Of a stretch of 44,075 nucleotides of DNA, positions 1 through 44,075 are shown in pieces. The DNA is taken from positions 1 to 44,075 of IMG/VR virus record IMGVR_UViG_3300002989_000038. One strand, written 5' to 3'. A model generated the notes under the pieces. That model made no database searches, was not told the origin of the DNA, and saw only the letters and a list, made by a program, of their open reading frames with translations. The position numbers were made by a program, and so were the translations under genes. Source of the stretch: a virus. Taxonomy: Duplodnaviria > Caudoviricetes. Every line of letters begins with the position of its first letter. Within the stretch, counting starts at the first letter, position 1.

Positions 1-11
1 CCGAGGGGGCA

Positions 12-41
12 GCCGGGGCGCAGGCAGGCCTGCGCCCCGGC
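12..41 (-). terminator. GC-rich hairpin just downstream of the Ig-repeat gene (possible terminator or REP-like element)
   Basis: Perfect 13-bp stem GCCGGGGCGCAGG / CCTGCGCCCCGGC with 4-nt loop, 6 nt past the stop; no U-tract visible before the window edge. Confidence 0.4.
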
Positions 42-47
42 CAAATA

Positions 48-2387
48 TTATGGAATGACTGCGACAGCTTTGGGGCTGGTTCCAACATTGATGGTGGCAA
101 GCACGCCGTTACTGTCACCAGCCGTACTGATGACCGAAACCGTATTGCTGCCGTTATTTACCACATAAATCCGGTTGCTTGACTCTTGAACCGCGATCCC
201 TTGCGGTCCCGATCCTACCTGGATCGGACTACCCGGTGAGGCGAGTTCCGTGTTAGTCGTAATGTTAATGACTGAGACGGTGCTATTGCCACTGTTTGAC
301 AGGTATGCCCTGTTCGTGGCTGCATTGACGGCGACCCCCTGATGGAAGGTCCCCACCGTTACCCCGGTAACCGCATTGGTGGCGGTGTTGATGACTGAGA
401 ATAGAGGGCTGAAACTATTGGCTACGTAGGCAAGGCTCGTCCCGGGATTCACGGCGATATCCTGAGGAGCCGATCCGACTGACAGGACGGAAGTGACAGT
501 GTTACTGAGGGCATCGATCACCGAAACCGTATTGTCACCGTTGTTGGTTACCAACACCTGACTAGTGGCAGTATTTACCGCGACTCCTTGGGGTCTGGTC
601 CCCACCGCGACTGTACCGACGACAGAATTGCTGGTGGTGTCGAGCACTGAGACAGTACCGCTGAAGCTGTTCGTGACATAGGCGCGATGTGATGCAGGAA
701 GTACCGCGACTCCCCAGGGTCCGCTCCCCACGCTGACTGTCGCCACCAAAGCGTTGGCGGTGATGTCGATAACAGATAGCGTTCCCGAGTTTAGGTTCGC
801 CACATACACGCGGTTGTTGGCGGTGTTGAGGGCAACGCCCTGGGGCCCCAGTCCCACGGGTATGGTCGCAACCGCCGTTAAGCTCAGGGTATCCAGGACG
901 GAAAGGGTATTACTCCCGGAATTGGTCACGTAGGCCCGGTTGGTCGGCGTGGTGACCGGAGTCGTGGAAACGGTTACCGTACTTGAACCGGAACTGTTGC
1001 CAACAGCAGCCGTGATGGTGGCTGAGCCGACAGCGAGACCGGTTATCAGTCCCTTGGTGCCGGAGAGATTGCTTACCGAGGCGACTGTCGGCGCGCTGGA
1101 ACTCCAGGAGACTGAATTGGTCAGGTCCTGGGTCGTATTGTCGCTGAAGGTGCCCGTGGCAACCAGGTGGAGGGTCGCACCGATGCCGAGCACTGCGCTT
1201 GCGGGAGTGACGGATAGCGAGCTTAGTGCTTTGACAGCCAGCGCAGCGGATCCTGAGACAGGCGAACCACCCGGGACAGGCAAGGTCGCGCTGATGACTG
1301 TCGTGCCGCTGGCAGAGTTGCCCGCAACTGCCAGTCCCCGCGACCCGGCCGCATTGCTGATGGTCGCAACGCCAGGTAGTGAGGAGCTCCAAGTGACCAG
1401 GTTGGTAAGATCAGCGGTAGTCCCGTCCGGAAAAGTTCCCGTTGCAGTGAACTGCTGCGTGCTACCGGCGAGTGCGGAGGCGCTGGCAGGCGTCACCGCA
1501 ATCGAGCTTGGTGCCAGGATAGTTAAAGGGATCGCTGTGGCCGGTACGCCCACATAGATTGCAGTTATGTTAGTTGAGCCGGGGGAGAGAGCGGTGGCAA
1601 GCCCGTTGGCGGCGATGCTGGCGATTGCCGGACTGGTCGAACTCCAGAGGGCCTTAGCAGTGAGGTCAGGAGTTGTGCCATCTGACAGGGTACCGATGGC
1701 CGTGAATTGCCGGCTCGCTCCCAGGTCCAGGTTCGGGTTTGGGTTGCTGCTACTGATCGCAAGCGATAATAGCGATGCGGTCGTCATGGTGGCGCTTCCC
1801 GAAGCCCCGCCAAAGCTTGCCGTTATCGTGGTGCTCCCCGTGCCGCCACCGGAGCCGACTGCCGTAGCCAACCCTTTCGATCCGGTCAGGTCGCTGACAG
1901 TGGCGACCGCGGGACTGGAGGAAATCCAGCTAGCGAAACCGGTCAGGTTTTGGGAGGTGCCATCCGAGAGGGTTCCCGTGGCACTGAACTGCTGGGCTGT
2001 GCCGACGATGATGACGCCCGTGGCGGGGGGAGTGATGGCGATGGACGCGACGTTTGCGACCTTGAGAGTGGCAGTGCCGGTAATTCCCGCTGTGCTTGCG
2101 GAAATCGCCGCGCTTCCGGCGCCCTGAGCGGTGGCCAACCCAAGGGAGCTGACAGTGGCGATGGACGTATTCGATGAACTCCAGGAAAGGGAGTCAGTCA
2201 GATCGACGGAACTGCCATCCGAATAGACTCCGCTTCCTCTGAACTGGGTCGTGGTGCCGGGGGCAATACTGATTGTTGACGGAGTAACAGTGATGGAAAC
2301 CAGAGTGACAGGATGGGACGATGAGCCTCCACCGCAGCCGCAAAGAAGTAATGCCAGAAACAGTGCAGCAGCAATGTGCTTGATCAT
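48..2387 (-). CDS. Surface lipoprotein with about five bacterial Ig-like (Big_2) repeats and a C-terminal YVTN beta-propeller (host gene)
   Basis: Lipobox-like LCGC after a hydrophobic leader; repeated 'SI.VTP...G.T.QF.A.GT.SDG...DLT...W.SS...VA.VS' units; multiple 'RAYVTN..S.T.SV.D...VG..P.GVAV' blades. Confidence 0.9.
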   Translation of the reverse strand: MIKHIAAALFLALLLCGCGGGSSSHPVTLVSITVTPSTISIAPGTTTQFRGSGVYSDGSSVDLTDSLSWSSSNTSIATVSSLGLATAQGAGSAAISASTAGITGTATLKVANVASIAITPPATGVIIVGTAQQFSATGTLSDGTSQNLTGFASWISSSPAVATVSDLTGSKGLATAVGSGGGTGSTTITASFGGASGSATMTTASLLSLAISSSNPNPNLDLGASRQFTAIGTLSDGTTPDLTAKALWSSTSPAIASIAANGLATALSPGSTNITAIYVGVPATAIPLTILAPSSIAVTPASASALAGSTQQFTATGTFPDGTTADLTNLVTWSSSLPGVATISNAAGSRGLAVAGNSASGTTVISATLPVPGGSPVSGSAALAVKALSSLSVTPASAVLGIGATLHLVATGTFSDNTTQDLTNSVSWSSSAPTVASVSNLSGTKGLITGLAVGSATITAAVGNSSGSSTVTVSTTPVTTPTNRAYVTNSGSNTLSVLDTLSLTAVATIPVGLGPQGVALNTANNRVYVANLNSGTLSVIDITANALVATVSVGSGPWGVAVLPASHRAYVTNSFSGTVSVLDTTSNSVVGTVAVGTRPQGVAVNTATSQVLVTNNGDNTVSVIDALSNTVTSVLSVGSAPQDIAVNPGTSLAYVANSFSPLFSVINTATNAVTGVTVGTFHQGVAVNAATNRAYLSNSGNSTVSVINITTNTELASPGSPIQVGSGPQGIAVQESSNRIYVVNNGSNTVSVISTAGDSNGVLATINVGTSPKAVAVIP

Positions 2388-2411
2388 GTGTTCTCTCCGA
2401 CTTACATTCAG

Positions 2412-2460
2412 ATGGTTTGAGTTAACTCACCATTAATACCTCCTCGTGGTAAATTGTCAA
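2412..2460 (-). promoter_or_regulatory. Sigma70-like promoter of the Ig-repeat gene with an overlapping palindromic operator candidate
   Basis: Minus strand TTGACA (2460-2455), 17 bp, ATTAAT (2437-2432); perfect palindrome TGAGTTAACTCA at 2418-2429. Confidence 0.55.
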
Positions 2461-2555
2461 GGTCAAGACCGATGACTGAGCCGCCCCGCTCTTCAGATTC
2501 AGACCGCTTCGGGGAACTTCCTGTTCGGTTCCGCCTGACAGGGCGCTCCCTAAAC

Positions 2556-2595
2556 AAAAAAAACCGGCCGCAGATAACTGCAGACCGGTTCTTTT
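2556..2595 (-). terminator. Rho-independent terminator, possibly bidirectional
   Basis: Imperfect stem AACCGGCCGCAG-ATAA-CTGCAGACCGGTT with A8 on one side (U8 on minus strand) and CTTTT on the other. Confidence 0.75.
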
Positions 2596-2780
2596 GAGAT
2601 GGATTTTTCAGCGCTGCTTAGTTTCAGGCACCGGCACTGTTCAGCAGATAGCGCCCTACCCAGTTTTTGGAAAACTAAGCCATTACTGTAAGCCACTGAT
2701 ATTAAATGATTTAGTTTATATGGCATAGATACTATTGGATACTCGGAAAGCCAAACAATATTGTTTTTTTAATTTATGCC

Positions 2781-2809
2781 TTGACATCAGATTACTTACC
2801 GCTCATAAC
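2781..2809 (+). promoter_or_regulatory. Putative sigma70 promoter of the GT2 moron
   Basis: TTGACA, 17 bp, CATAAC, preceded by an AT-rich UP-like tract. Confidence 0.5.
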
Positions 2810-2886
2810 GTGAAAGAGCCTGCCATCAACATGTAAGGTTGGTCATATATTAATTTCACTAATCCCTCAAGGGGAAGGAAAGCTTT

Positions 2887-3870
2887 ATGGAAAAAATGAA
2901 TGGAATATTATCGATTTGTATTCCTACATACAATCGTGCCGACAAACTAGCTTTGGGATTAGAATCTATTATAAGTCAAGTACACAATAAAAACATTCCC
3001 ATATACATCTCTGATAACAATTCATCGGATAATACTCGTGAAGTAGTTAGTACAATGAAACAAAAATATAAATATATCTTTTACACGTGCAACGAAACAA
3101 ATATGGGACCAGACTACAATTTTGAAAAAGTATTAAAGTATTCTTTAAGTACTTATTCATGGCTATTGAGTGACGACGACTTAATTATTAATGACGGTAT
3201 TGATTTAGTTCTTCAGTCAATAATCTCGGACCATGACTTAATTATAGTAAATGCAAAACAAGGCTTTAATGGTGCTGAAGCAAAGACAAGAGTACATCAC
3301 ACCCCTGATTTTTTATATACTGATAAAAATAAACTGCTCATTGATCTGGGATGGCATGCTACATGGATGAGTTGCCTGATATTCAGTAAAAAAATAATTG
3401 ATAATGGCAATTTCAAGAGATATAACAACACTTTATTTATACATTTTGGGACCATATTTGACTACTTAGGTCATCAAGATAAAATAAACGTTCTGTGGCT
3501 AAACGAACCTATAGTTAGCTATGCTAAAAATTCAGTTGCAGGCTACGACGAATCAAATTATATCGATATTTTCATAAAACATTGGTCAAATGTTGTAATG
3601 TTATTACCGGGTAGCTACACTAAAGAAGCAAAATCCTTATGCATTAAAAAACACGCTATTAGTCTTAATACTTTTAACTCAAGATACTTTTTATCATCCA
3701 GAGTGAAAGGTAATCTTAATATTAATATCTTTAAAGAATACTACCCATTTCTGAGAGTTGCTGCTACAGCTCCAATGCCTTTCATCTTTACATTTTGTCT
3801 ACTACCTAGATTGCTGTGTAAATGGGTTGAAATATCTTATAGCCGTCTTTATAAAATACTTCATGCATAA
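2887..3870 (+). CDS. Glycosyltransferase family 2 (moron; possible LPS/O-antigen modifier)
   Basis: 'LSICIPTYNRA', 'ISDNNSSDNT', 'WLLSDDD' GT-A motifs; very AT-rich; opposite strand to the phage genes. Confidence 0.9.
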   Translation: MEKMNGILSICIPTYNRADKLALGLESIISQVHNKNIPIYISDNNSSDNTREVVSTMKQKYKYIFYTCNETNMGPDYNFEKVLKYSLSTYSWLLSDDDLIINDGIDLVLQSIISDHDLIIVNAKQGFNGAEAKTRVHHTPDFLYTDKNKLLIDLGWHATWMSCLIFSKKIIDNGNFKRYNNTLFIHFGTIFDYLGHQDKINVLWLNEPIVSYAKNSVAGYDESNYIDIFIKHWSNVVMLLPGSYTKEAKSLCIKKHAISLNTFNSRYFLSSRVKGNLNINIFKEYYPFLRVAATAPMPFIFTFCLLPRLLCKWVEISYSRLYKILHA

Positions 3871-3884
3871 CAAGGACTAAGCCC

Positions 3885-4122
3885 CTATGCTTTTCTGTCC
3901 CCTTCATCGATTTCGCCCCTAAACAAAATCTTAAGAAAGATCACCCGCCAGCCTACTGCATATAGTGGATGCCATTGGGTTACGATCCCCGTCTGTGATT
4001 CATGCAGAAAACGAGGGATCAGGGTACATACTCGGCACTTCCGGGCCAATATATCTACCGTGCATATACCACATGCTGATAGCGTAAACGATGCAGTTCC
4101 CGTATCTCGTGGATAGCTCCAT
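3885..4122 (-). pseudogene. Frameshifted small phage protein
   Basis: ATG at 4122 abuts the upstream TAG; frame 1 MELSTRYGNCIVYAISMWYMHGRY continues in the +1 frame as ILARKCRV...LFRGEIDEGDRKA; junction lies in an (AT)n run at about 4048-4056. Confidence 0.5.
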
Positions 4123-5781
4123 CTAAAATAGCTTATACTTCTCGTAATCCCCCCAGTAAGGGATTCCCGGCACCGTTTCCGAGGTATAGATGTCGCAGTG
4201 CGAAGTAAACCCTTTCCGCGTATTGATGTGAATTGAGGGGTGCTGGCTGCTCCAGGTTGCATGTGGGCCCTTCGGCTCCAGGACGTCGTGGGTTGTACTC
4301 CTGGATATGAAGTGAACCATCATCTGCTCGAAATGCGCAATAGCCTCGTCAAACCGCATGGTCATTTCATGGAGCGGCTTTTGCCCTGGACTGCTTTGCT
4401 TCTGCCAGCCCACAGCACAGATCCCTTCGTAATTCTCGTTGTTCATCACACCCGTCCCGAACTCTGGAAAGTCGAAGTAACCCTCGGGGTAGAGCACATC
4501 GTGCTCCAGGAAACTCACGTAATCATATGCCCCGCAATCTCTCGCCAGGTATAGCGCCTGAAGGATCTGCACGTTTATGTTAAGGTGCGTCGAGTTTGTC
4601 GCCATGGCGATCACTTCGGGGAACGGGTTATTGGGTATGGAGTACCATGGGCAAGTGATGATGTCGGCTTTGTCCTCCAGGAGCTTTATCCTGCCCAAAA
4701 CGGTTTCGAGCAGGGCCGGTTGCCCGTTGTTGGTGTAAAATATGCCGAGCTTGTTCTTGGTGGAAGCGGGCACTCTTAATATCCCATGTTCGCCGACCGT
4801 ATGCGTTGATACCACTCCGTCTACTTTGTAGCTGAGTATTAACTCTTTCCGGACTCCCGGACAGGGATCCCCACCGAGGTGCTCATTCCGGACCGGAAGA
4901 ATCAAGGTAGCTCCGATGCATTTCTCCCTGACCAGGTTTGTGACATCAACTCCGCCGTACTCCGCGGTTAAAATTTCCAGCCCCATCGGTGACTCCTGGA
5001 TCAAGTATGGTTTAATTTTATCGGCTCCGAAATGCTCAATGAGCGGTGCGAGATCTAGCCCCAACTCCTGGAACCCTATGGTGTAGTTGCGCGTGCGGTC
5101 CGCGTAATCGCAAGGGTAGGGGATATCCCCGTTGCTGACCTTGAAGAGGTGTACCCAGGACAAGAAAGGCAGGCACAGTACCTCCCTTCCGGCCTGCCGA
5201 AATTTGGTGTGAATATAGCCTTCCTCCCCGCCGAATCCGCGAAACTCCGGGTTGAACCCAAGCCAGGCGTCTTTTCTGCAGCCGAAAAGCCCGAGGCCAT
5301 GCATCAAAATTGGATAAGGATCAGCATCAGGATCCACCTTCGCGCCTCTCCAGACTCCCCACATGCCGTTACCCCATTGATCGCTGAGTGCGTCGGCCTG
5401 ATTAGTAAGGTCATCGTAGGTGAGAGGACCTTGGAGTAAGTCCATACATCCCTGGTTGGCACCTACCCACTCTTTAAATCTGGCTACTGCTCCAGGGGAT
5501 AGGAGGACGTGCGGATCAATGCAGATGACCCACTCAGCGGTAGCCTCGCTGAAAATTAAATCACGAGGGGCCGCGGTACCTTGCTTTTCCGTATAACGGA
5601 TGTATCTTGCCACGCCGAAGGCAGCTCCTTCGACAAAGCTCTTAAGGTGGTCATCGCCATAGTTATCGATGATCAATATTTCTACGTCGGAGAGGTCCTG
5701 GTATAGCCTTAGGGATTGGACGGTGAACCAAACCTCAGCTCGATTATTGTAACTCGCCATCCCGATTGTTAACCTAGGCAT
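4123..5781 (-). CDS. Multidomain glycosyltransferase: GT-A (GT2/GT27-like) + SUEL/DUF3395-like lectin domain + second GT-A-like domain
   Basis: 'LTIGMASYN', 'IIDN', 'CIDPH', 'GLFG', 'GFGGEE'; middle 'LEILTAEYG..DVT...GGDPCPGVRKEL.LSY'; C-terminal 'YVSFLEHDVLY'; overlaps the upstream gene by 13 nt. Confidence 0.8.
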   Translation of the reverse strand: MPRLTIGMASYNNRAEVWFTVQSLRLYQDLSDVEILIIDNYGDDHLKSFVEGAAFGVARYIRYTEKQGTAAPRDLIFSEATAEWVICIDPHVLLSPGAVARFKEWVGANQGCMDLLQGPLTYDDLTNQADALSDQWGNGMWGVWRGAKVDPDADPYPILMHGLGLFGCRKDAWLGFNPEFRGFGGEEGYIHTKFRQAGREVLCLPFLSWVHLFKVSNGDIPYPCDYADRTRNYTIGFQELGLDLAPLIEHFGADKIKPYLIQESPMGLEILTAEYGGVDVTNLVREKCIGATLILPVRNEHLGGDPCPGVRKELILSYKVDGVVSTHTVGEHGILRVPASTKNKLGIFYTNNGQPALLETVLGRIKLLEDKADIITCPWYSIPNNPFPEVIAMATNSTHLNINVQILQALYLARDCGAYDYVSFLEHDVLYPEGYFDFPEFGTGVMNNENYEGICAVGWQKQSSPGQKPLHEMTMRFDEAIAHFEQMMVHFISRSTTHDVLEPKGPHATWSSQHPSIHINTRKGFTSHCDIYTSETVPGIPYWGDYEKYKLF

Positions 5782-8700
5782 TTTACCCCCCGGCTGGTAT
5801 TGATCTCGATAGGGCCAAAATCCCTTAAGGCTACGGCCACAACTCCGCTTGATGTTAGAATTTCTAGCGCACCTCCGGTGAATACCGGAATTTGGGTAGT
5901 GAAGCTACCTAGGCTGATCTCGACATATGGCGGCGGAGCGGCTGTCGTTGTCGTTGTTGTTGGCCTCGCCGTAGTCGTAGTCGGCCGAGCCGTAGTCGTC
6001 GTGGGGATCGCCGTGGTAGTCGTCGGAGGCGGTACCGATGTTGAGGTAGTCGGTGCGGCCGTGCTCGTAGTCGTTGCAGGGCCAGCCGTAGTCGTCCCGG
6101 TATTGCTGAAGTTGCTAAAGGTCACCGACGAGCGGGGCGCAGTCGGGGCGCCTGTTGTCGTGGGGGTTGCGATAGTCGTGGTAGTAGTCGTGGTCGGCAT
6201 TGCCGTAGTGGTAATTGGTGCAAAAGGGGTCGCCGAGACGATATCGCTGTAGCTGTCACCGTAAGCATTGACTGCCACCACGAAGATATGCCACGAGACG
6301 CCGTTGTTCAGCCCGGTGATGGTGAAAGGGAGGCCCGAGATCACATTCCCAAGATCATTCATGGCCCAATAAACATCAGGGTCGTTGGACCAATCGGCAC
6401 GCCATGAAGTAGCCCCTACGCCGCCCGAAAGAAGACTGACGGTTATACTTCCATTGCCTGGCACCAGGGCGATCTGTGGGACTGTTGGTTTAATGGGAGC
6501 TACTGTGGTGGTGGTGGGCACTGGGATTATCACCGTGTAAACAGAACTAGCGGGTGATTCTGTCCCGGTATTATTTACGCCTGTGAATGCAGTGAAAATG
6601 AATTTATACGTTACCCCCTGAAGGAAACCGCCACCAACGGTGGCTCCTGTTACGTCACTCATAGAAGTGTAAAAATGAGATAGTGAGGGTGTGGAACCAT
6701 CTATTGTAAAATAAGCTTTATAACTCAAAGCGCCTTGGTACGTCCCTGGATTGAGTGCAATACCTTGAGTACCTGAAGGAGTAGCACTTCCCCCAGTAGG
6801 ACCAGGTGCATTCAGGGTCGTAATGCTGAAAACGGCTGAAGCGGTCCCCACGGTTAACGTGAAGCTTGACGTCGTACTATAGCTGCCTGATGCGGTTGCC
6901 CGCATGATGATGCTGTCGCCGTTATTGACCATACCGAGGCCAATCCAGCTCCCGCTGTTATTCACCTGGAAAGCTGCTATACCCGCAGTAACTAATGTGG
7001 GTGTATTGATGCCTGTGATTATGACCGAGTTACTGAACTGCACCGACGATAAGGCTGCCCCGGTTATCGGGGTGAAACTGAAAGCATCCGGAGTCGAGTC
7101 GGGGCCAGGTGTTGTCGTCGGTGCTGTGGTCGTTGTCGTCGGTGCTGCAGTCGTTGTCGTCCCGGGAATAGCGGTAGTCGTCGTGACTCCAGGGGCAGCA
7201 GTAGTCGTTGTACCGGGAGCTGCTGTGGTTGTCGAACCCGGAGCTGCGGTAGTGGTGGCAGGGGCGGCCGTCGTTGTGGTGGTAGAAGTCGGGCCCGGCA
7301 TTATTGTCGTCGACGTTGATGCCGAATTTATGACCAAGTTTCCAGTATTTTCGTCCCAGGATACCGTAGAGCCGTTTGAGTAGGTAAGGAGCGTACTAAA
7401 ACCCGTGTTGAACCCATTGGTAATAGTGCGGGTTGGGACCTCCTTGGGGAGCATGTCCCATTGCTGCATCAGACTTAAAAGGGTAGGCTCGGCAGTCTGA
7501 AACGCGCTAGTAAATGAAGAGTTCGACGCCGCTGGAGTTGGAAATGTCCCGTACATATAATAAATCTCAGGGCGTCCATACCCCATCATCATTTTGATCT
7601 GCTCAATCAGTGCTGAACTCGTCGTAATGGTGGATGTCCATATATCATGACCGTTGGCATCTGTATCTATTACGCAATTCGGGGCATGAACTATCCCTAC
7701 TTTGTACTTTTTCTTAAATACGGCCTGCCATCCCGCAAAAAAATCCATTTGGTCATTTGTTCTGACCGAGTCAACATAGGGGGCGAAGTAAGGCTGATGT
7801 GCCTCTATAAAAAAATCAGGTTTCAACGTTTGCATCTTATTGTAAAAGACGGCCATCGCCATAAAAGTCTCAGCCATGTTCCCGTACATAAAATCGATCC
7901 GAGCATACTCAAACCCCAGATTGTACAGTTGTGTCGCGACTGACTCTATCGCTAGCCTTCCCGCCGGGGTGGTAGGATCGTAAGCTGCATACTGGCCCTT
8001 ATCAATTGTCGCATATCCACCAGCGTGCAGTCCGTGGGCCTTAATATACTGGACAACAGATTGGCCAGTACCGGCAAAATTTGCCATGTTCGCGGTTATG
8101 CCATCCGGTGCAGAAAGACCACCGTTAGTGAAGTTCCAACTACCAATAGCGTCAAACCAGCCGTAATCAACCTCAAAAAGGCTAACAGGATAATTTTGAG
8201 ACTGAATGACTGATATCCTATTTTCTATTTCTCCAGGGAGGTAGTACCAGACCCCAGAACCTGCTACAGTCCCATAATGCTGCACGGAATAATGGGGGAT
8301 GCGATACTGCCAAGCGGGTCGAACCTTAGGTGTCATATTGCGGGACACCCATTTATTATATTCAAGTTCCCCCTGCCACGAAGGAACAGTAGTTACAGCA
8401 AATCCTGCCGTAATTTTATCTACTCTTGCGCTGATTAAGGTACTGGCTGCGTAGAACTGATAAGCCTTATTGTAAAGAGCGAATAATTCACTAGTCATAT
8501 CATAATTGATGACCGCAGGATCGACATAGGGGCCAAGTCCTGAATACTGCCCCGATGCGTAAGGACCACCCCAGAAACGACCCACGGACGCGACATTGCA
8601 GGGTGATTGCCACGATCCGGTGTTATTCGCCCATTCTGATTGAACGTTGTTATCAAAACTTTTCGAAAGCGTAAAGTATTGAGTCGCTGTGACCGGGTAG

Positions 8701-9116
8701 GTAAGCTCAGTGTAAGTCTGAGCAAAAGTTAGAATTTCCGAACCCACAGATACTATCTTCCCTTCAAAAAGCTCCTTCCCCTCATAGAACCTTAGCCGGA
8801 CCGTTACCGGCTGAGTGGCGCCTCCGTCGGAAACCCCGTAAAGCAAATTTAGGTTGAGGTCTAAATACGCGCCGTACCCGTCTGACCCGAGGCTCGACGT
8901 AGCGCCCAAAAACTGCACCGGTCGTGTAAAGATTGCCCCCCCCGCGGTTTGATGCCTTAGAAATCCGCTTTTCGGGATAGAGAGGACACCCGGCACGCTC
9001 AGCACCGCCTGGGCGTCGTTGCCCGAAATAACGGAGTTGAGCGCGTCTTTGCTTATCGTTAGTGGATGCGTCCACCCCGACAGAGTTATATTACTGGTCG
9101 TCTCAGTGACATTCAT
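5769..9116 (-). CDS. Large accessory/tail-associated protein: clan-D (GH27/GH36-like) glycoside hydrolase barrel, Thr-rich mucin-like linkers, Fn3/Ig-like domains
   Basis: 'FEVDYGWF', 'GLHAGGY', 'GFEYARIDF', 'VRTND' motifs; PTTTT/TTTAAP tracts; 'PGNGSITVS...ITGLNNG..W.I.V.AVNAYG' Fn3. Confidence 0.65.
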   Translation of the reverse strand: MNVTETTSNITLSGWTHPLTISKDALNSVISGNDAQAVLSVPGVLSIPKSGFLRHQTAGGAIFTRPVQFLGATSSLGSDGYGAYLDLNLNLLYGVSDGGATQPVTVRLRFYEGKELFEGKIVSVGSEILTFAQTYTELTYPVTATQYFTLSKSFDNNVQSEWANNTGSWQSPCNVASVGRFWGGPYASGQYSGLGPYVDPAVINYDMTSELFALYNKAYQFYAASTLISARVDKITAGFAVTTVPSWQGELEYNKWVSRNMTPKVRPAWQYRIPHYSVQHYGTVAGSGVWYYLPGEIENRISVIQSQNYPVSLFEVDYGWFDAIGSWNFTNGGLSAPDGITANMANFAGTGQSVVQYIKAHGLHAGGYATIDKGQYAAYDPTTPAGRLAIESVATQLYNLGFEYARIDFMYGNMAETFMAMAVFYNKMQTLKPDFFIEAHQPYFAPYVDSVRTNDQMDFFAGWQAVFKKKYKVGIVHAPNCVIDTDANGHDIWTSTITTSSALIEQIKMMMGYGRPEIYYMYGTFPTPAASNSSFTSAFQTAEPTLLSLMQQWDMLPKEVPTRTITNGFNTGFSTLLTYSNGSTVSWDENTGNLVINSASTSTTIMPGPTSTTTTTAAPATTTAAPGSTTTAAPGTTTTAAPGVTTTTAIPGTTTTAAPTTTTTAPTTTPGPDSTPDAFSFTPITGAALSSVQFSNSVIITGINTPTLVTAGIAAFQVNNSGSWIGLGMVNNGDSIIMRATASGSYSTTSSFTLTVGTASAVFSITTLNAPGPTGGSATPSGTQGIALNPGTYQGALSYKAYFTIDGSTPSLSHFYTSMSDVTGATVGGGFLQGVTYKFIFTAFTGVNNTGTESPASSVYTVIIPVPTTTTVAPIKPTVPQIALVPGNGSITVSLLSGGVGATSWRADWSNDPDVYWAMNDLGNVISGLPFTITGLNNGVSWHIFVVAVNAYGDSYSDIVSATPFAPITTTAMPTTTTTTTIATPTTTGAPTAPRSSVTFSNFSNTGTTTAGPATTTSTAAPTTSTSVPPPTTTTAIPTTTTARPTTTTARPTTTTTTAAPPPYVEISLGSFTTQIPVFTGGALEILTSSGVVAVALRDFGPIEINTSRGVKCLG

Positions 9117-9236
9117 AAATTTCCCGTATACCTCGGTTAGAGCGGGGTTTACTCGGCTTGAGCAAGAGCACAGGACAGTAAGCGCCAGGGGCGCAAACTA
9201 TCCTCGAATTGTAAAGCATATTCTTAACTTCCCCAT

Positions 9237-10277
9237 TTAGAGTTGCTGGAAAGAGAACTGAGAAATATCACCTTCATTCTGAGTAAGCCCTGTCGAGATA
9301 CCTATCGATCCCGCGACTGAAATAGCGGAATCTATGTAGTCAAGCTGCCAGGTTGAGGGTTCGGTTGTTCCGTCTTTCCATGTCCGTATTTGGTGATGCG
9401 ACCCAACTAACCGGTACCGCACGCACCAAGTTTCCCCAACAATCGGAGCGGGGGAGATAGCCGAGTTGGACGGCCCGATGAGCGCGGCGGTTCCAGCCAC
9501 ATTTTTGACCAACATCAGGTACTGGCAGCTGAGTAAATTCTGGAACGCCGCGGCGTAATACGTGTTGTTGGCTGACCGACGCTGCATTAGGCCAACCTGG
9601 AACGTCGGCGCAACCGACGGGAAGGCGGATACATAGATTTTAGCGAATAGCTCACCGTCAAGTGGCGAAAAGGTATTCACCCACATGTGCTTATCGCCGG
9701 TATAGGACGCCTGCTGATAATGAATTTTGTTAGATACAACCGAGAACCCGGTATCCTGGGTCCAGCTTGCGCCAATCGACGTTGCACCCGTTGCGAAATA
9801 ATCCACTATGACCGGTGCGGCAGTAGTGGTGGTAACCGGAGCTACGGTCGTGGTTGTGGTAGTCGTCGGAGCAGCCGTGGTCGTTGTCGGTGCTACCGTG
9901 GTGGTAGTCGGGGCAGCCGTAGTCGTTGCCGTAGTCGCCGTGAACGCCGTCCCCCTCGTCCAGCTCCCAGCCCCAAAAGCGCTATCAGTTACCAAAACAG
10001 CCGGAGTGTAGGTCGTCCCGGAGACGAGGTTGGCCGAGGAAAGCGCATACCCCGTGCCATTCGAGGACGTGCCCCGGTTCGTCGCCAGTAGGAAATTAGC
10101 GCAATCCTGAGCCGTGGTGAGAATGAACCCCCGGCCGGCAGCCATGGCGGCCGCTTCCCCCGTACCAAGGGCCTGTGCTACCTCTGTAGCAGTCATCCAG
10201 ACAACATTAATTTGCGTCACAATCGCGGGATTCGGGGTTTCCGGCTGGCCGGAAATAGCGTGTACCAGGGCGTCCAT
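9237..10277 (-). CDS. Thr-rich linker protein with a C-terminal ConA/lectin-like beta-sandwich (putative tail accessory)
   Basis: TTTAAPTTTT tract followed by an aromatic beta-rich domain ('W.VRYRL.G...R.WKDGT.EP..W...D....G.IGI'); SD AAGGAG. Confidence 0.55.
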   Translation of the reverse strand: MDALVHAISGQPETPNPAIVTQINVVWMTATEVAQALGTGEAAAMAAGRGFILTTAQDCANFLLATNRGTSSNGTGYALSSANLVSGTTYTPAVLVTDSAFGAGSWTRGTAFTATTATTTAAPTTTTVAPTTTTAAPTTTTTTTVAPVTTTTAAPVIVDYFATGATSIGASWTQDTGFSVVSNKIHYQQASYTGDKHMWVNTFSPLDGELFAKIYVSAFPSVAPTFQVGLMQRRSANNTYYAAAFQNLLSCQYLMLVKNVAGTAALIGPSNSAISPAPIVGETWCVRYRLVGSHHQIRTWKDGTTEPSTWQLDYIDSAISVAGSIGISTGLTQNEGDISQFSFQQL

Positions 10278-10288
10278 GGAGTCTCTCC

Positions 10289-11530
10289 TTAGTGGATATT
10301 GCTGAAAATGACTGAGACCGCTGGGCTCGTACCAGCAGCGAAATTAGTGAAGGTCACCGATGAATGCGGAGCAACCGGCGCTGCCGTGGTCGTAGTCGGA
10401 GCGGCCGTGGTCGTCGTCGGCGCAGCCGTGGTCGTGGTCGGCGCAGCCGTGGTCGTGCTCGGCGCAGCCGTGGTCGTGGTCGGCGCAGCCGTGGTCGTGG
10501 TCGGCGCAGCCGTGGTCGTGGTCGGTGCTGCCGTGGTCGTCGCTTGCGGAGCAGTGCTCAGGTATGCACTGAGTCCGCTGGTACCTGCACTATTACCCGC
10601 GGTCACCCTAAAGTAGTAGAGCTGCCCGGGAGCAAGCCCGGTAACCACATACTGCGTGGTGTCAGCTGCAATACCGGTGATTTTACCTGCGAAGGCATCC
10701 GGAACCGTCGGGTAGGGATTGGCTCCATCTTTAGTGCTGACGTTAAAACTATTAGATATCGAGTAGTAGACGCTATAGGTGTCCTCTGTCGCCACGTCAC
10801 CCCAATTTACTGTCACCTGGCCGGGTCCTGCTGTAAGCGGGTGTATAGTTGGAGTGGATGGTACTGCCGGTGCTATGGTTGTCGCCGGTGCCACCATTGT
10901 GGTAGTGGCGGGGGCTGCCGTCGTGGTGATTGGCTGCGCCGTAGTCGTGGTCGGCGCACGGGTAGTAGTAGCCGGAGTAACCGTCGTGGTTGTCGGCGCC
11001 GCCGTCGTGGTAGTCGGAACCAACGTGGTGGTGACCGGAGGGGCCGTAGTCGTTGGCGTGACCGTGGTTGTCGGCCCTGCGGTCGTTGTGACCGGCGGGG
11101 AATACCCCAGGAGATCCATCCTCACGACGACCGTATAGCCTGCCAAGCGCAGCGCGTCCGCCTCGGCCTGGCTCCAAGCCTCGACGATACCGGTGTTACG
11201 TGCGCTTATCGCCACGTCCAGCATGCGCAGCGCCTGGGTCAGCAGGGCCAGGACATTCGCATCTCCTGCCGAGACCTCGGGCAAGCCCAGGGCCGGGGTG
11301 AAATCCACCGTAATAGAGTAGGCGGAATTCACCGCATCAGCCTGAAGAAAGTTACCCACTAGGGAGAGCTGAGTGTCGGAGTCTACCGATCCAATGGTGT
11401 ACTGCAAGCCGGTGCCGGGGATGCTGAACATTGACCCGGCAGAGACGTTGGCCAGGAACTGTGTCCCCAAACCCTGTACCTGGCTGCTCCCCTTTGCTGC
11501 ATTGACTGATCCTGCTTTATACTGAGCCAT
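10289..11530 (-). CDS. Tail fibre-like protein: phage fibre N-terminus, mucin-like tracts and an Fn3 domain
   Basis: 'MAQYKAGSVN...GS.QVQG.GTQF' fibre attachment-like start; 'VTGLAPGQLYYFRVTAGNSAG.S' Fn3; APTTTTA repeats; SD GGAGG. Confidence 0.7.
   Translation of the reverse strand: MAQYKAGSVNAAKGSSQVQGLGTQFLANVSAGSMFSIPGTGLQYTIGSVDSDTQLSLVGNFLQADAVNSAYSITVDFTPALGLPEVSAGDANVLALLTQALRMLDVAISARNTGIVEAWSQAEADALRLAGYTVVVRMDLLGYSPPVTTTAGPTTTVTPTTTAPPVTTTLVPTTTTAAPTTTTVTPATTTRAPTTTTAQPITTTAAPATTTMVAPATTIAPAVPSTPTIHPLTAGPGQVTVNWGDVATEDTYSVYYSISNSFNVSTKDGANPYPTVPDAFAGKITGIAADTTQYVVTGLAPGQLYYFRVTAGNSAGTSGLSAYLSTAPQATTTAAPTTTTAAPTTTTAAPTTTTAAPSTTTAAPTTTTAAPTTTTAAPTTTTAAPVAPHSSVTFTNFAAGTSPAVSVIFSNIH
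10383..10541. repeat. Coding 21-bp tandem repeat, about 7.5 copies (encodes APTTTTA)
   Basis: Consensus GCCGTGGTCGTGGTCGGCGCA repeated head to tail with no spacers. Confidence 0.95.
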
Positions 11531-11571
11531 GCTGCCTCCAGCGTGATTGTAATTGGACGATGACTAAACTA

Positions 11572-11940
11572 TCAGAAGGATAGCCTAATGCCTGATCTAT
11601 AGTTCATTGAAGTCGCTGTGATCTCTACTCCAAGGGTTAACGCCTGCCACACTACACGGTAATCTTTAGGTAGTGCATATGAAATTATCGAGTGTGCCAA
11701 GGTGGTACCCGCAAAGTAAAATATAATATTGCTCTTACTGGGATGATCTCCCAGCACTAAATTCGTTTCAACTACGCCCTGTTTGGACAATGCTATTGTC
11801 TGCCCGCAATCTATGGTACTCAGAGCAGCGTATGATGCCTCCATGATGGTGGCAGTCCTGTTCCACTCACTAGCGCAAACGGGAGCAGGGGCAGCGCCCA
11901 ATATCCCCATGATAATAATAATTACGATAAAACTTGTCAT
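11572..11940 (-). CDS. Small exported or membrane hypothetical protein
   Basis: Likely start MTSFIVIIIIMG (ATG 11940), hydrophobic leader; 'ID..QT......ETN.VLG.HPS'; lower GC. Confidence 0.6.
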   Translation of the reverse strand: MTSFIVIIIIMGILGAAPAPVCASEWNRTATIMEASYAALSTIDCGQTIALSKQGVVETNLVLGDHPSKSNIIFYFAGTTLAHSIISYALPKDYRVVWQALTLGVEITATSMNYRSGIRLSF

Positions 11941-11954
11941 TCTGGTTAAACAGA

Positions 11955-13808
11955 TCATTGGGCGCCGACCTTTGACCATCCGGAAGGGGTGTAAATGTAG
12001 AGCAACCCGGTGCTGGTTACCCAAAGGCAACCCACTGATACATTTGTGTGGGTAGGTACTGAAGCTGACGTAGACGCTTCTAATTTAAGAGGTGATGCAA
12101 CACCATTAAAAATACCTCCGAATGATGGTACCCTAGTCTGCCCTATTACTAGTCCAGCAAAGCCGCCATCCACTCTGATCATATTTTGTGAACTAGACGT
12201 GGAGTCTATTTGCAACGGAACACTCTCATTGTCACCGGATATGACTATCCCTTTAGAAGAGTTAGTCAGTCCAATCGATATAGCATATCCACTATTACTG
12301 GCAGAGATAGCTGCTGCAAATAGCCCGATGGTGGTCTGCCTTAGCGTAAGCAAGCTAACGCTGTCCCCGACGGAAGCTTCCGCTCCCAGGGATGCAACCA
12401 AGGTATTGCTTTGGCTGTAGTACTCTAGCCTGTTATTGGTAGCAGACAGTATTGCTCTGGACCTGTCACCAGTACCAGGATCGGCCTTAGTCTGGATCGT
12501 AGAGCCAGTCACTGTTCCAGCCGCTAGGTACTCTGCTGCCAGTTTTCCCGTGAAAACAAAGTCAGACCCAATCTTGGTAACAAATCCACCCGCATAAGAA
12601 TTTGTCATGTAGGCCGACATGTCCGGGGTTACCCCTGGAGGGCCGGTCAGATTGGCGCGGGCCTCCGCGGAGAGATTCTCCCAAGTAATGATGGCCTCGG
12701 GTCCCATCGTGACGTTCCCGCCGACAACGAGAGATCCATCAACCATGAGCGCCCCGTCAATCCCCACCTGGGTTACCCCGCCAACAGTGCTCACCACGAA
12801 AGGGGCGATACTGGCCGTGGGGTGACCTGGGTCCACAATGGCGAATTTGTCTGCGAGTATCTCGACGGTACCGGTCACGCCGTCGTTGGCCATGCCTATG
12901 CCGGTGATATGCCCGTTCACGTCGGTTTTCAACATCATCTGGGCGTAAAGGTTGGCGGAGACCGGTTTCCACTTCGTCGTGGCTGTTGCTACCCCCGCTA
13001 TTACGGAAGGAGTCGTATCGTTACCGTCCACCAGGCTCTGGAACATGTAAGGGACTGCAGGCGTCCCAGTTGTATAAATGACCACGCTCCCTGCGCTGTA
13101 TGAACCAGCAACCCAGTTGGGAGCGACTGATGATGCCCGCACCTTCTGCTCCACCGACAGGGCCGCCGTGTTGTCACCCAGCGACGCCTGGTTATCCGCG
13201 ACCTGTTTTACCAATCCCGTAGCGGGGTCCTCGACTATCGTTGAGAGGTTGGTCAGCAGGGTGACGAGCCCTATTTCGGGATCGGTAACCGACGACTGCA
13301 GCCCGTCAAGTTTGGTAATGAGTCCGGTATCCGGGTTGGAGACCAGCGACTGTAAAGAGGTCACCTGGGCGACTAGCCCCGTTTCCGGATCCTCCAGCGT
13401 GCTGTTGATCGCCCCGACATCCTCGGATAGTGGTCCCACGGCGTCGACCGCACTATTCAGGTCCGCGTTCAGCTGCGAACTGGTTATCTGCCCGGTCAGG
13501 GCCTGTAGCATGTCCTCGAGCTTGCCCATCACAGTGCAGGTCATGAGCGGGGTGTAGTTGAGCCCGGTGTCGCCGAAAACGTCATAAGCCGCGGCCTTCA
13601 CCCCCCAGATCCCGGCTGTTGCAGGAATGGTAATGCTGGTGTTCGGACCCTTATACTTGCGGTTATTGGACGCCGGGACGAAGTCGCCATTAACCAGTTG
13701 CCCCGCGGGCACGGCGAAGACCTCGTAACCGCCGCCGGTCACCACGTCCACCTCAACGGATGGGTTAAACCTCAGATAAATTGCTTCCGTGCCTGCCGTT
13801 AACTGCAT
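11955..13808 (-). CDS. C-terminal part of tail tip/host-specificity protein J (coiled-coil repeats, CBM-like module, DUF1983-like region, variable tip)
   Basis: 'LYAQMMLKTDVNGHITGIG...ILADKFAIVDP...PFVV...IDGAL' as in J C-termini; 18-aa DPxTGL repeats. Confidence 0.8.
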   Translation of the reverse strand: MQLTAGTEAIYLRFNPSVEVDVVTGGGYEVFAVPAGQLVNGDFVPASNNRKYKGPNTSITIPATAGIWGVKAAAYDVFGDTGLNYTPLMTCTVMGKLEDMLQALTGQITSSQLNADLNSAVDAVGPLSEDVGAINSTLEDPETGLVAQVTSLQSLVSNPDTGLITKLDGLQSSVTDPEIGLVTLLTNLSTIVEDPATGLVKQVADNQASLGDNTAALSVEQKVRASSVAPNWVAGSYSAGSVVIYTTGTPAVPYMFQSLVDGNDTTPSVIAGVATATTKWKPVSANLYAQMMLKTDVNGHITGIGMANDGVTGTVEILADKFAIVDPGHPTASIAPFVVSTVGGVTQVGIDGALMVDGSLVVGGNVTMGPEAIITWENLSAEARANLTGPPGVTPDMSAYMTNSYAGGFVTKIGSDFVFTGKLAAEYLAAGTVTGSTIQTKADPGTGDRSRAILSATNNRLEYYSQSNTLVASLGAEASVGDSVSLLTLRQTTIGLFAAAISASNSGYAISIGLTNSSKGIVISGDNESVPLQIDSTSSSQNMIRVDGGFAGLVIGQTRVPSFGGIFNGVASPLKLEASTSASVPTHTNVSVGCLWVTSTGLLYIYTPSGWSKVGAQ

Positions 13809-13815
13809 AAGATCC

Positions 13816-16800
13816 TCAGGTAAGTACTGCCGGAGCAGGGTTAGATACAGTCAACCGCGCCGGGTTGGCGGAGACAGTGCCCCAGATCGTCACTGCGGCG
13901 ACCGCTACCGTGAACTCGCGGGCAGGGACTCCACTAGCGTCGAGCGCGTTTTTGTCGAAACTGTAAACGTACTGCTCTCCGCTCGCCGTATCGATACGCC
14001 GCCGACTACCGTCGACGTTATAGACCGTGATGGCATAGCCGGAAAGCCACCCGGCCGGGTAGGGAGTCCCCACGCCGTAGGAATCGTCCCCGAGTTGATC
14101 CGCCACCGCGTTCGGGGGGATCGGCTGCTTCCAGGAAAAACGCGCATCCCGGTCCACAAATATCTGGTTATTCCCCTGGCCAAGCAGCTGGAGACCCTTA
14201 ACGTCCGGCGGAGTATCGGTGCGCCCGATGATAGCCTTGCTGGTAGATACCCAGGGCGAGGCAATACCGAAGGGGTTGATGGAGCGTACTTGTGCGGTGC
14301 AGGTGCCGCTTGGCGGTCCGATGATCTCGACTCTGTTGACACCCGTCGTTTTAAGATCGGTCCAGGTCGTCCCGCCGTCGAACGAGTAGTGTGCCTGGTA
14401 CCCGGTTATGCAGGTCTGCGGCGATACGTCCCAGGTAAGGTACAGGTGACGCTCCAGGGCGCCGGTGACGCTCAGCTTATCCTCGGTGGCGAGCATTACC
14501 CCGGTCGGAGAGATGATCGAGGCGGCCGGTAGCTGGCCCGAGATCGGAGGGTCGTCGAATACGACTCCATCCTCAACCCAGGCGAACTTGCCCGGGTTGT
14601 AACTGAGCCCGACGACCTGGAAGACGCCGGGGGAGTCCTCGGTGACGTTGAGACACCTGAAAAGCTGCGCCTCGATGTAGTCAGGGGACTCCAGCACCCA
14701 GGGTGTGCCTGCGATCGGAGCCGCGGTAAGAGGGGAAGCCAGCATGACGCTCAATGAGCTGCCAGGCTCGGCAATGATGACGGAGGTGGTCAGGCCCGGG
14801 GGCGTGGTGGACATGTCGACCAGGGTCAGGTTGTAGGTTTTCCCGTATTCGAAAACCACCGGCGCATCGAGAGTGACCACACTGGCCGTGGCGGAGGAGA
14901 CCCGCCCACCCCAGCGCACTCCGGATCGGCCGACGTCGAGAACCTTGTAGACCTGGCCAGGAAGGACGAAGGTCCCTTCGAGGCCGGTCTTGTGGGTGCA
15001 GGTTTCCGTCTCGTTCAGTTCGGAGTAGATTGCCCATTTCCCGAAGCGGTGCGCTTGGCCGCGACTGGTGCAGCCGAAGGTCTGGATATTGGTCGGATTG
15101 TAGCCATAGCGCCTGATCCCCTCGGGGTCGTCCACGTATTCGGTGGCCGGCTTGTAGTTGTCGGCCGGGTCGTTCCAGGTGACGATCGCTGCGTTGTGCC
15201 TCGCGCGCTTAGCGGTCCCCGAGTAGATGAAATCGCCATTGATCACATTGGCGTTGGTGAACTCGTGCGAGGGTGCAACCGGGGAATCCTGTGTTGCCGT
15301 CACCTGACCGGCGGCCCAGTAGACCATGCCACGGAACGCTGAGGTCAGCGCCTGCAACAGTGCGTATGCCTGACCTGCCGTCGAGATGTAGCAGTTCAGG
15401 GTAAAGCGCGGTTCCAGAATGTCCGTACCGCTGGCGGTTTTGTAGCCGGAAGGAACCATGCCGTCGCAGTACTGGCCGATTGTGTAGAGCGCCCATTTGT
15501 TCACGTTGCTGGGTGAGATGTACTTCCCGAGGCCGTAGCGCGTATTGGTCACCAGGTCGTAGTAGCACCAGGCGGGGTTGCTGGTCCAGGCCGTGTAAAA
15601 GGTTCCGTCCCATCCCTGCACGGCTCCGGTGTCCTGCCCGAGTGCGTTCCGCGTGTACTTCCCCGGCATCCAGGTTCCGTCCGATTTCTGGGAGGCGGGG
15701 AAGTAATTGCTCGGGATCTTCACCAGCAGCAGCCGACAGTGATAGGACCGCGTGGGTATCGAGGAGAACTGTCGGGCCGAAGCCACCACGGAGAACACGG
15801 CGGAGTTCGGGTAAGCGAGCTTCGAGTCGACGATCTCGGTATAGGATTCCCACTGCAGGGTCTGCTGGATTTTAGGGTCGGTGCTGTCAGCTTGCATCTT
15901 GGTTACCCGGACGTCCCAGGGTCCGACTCCCGGCAGATCATAATCCAGGGTGGAAATCTCGAATTTAGTCGGGTGCTGGCCCGAGAGAGGGGGGCCCATC
16001 ATGGCGATATATCCAGTATGAGAAGCACCATAAAGCCCGGCGAGATACCAAAAGCTCCTGTTGCTAAAATCGTCATTGCCGTTCCAGCCAAGATATACCT
16101 GCTGATCTGCTATTATTCTGAACTGGACCTTGGTGCAGGAGGAGTCCAGGCCAACGTAGGTAGTATTAAAGCCATAAGCTACGATCGAGTCAGTATCCGT
16201 AGTTACTGATACTGAAGATCTTTTGGTAAGTGTCCCGTCAGATAGCCCTACCCAGACCTCAAGCGTAAAAGAAGCGGCACCTCTTGCGGGATGAGGATTG
16301 AGATAGTATCTCAGCTGATTCAACATGAGCCCGTTTCCCTGTAAAGGCGCCAGTGATAATTCCAGTACTCTGACATATCCCGCCGGTACGGCTACATCGA
16401 CGGGAACATGAGCTGACAGGTCTACCGGGGTAGCCAGTGCCGATACAGGGGGGAAATCTGGTGTCAGGGAGTCTTTGACGTCAACAGCGTAAAGGATCTG
16501 CGTTGAACGAGTATTGCCATTGCCATCGATAGCGTAGAGAGAAGGCGAACTGAGACGCAGCCGCAGCCGGTCAAGGCCGAGCGAGACTCTACGTACTATC
16601 GGCTGGTCGTACAGTACTTCCGCTCCGACGGCCATTTCGGACTCTACCTGGGAGAATCCGGGGATGGACAATTGCGCCGGAGTTCCCTTGCTGCCCGAAT
16701 TGACGGCCACGGCGGAGGTCACTCCGTCGGTCTGCAGAAAGTTGTAGTTTCCCGACAGCGGATTTTTTAGCGGAGTGTCATTTATCAGCACGGAACAATC

Positions 16801-16929
16801 CCCGTTGACGAGCCCGTAGATGGGCCCCTCGCAGATAAGGTCCAGGATCCGGGCTGTCCCGATGGACCGGATAAGCTCTGGCGAGGTTGCTGGCGTGCTA
16901 GCAGAATCTTTTCCAGATCCGGTGATCAT
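13816..16929 (-). CDS. N-terminal part of tail tip attachment protein J (lambda gpJ-like)
   Basis: 'ILDLICEGPI.GL', 'YPNSA', 'WDGTF..AWTSNPAWC.YDL...RYGLG', 'EPRFT.N', 'FGCTSRGQA.R.GKW'. Confidence 0.93.
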   Translation of the reverse strand: MITGSGKDSASTPATSPELIRSIGTARILDLICEGPIYGLVNGDCSVLINDTPLKNPLSGNYNFLQTDGVTSAVAVNSGSKGTPAQLSIPGFSQVESEMAVGAEVLYDQPIVRRVSLGLDRLRLRLSSPSLYAIDGNGNTRSTQILYAVDVKDSLTPDFPPVSALATPVDLSAHVPVDVAVPAGYVRVLELSLAPLQGNGLMLNQLRYYLNPHPARGAASFTLEVWVGLSDGTLTKRSSVSVTTDTDSIVAYGFNTTYVGLDSSCTKVQFRIIADQQVYLGWNGNDDFSNRSFWYLAGLYGASHTGYIAMMGPPLSGQHPTKFEISTLDYDLPGVGPWDVRVTKMQADSTDPKIQQTLQWESYTEIVDSKLAYPNSAVFSVVASARQFSSIPTRSYHCRLLLVKIPSNYFPASQKSDGTWMPGKYTRNALGQDTGAVQGWDGTFYTAWTSNPAWCYYDLVTNTRYGLGKYISPSNVNKWALYTIGQYCDGMVPSGYKTASGTDILEPRFTLNCYISTAGQAYALLQALTSAFRGMVYWAAGQVTATQDSPVAPSHEFTNANVINGDFIYSGTAKRARHNAAIVTWNDPADNYKPATEYVDDPEGIRRYGYNPTNIQTFGCTSRGQAHRFGKWAIYSELNETETCTHKTGLEGTFVLPGQVYKVLDVGRSGVRWGGRVSSATASVVTLDAPVVFEYGKTYNLTLVDMSTTPPGLTTSVIIAEPGSSLSVMLASPLTAAPIAGTPWVLESPDYIEAQLFRCLNVTEDSPGVFQVVGLSYNPGKFAWVEDGVVFDDPPISGQLPAASIISPTGVMLATEDKLSVTGALERHLYLTWDVSPQTCITGYQAHYSFDGGTTWTDLKTTGVNRVEIIGPPSGTCTAQVRSINPFGIASPWVSTSKAIIGRTDTPPDVKGLQLLGQGNNQIFVDRDARFSWKQPIPPNAVADQLGDDSYGVGTPYPAGWLSGYAITVYNVDGSRRRIDTASGEQYVYSFDKNALDASGVPAREFTVAVAAVTIWGTVSANPARLTVSNPAPAVLT

Positions 16930-17594
16930 GCGATTGCCTCGGTTGTAACTTGGATACCTGCGCTGATGACCACGGACCCGACGACCAGCTCCCCGTACCC
17001 GATGGGCACTGGCACGCCCTGCTTGGTGGTGTTAGTTGCGCCGGCGAAAACGAAAGATCCGTCTTTTGTGGCCTGGCTCTCGGGAGTCTTCGAAAGTAGC
17101 GTCGAGATGCCCGAGAACATCAGGGACGCGCCCAGCATCGCCACGGTCCCGTAGGACATGCCGAGCAGGGCCGTCTGAGACATGGCGGCTCCGAACCCTA
17201 GTTCGCCTCCATAAGCCATTCCCATCATGCCGCCTTCCGTGGCGCCGTACGCTGCAAGGCCATACCCCATGGAGGCAATGGCGATGACGGCACCCACGAC
17301 GATCTTTGCGGTGGCATTCCCGTTGGCGCTCGCCCCTGAGAGGATCGGCACGATGTGAAAGGTTTCCCGGCTGCCGAACGGGAAGGCGAGCGCGTCGGGG
17401 CTGATCGCCGTATCACCCAACAGGATCTGGTAGGCGGTTCCCTGCCGCTCCGAGTCCATCAGATGCCGGTGAAAGCCGGGGCGGTTGGTTTCGATGGCGA
17501 GCACCGCCTCAGCGGGAGTAAGCACGTCCAGTTCCCAGCACGCCCCGAAAAGCTCGGCCAGTTCGCCGTGCAGCATAACTGTTTTCCTGCTCAT
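16926..17594 (-). CDS. Tail assembly protein I (lambda gpI-like)
   Basis: 'LHGELA..FG', 'HIVP..SGA', 'F.G..NT..QG.PVP.GYGE..VGS.VISA'; position between K and J. Confidence 0.92.
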   Translation of the reverse strand: MSRKTVMLHGELAELFGACWELDVLTPAEAVLAIETNRPGFHRHLMDSERQGTAYQILLGDTAISPDALAFPFGSRETFHIVPILSGASANGNATAKIVVGAVIAIASMGYGLAAYGATEGGMMGMAYGGELGFGAAMSQTALLGMSYGTVAMLGASLMFSGISTLLSKTPESQATKDGSFVFAGATNTTKQGVPVPIGYGELVVGSVVISAGIQVTTEAIA

Positions 17595-18304
17595 AGGAGA
17601 CTCCGGTGCCGTAGCTTAAGAGTGGTCATCTTCCGGAGGAAATCCCCGTACACGTCGTGGCAGGAAAGCCGCCCCGGGATATGGTGCAGCAGCGTGCCAT
17701 TCGCCTGATAAATTCCGGCGTGCACCGGTATCTCTACGCCGAGCTGCAGCAGCAGCACATCGTGGGGACGCAGATCGTCGACTGGAACGAAGCCGAACTG
17801 TGCATAGCGCTCGACATAGTAATTTTTTCCGTTCACCCAGAAATCCTTTTCGTAGGGTTCCCAGTCCGGCAGGGTGATACCCAACTTCTCCAGATAGTAA
17901 TCGTAGACCAGGGTCCAGCAGTCGTAGATCCCCCAGGCAAAGGAGCGGCCCAGCAGTGGCGCTTTCCCCCCGGGTAGGCAGGAACCGAAGTTATCGTCCT
18001 CAATTGAATATACGTACCAGGGAAGGGCGCTCCGGTCGCACCCGGCCCGGTCAATCGTAGTAGGTGCCGCACTGCCGGTGACGTGCGAATGGTACAACGC
18101 CAGGATCTCTCCGGCGGCTTTCGCCTCCAGGAAACTCCTCGGAGAGACCGTAAAGTTCCAGCGGGGGTCTCCATCCTGGTTGGCAACGGGGAATACTCTT
18201 TCGCGGCCGTCCTTAGCGACGATAAACCCGCAGGCCTCGTTGGGAGCGTCTCGCAGTGCGTGGGCCTTTATTGCCTCGATAGTGGATTGTTTCATCTCGC
18301 TCAT
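17591..18304 (-). CDS. Tail assembly protein K (JAB/MPN + NlpC/P60)
   Basis: 'HA....PNEACG', 'YHSH', 'GR.F.WG..DCW.LV.DYY', 'HAGIY..LLHH'; start at 18304 overlaps the L stop (TGATG). Confidence 0.92.
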   Translation of the reverse strand: MSEMKQSTIEAIKAHALRDAPNEACGFIVAKDGRERVFPVANQDGDPRWNFTVSPRSFLEAKAAGEILALYHSHVTGSAAPTTIDRAGCDRSALPWYVYSIEDDNFGSCLPGGKAPLLGRSFAWGIYDCWTLVYDYYLEKLGITLPDWEPYEKDFWVNGKNYYVERYAQFGFVPVDDLRPHDVLLLQLGVEIPVHAGIYQANGTLLHHIPGRLSCHDVYGDFLRKMTTLKLRHRSLL

Positions 18305-19158
18305 CAGTATCTCCCGGCACCGGGAAAACCCCCGAAGGGTAGAGGCGTATTGGTGTCGATTTGCGGTATGATCATTGGTCCGCCCACGACACGATGCCCG
18401 CTGGAATCCACGCCTGAAGCCACTCCCGTGAGGGAGACTGTTATGACTGAGAAGCGCAGGCGGCAATCGCTGAGCCTGCGGCCGCAGCAGTCGTGCGCGT
18501 TGTCCGTCATGGTGCCCAGTGCATCAAAGCAGCGAATGTCGGTGTAGGGGCAGTCGACCGGGTTACCGCGGCTATCGGCGTAGAGGAAAGACCCCGAGGA
18601 AGCGTCCCAGATCCGGTAGCTGTAGGTGCAGGTATCCCGGATGATGGTGCGTGCGGGGAGCATCACTCCGGCCAGGTCATAGATGCTGGAAAGCTCGTAC
18701 TCGCAGTAGACCCTGTTCTCGGTGACGCGGCGCTCCACATAGTAAACGTCCAGGGGAAACTCGGCGGTCGGGTCAGCCGTGAGATTGATCCCACCCGGGA
18801 AATTGGCCACGTCGAGATATTTAACGAGCGTGCGCCGGCGCGTGATGATCGCCCCGACCAGGTCGTCATAATCGCGGTTAAGGAGCGTCATCAGCCCGAC
18901 CGCCCCGCCTACCGGAATATTGGAAACCTGGAATTTCGGTCGCGGTGCCGCTCCCTGGACGGTGATGCCGAACCCCGAGGCGGATACCGGCTGTGGGTTG
19001 TAGATGTGCCCCTGCCAGACCACCGGGGCAAGCAGCTGGTTGCTGCCTGCGTGGAACCGGGTAACTCCCGCGGCCGGATCGATGGGGGTCATATCGATCT
19101 CGTAGAGCTCCACGATGGCACCGGGTTCCAGGCTATGTATGTCCCGCGAGATGGTCAT
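18304..19158 (-). CDS. Minor tail protein L (lambda gpL-like)
   Basis: 'VELYEID', 'WQG..Y.P.P..ASGF', 'RRRTL.KYLD..NF', Cys cluster 'CCGRRLSDC.LRF', 'LPFGGFPG'. Confidence 0.93.
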   Translation of the reverse strand: MTISRDIHSLEPGAIVELYEIDMTPIDPAAGVTRFHAGSNQLLAPVVWQGHIYNPQPVSASGFGITVQGAAPRPKFQVSNIPVGGAVGLMTLLNRDYDDLVGAIITRRRTLVKYLDVANFPGGINLTADPTAEFPLDVYYVERRVTENRVYCEYELSSIYDLAGVMLPARTIIRDTCTYSYRIWDASSGSFLYADSRGNPVDCPYTDIRCFDALGTMTDNAHDCCGRRLSDCRLRFSVITVSLTGVASGVDSSGHRVVGGPMIIPQIDTNTPLPFGGFPGAGRY

Positions 19159-19307
19159 AAGAGTTTCGGGTCCTGGTTAAGCGTTATCCGCAGGTTGAGA
19201 TAAAAACATCCGGGGCCGATCCAAAGGTTCTCGGGTGGCAGGCGGCATAGTTTGCCATACTCGTAGGGGCAGCGCCTGCCGCAAGGGAGGACGGCCCACT
19301 GTTTCAT
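19155..19307 (-). CDS. 50-aa Cys-rich small protein, absent from the ORF track
   Basis: MKQWAVLPCGRRCPYEYGKLCRLPPENLWIGPGCFYLNLRITLNQDPKLL; ATGA start/stop overlaps with both M and L. Confidence 0.65.
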   Translation of the reverse strand: MKQWAVLPCGRRCPYEYGKLCRLPPENLWIGPGCFYLNLRITLNQDPKLL

Positions 19308-19639
19308 GGTGCAAAAACCTGCTGGAAGGTTGCCGTTATGACGCTACTCGACAGCCGGTCCTGCCGGTGCCAGGTCGGGCAGATGACTCTTAGCGCCACG
19401 GATGCGCGCGGTGGGGTCCACAGGAACGACTCAGCCCCCTTGCGTGCTTCCAGAAACGCTTCGATGGCGTCGGCTGTCTCGAGCGACGAGACCTTGACGG
19501 TGACCGAGTGGTCCTTACTTAAACTATGAATCCCGTCTACCAGGCGCTGCGCGTAGCCGTCACCGTACTGGCTCGTCAGCACGCGGGTCTTGGTGTCCTT
19601 TGCCGTACCCAGAGATACGTTCCAGCCGAAAGTTTCCAT
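19304..19639 (-). CDS. Minor tail protein M (lambda gpM-like)
   Basis: 'YGDGYAQR..DGI', 'FL.AR.G.ESF.WTPP', 'ITATF.QVF'. Confidence 0.93.
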   Translation of the reverse strand: METFGWNVSLGTAKDTKTRVLTSQYGDGYAQRLVDGIHSLSKDHSVTVKVSSLETADAIEAFLEARKGAESFLWTPPRASVALRVICPTWHRQDRLSSSVITATFQQVFAP

Positions 19640-22600
19640 CAGCCTAAAATCCCCCCGGGCCGTTTTTCGTTTTGTATCGTCTGCAGGACCGAGGTCTGGA
19701 TCATTTTCCCGAGTAGGGCCGCCTGGCTGCTGTCGATGCCGCCCTGCGAGCCGGGCTTGCCGCTGTTATCGACCGAAACCGGGATGTTGAACTGGTAGCT
19801 GTCCCCTCCTCCGCTAAGCCCTGAAGGAACGGCTTTAGAGAGGGCGTGATTCGGGATGATGGTGCCGGGGCCCTGGGGGATAAAGAGCTCCATCCCCTTT
19901 TCGCCCACGATGTACGGCTTATTAGAGCTGACCGAGCCGCCCTCGGCACGAAAGCTAAACATGCTGGCATAGTCCGCCCCGAGGATGCTGCCAACCGCCT
20001 TTTGGGCCATCACGTTGGCGATCGCCCGCTCGATGCTGGCGAGGAAAGCCCGGGTGTAATCGCCGAAGCTTTTCATCTTCCCCTGCATGGCATCAAAGAA
20101 CAGGTCGGAAAAGGACTGCTGCATGGCCTGTGCGGTCTCCTTGGAGAGCGCGTTCATCTGTTTGAAGCTTCCGCCGATCTCGTCCAGATAGGATTTGAAT
20201 CCTTCCACCAGTCCGCCTGCCATGTCGTCCGAGAGGTCACGCAGCGAGAGTTTGAGTTCGAGGATCTTCTGCCTGGTGCCGTCAATTGCCGCCTGCTGTG
20301 AGTTCCAGGCGGTGGTGTCGCTCGGATCGATGCGGGCCTGGACCTTTTCCTGAGCGGCGAGCAGTTGCTCGGTCAGGGTCTTGCGCTGCAGAAGCGCCTC
20401 GTTTTTGCTGACCTCGCGCAGTTTCTCCTTTTCGTCCAGGTCGGAGAGCTCGTGGCTGATCCGTGCCTCCTCGCGCTTGGCTGTGAGGGTGTCGGTGGCT
20501 CGGTCTGCCTTATAAAGGCGCTCCGGGACAGCCTTCCCAAGATTATTCGCGCGCTCCTGCAGCACGGCCAGCTGGGCTTTCAGGTCGGCGAGTTGAGCTT
20601 CGGTCTGCCCGCCAATGGCAGTTTTGGCCAAAACATTCAGATAATCCGCCGCCAGTCCGCTCTGCTCATTACCGATGTTGCGCTTCTCGGCTTCCAGCGG
20701 CGTGATCCGCTCGCGCTCCAGCAGCGAAGACGTCAGCTGTTTTTCGCCGTTCAGCTGCTCCTGCAGTAACTTCAGGGCCCCCTCGCGCTGGGTGTTCTCC
20801 AGATTCTTCCGCGCGGTTGTCTGTCTAAGTTCCTCTTCGAATCCGCTGCGCTTTATGTCGCCCGCTGTCTTTTGGTAATCTATCTCCAGCGCGTACCAAG
20901 CGGTAATATAGGCTTTGTGCTTCTCCGAAGCTTCCTTGGGATCCTTGATTGCAGCGGCTTCCTCCTGGTACTTCTTGGTCAGCTCGCTTTGCTGGTTAAC
21001 GATGCTATCTAATCGGGAAGTCTGAGCCTGCTTTTCCAGGTCAGTTCTCGCCTTGAGATACTCCTCCTCGGTGATGAGACCCTGCTGCCAGGCCAGCTCC
21101 TTTTCCTTAAGTCCACTCTTGATCGCCTCAGCATCCTTCGCCTCGCCAACTTTAAATATCCCCTGTGACTTAGCGTAGCGGTCCTCCATTGCGGCGAGAA
21201 GTTCTTCGCGTTCCTTTTTCTGTTCTGCCTCAGTCTTTTTACCGTTGCCTTTCAGGTCGAACGGGGCCTTTCCACCGTCCAGGAACTGCTTGGCTTTGGC
21301 TCCATCGATATCGACGACTAGGCGCCATTCTTTTCCCTTTTCAAACCCGGGAATGGCCTGTTTTTGTAGACTAATAATGCCCTGGCGCAACATAGTTGCT
21401 ATCTGCTGGTCATTGGCGGCAGGCACTCTCTGGCGGACGCTAGCCAATTCTCTCCACCCGAAATCATCGATATTCGCCAGGGTATTCACCCCGGATTTCT
21501 GCATCCGGGAGGAATCATGGTCCTTGTCGATCTTGGCCGAGAGCCTGATATTGCTGGCGTCATCGGATAAGGACTTGGCATCAGCGTACTGCTTACCGGC
21601 CCAAAGCCCAGCGACCAGGGCCAGGGTCGGGAGGCTGGAAATAAGTTTGGCCAGGCCTCCGGCGTTAGCGGCGACCGCTAGCTCCTTTACTGCCGTGGTG
21701 ATTTTTCCGATGCCGAAGGCGACGCCTACCCACATAGCGGGTTCAGCAAGCTTGCCCCCCCACTTAACTGAGGTCTCCAGTACCTGAACCAGTTTGTTCA
21801 GGTTCTCGGCAAGCTCGCGGATCTTGGCGATGACTTCGGGCTTCACCTGGACATCGATGACATTTCCCTGAGCGTCACGGGTTATGGTCACCATTTCAAG
21901 GGAGAGTTTGAGCATCTCGCGCTTGAGCCCCTCGAAGAGCGGCTTGGACCCTTCGCCCAGGGCGCGCTGGCCGTAATCCTTGAAGTTCGACCAGGCGCCC
22001 TCCCAGGTTGTTTCGAACTCCCTCGAGGCGAAGATGAAACCGTCGAGCCGGCCCCGGATCTCCTGAAAGAGTGTTCCCTTTTCGCGCCACTTCTTAACGT
22101 CCTCGTTGGTGATCTGGAGCGAGCGGGCCAGCTGTGAGTTCTGGTCGATGGTGCCGGCGACCATGTCGCGCCCTTCCTGGACGATTTGGTTAGCGGGAAG
22201 CCCCATGGCTTTTACGGCGTTGGTCATAAGCCCGGCTAGGTCCAGGGTCTCCTGGAAGTTCAGCTTAGCGGCGAGTGAAGGGGCGAGAAGGCCCTGGTAG
22301 GCTTGGACAACTTCCTCATAGGTCGCGGGAGTTGCCATGGCTATCTTCTGCAGCTCGCGCTGTGCATCTACGGTAAGGCTGGAGGCCGCGTTCCACTTAT
22401 CCTGCCCGGTGAGCACCGCCCCCTGGGCGTTGGTGATGACTCCCATGGAGGTCATGATGGCCGCGATGCCGAGCTTGGAGGTCTCCAGGGTCTTGTTGTA
22501 CTCCATCCCGTCCTGGGCCAGCTTTTTGGCGAAGGAAAGAGTTCCGAAGCTGACGGCCATCTGGATCATCTGCCCCAGCATAGAGTAGGATTGCTGGGTG

Positions 22601-22800
22601 GACCCGTGGAGATGGTCCATCCCCGCGGCGCCACTATCCCCGGCGTTCTGCAGCGCCTGCCCGGCGAGGTTCCCGCCTGCGGCCATCTCGGCTGTCTGGC
22701 CCTGGATATTGGCGAGATCCTTTTTCAGCTGTCCGAAGGCGGCATCGGTCCTGCTGATGGCCTCGATAATCAGCTGCAATTTCATGTCGGCGTTCGCCAT
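19639..22800 (-). CDS. Tape measure protein
   Basis: 1053-aa helical protein between the chaperones and M; C-terminal 'RAEGG.V...Y.VGE.G.ELF.P...G.IIPN' and 'EKRPGG.L'. Confidence 0.92.
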   Translation of the reverse strand: MANADMKLQLIIEAISRTDAAFGQLKKDLANIQGQTAEMAAGGNLAGQALQNAGDSGAAGMDHLHGSTQQSYSMLGQMIQMAVSFGTLSFAKKLAQDGMEYNKTLETSKLGIAAIMTSMGVITNAQGAVLTGQDKWNAASSLTVDAQRELQKIAMATPATYEEVVQAYQGLLAPSLAAKLNFQETLDLAGLMTNAVKAMGLPANQIVQEGRDMVAGTIDQNSQLARSLQITNEDVKKWREKGTLFQEIRGRLDGFIFASREFETTWEGAWSNFKDYGQRALGEGSKPLFEGLKREMLKLSLEMVTITRDAQGNVIDVQVKPEVIAKIRELAENLNKLVQVLETSVKWGGKLAEPAMWVGVAFGIGKITTAVKELAVAANAGGLAKLISSLPTLALVAGLWAGKQYADAKSLSDDASNIRLSAKIDKDHDSSRMQKSGVNTLANIDDFGWRELASVRQRVPAANDQQIATMLRQGIISLQKQAIPGFEKGKEWRLVVDIDGAKAKQFLDGGKAPFDLKGNGKKTEAEQKKEREELLAAMEDRYAKSQGIFKVGEAKDAEAIKSGLKEKELAWQQGLITEEEYLKARTDLEKQAQTSRLDSIVNQQSELTKKYQEEAAAIKDPKEASEKHKAYITAWYALEIDYQKTAGDIKRSGFEEELRQTTARKNLENTQREGALKLLQEQLNGEKQLTSSLLERERITPLEAEKRNIGNEQSGLAADYLNVLAKTAIGGQTEAQLADLKAQLAVLQERANNLGKAVPERLYKADRATDTLTAKREEARISHELSDLDEKEKLREVSKNEALLQRKTLTEQLLAAQEKVQARIDPSDTTAWNSQQAAIDGTRQKILELKLSLRDLSDDMAGGLVEGFKSYLDEIGGSFKQMNALSKETAQAMQQSFSDLFFDAMQGKMKSFGDYTRAFLASIERAIANVMAQKAVGSILGADYASMFSFRAEGGSVSSNKPYIVGEKGMELFIPQGPGTIIPNHALSKAVPSGLSGGGDSYQFNIPVSVDNSGKPGSQGGIDSSQAALLGKMIQTSVLQTIQNEKRPGGILG

Positions 22801-22813
22801 GCTGTTGCTCCCG

Positions 22814-23493
22814 CTACTTCAAAACCATGATTTCCCGGCTGCAGTTCTCACAGTCATCGTTAAGGCCCGCCTCGCGGCAGGATAGGCAGTAACTGTCCTC
22901 CGGGGTCTGCGGGGCGCCCTCGGGGGGGACTCCGAGAAAGGCGCAGACCGCCTCCCGGAAGGTTCGCTCGCGCTGGCGGTGACGCAGGTACGGTTCGCAC
23001 TCGGCTAGGGTGCAGGTGCAGTAGATCTCGCGCCGGCGGATTATGTCTCCGCCGGCGAGGATGCAGACGAGCTGGGCGACCCAGTCGTCAGCAGCGGGCT
23101 GTACTTCGCGAGGGCCCCGGTCAGGCGATCGAAAACCAAGCCCACCGGGTTGCAGGACAAAAAATCCTCCACCACTTTTACTGCGGTCTCGATATCGACA
23201 TGCTTGCGCAGCTCCGCGGCTATTGCCGCGAGGTCCTTCTGGTCGATCTCGGTCCCGGCCGGGTTCAGCAGGATCGCCAGGGCATCGGAAATCCGGTCAC
23301 CCAGGAGCCGCACGATCCCCACCACTGAGGTCCCGGGGGGAAGCGCAATGGTGGCGAGGAACCCGGAGAGCTGCTCTATCTGCAGGAGCACCAGGGGGCG
23401 CTGCAGGTAGATCACTCCGCCGATGGTGTAGCGGATGCCGCTGCCGGGTTTGCCCAGCAGACGGCGGAAGAAGTTTTTGATTTGCTCAATCAT
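22814..23493 (-). CDS. Tail assembly chaperone GT (programmed -1 frameshift product)
   Basis: Slippery GGATTTTTTG at 23167-23158; the -1 frame stays open (DDWVAQLVCILAGGDIIRRRE...EIMVLK) to TAG at 22814, just before the tape measure SD. Confidence 0.8.
23041..23493 (-). CDS. Tail assembly chaperone G
   Basis: Lies between tail tube and tape measure genes and contains the slippery site. Confidence 0.8.
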   Translation of the reverse strand: MIEQIKNFFRRLLGKPGSGIRYTIGGVIYLQRPLVLLQIEQLSGFLATIALPPGTSVVGIVRLLGDRISDALAILLNPAGTEIDQKDLAAIAAELRKHVDIETAVKVVEDFLSCNPVGLVFDRLTGALAKYSPLLTTGSPSSSASSPAET

Positions 23494-23530
23494 GTCATGC
23501 CTCGCAAAAGGGTCGCGCTAGACGCACTCC

Positions 23531-24505
23531 CTAAATGGTTTCCTGGGTGTTCTTCAGGATCATCTGCAGCGAGGAGGCCTCGGCAGAGTTCTCGTAGTAT
23601 GCCTCGAAGGGGAGCTCGACGACGATCCCCTTGGGCCCGGCGATGGGCGGCGTCTTGGGGGAGTAAACCAGCTCGGGGATCTTGAGCTCCAGGGACTCGT
23701 TGCCGGCAGTCCCGCTGCCGTCCCCGATGACGTACTTCACCCTGATGGAACTCTCGGTGCCGGTCACCGCCTTGTTGTATAGGTCGAGATCCTTGAAGAG
23801 AGCGCGTACAGTACCGGTTACCTTGACGTATCCGTCGGGGATGGAATCGCGGGTACCGTCGCCGCCCAGTACGTAGTTGTCTTCCCCGGTGTCGAGGCCG
23901 TTGTCGATGGTAAGCCCAGTTATCTTGGAGATGACGGCGCTGGCGACGCCCCCCTCCTCGATGATGGCAATAGAGCGGCCGTCGAAACTCACCTTGCCAA
24001 GGTCGGTGGGGGTCGGGTCGAAAGGAGCGTTTCCGATGGTTTCCCGGGCACCGGAAATGCTCACGGTGATTTTTTGGAAACCCTTGGCCGTTACATCCAT
24101 GGAGAGCTTGCCAAACTTGCAGCCGTTGTACTTGACGTACTTACCAAGGGTCGGGTACTTGCGCTCGATGAGAAAGGAGGGGAGCGCAGAGCCGATCTTG
24201 ATAGTATGGGTGTAGGGCCCCGGGCCGGTCGCCGTAGCGGAGCCGAGTACGCCGCGGTAGATGAGACCCAGGTAGGCCTGCAGCTCCGTGACGATGTCGC
24301 CGGAAACGTCCAGCAGGCCGCGCGCCGGCTTGGTCGGGTTGCGATTGCCGCCGCGCATCACGTCGCTCGACTCGCTGGGGCAGGCAAGCGAGATAGACTC
24401 CGAGGTAAGGGAGATCAGCTGGGCCGCCGGGGTTGCCGGATCGGTTTTGAAGGAGGGTTCCTCCTGGATCGTCAGGGTACAGAGTGAGCCTTTTTCAGTT
24501 TCCAT
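23531..24505 (-). CDS. Major tail tube protein
   Basis: 'LPSF.IE', 'Y..Y.GCK', 'LTIDN.L', 'VTGT...LF.D', 'P.I.GP.GI...L.F.A'; position; SD AGGAG. Confidence 0.85.
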   Translation of the reverse strand: METEKGSLCTLTIQEEPSFKTDPATPAAQLISLTSESISLACPSESSDVMRGGNRNPTKPARGLLDVSGDIVTELQAYLGLIYRGVLGSATATGPGPYTHTIKIGSALPSFLIERKYPTLGKYVKYNGCKFGKLSMDVTAKGFQKITVSISGARETIGNAPFDPTPTDLGKVSFDGRSIAIIEEGGVASAVISKITGLTIDNGLDTGEDNYVLGGDGTRDSIPDGYVKVTGTVRALFKDLDLYNKAVTGTESSIRVKYVIGDGSGTAGNESLELKIPELVYSPKTPPIAGPKGIVVELPFEAYYENSAEASSLQMILKNTQETI

Positions 24506-24525
24506 TGTGAGTGCCTCTCCTTGGT

Positions 24526-24990
24526 TTAAAGTGTTCCGAACGGGGTACGGTAGACGATGGTGAAAAGAACCTGGGCGGCGCTGATCGCCTCACCTTCCTG
24601 GGCGGTATCGATGTTGTGCCCGACTAGGTCGGTATATTCGGCCAGGCCGTCCCAGCGGTCTCCGCGATCCTGGTAAACTGCGCGCACCACGTCTTTAAGG
24701 GCAAGGCGCGCATCGGAGGCGCAGACGGCACCCTTGAAAAAGATTTCGGTGGAGACCTTGAGATGGTGTTCCCACATGCCGATCGGGCACTCATCCTGGC
24801 CCTGGCCGTTATTCATCCGCGCATCCTCATCGCGCCAGATGATCCCCGGGATGGAGTTGGCGTCCATCTGCGCCTTGCGCCAGTTGAAAACCTTCAGGCC
24901 GATATCGGAGCTGTAGCCGTTGGCCCTGGTGATGGCCGCGTAGCGGGCGGAGATCTTATCTACCAGCTGGGTACGTACGTCCGGACTCAT
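24526..24990 (-). CDS. Putative tail terminator (gpU-like)
   Basis: 'I..ANGY.SD.G', 'D....V..D..W.GLA', 'FTIVYRT'; directly upstream of the tube gene; ATGA overlap at 24990. Confidence 0.6.
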   Translation of the reverse strand: MSPDVRTQLVDKISARYAAITRANGYSSDIGLKVFNWRKAQMDANSIPGIIWRDEDARMNNGQGQDECPIGMWEHHLKVSTEIFFKGAVCASDARLALKDVVRAVYQDRGDRWDGLAEYTDLVGHNIDTAQEGEAISAAQVLFTIVYRTPFGTL

Positions 24991-25553
24991 TGGAATCTCC
25001 ACTCGACGTAGGCGCCGATATGCTTCTCGATTTTCCCGCCGTCTACCGGGATCTTGCCGCCGACTTCCGCCAACAGGTGCAGGTCCTTGGCTCTTGCCAG
25101 ATCCCGCCGGTAATAGACGGGGACCCGCGTTCCTTCGCTGCTTCGCTCGTAGCCGGCGCCCAGGGTATTCCTATCCTCCAGGGCGAACCAGGGGGCGACC
25201 TTGGGGATGAAAACCGTTGTGGAGAGCCCGGTGCTCATGTTGGTGAAGGTAACCGTCGAGCCGCCGTTGACCGTGGCGGGGATCTCCGCGCTATCGACTG
25301 CCTCCTCGTCGGCGACAATGGTGCCGATCTGCGGGAACTTCCGCTCTATGGCCGGCTTCGGTATCACGCGCAGCGGCACTTTCAAGAGCGGTCCGGCGAC
25401 TTTCGGCGCCGTGACGGCAGGGGCCGGATGGGTAATAACACCGGGCTTCGGGATCGGTGTATGTACAAGGGACCAGCAGAGATAACCGGCCACACAAAGC
25501 GCGAGTACCGCAAGTCCGATCAATCGCCATTTCGGAGCCTCCATTACTGCCAT
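24987..25553 (-). CDS. Membrane-anchored lysis-cassette protein (spanin candidate)
   Basis: N-terminal TM helix, Pro-rich linker, beta-rich C-terminus; directly after the endolysin. Confidence 0.45.
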   Translation of the reverse strand: MAVMEAPKWRLIGLAVLALCVAGYLCWSLVHTPIPKPGVITHPAPAVTAPKVAGPLLKVPLRVIPKPAIERKFPQIGTIVADEEAVDSAEIPATVNGGSTVTFTNMSTGLSTTVFIPKVAPWFALEDRNTLGAGYERSSEGTRVPVYYRRDLARAKDLHLLAEVGGKIPVDGGKIEKHIGAYVEWRFQ

Positions 25554-25564
25554 TTGAAATCCCC

Positions 25565-26158
25565 TTACCAGTATGGGTAGGCCGCGCCGTCAGCCGCCGT
25601 GCGGTAGGAGCTACCGTACCGGTATACCTGTTTGCTGTAGCTGTAGTTGACGTCGCAGGCGCTCTCGGAAGAGCCATCCTTGTAATGCACGATCTTACGC
25701 CGGCACTGGGCACGGGAAGCTGCCCAATCGGCCTTCCCCGCCCGCAGTATTTCCTTATTGACCAGGCCGCCGCCGTTATAGATCTGGTAGGCGATCCAGA
25801 GTTTTTTGACTCTTGCCTCGCTGTAGGCGCACCGGTTGATGAAGGCCTGGGCGCGCAGGTGGTTTTTGGTAGTCCGGATCTCGTTGATCCCCCGGTGCGC
25901 CAGGGCATCCTTCCAGACCCGGTAGGTGATCTGAGCGGGACCTTCGGAGCCCACTCCGTCACGACTGATGACGTCCCGGCAGCCCGATTCCTGCTGCAGC
26001 TGCCCCACCGAGTAGTGGGAGGGGTAGTCGGTACCGAACTGGAGGCTGTGTGCGACGCGGACCTCTTGTGCCAGGGCCTGGCAGCGCTCGCTGGCGTTGC
26101 CGGAGATCGGCAGCAGGATGATCAGCACCCCGGCCAGGAGGAGCGCTCTAGCCCCCAT
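25565..26158 (-). CDS. Endolysin, lytic transglycosylase (SLT-like) with N-terminal signal/SAR segment
   Basis: 'GQLQQES', 'G.AQI', 'YNGG', 'NY.Y...V' motifs; hydrophobic N-terminus. Confidence 0.8.
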   Translation of the reverse strand: MGARALLLAGVLIILLPISGNASERCQALAQEVRVAHSLQFGTDYPSHYSVGQLQQESGCRDVISRDGVGSEGPAQITYRVWKDALAHRGINEIRTTKNHLRAQAFINRCAYSEARVKKLWIAYQIYNGGGLVNKEILRAGKADWAASRAQCRRKIVHYKDGSSESACDVNYSYSKQVYRYGSSYRTAADGAAYPYW

Positions 26159-26441
26159 GGCTGTAGGCGTAGATGAAAACTACGTACAGGCTGATGCAGA
26201 GGAGCTTCAGGCGGTCCTGATGGTAGTCGCCGTTGTTCCAGTTGACTGAGGGGAAGGCGAGCTTCCGAGTAATGTGGGCATGTAGAAAGCCAAGACTCAC
26301 CAGGACCGCCTTGAGGGCGATGGTCTGCACCGTGGGCGAGAACTGCAGGTAGACTCCGGAGAGGTAGAACCAAAGGAGCAGTCCTGAGACGGCTATTTCG
26401 TTGGTGACCCGTCCCAGCTGGATCGCGATTTTTTTGAACAT
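26148..26441 (-). CDS. Putative holin
   Basis: 97 aa with about three hydrophobic segments, overlapping the endolysin start. Confidence 0.65.
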   Translation of the reverse strand: MFKKIAIQLGRVTNEIAVSGLLLWFYLSGVYLQFSPTVQTIALKAVLVSLGFLHAHITRKLAFPSVNWNNGDYHQDRLKLLCISLYVVFIYAYSHGG

Positions 26442-26454
26442 GTTATTTCTCCCG

Positions 26455-26739
26455 TTACTGGACCGGCCGCTTCAGCTGTGACTCGAGCATCTGGAGGCGC
26501 TGCTCCAGGGAGGTGATCATCACCCGGAGGGCCTTACTTTCAGCGTCACCGCGTACGAACTGAGTGGCGGAATCGGCCATGCGGTCCTTGACCTGCTGCA
26601 GGGCGACAAACTGCCAGGCGGCGGAGGTCAGATTGATCCCGATCAGGATTGCCAGAAGCCAGAGCACCGAGGACTGCCGCGACTCGACTCCGGAGTGGGC
26701 CGTGCACTGTTTGTGGATGGGGGTATCGGTTTCCGTCAT
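26455..26739 (-). CDS. Single-TM coiled-coil protein (lysis-associated hypothetical)
   Basis: One TM helix then a coiled coil; SD GGAG; upstream of the holin. Confidence 0.55.
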   Translation of the reverse strand: MTETDTPIHKQCTAHSGVESRQSSVLWLLAILIGINLTSAAWQFVALQQVKDRMADSATQFVRGDAESKALRVMITSLEQRLQMLESQLKRPVQ

Positions 26740-26758
26740 GAAGTTTCTCCGTCTGCAG

Positions 26759-27058
26759 CTAGGTTGTTAGTATCAGTCGGGTCAAACCCGCGCCGTCCGG
26801 TAAAAGTTTTTCAACGCTGTAAAGGGTGTTCTTGATGGTGATCGGAGTCTGATAAACGACGCCGTTAGCCAGGGCATCAGCTGTATCTACCAGGAACGAG
26901 GGAGCGGTAGTCAGCACCGACCCGTCATAGATGTCCGTCGATTTGGTCGGCTCGTCGAAGATCCCCAGGACAGTTTCCGTACCGATCAGCCCAGGGATCT
27001 TATCGAACCGGTTCAGTACGGTGCGATTGGCGCTGGCTATCCGTTCCGCGAAAGCCAT
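26759..27058 (-). CDS. Head-tail joining protein (gpFII-like)
   Basis: 'GIFD', 'I.I....Y.V....PDG.GL..L.L'; position after the capsid genes. Confidence 0.7.
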   Translation of the reverse strand: MAFAERIASANRTVLNRFDKIPGLIGTETVLGIFDEPTKSTDIYDGSVLTTAPSFLVDTADALANGVVYQTPITIKNTLYSVEKLLPDGAGLTRLILTT

Positions 27059-27531
27059 TATTCCAGTCCGAGTTCGGTCATGCGGGCACAGGCTGCGCTG
27101 GAAAGTTCTTCAGCCTGCGTCTGGTCGCCGGGTTCTTCCTGCGGCAGTAACGCCAAGATCTCTTCCTCGCTAGCGGCGGCCGAGATCTTGGCGACCAGCT
27201 CGGTATGGGCCTGTGCTACCAGCTCGACGCTACGCTCATGGGCCGCCTGGAGAACCTCGGGGGCTACATCGGGGCCGATGGCAATCAGGTTGATTTCGTC
27301 AAAGCTGGTCGCGGCGGCGATATCGGCCAGTTGGGCAGCAATGGACGCTGCTGCCGAGCCTGCCATAGACTCACCGGCGGCGGCCGCAACTGCGTCGGCA
27401 AGTTTGGCTACATTCAGCCCTGCAAGGCGCTCAGCTTCGTTGGCCTCGCAACTAAAGGGGTCTCCGGGCTGGTAGGTCGTCTTATCCAGCTGAATGCAGC
27501 CGATAGCTTCCATTTTGATTTTTTTACCCAT
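27058..27531 (-). CDS. Hypothetical protein after the capsid gene (FI/packaging-chaperone position)
   Basis: 'Y.PGD.F.....EAERL' N-terminal motif plus acidic Ala-rich repeats; SD GGAGG. Confidence 0.6.
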   Translation of the reverse strand: MGKKIKMEAIGCIQLDKTTYQPGDPFSCEANEAERLAGLNVAKLADAVAAAAGESMAGSAAASIAAQLADIAAATSFDEINLIAIGPDVAPEVLQAAHERSVELVAQAHTELVAKISAAASEEEILALLPQEEPGDQTQAEELSSAACARMTELGLE

Positions 27532-27587
27532 AGTTCCCTCCGGCAGGGGCCGCGCGGTGCCTGCCCCTGCTCAATGTAAGCTGTCGG

Positions 27588-28781
27588 TTATGCCAATACC
27601 TGGGCGGATAGGAAAGCATCCGGCTGGAGCATGGCAACCAGCGGGGCGGACTGAACCATCAGGTGGCGCGCGGAGGGGTTCTTGGGTACCCAGGATTTCG
27701 GGAACCGGCTCACGGCTGCGGAACCTTCCTCGATTGCCTCGATGTCCTGAATTACGGCATGGAGGGTACGGTTGGCCGTCTTGGGGCTTCCCATCCAGAC
27801 CTTCTTAGGCGGGACCATGGGCAGCTCGGTTACGCTATCCTCGTCCAGGTACCACTCCTCGTAGGAGTAGATATCGACGCTGAGGCCGGGGGCGTTGACG
27901 GTCCCCAGGAAGGATACGCCGTTCGGGAGGAGCTGCGGATTGATCTGCCCCATGTTGACCTTGAGCATGTTCATGGTTTTCTGCACGACGGGGTTATTGA
28001 TGAAAGCGCTTGCCGCATCGGTCCCCATGATAACGACGGTCGGATTGACGCCGGAATCCTGGCGGATGATGCTGGCCCAGCCTCTCAGATCGCCAATGGG
28101 GTCCGAGGTGGAAGCGGACCAGAGAGCGCCGCCGGCCAGGGTAGGCTTGTGGCTCGCGGCCATCAGGAAGTCGACGGACACTGTCTTGTCTGTCGTCTCG
28201 CCCTTGATCTTCATGGTAATGGCGCCGACGTCGAGCGCCTTGGCTGCCATCCATTCCTCGCGACGGTCGATCATATCCATAAGCGTTGCCAGGTCCTGGC
28301 CGAGTTTGATCTGCGCGCGCCCCTCAATGGTCTGGGCGCCCGAGTAAAGCGTCTGACCCGGGAGACGCTTCAGGAGATCCCCTGCGGTCGTGATCATGAA
28401 CGGCTTGATATAGCCCGGTTTGATGGTGGAGGTGCTGAACCCGAGGTGCTCGACAACCTTCCCTTCGGATAAGGGGGAGCAGAAGGGCGCCATGCGACGC
28501 TTGCCTTTGATGATGTCGACATCCACGGTCTCAGTTTCCGCCGGGGTAGCCGGGGGGAAGAACGTATCGCGCAGGAAATTAAACGGACGCTTCATCTGCT
28601 CGACCGCCTCTAGCATGGTGCGGGTGTCGAACATATCGATCAGACCGCCGAAGCAGAGAGCCGGCAGGGCTCCGACGCCGACGGCCTTGCCTGCGGCGAT
28701 GGCGTGACCGGCAGGAAAGCAGAGGACCGCTGCGACCAGCAGCAGCATCCAGGAGAGAAGGGTGAACGGGATCTTTTTCAT
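27588..28781 (-). CDS. Major capsid protein (lambda gpE family) with a hydrophobic N-terminal extension
   Basis: 'FLRDTFF', 'VD..KG.R.MAPF.SP', 'P.YIKP', 'I.RREEWMAA', 'QSAPL'; strong SD GGAGG before 28781. Confidence 0.93.
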   Translation of the reverse strand: MKKIPFTLLSWMLLLVAAVLCFPAGHAIAAGKAVGVGALPALCFGGLIDMFDTRTMLEAVEQMKRPFNFLRDTFFPPATPAETETVDVDIIKGKRRMAPFCSPLSEGKVVEHLGFSTSTIKPGYIKPFMITTAGDLLKRLPGQTLYSGAQTIEGRAQIKLGQDLATLMDMIDRREEWMAAKALDVGAITMKIKGETTDKTVSVDFLMAASHKPTLAGGALWSASTSDPIGDLRGWASIIRQDSGVNPTVVIMGTDAASAFINNPVVQKTMNMLKVNMGQINPQLLPNGVSFLGTVNAPGLSVDIYSYEEWYLDEDSVTELPMVPPKKVWMGSPKTANRTLHAVIQDIEAIEEGSAAVSRFPKSWVPKNPSARHLMVQSAPLVAMLQPDAFLSAQVLA

Positions 28782-28844
28782 GCTTGTTCCTCCGTAAAGG
28801 TAAAAGGGAAATGGTTAAGCCGGATCTATTACCAGGCGACCGGG

Positions 28845-29189
28845 TTAGACTGCAGTTTTCAGGTAGATGTTCAGATCGCGCAGCGCTGCCCGGTGGGTTG
28901 CCGCCGTGTCCGCTCCGCCGAAAGTGATTGCGTTCTGGTTGAAGGCGCCGGACAGGTAGGTGACGGCCGGCTGGTCGCCTCCGCTGGCATCGCAATCCTC
29001 AGCGAGGATCGAGTGGGGGGTCTGCGAGCCATCTACTGCTGTGCTGACACACTTGATGAACTTGCCGGTGGCTGTTACCTTACCGAGCAGGGTGCCGCGT
29101 ACCAGGGTCTGGCCGCTGGCGATGGTGACAATATCGGTGACCAGCGGGTAGTCGTTGGCCAAAAGTTTGTCCGGGTTGAGAGTTTCCAT
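28845..29189 (-). CDS. Head decoration protein (lambda gpD family)
   Basis: 'I.SGQ.L.RGT.LG', 'DGSQ.P..ILAED.DAS', 'Y..G.FN', 'LR..NIYL'. Confidence 0.88.
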   Translation of the reverse strand: METLNPDKLLANDYPLVTDIVTIASGQTLVRGTLLGKVTATGKFIKCVSTAVDGSQTPHSILAEDCDASGGDQPAVTYLSGAFNQNAITFGGADTAATHRAALRDLNIYLKTAV

Positions 29190-29261
29190 ATTTGCTTCCT
29201 CCGTAAGAGTTTCGTTATGCAGTGTGGCCCGGCAAAAAGACTGGACCGACTGCCTGTTAGG

Positions 29262-29771
29262 TTATCTGAGGCTCCCGCCCGCTGCAATGGCACTTGCCGT
29301 AGCGGAACGGTCGGCGGCTTCGCCCGCTACCAGTTTGGCAGCCTTAACGCCCTCGGGAGATGCCTGCTGGATAGCAGCGAGCATTGCCGCTCGGCTCGTC
29401 TCGTCGGAGGATGTCCCGGCACCTGCCGGGGTCAGAGTGATGCCGAGTTCTGCCATATCTTCGGCAGTGAGACCCTTGTTAGCGATCGCCGCGAAGCGAG
29501 CGCCGGATTCGGCACCGAAGGCGGCGGTCGCCAGGGAGGTCATACGAGTGCGCTCAGTGCTGGTCGCTTCGGCTTTGGCTGCGGCTACGCCTGATGCCTG
29601 CGGCTTTTTAGTACAGGCGGCGCACTCCTCTCCGCTGCAGTTATTGCAGGAACAGGTACCGCACATCGGGCCACTGGTCCCTACAGTTTCGGCACCCATT
29701 GATGCCCTACCTTCATCGAATACGGACTGATAAAGGGCCGGGTTCGTCTCTTTCAGCTCGATTATGGTCAT
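29262..29771 (-). CDS. Putative internally initiated scaffold protein (Nu3-like)
   Basis: In-frame ATG (MTIIELKETNP.LY) preceded by AAGGAGAAGGG inside the protease gene. Confidence 0.6.
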   Translation of the reverse strand: MTIIELKETNPALYQSVFDEGRASMGAETVGTSGPMCGTCSCNNCSGEECAACTKKPQASGVAAAKAEATSTERTRMTSLATAAFGAESGARFAAIANKGLTAEDMAELGITLTPAGAGTSSDETSRAAMLAAIQQASPEGVKAAKLVAGEAADRSATASAIAAGGSLR

Positions 29772-30659
29772 AAATCCCTTCTCCTTTTGTCCGGACATGA
29801 CTGTAGCGGACTTTTTTGATGTACCTTTCTGGATAGCGAGGCTTGCCTTGTTGACTGAGGCGACTTCGTCGGCAAGTCCGGCGGAGACGGCGTTCTTCCC
29901 CTCGTACATGCCCGCCTCGGTATCACGGACTTTCTTGGTGCTCAGGGATCTGTTGCGCGCCACGGTATCGACAAACATCTCGTAGGTATCCCCAACCATG
30001 GACATAAGCAGCGTCCTAGCCTCGGAGGAGAGCGGAGCGTGGGGCGAGAAATCGGCTTTGCGGGCCCCTGCGAAAACCTGGGTGACGGTGATGCCCGCGG
30101 CATCCTCGGCACGGGAGAAGTCGGCGTGGCAGGCAATGACCCCGATGGAACCGACTCCGCCGGTGCGCGGGATGATGATGCGGCCGGCAGCCGATGCGAG
30201 CAGATACATGGCGCTGTAAGCCTGCTCGTTCACCATGGCTGTGATGGGCTTCAGGCTCCTCGCCTGGTAGATCTGGTCAGCCAGGTCGAAACAACCATTC
30301 ACCTCACCGCCGGGGGAGTCGCAGTCAAGAATGATCTCCCTGACTCCGTCGTCGGAGAGCGCCAGGTCGAAAGCCTTGCCGATGTCAGCATAAGAGGTCG
30401 GTCCGCCGGAGGGGAACTCTGAAGCCATGACCCGGTGCATGAGCGGGCCATAAATGCCGATAGTGGCCACACCGTTTAGGACCGAGTAGCCACCGCGGCT
30501 TCGTTCGGAGTCGCTGAGCGCCGCCGCCTGCAGCTGGGGGAGGGAAGAAACGTCCAAGTTGAAACGCGGGCCCATAACATGCAGAATCACATTCATCTTA
30601 GCTTCGGATATCATCAGCGGCCGGTTGAAGAGCCGCTCCGCTACGCGCATATTTTTCAT
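29262..30659 (-). CDS. Capsid maturation protease (S49, gpC-like) with C-terminal scaffold region
   Basis: 'LD.DSPGGEV.G.FDLAD.I', 'AYSA.Y.LAS', 'VGSIGV', 'F...VARNR'. Confidence 0.92.
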   Translation of the reverse strand: MKNMRVAERLFNRPLMISEAKMNVILHVMGPRFNLDVSSLPQLQAAALSDSERSRGGYSVLNGVATIGIYGPLMHRVMASEFPSGGPTSYADIGKAFDLALSDDGVREIILDCDSPGGEVNGCFDLADQIYQARSLKPITAMVNEQAYSAMYLLASAAGRIIIPRTGGVGSIGVIACHADFSRAEDAAGITVTQVFAGARKADFSPHAPLSSEARTLLMSMVGDTYEMFVDTVARNRSLSTKKVRDTEAGMYEGKNAVSAGLADEVASVNKASLAIQKGTSKKSATVMSGQKEKGFMTIIELKETNPALYQSVFDEGRASMGAETVGTSGPMCGTCSCNNCSGEECAACTKKPQASGVAAAKAEATSTERTRMTSLATAAFGAESGARFAAIANKGLTAEDMAELGITLTPAGAGTSSDETSRAAMLAAIQQASPEGVKAAKLVAGEAADRSATASAIAAGGSLR

Positions 30660-32215
30660 GCTGCTGCCCCCTGTTGCTGGTCCGGCGCTTTTTTCGAGAC
30701 GATCGGCTTCAAAGCCGATCCTTCCGGGAGGTCCAGTTCCTTCGCCTTCTTGATCTCCCGGCTTCTCTGTGCGTACTGCGCTTCCCAGTCCTTACCGCGC
30801 TTGGCCGCGATATCGGCGTCGGTGATGATGTTGGCGTTCTTACCCATGATGGCGGCGACCATTTCTTTGACCGGGTCGAGGTTGGTGCGCTCGGGGACGA
30901 TCCAGGTTGCGGCGCAGTACTCCGCGCGGTGAGAATAGAAATCGGGGGCGCTCTTGGGGAGCCGGATATAGCCGCGCAGGAACGCCTCTTCCCAGACCAT
31001 TTCCCAGATGATCTGGCAGAAATAGGTGACCATCCAGTCCTGGTACATGCCGAAGACGCGCCATGCTTCCTCGAGGGCGGCGCGCGCGGAGGAGTAGTTG
31101 GTTTTGGAAAAGTCCTTGGCGATGACCTCGTAGGGCATACCGGCGGCAGCACCGGCTCCGCGTAGGATGGTCTCCACAAAAACGCCGAAAGAGTTTCCGG
31201 GTCGTGGGTTGGAAAGGAGGTTGGGCTTTTCCCCAGGGCGTCCGTACATGATGCTCGGACCGACTTCCTGATAGGTCTGGCCGCCCGGAAGTAGTGCCGG
31301 GGTCCCGAATTCATCTTCTGCCGAGTAAGGCGAGGACTGTTCGATGAATACCGGAAAGCTCGCGGCCATGATGGCGCCAACCAGCTCGAAATCGAGGTAG
31401 TCGGACATGTCCCGGAAGAACTTCATGGCAGGCGCGATGATGGAGACGCCACGCACGCTTTCCGGCACTTTTTTGTGAAAGCGGTGGAACACCTGAGGAC
31501 GGTGCCCAAGCATGGGGGGAATCTCGCGGTAGAAACGAAGATCGAGCGAGGTCGTGAAGCGTCCGTCCTCAGGGTCGGCTATGAGATACCCGGTCGGCTG
31601 ACCCATATTGCCCAGCCGGATACCGTCGCGGATTCCCTTGGTGGCGGTGAGCCCCATGGGGGTGCGCAGACGGACCGGGTCGAGTACCTGCAGCGCCAGG
31701 GAGTAGCGGCGCGACGGGTCGTCGGTCATGAGCGGGAGGTTCAGGAACTCACCGTTTACCAGCAGGGAATAGATATTCTGAAACTGCAGGCCGTAGAAAT
31801 TGCAGGTAGCCGTCTCGGCGCTGGGGGCGGAAGCGTCGGCGGTCTTATTGAACTGTTCGAACTCCCACTCCATGGTTTCGGCCAAGCCCTGGGCCTGCTC
31901 CTCGGTGATACCGAGGCGCTTCCAGTTCGGTTTGGACTGAGGCCAGAGGCCGGTACCGATGGAGTTGGTGGCGATGGAGTCGATGAGACCGGCGCCGTGG
32001 GCGTTATTGGCGGCGATGTCGTTGGCGCGATCGGCTATTACCTCGCGCTGGCGACCTTCTTCCGGCCATGTGAGACGACGGGGGGACCAGTTGGAGAGGG
32101 TACCGGAAGCTCCGCCACCGGTGCGGCCGATGGCGGCAGCGCTCTTTCTGGGGGCAGTAACATCCTGGGCGCGGGGGGCAGCGTAGGATCGGCCTATACG
32201 GCAACCGTTACTCAT
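30656..32215 (-). CDS. Portal protein, lambda family
   Basis: 'RA.D...NN....G', 'H.F......RG.S..AP', 'G.PYE....DFS.TNYSSARA.L.E', 'DP.KE'; ATGA overlap with W. Confidence 0.93.
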   Translation of the reverse strand: MSNGCRIGRSYAAPRAQDVTAPRKSAAAIGRTGGGASGTLSNWSPRRLTWPEEGRQREVIADRANDIAANNAHGAGLIDSIATNSIGTGLWPQSKPNWKRLGITEEQAQGLAETMEWEFEQFNKTADASAPSAETATCNFYGLQFQNIYSLLVNGEFLNLPLMTDDPSRRYSLALQVLDPVRLRTPMGLTATKGIRDGIRLGNMGQPTGYLIADPEDGRFTTSLDLRFYREIPPMLGHRPQVFHRFHKKVPESVRGVSIIAPAMKFFRDMSDYLDFELVGAIMAASFPVFIEQSSPYSAEDEFGTPALLPGGQTYQEVGPSIMYGRPGEKPNLLSNPRPGNSFGVFVETILRGAGAAAGMPYEVIAKDFSKTNYSSARAALEEAWRVFGMYQDWMVTYFCQIIWEMVWEEAFLRGYIRLPKSAPDFYSHRAEYCAATWIVPERTNLDPVKEMVAAIMGKNANIITDADIAAKRGKDWEAQYAQRSREIKKAKELDLPEGSALKPIVSKKAPDQQQGAAA

Positions 32216-32454
32216 CGGCGCGGCCTCCCGGGGAGAAACTGGGGGGCTGAGCCGAGGACGAGCCTGGAGCGTTCTACCTGGAGCCACTCCAGCTGCTTGC
32301 GTAGCTGGGGGAGATCCTCGGATGTCACCTCGCGGTCGGTACCGCCGGTATTGAGGCGGACGCGTTTGCCGCCGGCAACGTCGAGCATCGCGACTTTAAA
32401 GGCCGCGATCTGGGTGTCAAGCTCTTCGGATGTGAATAACGGGGTGATTGCCAT
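32212..32454 (-). CDS. Head completion protein (gpW-like)
   Basis: 80 aa; 'A......G..V......R.VT..DL..L...L..L'; directly upstream of portal. Confidence 0.75.
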   Translation of the reverse strand: MAITPLFTSEELDTQIAAFKVAMLDVAGGKRVRLNTGGTDREVTSEDLPQLRKQLEWLQVERSRLVLGSAPQFLPGRPRR

Positions 32455-32488
32455 GGCGCTACAGTATTATCAAAAAGAGATACTGTCA

Positions 32489-32524
32489 GTAGACACCATG
32501 GACACTGTGGACACTATGGACAAC
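32489..32524. repeat. Four 9-bp direct repeats upstream of the head operon (regulator binding sites)
   Basis: GTAGACACC ATGGACACT GTGGACACT ATGGACAAC; on the minus strand followed by TGATAAT, 11 nt before the W ATG. Confidence 0.75.
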
Positions 32525-32572
32525 TATTTTTATTTATTGCATTATTTTTATCTAATAACTTACCTTAAAAAA

Positions 32573-32794
32573 CTATTCCGCTCTTCTCATAAGGTCTATT
32601 TTAGAAGATTCTTTGTAGGCTTTAACTACTACAGACGGGACACAGATTCCCTGCCGGCCACCGAAGCGAAACGCCGGGGCAAGCTCGCCCCTATCAATGA
32701 GATTGTATATGTGCTGCCGGCATACTCCTAAGAACTCGGCAATCCTCGCTACCTTCATCATTTCTTCACTTTTAAAAACCTGCGGCTGCTCCAT
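32573..32794 (-). CDS. Xis/AlpA-like helix-turn-helix protein (HTH_17-like)
   Basis: 'M.VARIAEFLGVCRQHIYNLIDRGEL.AFRFG'; start at 32794 (SD GGGAG), alternative 32809. Confidence 0.8.
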   Translation of the reverse strand: MEQPQVFKSEEMMKVARIAEFLGVCRQHIYNLIDRGELAPAFRFGGRQGICVPSVVVKAYKESSKIDLMRRAE

Positions 32795-32820
32795 AACATC
32801 TCCCTTCATTGCATGGTTAA

Positions 32821-34719
32821 CTATCGGCGGTTGCTAAACCAATTGGGCAAACTGGCTTTTTGCGGTATGACTGCCTTATGTGGGACCGGCGACGGTTCTG
32901 CACGGCCAATCTGCGGCACTTTGGAGCGGATCCTGATGATATCTGCCGCGGCGAAGCCGTAGACTTTGATATCGAAAAAATGGTTTGCCTTTCCATTGGG
33001 GCAGATCCAGTAACCGCGCTCGTCCTGGTACTCTGCACAGAGCTGCCGGGCATAGCCCATATCGGTGGACATCTCGGCATGCAGGTGAATGGACCCGGGG
33101 GCGCCTGGATGCAGCTTCAGCTTCCCGGCCAGCTGGTTCTTGAACATAGTTACGTTAATGGTATAGAGGTTCAGCCCACCGCCGGGGATCGGGATCTTCT
33201 TCCCATCGCGGCTCGGGTAGTAGTCCAGATGAGTGACCCTCCAAGGCGCGCCGTCCCGACTACCCTTAAGCGGCTTGAAGATCGGGTTATCGCTGCAGAA
33301 CTCATAAACCTCCTTGGTCCGGCTGTGCTTCGGCTTCGAGGGGTTAGTACCGCCGCCGGAGTCGATGAAAGCGGCAAATATGCCGTGCTCAGCGCCCCGG
33401 GCTGTTTTAAAACGCTGCTCGGAAAGTTCCTTCAACTGGTCGAAACTCTCCGCGTAACCATGGTCTATGGTCCAGCTCTCCAGATTCTTACCGGGGGCAA
33501 ACGCGACCACCTCATAGTAAAAACCTACCTGCTGGGTATCGACCAGGAGTAGCAGGCAGTGGATATCCGCCGGTACGATCTCGCGGGGCATGGAGGGATC
33601 GACAAACGAGAGAATCTCGCTTTCCTTGCGCGTGGTTCGCTCGGCTTCGTATTTTTTGGCCCGGTAGGAGTTGTCCAGCTCGATCTGGTCGGCGATATCT
33701 CCGGAGCGCGCTTTGACAATGGCGGCCGCGTACTCGGAGAGCGAGATATCCGGGCAGATCATGGCATCGATGATGAAACCGACGGAGACGGGACGCGCGA
33801 CCTGTGTACGAGCCTTCCAGCGACCGAGGCGCACGGCCCGGTCCCGGTCCATGTCGTTCCAGAGGACTCCGCAGCCGTCGCAGGCATAGCGGGCAGATTT
33901 ATCATTGATTAACTGCTTCGGATCTACCTCTGGCTGCGATGGGGGGAGTTTTCCGGACAATTCCATCTGACCCGGCCAGGCAAGGTGGTCCTCAACCATT
34001 TTCTGCTCTTTCGCACAATGGGGACAGACTACCTGGTAGTCGAGTTGCTCCATGCAGGCGTCGAACGCTTTGCTAATCAGCGAACCGGAGCCCGCGGGGG
34101 AGCTGCACTTGATCTTCTTGGGGCGGCGGAAGGTGGTAGCTCGCTTCTCCATCAGGTTGAGCGCATGGGTCTCCTTGCCGGCTAGGTCTTCGTTCTTATC
34201 GACCTCGTCGGCGAATACATCATCGGCGGGGAAGGAGGAAATCTCCGAGGGGGAGGAGCCCCAGACGGGATAGATGACGGTGCCGTCGCGGAAGGCGATC
34301 CGGCTGGCCGTGGTATCGTCCGGATTGGCGGAGAGCTTCTTGGCGACCGGAGCGCACATGCGGTAGATCGGTATCAGGCGGTCCTTGGCGATCTTCTTGG
34401 CGAGGTTCTCCTTGGGGAGCATCACGTATTTGACGTTGCCGCCACGGTAGACGATCGCGTAGAGGTGCATGTTGATGCAGCCGTTGGATTTTCCGGACTG
34501 CGGGACACCGCAGACGACGATCTCCTGCACCCAGGGGAGGTTGTAGGTATCCATGATCTGGGTCAGATAGGGCGTGATGGAGTTATCCCAGTCGCCCTGA
34601 TGTTGGCCAAGGGTCACCTTTCGGTGCTTGGCGGCGAATTCGGAGACCTTGAGGGGCTCCTTCTGGCGCCAGATCTCCAGTTCTCCCGGGAACCAGCTAT
34701 GCGCAAGGGCGATTGTCAC
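32821..34719 (-). CDS. Terminase large subunit (GpA family)
   Basis: 'TPYL..IMD', 'QSGKS', 'ADEVD', 'R..TF', 'CPHC', 'VDTQ', 'IDSGG', 'NH.FD..VY..AAA'. Confidence 0.95.
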   Translation of the reverse strand: MTIALAHSWFPGELEIWRQKEPLKVSEFAAKHRKVTLGQHQGDWDNSITPYLTQIMDTYNLPWVQEIVVCGVPQSGKSNGCINMHLYAIVYRGGNVKYVMLPKENLAKKIAKDRLIPIYRMCAPVAKKLSANPDDTTASRIAFRDGTVIYPVWGSSPSEISSFPADDVFADEVDKNEDLAGKETHALNLMEKRATTFRRPKKIKCSSPAGSGSLISKAFDACMEQLDYQVVCPHCAKEQKMVEDHLAWPGQMELSGKLPPSQPEVDPKQLINDKSARYACDGCGVLWNDMDRDRAVRLGRWKARTQVARPVSVGFIIDAMICPDISLSEYAAAIVKARSGDIADQIELDNSYRAKKYEAERTTRKESEILSFVDPSMPREIVPADIHCLLLLVDTQQVGFYYEVVAFAPGKNLESWTIDHGYAESFDQLKELSEQRFKTARGAEHGIFAAFIDSGGGTNPSKPKHSRTKEVYEFCSDNPIFKPLKGSRDGAPWRVTHLDYYPSRDGKKIPIPGGGLNLYTINVTMFKNQLAGKLKLHPGAPGSIHLHAEMSTDMGYARQLCAEYQDERGYWICPNGKANHFFDIKVYGFAAADIIRIRSKVPQIGRAEPSPVPHKAVIPQKASLPNWFSNRR

Positions 34720-35438
34720 TCTGTCTCAGCTCCAAAACTGGTTGATTGCGCGTAGCGGTCGAGCCACGCGTCGAGTTTGCGGTCGTATTCGTCATGGAGA
34801 TCCGGAATGACCGCCTGCAGATTGATATCCTCCACGTCCAGCCCCTGTGCCCTCAAATAATCGGAGATAACGTCGACCAGCTGGTCACAGAGTCGGGGGC
34901 CGAAGTTGCCGAGGTCCTTTTTTAAAAAAGAAGCGGCGGCGGCGCAGCGCTGCTCTACATCAGAGCGCAGGATATAGTTTTTACGGGTGATCTCGTTGGC
35001 GAGGGTCAGCTTATCGGCCTGTTCCTTCATGTAGCGGTTTTTGTGGTCGGTGTCCTCTTCGTTTGCCGGCTGACACGGCTTACTCGGGTTCTCCCAGGCC
35101 TGCGCCGCATAGGCCTCGATCTCGTTTTTCAGGTAGCTGCCGTCCTTCTGCTTGCGGGGGAAGCCGGTGGAGCGGTCTGCATGGTTTCGAACGGTGCGCG
35201 CGCTCACCAGGTACCCGGCGCCCGCGATCCATGCAGCGGCCTGCTCGATGTTTTTGAAGCGCTCGCCGCTCTCGGCCTGAGACTGACCCGACAGGAAGGT
35301 ATCGAGCGCTTTCTTCGCTGCCGAGTAGGCCTTGATGTTGGCCGTGCTCGGGTCGGTCGCCATAGTATCCATCGCCGTGACTAGATTGGTCTTAAGGGCA
35401 GACTCGAGGTCGGCTATGCGGGCGTCAACGTCGGTCAC
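34716..35438 (-). CDS. Putative terminase small subunit
   Basis: Winged-HTH-like segment then coiled coil; overlaps the terL start. Confidence 0.6.
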   Translation of the reverse strand: MTDVDARIADLESALKTNLVTAMDTMATDPSTANIKAYSAAKKALDTFLSGQSQAESGERFKNIEQAAAWIAGAGYLVSARTVRNHADRSTGFPRKQKDGSYLKNEIEAYAAQAWENPSKPCQPANEEDTDHKNRYMKEQADKLTLANEITRKNYILRSDVEQRCAAAASFLKKDLGNFGPRLCDQLVDVISDYLRAQGLDVEDINLQAVIPDLHDEYDRKLDAWLDRYAQSTSFGAETE

Positions 35439-35749
35439 TTTATTCTCCGAACCATCTCATCGATAATGCGCTGGGCTACTACCTGGACGTGAAGAGCCTC
35501 CCGGAGGATGCCGTGATCACCTTCCAACTCGTTGAGCCACAGGGCAAGCTTGAGCTCGCGGACTTCGCGCTCAAGGTGCCGCGGCATCTCCCAGCGTTCG
35601 AGCGCGGCCCATTCCTCAGGAGGATGCTTTACCGTGGCGGCAACATACTCTTTTGCGAATGCCACGCCCAGATATACGAGCCGAGCGGGTGCATAGCTTT
35701 GGTCCTGATATTCTTCTGTCAGTTTTGTATATCCGTTGCTACCGCTCAC
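35435..35749 (-). CDS. Hypothetical protein
   Basis: Strong SD GGAGGAGGAG, GTG start, overlap with terS. Confidence 0.65.
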   Translation of the reverse strand: MSGSNGYTKLTEEYQDQSYAPARLVYLGVAFAKEYVAATVKHPPEEWAALERWEMPRHLEREVRELKLALWLNELEGDHGILREALHVQVVAQRIIDEMVRRIK

Positions 35750-35765
35750 TACCTTCTCCTCCTCC

Positions 35766-35813
35766 GGTTTAACCCGGCGCTCGACCGCGAGGCGGTCAGC
35801 TTATCGTTAAACC
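35766..35813 (+). other. attC-like recombination site 1 (48 bp)
   Basis: GGTTTAAC-CCGGC-GCT(C)GACCGC-GAG-GCGGTCAGC-TTATC-GTTAAACC: terminal inverted R boxes, unpaired spacers, inner stem with one extrahelical base. Confidence 0.7.
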
Positions 35814-36487
35814 GCCCCCACCAGAGTGTCGATGAAATCACCGATTTTCATTCCGACAGGGCATTTACTTTCCAACAGTTTCCAATTCACACCATCGTTG
35901 CCATCTACCGCATCGAACGCAGCAGCTCGGCATTCCTCGCAAACTTCGACCGTGGTAGCCGGAACCACACCGCAACGCTCGCAAGAGCCATCGCCAGGAT
36001 GAGGAACTAGGGATTGCAACCGCGACACCTCTGCCAGAAGCCGTAGCCCTGATTCTTCTCTCGCACGAACCTGCTTATCGGAAGATTCAATCAAACTTTG
36101 CAGATTGGCGACATGGGCTTTGTTCGCACCTTTTTCAATATTGAGCCGATGATCGGCAAGTTTCAGCGCCGTTCTCAACTGCTCAACCTCAGTGGCGTGC
36201 CGATCAAACGACATGCACACCCAGCCATCTTTAAGCCCGTAGCCGTCCAGAATGTGGGTAACCTCGGCATAGAGCTCGCGGTGGGTGTAATTCAGGGGTT
36301 TGCCAGGGGTCCGGTCGTTATGCAGAGGCTTGTCCCTCATTTCCTCCCCTGTATGCACGGTCTCTCTCAGGTAAAGCGTATCCCCTACCAGGAAGTTACG
36401 GTCATTGAAGCGGATTTCAAAAGTCTTGCGACCGTCAAGAACCGCTTGAAAAACTTCGCGGTCCGTCTTCAGTTCATGTCCCGCCAT
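35807..36487 (-). CDS. DUF3850/ASCH-like (PUA fold) protein with coiled coil and CxxC-CxxC
   Basis: 'HELK....FQAV.DG.KTFE.R.NDR.F.VGD.L.LRE', 'VTHIL..YGL..GWV.MS'; stop TAA inside the site 1 R box. Confidence 0.85.
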   Translation of the reverse strand: MAGHELKTDREVFQAVLDGRKTFEIRFNDRNFLVGDTLYLRETVHTGEEMRDKPLHNDRTPGKPLNYTHRELYAEVTHILDGYGLKDGWVCMSFDRHATEVEQLRTALKLADHRLNIEKGANKAHVANLQSLIESSDKQVRAREESGLRLLAEVSRLQSLVPHPGDGSCERCGVVPATTVEVCEECRAAAFDAVDGNDGVNWKLLESKCPVGMKIGDFIDTLVGAV

Positions 36488-36505
36488 GCTGTCGCTCCTT
36501 GCGCA

Positions 36506-36553
36506 GGTTTAACACCCGCTCGTGCCTGTCGGCACAGCTAAATTCGTTAAACC
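36506..36553 (+). other. attC-like recombination site 2 (48 bp)
   Basis: GGTTTAAC-ACCC-GCT(C)GTGCC-TGTC-GGCACAGC-TAAATTC-GTTAAACC. Confidence 0.7.
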
Positions 36554-36557
36554 GACT

Positions 36558-36770
36558 CTATTTCAAGCCCTTCAGCGCGGTATTCCTAATATCCCTGCCG
36601 AGTCCTGAAAGCTGTTCATCACCCATACGCTCAACGATCTTGATCAGTGCAGCCCTCGCGACCGTATCAGCGACAGCCCGTAATCTGCACCCTCGCTGGT
36701 ATCCAGCATAAAAAGACACGGCACAAGCCAGGAAGAGGCCACTCCAGAACTGGAAAGCTAATTCGCTCAT
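36558..36770 (-). CDS. Small membrane hypothetical protein
   Basis: N-terminal hydrophobic helix; ATGA overlap with the upstream gene. Confidence 0.6.
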   Translation of the reverse strand: MSELAFQFWSGLFLACAVSFYAGYQRGCRLRAVADTVARAALIKIVERMGDEQLSGLGRDIRNTALKGLK

Positions 36771-37384
36771 GGCCGCACCGCCTCTGCCAGCACATCCAAC
36801 GGCCTCACCAGGCTAGAACTCTCGGGGTGGTACTTCAATAATTTACGCAGCACAAGGTACCGAACCGCCTCGCCAACCATCTCCTTTGCCTCGTCCGGTT
36901 CAGGGGTGGTGATGTCATACCAGACTCCGATATGTGGCCCACTGTGCCGAGCACCTTCGCAGTAGCACTCGATATCGGAACGGGCAGAAGCATACGCGAT
37001 AGACTGCTCCAGCTGGTACAGCTCGCCACCAATCAGCTTTCCGTGACTTTTCGCCATCAGCTCCCATGCCTTGCTCTTGGTTTTCAGGCGCTCCATTTCT
37101 TCCCGCAGATCCTTCTCGTACATTTCCAGGCTCTCGATGAAGGCCATCACGTCCAATGCGCTATAGACAGAAGAGACCGAGACGGTAACATCTTCTTGGT
37201 CAAGCTCATCAGCTTTGTCCGCCTCTGCCAGCAGGTACGGCGAGACGATCCCGGCCACACGCGTTACGTCTTTCTTGCGCGCTAAGTAGAGAGCCGCTTT
37301 GTGCTCCGGTGACCCTGCCTCAAGTTGCTCACCCAGCAAATGAGAGTTACTGCCATCAAATAGTGCATCTGCTTTTCCCATCAT
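36767..37384 (-). CDS. Hypothetical protein
   Basis: 205-aa ORF with SD GAGGAG immediately after the site 3 R box. Confidence 0.7.
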   Translation of the reverse strand: MMGKADALFDGSNSHLLGEQLEAGSPEHKAALYLARKKDVTRVAGIVSPYLLAEADKADELDQEDVTVSVSSVYSALDVMAFIESLEMYEKDLREEMERLKTKSKAWELMAKSHGKLIGGELYQLEQSIAYASARSDIECYCEGARHSGPHIGVWYDITTPEPDEAKEMVGEAVRYLVLRKLLKYHPESSSLVRPLDVLAEAVRP

Positions 37385-37395
37385 CCCCTCCTCAG

Positions 37396-37446
37396 GGTTT
37401 AACCAATCGCTCGTCCGCTACGCGGCCAGCTCTAAACCACTAAACC
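37396..37446 (+). other. attC-like site 3 (right end degenerate)
   Basis: GGTTTAAC-CAATC-GCT(C)GTCCGC-TAC-GCGGCCAGC-TCTAAACC-ACTAAACC; the GTT of the right box is missing. Confidence 0.55.
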
Positions 37447-37886
37447 TCAATTACCGGCGGCCGCCCCTCGTATCGCTGCCACGCCGCCAGGTGCCATTTT
37501 TCCCAAATCCTTAACTGCTCAAGCAGCTGCACCTCATCCTCTGCCGCAAATGCCACATCGACTGCAGCACTTGCCTGTGCTAAACGGTCCAATACATCCA
37601 GGCGGTTCACCTCAAGCCACTCGAGGGCTCCGCTCGGGCATATGGAGATCACCCGGCTATAGGTATCGCTGATGAGTTGCTGCATTTTGTCGGTCTGAAA
37701 TGATTTCCCATCGACCGCGCCGGAAAGAGAAAACCCGCAGGACTGGCACTTACCAGCATTTTCCTCCAGATCGATGCGGAAGCGGACAGCTCCGCCGCAT
37801 TCAGGGCAGGGCCCTGCATACTGTCCGGGGGATAATTCCCTGTAGTTTCCGAACTTTTTTACCAGGTCTAAGATCATTATTGGCAC
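37440..37886 (-). CDS. Primase-type zinc-ribbon protein
   Basis: 'YAGPCPECGG..RF........CQSCG' resembles the primase/helicase Zn-binding domain. Confidence 0.7.
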   Translation of the reverse strand: MPIMILDLVKKFGNYRELSPGQYAGPCPECGGAVRFRIDLEENAGKCQSCGFSLSGAVDGKSFQTDKMQQLISDTYSRVISICPSGALEWLEVNRLDVLDRLAQASAAVDVAFAAEDEVQLLEQLRIWEKWHLAAWQRYEGRPPVIEV

Positions 37887-37894
37887 CCTGCTCC

Positions 37895-38142
37895 TATTAT
37901 TACGCTTCAGTCCGGCTTATTACGCTTATGATTACGATTTAAGTACTTAATATTATGTTGTTATTACGCTTATTACTTGATTACGATAGGCATATAACGC
38001 GCGCGAACGTTCTTTATATGTTATGGGTTTACCCTCGCGCATATACGCGGGGGATGAATAAGCGTAATAAGCGTAATAATCTTTAAAAATCAATGATTTC
38101 ATGCGTAATAACTCCCGTAATCATGCGTAATAACCGTAATCA
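37895..38142. promoter_or_regulatory. Putative phage replication origin with inverted iteron arrays
   Basis: Six ATTAC(G/T) on the left (37899-37985) facing six CGTAAT on the right (38063-38140); AT-rich; directly downstream of the primase-helicase. Confidence 0.8.
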
Positions 38143-40539
38143 AATCTCGAATTTACCCGCTTTTGCGAACTCAAAATAGCAACACGTTAGCCAATCCTCT
38201 TGCGTCTGGCCTTCAGCACGCCGCCAATCCTCGCTGAGCAGGTGATCAGGTGGCACTACCATCTTCCGGCTGATACGCGTCGTACTATTCAGATCCTCTA
38301 GGGTGGTGAACGGCCTGCCGGATAGCCATCCTGGTTGCATATTGAGGTCCCCCATAAATTGCCGGTAGACCCTGGGCTTGGGCTCGTTGTTCCATTCACA
38401 GGATTTTTTGTAGACACTGAACAGCTGGGTGCCCAAGCACGGGCAGAAGGGTATCCCCGGTACGTCTCCCTGCTGCCATGCCCGGAGGAATGCCGAGACA
38501 CTATCCATGCTGACGTTAATCAGCTGCTCCTTGGCACGGGTCAACGGCGGCTTGGTATGTGGGTTAAACCCGCCTAGATCGAGATGCAGTAGGTAGTGAT
38601 GTAGCGCAGCAACACCTCCGCTCCGGATCTCTTCATGCACCTGACCATAAAATTTTTCGTCCAGCTTTTCCGGTGTATGGACCACTGTGTAGCGCCGGTC
38701 GTCCTTCTCCAATACCAAGGGCTGAGCCTCATTAGATAGGAAGGCCAGATTGACGTGGTTCCGCTCATCATGGGCCATGACATTTTTAGGGTTTATCCGG
38801 ATCCACTCCCCGGTGACGAGGCCTTTTAACTTATTTTTGACGTGGTAAAGCTCCGTGCGCGCGACGACCTCATCTGCGATGAGGAAAAGTTTTTTGCTCG
38901 CCCAATCATTAAATTTATCCTCGATCGCTGACTGGTCGACGATGCGGCCATAATCGCCGTAGATAGACATGATCGCTTCAAAGAACAGGTTTTTACCAGT
39001 CCCCTGCCCCCCGTGGAATACAAGTGCCGTCCGCATTTTCGCGCCGGGGAACTGGATAGGGTAGGCAACCCACTTAAGCACCCAGTCGTAAACCGAAGCT
39101 GGGTCCTCCTCATTGCTGCACAGATACTGGAGCAGTTCCAGGAGACAATCGCAGCAGCCGGCTTTGGGTTCGGTCGGCCAGCCACCCCATAGGTTGCAGA
39201 GGATGCGCGGATCGGTGCCCGCAGGGTCGAAACCGACTTCCTCGAGGCGCACGACTCGCTTCTTATCGCGCATGTCGCGCCACCCGTGCTCGGGGAGGAT
39301 GTCCAGGACGTCTGATTTCGGTACTAGGATATTCTCCTGATGGTCAAACATTGTGGCCTTTCCGCCGTAGACCAGCGAATATCGGTCTATCGCCTCATCA
39401 ATGGTGATCATCGATTTCAGCGAAGCACGCTTTCCCCCGCCCCCTACTGGTGTCACTTGGCGCGGCTTTTCGTCCCAGCCAAGCTCATTAACCCGGGCCT
39501 CTATCTGCTCGGCAACCAGAGAGATGCTCTCCAGACAGTGCAAGTCGTTGAAATCGGTCGGTCCCTTTGCATCGGTGGGGCGATCCGCAGTGAAGCGCGG
39601 CTTGATCCAGGCACCATCGGTAGCGACTGCCGCGGCTTCAGCATTGAGGACTCCGGCATTGGTTTTCTTGTGGGGCTGGCCACAGTGCAGGCAGGTATCG
39701 GTCGCCACCGTAGTGAACTTATGGCAGGCGTCGCACTTCTGCACCCAGTCGTCATCGGCGCAGATCAGCTGGTGCGCTCGGCGGTACTTTTTTTTAAGGG
39801 CCTGGGCTGCAGGCATGATGTTATTGGCGGACCAGACAGCAGCGCAGGGAAGACCGGTAGCCTCATGAAGGGTCGCAGCAGTCGCGTAGCCCTCGGCAAG
39901 GAGTAGGATCCGGCCCGAAGCCTTGCCTATTAGGTGGTAAGTCCCCCGCATCTGCAGGCCTTTGGGCCAGAATTCCTTGTCCCGGCCAGTCCTGGCTATG
40001 CGCTCATGTCCTCGAGGCAGGATAAACTGTAGCCCCCGGATGGAATTACGGTCATCACACATGGGTACAATGACGGCGCCGGTCTCGCTGAACCGGACGC
40101 CATGGGCGCCGACCTGCTTGCGGTCGAGGTATTCGCTGTCACCATCTAGCTGGCTGGCTGCCCAGGTCTTGGCGGCACGCTTGGACGCCAGGTCAGCTTC
40201 GCGCCGGCGCTCAGCCTCGGCCTGCTTATTGGCTTCCCGGTGTCTCACCTTTTGCGCCAGGAGCTGCTCGGGGGTCAGGTGCCCCCGTTTCTCCTTGGAG
40301 AGCGCGATGGTCTGTTTGCCATTATCGGAGCCTCGATAGATCCCGTATGCACCGATGACGAGGGAGTCGCCCGAGACGTTCAGGCAAGAGAGCCAGTACC
40401 AGCCCCGCTTTTCCCGCGGGCTGTCCTCAGTCCTGCAGCGAACGGGGCGCGCAGTGTCCACCAGGAGCTGATCAACAATAAGCCCGTAGTCACGCATCTG
40501 GCTGAGCGCGTCATCATGGTTAGAAAAATCAGGCACCAA
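38140..40539 (-). CDS. Primase-helicase (TOPRIM primase + SF3-like helicase)
   Basis: 'YL.RK.V', 'LQFI', 'AEGYATAATL.EA', 'CADDD', 'TDFNDL', Walker A 'GGQGTGKN', 'ADEV', 'DRRY.V'. Confidence 0.92.
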   Translation of the reverse strand: MVPDFSNHDDALSQMRDYGLIVDQLLVDTARPVRCRTEDSPREKRGWYWLSCLNVSGDSLVIGAYGIYRGSDNGKQTIALSKEKRGHLTPEQLLAQKVRHREANKQAEAERRREADLASKRAAKTWAASQLDGDSEYLDRKQVGAHGVRFSETGAVIVPMCDDRNSIRGLQFILPRGHERIARTGRDKEFWPKGLQMRGTYHLIGKASGRILLLAEGYATAATLHEATGLPCAAVWSANNIMPAAQALKKKYRRAHQLICADDDWVQKCDACHKFTTVATDTCLHCGQPHKKTNAGVLNAEAAAVATDGAWIKPRFTADRPTDAKGPTDFNDLHCLESISLVAEQIEARVNELGWDEKPRQVTPVGGGGKRASLKSMITIDEAIDRYSLVYGGKATMFDHQENILVPKSDVLDILPEHGWRDMRDKKRVVRLEEVGFDPAGTDPRILCNLWGGWPTEPKAGCCDCLLELLQYLCSNEEDPASVYDWVLKWVAYPIQFPGAKMRTALVFHGGQGTGKNLFFEAIMSIYGDYGRIVDQSAIEDKFNDWASKKLFLIADEVVARTELYHVKNKLKGLVTGEWIRINPKNVMAHDERNHVNLAFLSNEAQPLVLEKDDRRYTVVHTPEKLDEKFYGQVHEEIRSGGVAALHHYLLHLDLGGFNPHTKPPLTRAKEQLINVSMDSVSAFLRAWQQGDVPGIPFCPCLGTQLFSVYKKSCEWNNEPKPRVYRQFMGDLNMQPGWLSGRPFTTLEDLNSTTRISRKMVVPPDHLLSEDWRRAEGQTQEDWLTCCYFEFAKAGKFEI

Positions 40540-40936
40540 CGACCTCCGCCAGAGCCTGGAACTTTGCCTGCCAGCTGCGCACGGTGTCCTTGTGGACGGC
40601 GATGACCTTAGCTATTTTTGCCGGGGGTACTTCAAGCTCCGAAAGGACCGCAAGAAGGTAGATTTCACGCGGGTCAAGCTGGGAAGCCTGGAGGATAGTT
40701 CCCGTCAGGGAGGTGAAAAAGCGGCCGCACCCCTTATTCGGGCACTGGATCCGCTCGCACTGGTACCAGCGGCCGAGGCGCTTCTCGTCGGTCAGCTCAG
40801 TCTGGCAGTGCGGGCAACGCTGTCCGGTCGGGTGCAGCTGGTCGATGACCCAGTGACCAGCGCCCAGCCAGGAGAGATCGTCGGCAGAAAACTTAGCCAG
40901 GCACTTACCAGCGGACAAACCAATAATATCACTCAC
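40529..40936 (-). CDS. Zinc-ribbon + HTH protein resembling the IS1595/IS1 transposase N-terminus
   Basis: 'CPHC...QC...C.R.F..LTGT.L..S.L....' then 'IAK...V...TV..W'; no DDE domain. Confidence 0.65.
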   Translation of the reverse strand: MSDIIGLSAGKCLAKFSADDLSWLGAGHWVIDQLHPTGQRCPHCQTELTDEKRLGRWYQCERIQCPNKGCGRFFTSLTGTILQASQLDPREIYLLAVLSELEVPPAKIAKVIAVHKDTVRSWQAKFQALAEVVGA

Positions 40937-40990
40937 TTTTCAGCCCTCCGAAAAATTGCAACTCAAAAAAAGTTCACACGTAGCGAATTG

Positions 40991-41036
40991 ATGAGGGTCG
41001 AACTACCCGCATAGGGGAGACCCCCAGGGAGGACCC
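40991..41036 (-). other. Putative cos site (cosQ + cosN)
   Basis: Minus strand GGGTCCT (identical to lambda cosQ), 17 bp, then partial dyad ATGCGGGT-AGTTCG-ACCCTCAT; fits the GpA-type terminase. Confidence 0.7.
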
Positions 41037-41132
41037 GCGCCTTTAATGAGAGGATTTGGCACGTCTCTAATGATCTGGAAGGACGCGCTCCTCACGAGGG
41101 GGCGCGGGGGGAGAGGGGCGGGCTGTCTGGCA

Positions 41133-41963
41133 TCAATGACTGGCACGGTATGATAACTCCCTGGTGATCTCGGATTGTACCGAGCGTGCTACGTCAGAGC
41201 GCAGGCTGGCATCGACTATGCGCTGGCCTATGCCGAAGAAATCGAGACGCGGACGGTAGGTCGGCGCGTTGCGAGGGAACAGCACAACAGGCTGCAGTCC
41301 CCTCGGGTAGAGTGCAAGGGTGCGGTCGCGTAGGGCCCTCAGCCCGCCCTTGATCTTGCCCTGCTTAGTCAGTGCACGGCCGAGCAGATAGCGCCCGGCC
41401 CGCCCGCCCGCCTCATCACCTACAACCCTCTGGTAGATACCGGCAGGGAGCTTTCCTCTTTGACTGAGAAGCCGAAAGAACTCTTTCTTCTTGCCTGCCG
41501 AGCGGGCATTCATAGCAAAGCCGACATCGTGGAAGCCGCCCGAGATGGAGAGCAGCTTGGTGATCTGGCCTCTGCCGAGGTTCCCGTATTGGTCGAGCGT
41601 AGCGTACTTGCTCGGGGTGATAAACCGCCCGCCCATTCCCATCTCGAAAGGCTTTAAGGGGCGGCTTCCACCATCCACCTGCGGCAGAAGGAAGTGATCT
41701 TTCGTACCGAGGTTCGGCGGATCCTTGAACCAGACCTTGGCTTGGAGCGGTCCGCCTGGTGCGCGCGCAGGCGTCAACTGCAGGCTGTTCATGGTGAACG
41801 GCGTAGGTCGGTCGAATACAGAGGCCATTGCCGTCTGGAGCCCGCTCTGAACCCTGCGCGCGGTCGTATTGACACCGTTGGCAGCAGCATAAGGAATCTG
41901 CCGCTCCATTCCGGTCAGCCCCTGCAGCAAGTCGTCGATGCCCTTAATCTTGATTACAAACAT
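41133..41963 (-). CDS. Phage morphogenesis protein (tail completion / gpZ-like), basic
   Basis: 'QIPYA.A...N.TA..V', 'FDRPTPFT.NS', 'L.PQV.GG.R..K.FE', 'Y..RLDF'. Confidence 0.6.
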   Translation of the reverse strand: MFVIKIKGIDDLLQGLTGMERQIPYAAANGVNTTARRVQSGLQTAMASVFDRPTPFTMNSLQLTPARAPGGPLQAKVWFKDPPNLGTKDHFLLPQVDGGSRPLKPFEMGMGGRFITPSKYATLDQYGNLGRGQITKLLSISGGFHDVGFAMNARSAGKKKEFFRLLSQRGKLPAGIYQRVVGDEAGGRAGRYLLGRALTKQGKIKGGLRALRDRTLALYPRGLQPVVLFPRNAPTYRPRLDFFGIGQRIVDASLRSDVARSVQSEITRELSYRASH

Positions 41964-42151
41964 GCCGTCCGTCCAAGATGATTGCTGGGAAGTCCGCAGG
42001 TAGCAGAGGGGGGAAAGGGGGCAGGGCTAGAGGCATTGGAGCGTGCCACGAGCTCATCGATGATGGTTCTTACGATGGATCTGGTGACGAACGGGAACCA
42101 TGTGATGACAAGGTAGATTATCAGTTGTTCGATCAGCTTCTTCATCTGCAT
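41954..42151 (-). CDS. Small hypothetical protein
   Basis: 65 aa, SD GAGG, overlaps the next gene. Confidence 0.45.
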   Translation of the reverse strand: MQMKKLIEQLIIYLVITWFPFVTRSIVRTIIDELVARSNASSPAPFPPSATCGLPSNHLGRTACL

Positions 42152-42244
42152 TCCTCAGTAGTCAGTGTTGCCAATTGAACCTTCGAGTCTAGGGCACATT
42201 GTCTGTGCCCTAAAGTCCAACCTTCAATCTGCACTCGTCGCTCG

Positions 42245-42964
42245 TTATGCCAGTATTACAGTCCCTGCCGGCAGTTTCTCTGCCAGCCAACCGCGGATCC
42301 CTTCGACTGCTTCCTGTTCCCAGTTACCGCCGTCCGCTTCATGGAGCACGCACAGCGGGCCCTGGTTCCCGCCCTTCGAGATCCTGAAGACGAAGGCGCT
42401 CTCAGGCTGTTCGACCTCATGGAAAGTACGGTACGGCGCCAACCTCACGGGGTTGGGGACATCGACAGTTCCGAGTCGGGCGATGCCCGTCTTCGCCGTT
42501 ACCTGCTGGCCTATGCCGTCATCGGTGTAATCCACGGCGGACTGGTCAGATAACGAGCTGACCAGTTTTTGCAAGGCTTTCGTGGTCTCGGTCGGGACGA
42601 AGAAGGCCTGCAGAGATACGATGAAATTTCCAACATCCATCGATCTGCCAAACGGAAAAGCCCGAGGCGTGCTTTTAGCCTCGAGGTAGTCGTGACGGTC
42701 GAGCCACGGTTCCAGGGCGGGCGACATCAACCTGACCTGTACCGGGCTGGCCACATGGACGATTACAGCGGCAAGATCCAGCTCGTCGGGATTACGACCG
42801 AGGTAATCGGAGATCGCCACCAGGCTGCCTACCTGGAATGACTTCTGGGTAGGCGGATGGATCGGGAATGTTTTACCGTTGGCGGTAAGGTATTCGCGTT
42901 CCCCGATCTGGAAGCGTTCGACTTTCGCCAGTTCAAGTATCTTTTCAATGCCCTCTTTGATCAT
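42245..42964 (-). CDS. Conserved phage early protein (YfdQ/DUF2303-like)
   Basis: 'DDG..Q.VT.KTG', 'VPNPV.L.PYRTF.EV.QPES.FVFR', 'L.EADGG.W'. Confidence 0.65.
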   Translation of the reverse strand: MIKEGIEKILELAKVERFQIGEREYLTANGKTFPIHPPTQKSFQVGSLVAISDYLGRNPDELDLAAVIVHVASPVQVRLMSPALEPWLDRHDYLEAKSTPRAFPFGRSMDVGNFIVSLQAFFVPTETTKALQKLVSSLSDQSAVDYTDDGIGQQVTAKTGIARLGTVDVPNPVRLAPYRTFHEVEQPESAFVFRISKGGNQGPLCVLHEADGGNWEQEAVEGIRGWLAEKLPAGTVILA

Positions 42965-43320
42965 ATCTTCTTAACCTCCCCTGCTACCGATCTCAGAGGC
43001 GTCGGCTCGGTGATGGGCAGCTTGAGCTGCTCCGGATCGTACTCTGTCGCGATACCCTTGCCGCGTTCCTTACCGACGAATATCTGGGTAGCGAACGGTT
43101 TGGCACTGGCCAGCGAAGCAGAACAGGAAATGTTTACTTCGCAGAAAGTACGCGCACTGTTCGGTTTCAGCTTCACCTTCAAGGTAACTGTGCGGGCGCC
43201 CTCCCCGGTGTTCACATCCAACACGTTATCCAATGCGCGCTGGAACTCGTCATCAAAGCGCTCAATGGCGCCGCCCCTGCCTAAGTTCGCCAGGGATACT
43301 AAATCCGGCTGCTCATTCAT
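42961..43320 (-). CDS. Conserved phage early protein, partner of the preceding gene
   Basis: 'G.A.ERF..E......N..D.NT....R.VTL....KP'; ATGA coupling. Confidence 0.65.
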   Translation of the reverse strand: MNEQPDLVSLANLGRGGAIERFDDEFQRALDNVLDVNTGEGARTVTLKVKLKPNSARTFCEVNISCSASLASAKPFATQIFVGKERGKGIATEYDPEQLKLPITEPTPLRSVAGEVKKI

Positions 43321-43333
43321 GATGCCCCCTCTT

Positions 43334-43678
43334 TTAATTGATACCTGCACCCGCATATGCGGGGGAAACCCCGCTATACGTCATCCTGCGAAGCCTATTT
43401 TCTTCCCGCTCGCATATCCACGCTACCTGCAGAAACATCGAGGCACAGCCTCTGATGGCCTCAGCAAAATCTTTTTTATCACCATCTACCGCTGCAATGG
43501 TCAGCGCGGCCTTCGCCTCATGCAGGTAGCGGTCGAGATCCGGCCGGTCGTCCTGGAGCCAGTCAAGGGACTCGGCAGGGAGGCACTCCTCAAGCAGCTG
43601 CACCAGGTCTTCGGCTGCACGCTTCATTCTGGCTTGGCTGAGCTGGGATGGTTGTGCGATCTTTGCCATCATATCCAC
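43334..43678 (-). CDS. Hypothetical protein
   Basis: 114-aa helical ORF in the co-oriented cluster. Confidence 0.55.
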   Translation of the reverse strand: MDMMAKIAQPSQLSQARMKRAAEDLVQLLEECLPAESLDWLQDDRPDLDRYLHEAKAALTIAAVDGDKKDFAEAIRGCASMFLQVAWICEREENRLRRMTYSGVSPAYAGAGIN

Positions 43679-43833
43679 CCGAGTCGGTAACTGTCGTTGG
43701 TACCCTCGCGCTTACAGCTCTTGCTCGTAATCTTGCTGATGTGGGCCGTCTGGCGCACGGCCTGGACAAACTCCTCAGGGGTAAGGCTATGCCCTTTATC
43801 GGGGACGTAGGTCTCCGGTTCCCTAAGCAGCAT
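43669..43833 (-). CDS. Small hypothetical protein
   Basis: Likely start MLLREPETY at 43833; overlaps both neighbours. Confidence 0.4.
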   Translation of the reverse strand: MLLREPETYVPDKGHSLTPEEFVQAVRQTAHISKITSKSCKREGTNDSYRLGWI

Positions 43834-44071
43834 GGCGCACCAGGCTATATTCCTTACTGATGAAGAGGAGATGAAGTAGCTCGATGATAGTTGAAGTCCC
43901 GACACCGATATCTACGAGGCGGCCGTACATCTCCGACTCGAATTCGAGAACCACGGCAGTCTCCGGTAGGGGAGGATCCGGGATAACTACCAGGGCCGCG
44001 ATGACTGCGCTCAGAGTAGTACAGGCGGCTACCTGGTCCAGGGGGGGGGGGAGGAGAAGTAGCTGCTTCAC
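43823..44071 (-). CDS. Hypothetical protein
   Basis: 82-aa ORF at the window edge, co-oriented. Confidence 0.45.
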   Translation of the reverse strand: MKQLLLLPPPLDQVAACTTLSAVIAALVVIPDPPLPETAVVLEFESEMYGRLVDIGVGTSTIIELLHLLFISKEYSLVRHAA

Positions 44072-44075
44072 GTTG

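Follow-up and report, generated by a model that had tools for sequence, protein, structure and literature searches.

Short attC-type hairpins in a phage genome point to a probable remnant of a phage-carried integron

Three short hairpins between the replication and packaging genes of the phage studied here are most probably attC-type recombination sites, and the array that they delimit is likely what remains, without its integrase, of an integron carried by a family of phages. Judging from sequence comparison, we give this reading a probability of about 0.85. The analysis follows up a prediction made from the DNA alone, which missed two features described below: the cassette genes are antisense, and the integrase is encoded by related phages.

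Hairpin sites between terS and the primase gene

The window, by which we mean the whole stretch of DNA analysed, is a linear virus record of 44,075 bp with a completeness of ~89%; the slot of the array is covered in full. The gene content is lambda-like, with primase, terS, terL, portal, capsid and tail genes, and almost every gene is on the - strand. Eight of ten window proteins looked up also occur on one 121,703-bp contig, which suggests a prophage; several relatives are classed as provirus, and the window itself ends without host flank. That the phage is a prophage, as first assumed, is likely on the indirect basis of the large contig. The named TerL homologues (n = 8, 38-46% identity) are from Deltaproteobacteria, Oryzomonas, Desulfobulbaceae, Desulfobulbus and, in one case, Limnohabitans; among cultured phages the best TerL match is 28% and no array match was found. 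The two sequencing runs that contain the stretch or part of it, one of them only a small share, are peat metagenomes. The features of the slot and its borders are as follows.

34716-35438, - strand: terS (phrog_57, E 1.9e-5), left boundary of the array slot
35435-35749, - strand: W4, 104 aa, the gene of E1; stop overlaps the terS start, cassette end lost
35767-35812, + (top) strand: E1, intact attC-type site, 46 nt; R'' 35767-35773, R' 35806-35812
35807-36487, - strand: W3, 226 aa, N-terminal DUF3850/ASCH-like domain (Pfam PF12961, E 1.5e-19; phrog_986)
35807-36546, no strand assigned: cassette 1, 740 bp, W3 and E2, delimited by the G|TT positions
36507-36552, + strand: E2, intact attC-type site; bulged C 36521, R' 36546-36552
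36547-37439, no strand assigned: cassette 2, 893 bp, W2, W1 and E3; probably locked
36558-36770, - strand: W2, 70 aa, no family, in cassette 2
36767-37384, - strand: W1, 205 aa, no family, in cassette 2
37397-37445, + strand: E3, decayed attC, 49 nt; bulged C 37412, GTT changed to ACT
37440-37886, - strand: W0, primase-like gene with an internal deletion, bounding the array on the right
38140-40539, - strand: primase of the window

All three sites have the same layout on the + strand, namely R'' (GTTTAAC), 4-5 nt, GCT, a bulged C, a stem-loop, AGC, 5-8 nt and R', with an inner stem of 5-6 bp and a loop of 3-4 nt. The motif GTTTAAC-N3-7-GCTC, which was derived from the sites themselves, occurs three times in the window against 0.07 expected, with a maximum of one in 100 shuffles. 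In E1, R'' is followed by a 5-nt spacer, an L arm with the bulged C at 35782, a 3-nt loop, a 5-nt spacer and R', and the predicted cut lies at 35806/35807; that of E2 lies at 36546/36547. Both sites fold into an R stem, an unpaired spacer (5/5 and 4/7 nt), three base pairs, the bulged C, a stem and a loop. Counted with their 8-bp terminal pairing, E1 (35766-35813) and E2 (36506-36553) measure 48 bp each, and all three elements lie where the original prediction had placed them. A covariance model scan of the window found no fourth site.

E1 and E2 carry the paired RYYYAAC (R'') and GTTRRRY (R') ends of an attC site, whereas E3, which is joined to the stop codon of the upstream gene, has the right end ACTAAAC in place of GTTAAAC. 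The inner stem of E3 contains a T/C mismatch, and the element folds weakly. The folding z-scores are -2.8 to -4.2 for E1 and E2 and -1.4/-2.2 for E3, and the core R pair probability is 0.81-0.96 in the former and at most 0.07 in the latter. E3 is probably dead, and at most one cassette of the window would therefore be mobile. An intact E3 with GTTAAAC, accompanied by the same gene, stands in the related contig L055.

The unpaired central spacer and the first extrahelical base (EHB), a bottom-strand G three pairs into L'', are present in the same register as in aadA7. The second EHB, a T 6-8 nt further, is absent from the stem, as the loop starts there. The sites, of 46, 46 and 49 nt, also lie outside the 57-142 nt given for attC by Bouvier 2009 (PMC2727003), according to which a second stem-borne EHB is needed for full efficiency.

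Cassette genes run antisense to the sites

Stop codons fall within the right box at E1 (35807-35809) and E3 (37440-37442) and 5 nt past it at E2, and, on the - strand, the left box of each of the three sites is followed by a Shine-Dalgarno sequence (SD) and a start. This is the gene arrangement noticed from the start; the stop-bearing box turns out to be R', as opposed to R'' in classical cassettes. The assignment depends on which strand is the top one. The EHB G sets strand choice, and most sites have a G next after the AAC of R' (Bouvier 2009, PMC2727003). We take the + strand as the top strand because the EHB position and the base beside the R' core both mark it so; among all sites collected here, a C precedes R' on the top strand in 52/52, a count partly built into the model that found them. 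With the bulged C on the + strand and the genes on the - strand, the cassette genes point the opposite way to those of classical integrons, and their coding strand is the bottom, recombinogenic strand of the sites. The classical arrangement, an ORF on the top strand with its stop near R'', is not found in the window. The same polarity prevails in the site family as a whole, where an SD-led ORF (at least 40 aa, start at most 45 nt away) lies on the bottom strand at 45/52 sites and on the top strand at 2/52.

Cassette 1 is the sole one with both ends intact, and its own R'' pairs fully with its own start; the ends first predicted for it, 35807 and 36546, agree with the G|TT positions. Cassettes have a GC content of 53.5-54.8%, compared with 57-59% for primase, terS and terL. 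W1 has homologues, whole or in part, in the arrays of L055, L004, L229, L062, L205, L005 and L252. Within cassette 2 lies a gene joint of another kind (36763-36790, - strand), an SD with an overlapping stop and start that reads EAVRP-stop. An exact 18-mer of this joint occurs in 26 viral stretches and recurs at accessory-gene borders, and the joint is common to the window, L004, L045, L069, L082 and L095; within cassettes it could serve as a further point of exchange. At the right border, residues 1-53 and 59-148 of W0 match both ends of the 519-aa primase-like protein of L004. As a separate observation, the primase of the window (38140-40539) and L045 differs from that of L004 and L055.

The site family in related phages

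Relatives were gathered by TerL, by terS, and by pattern scans together with a covariance model, giving 52 sites on 21 contigs, window included; duplicate loci of one contig were removed, and one further site (L055 2091) was recognised by eye. Because many contigs have cassettes in common or are related to each other, the counts given here are not independent events. L004 is 90% identical to the window from E1 into terL, yet has four sites and mostly different genes; its near-identical copy of E1 keeps the left neighbour, whereas the gene on the right is another one. Upstream of 37440 the identity of L045 to the window is 89%, after which it carries another array. The 46-mer of E2 stands, identical, ahead of a different gene in L069, and its 32-nt interior equals that of the first attC after attI and intI in L256. 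Homology between the window and L004 resumes within genes as well as at sites.

In an alignment of 31 sites, 91% of the cells are paired and 9 of 16 pairs show two-sided changes, the structure having been taken from the same 31 sequences, which are related to each other, so that shuffle counts cannot be read as probabilities. When built from these sites alone, a covariance model recognises the top strand of TJE1_attC2, an experimentally validated site (25.4 bits, E 0.0067); it has no match to TJE1_attC1, nor to any PH101 or P12002L site. Lengths of 44-53 nt are found for 47/51 sites, and five longer sites of 87-89 nt occur in arrays. The metagenome pattern scan returned 21 stretches, five of them real (L045, L046, L047, L055 and L056, the last being the window's own record). 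No host array was found in the pattern scan of genome_contigs, whose ten stretches were treated as chance, none having a second site or a full fold. A loose viral scan gave 119 loci, mostly chance, and a long attC used as query returned no useful plasmid match.

The hairpins, each of them ahead of a ribosome-binding site, might instead be RNA signals that act in processing, in transcript stability or in the control of translation. A coding-strand hairpin does stand just before the SD at 45/52 sites, and covariation cannot separate RNA from DNA. Rfam, however, gave one weak, irrelevant match, no terminator is called at the sites, and a promoter/terminator scan was at chance level. Such signals would also leave the pairing of boxes at opposite ends, the G|TT junctions and the adjoining attI-intI unexplained, and we consider this reading very improbable, though the hairpins may have an added effect on mRNA.

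Family sites also occupy other slots, after terL in L062 (5247-5295) and, in L069 (4180-7666), upstream of the genes for head-tail adaptor and portal; L256, a differently organised phage, carries them too; the system is thus not bound to one genome position. Reverse-transcriptase-like ORFs, recognised by eye, lie upstream of terS in L005 (100-1338) and L062 (9-488, with YMDD), in the slot used by the integron in other relatives.

Predicted position of the cut and pairing in the putative circle

If a cassette leaves as a circle cut between G and TT, pairing is expected between its R'' and the bases with which it begins. With each cassette taken from one TT to the next G, the four outer positions are fully paired in 21/31 neighbour pairs as circles versus 7/31 as arrayed; pairing is better in 17, equal in 12 and worse in two. 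Permutation gave a mean of 9.0, and 0/50,000 reached 21. Where R'' is other than the common GTTTAAC, full pairing is found for 7/15 as circles versus 0/15 as arrayed. Before three register corrections by hand and the addition of one site, the result was 19/30 versus 7/30. Pairing in the circle is imperfect in 10/31 pairs.

Sequence junctions fall at the same place. Ten site pairs, one of which looks spurious, share the gene-start flank only and have a mean inner identity of 0.89, and one pair sharing only the other flank has 0.71, with a background of 0.56 (1,125 pairs). Five of the ten are identical across a 60-nt flank and the site interior and first diverge 0-6 nt after GTT. A contig of run X2 departs from L255 at base 101, the C of AAC, into another attI-like sequence. 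Among the metagenome contigs listed there was no window-phage circle or empty-site joint, though contigs cannot exclude either. The gene content between sites, which varies among relatives, and the junctions at or just after G|TT bear out the original attC reading. They are also consistent with the cassette shuffling that it proposed, within the limit set by E3 of at most one mobile cassette in the window.

Such patterns have to be weighed against exchange without IntI, in which the attC sites are fossils and short joints in common (site plus SD, or the EAVRP linker) recombine through homology or microhomology. The window has neither IntI nor attI, E3 and the cassette end of W4 are decayed, homology to L004 restarts inside genes too, and the second joint motif, EAVRP, is widespread. 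Identical sites, moreover, precede different, unrelated genes (E2 in the window and in L069), which implies that some exchange is not IntI-mediated. Homology-driven exchange, however, predicts neither G|TT breakpoints in otherwise identical pairs nor pairing in the circle, and E1 and E2 retain full pairing. We regard it as a possible but rather unlikely account of the array as a whole; it can fit the present state of the window while the integron explanation fits its origin.

Integrase and attI in the operon of related phages

In the window, no tyrosine recombinase was found, nor any attI-like core near the array, and because the stop of W4 overlaps the start of terS, attI, intI and the short ORF that accompanies them elsewhere are absent from its slot. 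This makes the array a likely remnant. The order in relatives is primase, cassettes, attI, intI, short ORF and terS, with one strand for all genes. Among the five closest TerL relatives (L004-L008), L006 and L007 (TerL 72% and 71%) have attI, intI and the short ORF immediately before terS, L004 and L005 have no attI-intI before terS in the sequence examined, and L008 ends within the short ORF. L017 has a window-like primase followed by cassettes, attI, intI and terL. A full IntI above the TIGR02249 cut-off occurs in 3/19 related virus records, 0.6-0.9 kb from the nearest site; a fourth record holds an IntI piece at the contig end, and tblastn adds IntI in L007 and L017.

In 6/10 intI loci a script detected an attI core (TAA-6 nt-GTT), at a distance of 50-72 nt from the start of intI; in L069 the core is present without intI. 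The attI R box pairs 7/7 with the R'' of the first cassette in 5/5 loci where the script found both, and likewise 7/7 in L258, with 4/7 in L259 on a doubtful call. Separately, a stranded attI-like core fused to an attC-like box lies inside the array of L045 (7703-7722).

The relatives' IntI has the residues R-K-H-R-H-Y, presumably in their usual roles, together with the IntI-specific insertion, and aligns with VchIntIA (PDB 2A3V) over residues 37-340 (E 1.5e-59). The phage-linked proteins are 387-388 aa long with a C-terminal extension of ~45 aa, and ~75 homologues share a length of 385-389 aa and the extension, which in L251 (7015-7167) and homologues gives a weak RelB-like (ribbon-helix-helix) match below cut-off.

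IntI and Xer are related families, and relatives of the window phage have ordinary phage integrases, so that one might ask if the sites serve another tyrosine recombinase, either a phage integrase or, on folded DNA, the XerCD of the host. The phage integrase of L004, however, scores 59.7 against the TIGR02249 cut-off of 265 and lies far from the array, while a true IntI adjoins the array in other relatives; we see scarcely any probability in this idea.

The integrase had been predicted to act in trans. The window indeed has none of its own, but as related phages carry attI and intI in this very slot, it need not come from the host. Run X1, possibly the source of the window, contains another 41-kb contig with a related intI, from the same sample and not necessarily the same cell.

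The array could also be a captured piece of a host chromosomal integron served by host IntI only, as with the captured integrons of Qi 2023. Geobacter species carry intI (Nemergut 2008), several of the named TerL homologues are from Desulfobacterota-type hosts, and the five sites of 87-89 nt in arrays would suit such an origin. The cargo speaks for the phage. Among first-in-cassette proteins, 13/41 match PHROGs, mostly with unknown function, and the matched cargo, which also includes ASCH-like, Lar-like, PAPS reductase, kinase-like, phosphoesterase and methyltransferase families, is phage-type and co-oriented with the phage genes. PADLOC matched 2/30 cassette proteins (PAPS-reductase-like and methyltransferase) and 0/4 from the window. 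Moreover, intI sits in the phage operon with its own SD, and window-type terL or portal lies downstream in six of the 18 viral loci found by IntI alignment. Capture from a host is thus improbable in our view.

Relation to known integrons

The phage-carried integron proposed here has precedents in part. Qi 2023 (PMC9892861) reports 17 CALINs and three complete integrons among 10,705 genomes, with IntI1 active on 5/6 sites. A CALIN is defined there by at least two attC sites no more than 3 kb apart, with intI absent from the vicinity; the window has two intact sites 740 bp apart, one decayed site and no intI. Like the window, the phage CALINs of that study are attC clusters without integrase amid phage genes. 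TJE1_attC1 resembles E1 and E2 in being short (50 nt), with one bulge and without the second stem EHB, yet it recombined with IntI1 (PMC9892861). The length of about 57 bp or more initially quoted as normal for attC is not reached by E1, E2 or E3, and a phage site of 50 nt is known to work nonetheless. The aadA7 control in the supplement of the same study shares the anatomy of the window sites: R'', 5 nt, 3 nt and a top-strand bulged C.

TJE1 cassettes have the classical sense orientation, unlike those of the window. In PH101_attC1, as in the window, the top strand of the tested site is opposite the annotated genes, and one + strand ORF is also in the array. The published CALIN of phage PH101 (L246 2421-4478) contains four attC-like sites, all with annotated genes opposite to their top strand, and the blocks that flank it are duplicated. 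Phage attC clusters and a working 50-nt site are therefore already known from PMC9892861, as are antisense genes in PH101 on our own check. The complete integrons of that study are a host chromosomal fragment, class 1 integrons and a cryptic-prophage integron; by contrast, the relatives of the window have intI in the phage operon and their cassettes move between phages. Its main text makes no remark on antisense genes and reports no cross-phage shuffling. Our literature search, with subscription journals mostly outside its coverage, found no report of phage-run integrons with reversed cassettes.

With classical integrons the sites share the R''/L''/L'/R' layout, the unpaired spacer, the bottom-strand EHB G and the G|TT junction, and the relatives share a bottom-strand intI reading away from attI and an IntI that passes TIGR02249. 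They differ in that the cassette ORFs are antisense, the sites are mostly 44-53 nt without a second stem-borne EHB, some family cassettes carry at least two genes, IntI is C-terminally extended, and the window has neither intI nor attI. SALINs and attG sites (Loot, bioRxiv 10.1101/2022.09.11.507474) have in common with the window an attC without integrase, and the outermost sites of L004 and L045 retain only the GTT of R', as insertion at a GWT site, described in that preprint, would leave. Unlike SALINs as set out there, the window array has several sites, and a true attI stands beside intI in relatives.

Proposed mechanism

Based on the above data, we propose that the integron of this phage family sits between the replication and packaging genes with classical intI/attI/attC geometry, the cassette ORFs alone being flipped. 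Cassettes and intI would be read from the phage operon and not from an integron Pc promoter; Pc would then not be needed, which would explain the flipped ORFs. The substrate of IntI would be the bottom (coding) strand in its folded form, cut at AA|C (G|TT on top), so that site, SD and gene leave as a circle and insert at attI or another attC. This excision and insertion step follows from the junction and pairing patterns and from established integron chemistry. The lineage of the window has no attI-intI and has probably lost them. Recombination of E1 with E2 could still release 35807-36546, and nothing else, if IntI came from the host or from a sibling phage resident in the same cell, while cassette 2 and W4 would be fixed. 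The orientation of an array relative to replication is reported to affect folding and excision (Loot 2017); if the repeats at 37897-38142 are a replication origin, the bottom strand would be the putative lagging-strand template.

A wider reading, on which we place about even odds from the sequences compared, is that a temperate phage group has domesticated an integron: a phage-linked, operon-transcribed IntI with a ribbon-helix-helix-like tail would shuffle reversed mini-cassettes of the phage's own genes, integrase-less siblings such as the window phage would borrow IntI in co-infected cells, and ORF swaps behind a reused attC and SD would make cassettes. Identical sites ahead of different genes bear on how cassettes are first made; if the wider reading is true, ORF swaps behind attC and SD would show one way in which new cassettes arise. 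For temperate phages, variability of the accessory regions is commonly ascribed to homologous or illegitimate recombination, as PMC13492144 describes; here a site-specific system with exact cut points would operate in the replication/packaging slot. The usual rule is that strand choice puts the gene under the integron promoter (stated in PMC2727003 and 10.1101/2022.09.11.507474), and the reversed ORFs break it. The 46-nt, single-bulge sites, being under the usual size range, are ready substrates for defining minimal attC requirements. As the window is a decaying, integrase-less member of the family, its value is mostly comparative.

Other features of the window

The interval at the primase end mentioned above (37897-38142) is AT-rich with 9-bp direct and inverted repeats and is a possible replication origin; L017 has a similar stretch after its primase. 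Four 9-bp tandem repeats (32492-32527) lie between an excisionase-like HTH gene and the head-tail adaptor gene. The tail end of the window (48-11530) is unusual and encodes an Ig/NHL-repeat protein and two GT2 glycosyltransferases, one of them on the + strand in DNA of 33% GC; genes in the same region contain 21-bp repeats encoding threonine-rich linkers.

Follow-up and report, generated by a model that had tools for sequence, protein, structure and literature searches.

attC-like hairpins ahead of inverted cassette genes in a lambda-like phage: a likely integrase-less array of a phage-borne integron

The window, i.e. the whole stretch of DNA that was analysed, is a 44,075-bp contig of a lambda-like phage and accounts for the entire record, although the genome may be incomplete. 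According to Pfam and PHROG searches of the window, the minus strand carries all of its genes for primase, terminase, portal, capsid and tail. An array of attC-like hairpins (S1, S2 and S3; Table 1) sits in an accessory region between the primase gene (38140-40539) on one side and the small terminase gene (terS) on the other. Elsewhere, two family 2 glycosyltransferase genes were noticed, a low-GC one on the strand opposite to the phage genes (2887-3870, plus strand) and one in the tail region (4123-5781, minus strand); both are possible surface-modification morons.

Table 1. Coordinates of the array and of its surroundings in the window.
Feature	Position	Strand	Description
Small terminase subunit (terS)	34716..35438	-	phrog_57; conserved anchor downstream of the array; relatives 73-93% identical
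104-aa gene	35435..35749	-	Behind S1; overlaps the small terminase start
S1, attC-like, 46 nt	35767..35812	- (bottom, G-bulge strand)	Bulge at 35782 (C on the plus strand); spacers 5/5
S1 predicted crossover	35806/35807	-	Immediately behind the TAA stop codon that ends the DUF3850 gene
Cassette A, predicted, 740 bp	35807..36546	-	S2 hairpin, RBS, DUF3850/ASCH-like gene 36487-35807 (226 aa)
S2, attC-like, 46 nt	36507..36552	- (bottom strand)	Bulge at 36521 (C on the plus strand); spacers 7/4
S2 predicted crossover	36546/36547	-	Placed by attC rules
Cassette B, predicted, 893 bp	36547..37439	-	S3 hairpin, RBS, 205-aa gene 37384-36767, 70-aa gene 36770-36558
S3, decayed attC-like	37396..37446	- (bottom strand)	Bulge at 37412; AAC box reads AGT on the minus strand
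S3 predicted former crossover	37439/37440	-	Register from the L153 homolog
148-aa zinc-ribbon gene	37440..37886	-	PF08273; upstream anchor of the array; stop codon abuts the S3 crossover position
Origin-like region	37897..38142		Two facing clusters of short TTATTACGC inverted repeats adjoining the primase gene; putative function

The gene of cassette A matches DUF3850 (E 1.5e-19) and phrog_986, and its TAA stop falls within the R box of S1; the boundaries of this cassette were derived from attC rules and from comparison with relatives. Neither gene of cassette B gave a Pfam or PHROG match, nor did the three plus-strand ORFs scanned across the array. On the minus strand, every site is succeeded by a purine-rich RBS and then by a start codon. 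Within cassette B, a gene-end linker of 24-29 nt with overlapping stop and start (36763-36790, minus strand) also occurs between unrelated genes in L030, L039, L141 (twice) and L142, with a looser copy in L036, and is probably a boundary of homologous recombination inside multi-gene cassettes. Residues 120-204 of the 205-aa protein form a module that is joined to differing N-termini in L030, L032, L036, L143 and L158.

S1 and S2 are built alike. Inside outer R boxes of 8 bp come an unpaired spacer, a stem of 3 bp, a single bulged base and an inner stem of 5-6 bp, which stops short of any second bulge. Their outer boxes read RYYYAAC/GTTRRRY with 7/7 pairs in each site; S3 does not conform to this pattern. 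On the plus strand, the bulged base is a left-arm C. The extrahelical G is therefore on the minus strand, as the first-pass annotation had pointed out; it lies in the 3' arm there, and this is the strand on which the DUF3850 match is encoded. The position of this G, set off by a spacer of 5 nt (S1) or 4 nt (S2) plus 3 bp, is that seen in aadA7 and TJE1, and the minus strand of S1 and S2 shares its bulge layout with the bottom strand published for attC aadA7 (Qi et al., 2023; PMC9892861, Table S3). Extrahelical bases are described as determining strand choice in attC recombination (PMC5027507).

Both strands of S1 (35766-35813) and S2 (36506-36553) fold, with DNA folding z-scores of -3.5/-2.8 and -2.9/-2.75, respectively, and the bottom strand is more stable than the top one (-13.2 vs -12.4 kcal/mol for S1 and -11.3 vs -10.0 kcal/mol for S2), as it is in 36 of 45 phage sites. 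A structural scanner retrieved only these two sites from the window, with scores of 15 and 16, and 30 shuffles of it contained no site that scored 11 or more; it should be noted that the scanner itself demands pairing, and the pair counts of scanned sites are therefore circular. S3 has the polarity of S1 and S2, but the AAC/GTT box at its right end is lost, and its folding is not beyond chance (z 0.32/-0.79). Because the homolog of S3 in L153 retains the AAC triplet, the register of S3 and its former crossover position can be fixed.

S1 is identical at 44 of 46 nt in the relative L030, while the 46-mer of S2 is found unchanged in the provirus L141, where it precedes an unrelated gene. Although loop sequences vary among the relatives, the R boxes, bulge and pairing of S1 and S2 stay perfect. 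The length of both sites is below that of the shortest experimentally tested site that we have seen (50 nt, TJE1), and the spacers on the crossover side measure 7-9 nt in 25 of 43 hairpin bodies, as compared with 5-6 nt in aadA7 and TJE1. Judged from their sequences, S1 and S2 look recombination-competent and S3 looks dead; cassette B is likely to be fixed because S3 has decayed.

S1 and S2, 740 bp apart on one strand, make the array a CALIN under the usual rule (no neighbouring intI, and at least two attC sites that share a strand and lie within 4 kb). It is not a complete integron, since the window gave no IntI match, nor was an attI-like motif found from terS to S1. Unlike classical cassettes, in which the ORF is on the attC top strand and the attC follows its stop, the ORFs of the window are on the bottom strand.

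Five viral relatives were retrieved with the small terminase as query. Two of them, L031 (85% identity in terS) and L034 (73%), carry an integron integrase of 387-388 aa upstream of terS and on the same strand, which matches TIGR02249 at 339 and 342 bits, respectively (cut-off 265, applied to these two proteins only). The phage IntI is 41% identical to IntI1 over 316 aa, and in the L034 record intI is distinct from a second tyrosine integrase. The 104-aa gene of the window occupies the place that is taken in the IntI-carrying relatives by intI and a gene of 88-91 aa. A scan of metagenomes with the terS alignment returned five loci, all already known, and a search with an IntI alignment returned 38 viral loci, of which 14 of the 37 tested had terL or portal homologs. 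The 100% complete provirus L141, which bears the identical S2 hairpin, has no IntI.

The coding order in the relatives is cassette array, attI-like site, intI and small terminase, on one strand throughout. The attI-like motif (GATAA/TATAA/GTTAA-N5-6-GTTR, on the anti-coding strand and without a hairpin) is located 47-69 nt before the intI start in 13 of the 13 loci listed, which were chosen from the phage clade, and a similar pattern recovers a site 124 nt upstream of intI1 in a class 1 control. We read this motif as a putative attI. In L031 and L034-L047, an IntI with I2-region and catalytic motifs (the conserved residues are presumably the catalytic ones) is found together with an attI-like site upstream of intI, as in complete integrons; the motif is absent from L036 and L043. 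In L036, which carries IntI, the last cassette junction (8810-8860) lies about 180 nt from intI.

In a quick tree of 78 IntI rows, 14 sequences (13 viral and one from a MAG contig) formed a group with an SH-aLRT value of 98, and the remaining viral IntIs were scattered; the sample was query-biased, and the tree does not speak for a single origin. About 80 of the 120 closest IntIs listed are 385-389 aa long and extended at the C-terminus by about 45 aa (e.g. L034:7589-7729 and homologs); this extension gave only sub-threshold hints of a RelB/FitA ribbon-helix-helix.

The survey of bulge orientation against gene orientation in phage arrays, suggested in the first-pass annotation, revealed a non-random pattern. 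An initial pattern scan of viral loci had yielded scanner-passing sites in L003 only (1 of 29 loci). In 39 viral loci, some of them redundant, all 32 sites scoring at least 11 have their bottom strand on the intI/terS coding strand, and shuffles gave none. The same was true for 8 of 9 sites in 65 bacterial IntI loci. The polarity of site to integrase is thus classical, and the inversion resides in the genes rather than in the sites. The reversed polarity claimed for the window therefore stands as far as the attC bottom strand being the coding strand is concerned, but has to be reworded, because relative to intI and attI the sites are classical and it is the ORFs that are inverted.

This is borne out by the family matches of the ORFs flanking the sites (Pfam/PHROG): 19 of 63 bottom-strand ORFs matched in phage loci as against 1 of 17 top-strand ones, and 1 of 5 as against 4 of 7 in bacterial IntI loci (the scan took in every one of the 24 top-strand ORFs and 68 of the 76 on the bottom strand, without alternative starts and the window's own genes). 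An early tally of stop codons (19 inverted, 2 classical and 5 unclear among 26 redundant rows) is superseded by these matches. In six whole records, local coding is on the bottom strand at 12 of 14 sites and on the top strand at two, and L143 is an exception in having a top-strand HTH gene at a site. An RBS followed by a start codon was counted on the bottom strand at 36 of 45 phage sites and on the top strand at none, the bacterial controls giving 3 and 1 of 9, but these counts carry little weight because the bottom-strand search window was wider and the measure is weak in the controls.

Two controls were examined with the structural scanner, namely phage TJE1, which has three sites, and the class 1 cassettes of MH445380. 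In both, the coding strand carries the C-bulge form, which follows the stop codon; the class 1 and bacterial controls agree with the established view, on which the first-pass annotation had relied, that in classical cassettes the extrahelical G is on the non-coding strand. In attC1 and attC2 of phage PH101 (NC_029094, 75915-77984; attC2 is present twice) and in attC1 of P12002L (NC_028924, 30000-30060), the bottom strand is instead the annotated coding strand.

Two further groups of sites were noticed in the relatives. Longer sites (L060:2196-2315, L061:5004-5124, L036:8120-8225 and L146:761-853) have a predicted start codon within the hairpin loop, so that their 3' arm would encode the N-terminus of the protein. 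Hairpins of the same family also occur between terminase and portal genes (L032:5247-5295, L141:2300-4399 and L153:2998-3778), a second insertion hot spot.

The extent of a cassette can be read from the attI junctions. A hairpin upstream of attI was found in 5 of the 13 attI loci and none was detected in the other 8. In the five loci, the attI R box agrees with the far box of the upstream hairpin at 9, 9, 7, 10 and 9 of 10 nt, as compared with 5, 8, 7, 7 and 5 for the near box of that hairpin. Given that attI, which lacks a hairpin, is located at the end with the stop codon, a hairpin and the gene downstream of it must make up the first cassette. Among 17 adjacent pairs of sites, R boxes at the two ends of a cassette agree more closely than those of a single site (means of 4.3 and 2.9 of 5, respectively), with several matches of 10/10 and the opposite trend in two pairs; this is the trace expected of circular intermediates.

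Breakpoints point to the same boundaries. The homology between the window and L030, which comprises S1, the 104-aa gene and terS (89%), stops at 35814, two nt beyond the S1 R box, and the four sites of L030 carry other genes than those of the window. A contig 97% identical to the window over 37440-38500 ends at 37440, which is the S3 crossover position. At S2, the cassette ends in a tail similar to that found at the attI junction in the IntI-carrying L031. The attI junctions, the breakpoints and the non-random orientation in relatives together support the proposal of the first-pass annotation that each cassette carries its hairpin upstream of the gene and crosses over beside the stop codon. 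No excised or empty form was seen among the contigs of two sequencing runs; run X1 may be the one from which the window derives, and the other records of run X2 appear to be phages already among the loci.

We are therefore fairly confident that S1-S3, which have attC structure with the G-bulge strand as the coding one, are what is likely an integrase-less CALIN of a phage-borne integron whose genes are inverted for reading in the phage operon. The genes of the array would likely be swapped by integron recombination while being read within the phage's own operon. IntI would bind the folded coding strand and recombine it at AA|C, and the incoming cassette (hairpin, RBS, gene and stop) would enter just behind the TAA stop, leaving the upstream gene whole. 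Transcription would come from upstream phage promoters and each cassette would bring its own RBS, which would make a Pc unnecessary. Considering that a mere 50 nt or so separate attI from the intI start, the array, intI and terS would be one operon; a classical cassette inserted at such an attI would be antisense to this operon, and selection would favour inverted ORFs. The phage of the window may have lost intI or never held it and, since the L141 provirus also lacks it, such arrays would need the enzyme in trans, from the host or from a co-infecting phage.

One and the same hairpin precedes different genes in the window (S2) and L141, and again in L146 and L150. Such shared hairpins and multi-gene cassettes with common linkers indicate that homologous recombination also reshuffles the region. 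It could be argued that this is all that is left, i.e. that the hairpins are no longer used by an integrase and persist as translation-start modules and as homology patches for exchange by RecA or a phage recombinase. We consider this rather doubtful. The lack of IntI in the window, the decay of S3, the occurrence of an identical hairpin with its RBS before unrelated genes and the second shared linker at the end of a gene would all be accounted for, but not the perfect R boxes, bulge and pairing that S1 and S2 preserve despite changes in their loops, nor the breakpoints at the crossover side, nor the likeness of the S2 cassette tail to an attI-junction tail in a phage that does carry IntI. That the hairpins are RNA regulatory elements, such as processing sites or attenuators, which merely resemble attC, is highly improbable. 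On the transcribed strand, each is indeed closely followed by an RBS; however, the linkage to intI and attI and the cross-cassette complementarity of R boxes make sense only for DNA recombination, an Rfam scan of 32000-44075 gave a single chance match and nothing relevant, and a promoter and terminator scan of 35300-38300 stayed at chance level, with no terminator-like call at the hairpin sites.

Replication might also have selected the polarity. The first-pass annotation had placed an origin less than 0.5 kb from S3 and had suggested that the reversed design suits the direction of replication. The inverted repeats do lie about 450 nt from S3 and form a putative origin; their facing clusters resemble P4-type origins. 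On this account, the attC bottom strand would be the lagging template of a fork from the nearby origin, which would raise cassette turnover, and the geometry would fit for a fork heading to terS; lagging-template placement has been reported to favour the folding and excision of attC (PMC5371416). The direction of the fork, however, coincides with that of transcription, and the hypothesis makes no separate prediction, co-transcription with the phage operon being enough to explain the layout. Moreover, the polarity is unchanged in the close relative L030, whose primase module differs. In record G002, where the cassettes run counter to the structural genes beside them, it is again the local coding direction that the bottom strand follows (no replication gene was found among the 14 proteins of G002 that were scanned, and its origin was not located). 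We therefore regard selection by replication as unlikely and retain expression from the phage operon as the more probable reason for the inverted genes.

If a phage lineage has its own IntI, attI and reversed cassettes, integron chemistry would have been rebuilt for expression in a phage operon, giving phages site-specific sampling of accessory genes; cargo near the sites in relatives includes methyltransferases, HNH nucleases and NADAR and DUF genes. The very short phage sites bear on the question of the minimal attC. The origin of new cassettes is considered an open question (PMC8618304), and an identical hairpin before unrelated genes makes one route testable. It is conceivable, and we propose it only tentatively, that these phages are cassette factories, in which a hairpin-plus-RBS head joins accessory genes ending in TAAC and the phage IntI shuffles the products between phages during infection. 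If this were true, de novo cassette formation would be visible, along with a phage-only pool of cassettes that bacterial integrons cannot express.

In the common view, an integron cassette is a promoterless gene that has attC behind it and is expressed from Pc, and its orientation is secured by strand selectivity (PMC5027507). No description of reversed cassettes was found in the literature covered, which lay outside subscription journals and included the available parts of PMC13323075, PMC5737381 and PMC8876359. The closest precedent is the study of phage integrons by Qi et al. (2023; PMC9892861), which reports CALINs and in which 5 of 6 phage sites recombined with IntI1, the bottom strand better than the top; attC1 and attC2 of PH101 behaved in this way, and attC1 of P12002L failed in the assay. 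Since the PH101 sites map as the reversed type, strand-biased recombination of such sites is already in print, uncommented as far as the accessible text goes, in which no remark on bottom-strand ORFs was found. As described there, these CALINs resemble the window in having short attC sites between accessory genes, often without an integrase, and the set includes methyltransferase cargo. The TJE1 sites are classical, while those of PH101 and attC1 of P12002L are inverted like those of the window. The complete integrons of that set, as presented, are captured host or class 1 platforms, unlike the phage-clade integrons considered here.

Two other known arrangements are similar in part. In the inverted-integrase integrons of Cury et al. 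(2016; PMC4889954), as far as they are described there, intI and the cassette genes run in the same direction, as in the phage loci; the sites differ, as all 32 phage sites have their bottom strand on the intI/terS coding strand. Off-target insertion at attG sites (Loot et al., bioRxiv 10.1101/2022.09.11.507474), to judge from the accessible account, would explain isolated sites elsewhere in the relatives (in L032, for example, one separates terminase and portal) and also outermost junctions departing from the R consensus. The window is unlike attG, in that its S3 junction mismatches the GWT consensus and attG events use no dedicated attI.

Classical integrons, both class 1 and sedentary chromosomal, share with the phage loci the IntI family, an attI just upstream of intI, the match of R boxes across the cassette and the placement of the attC bottom strand on the intI-coding strand. 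In contrast to classical integrons, the phage cassette genes run in the direction of intI and not divergently from it, and the hairpin heads the gene; intI is part of a phage operon before terS, 47-69 nt from attI; the sites are not as long, whereas their crossover-side spacers are longer; and the closest IntIs are extended by about 45 aa at the C-terminus. The phage integron variant, with classical sites and integrase, reversed cassette genes and a location in the phage operon, is real and non-random.
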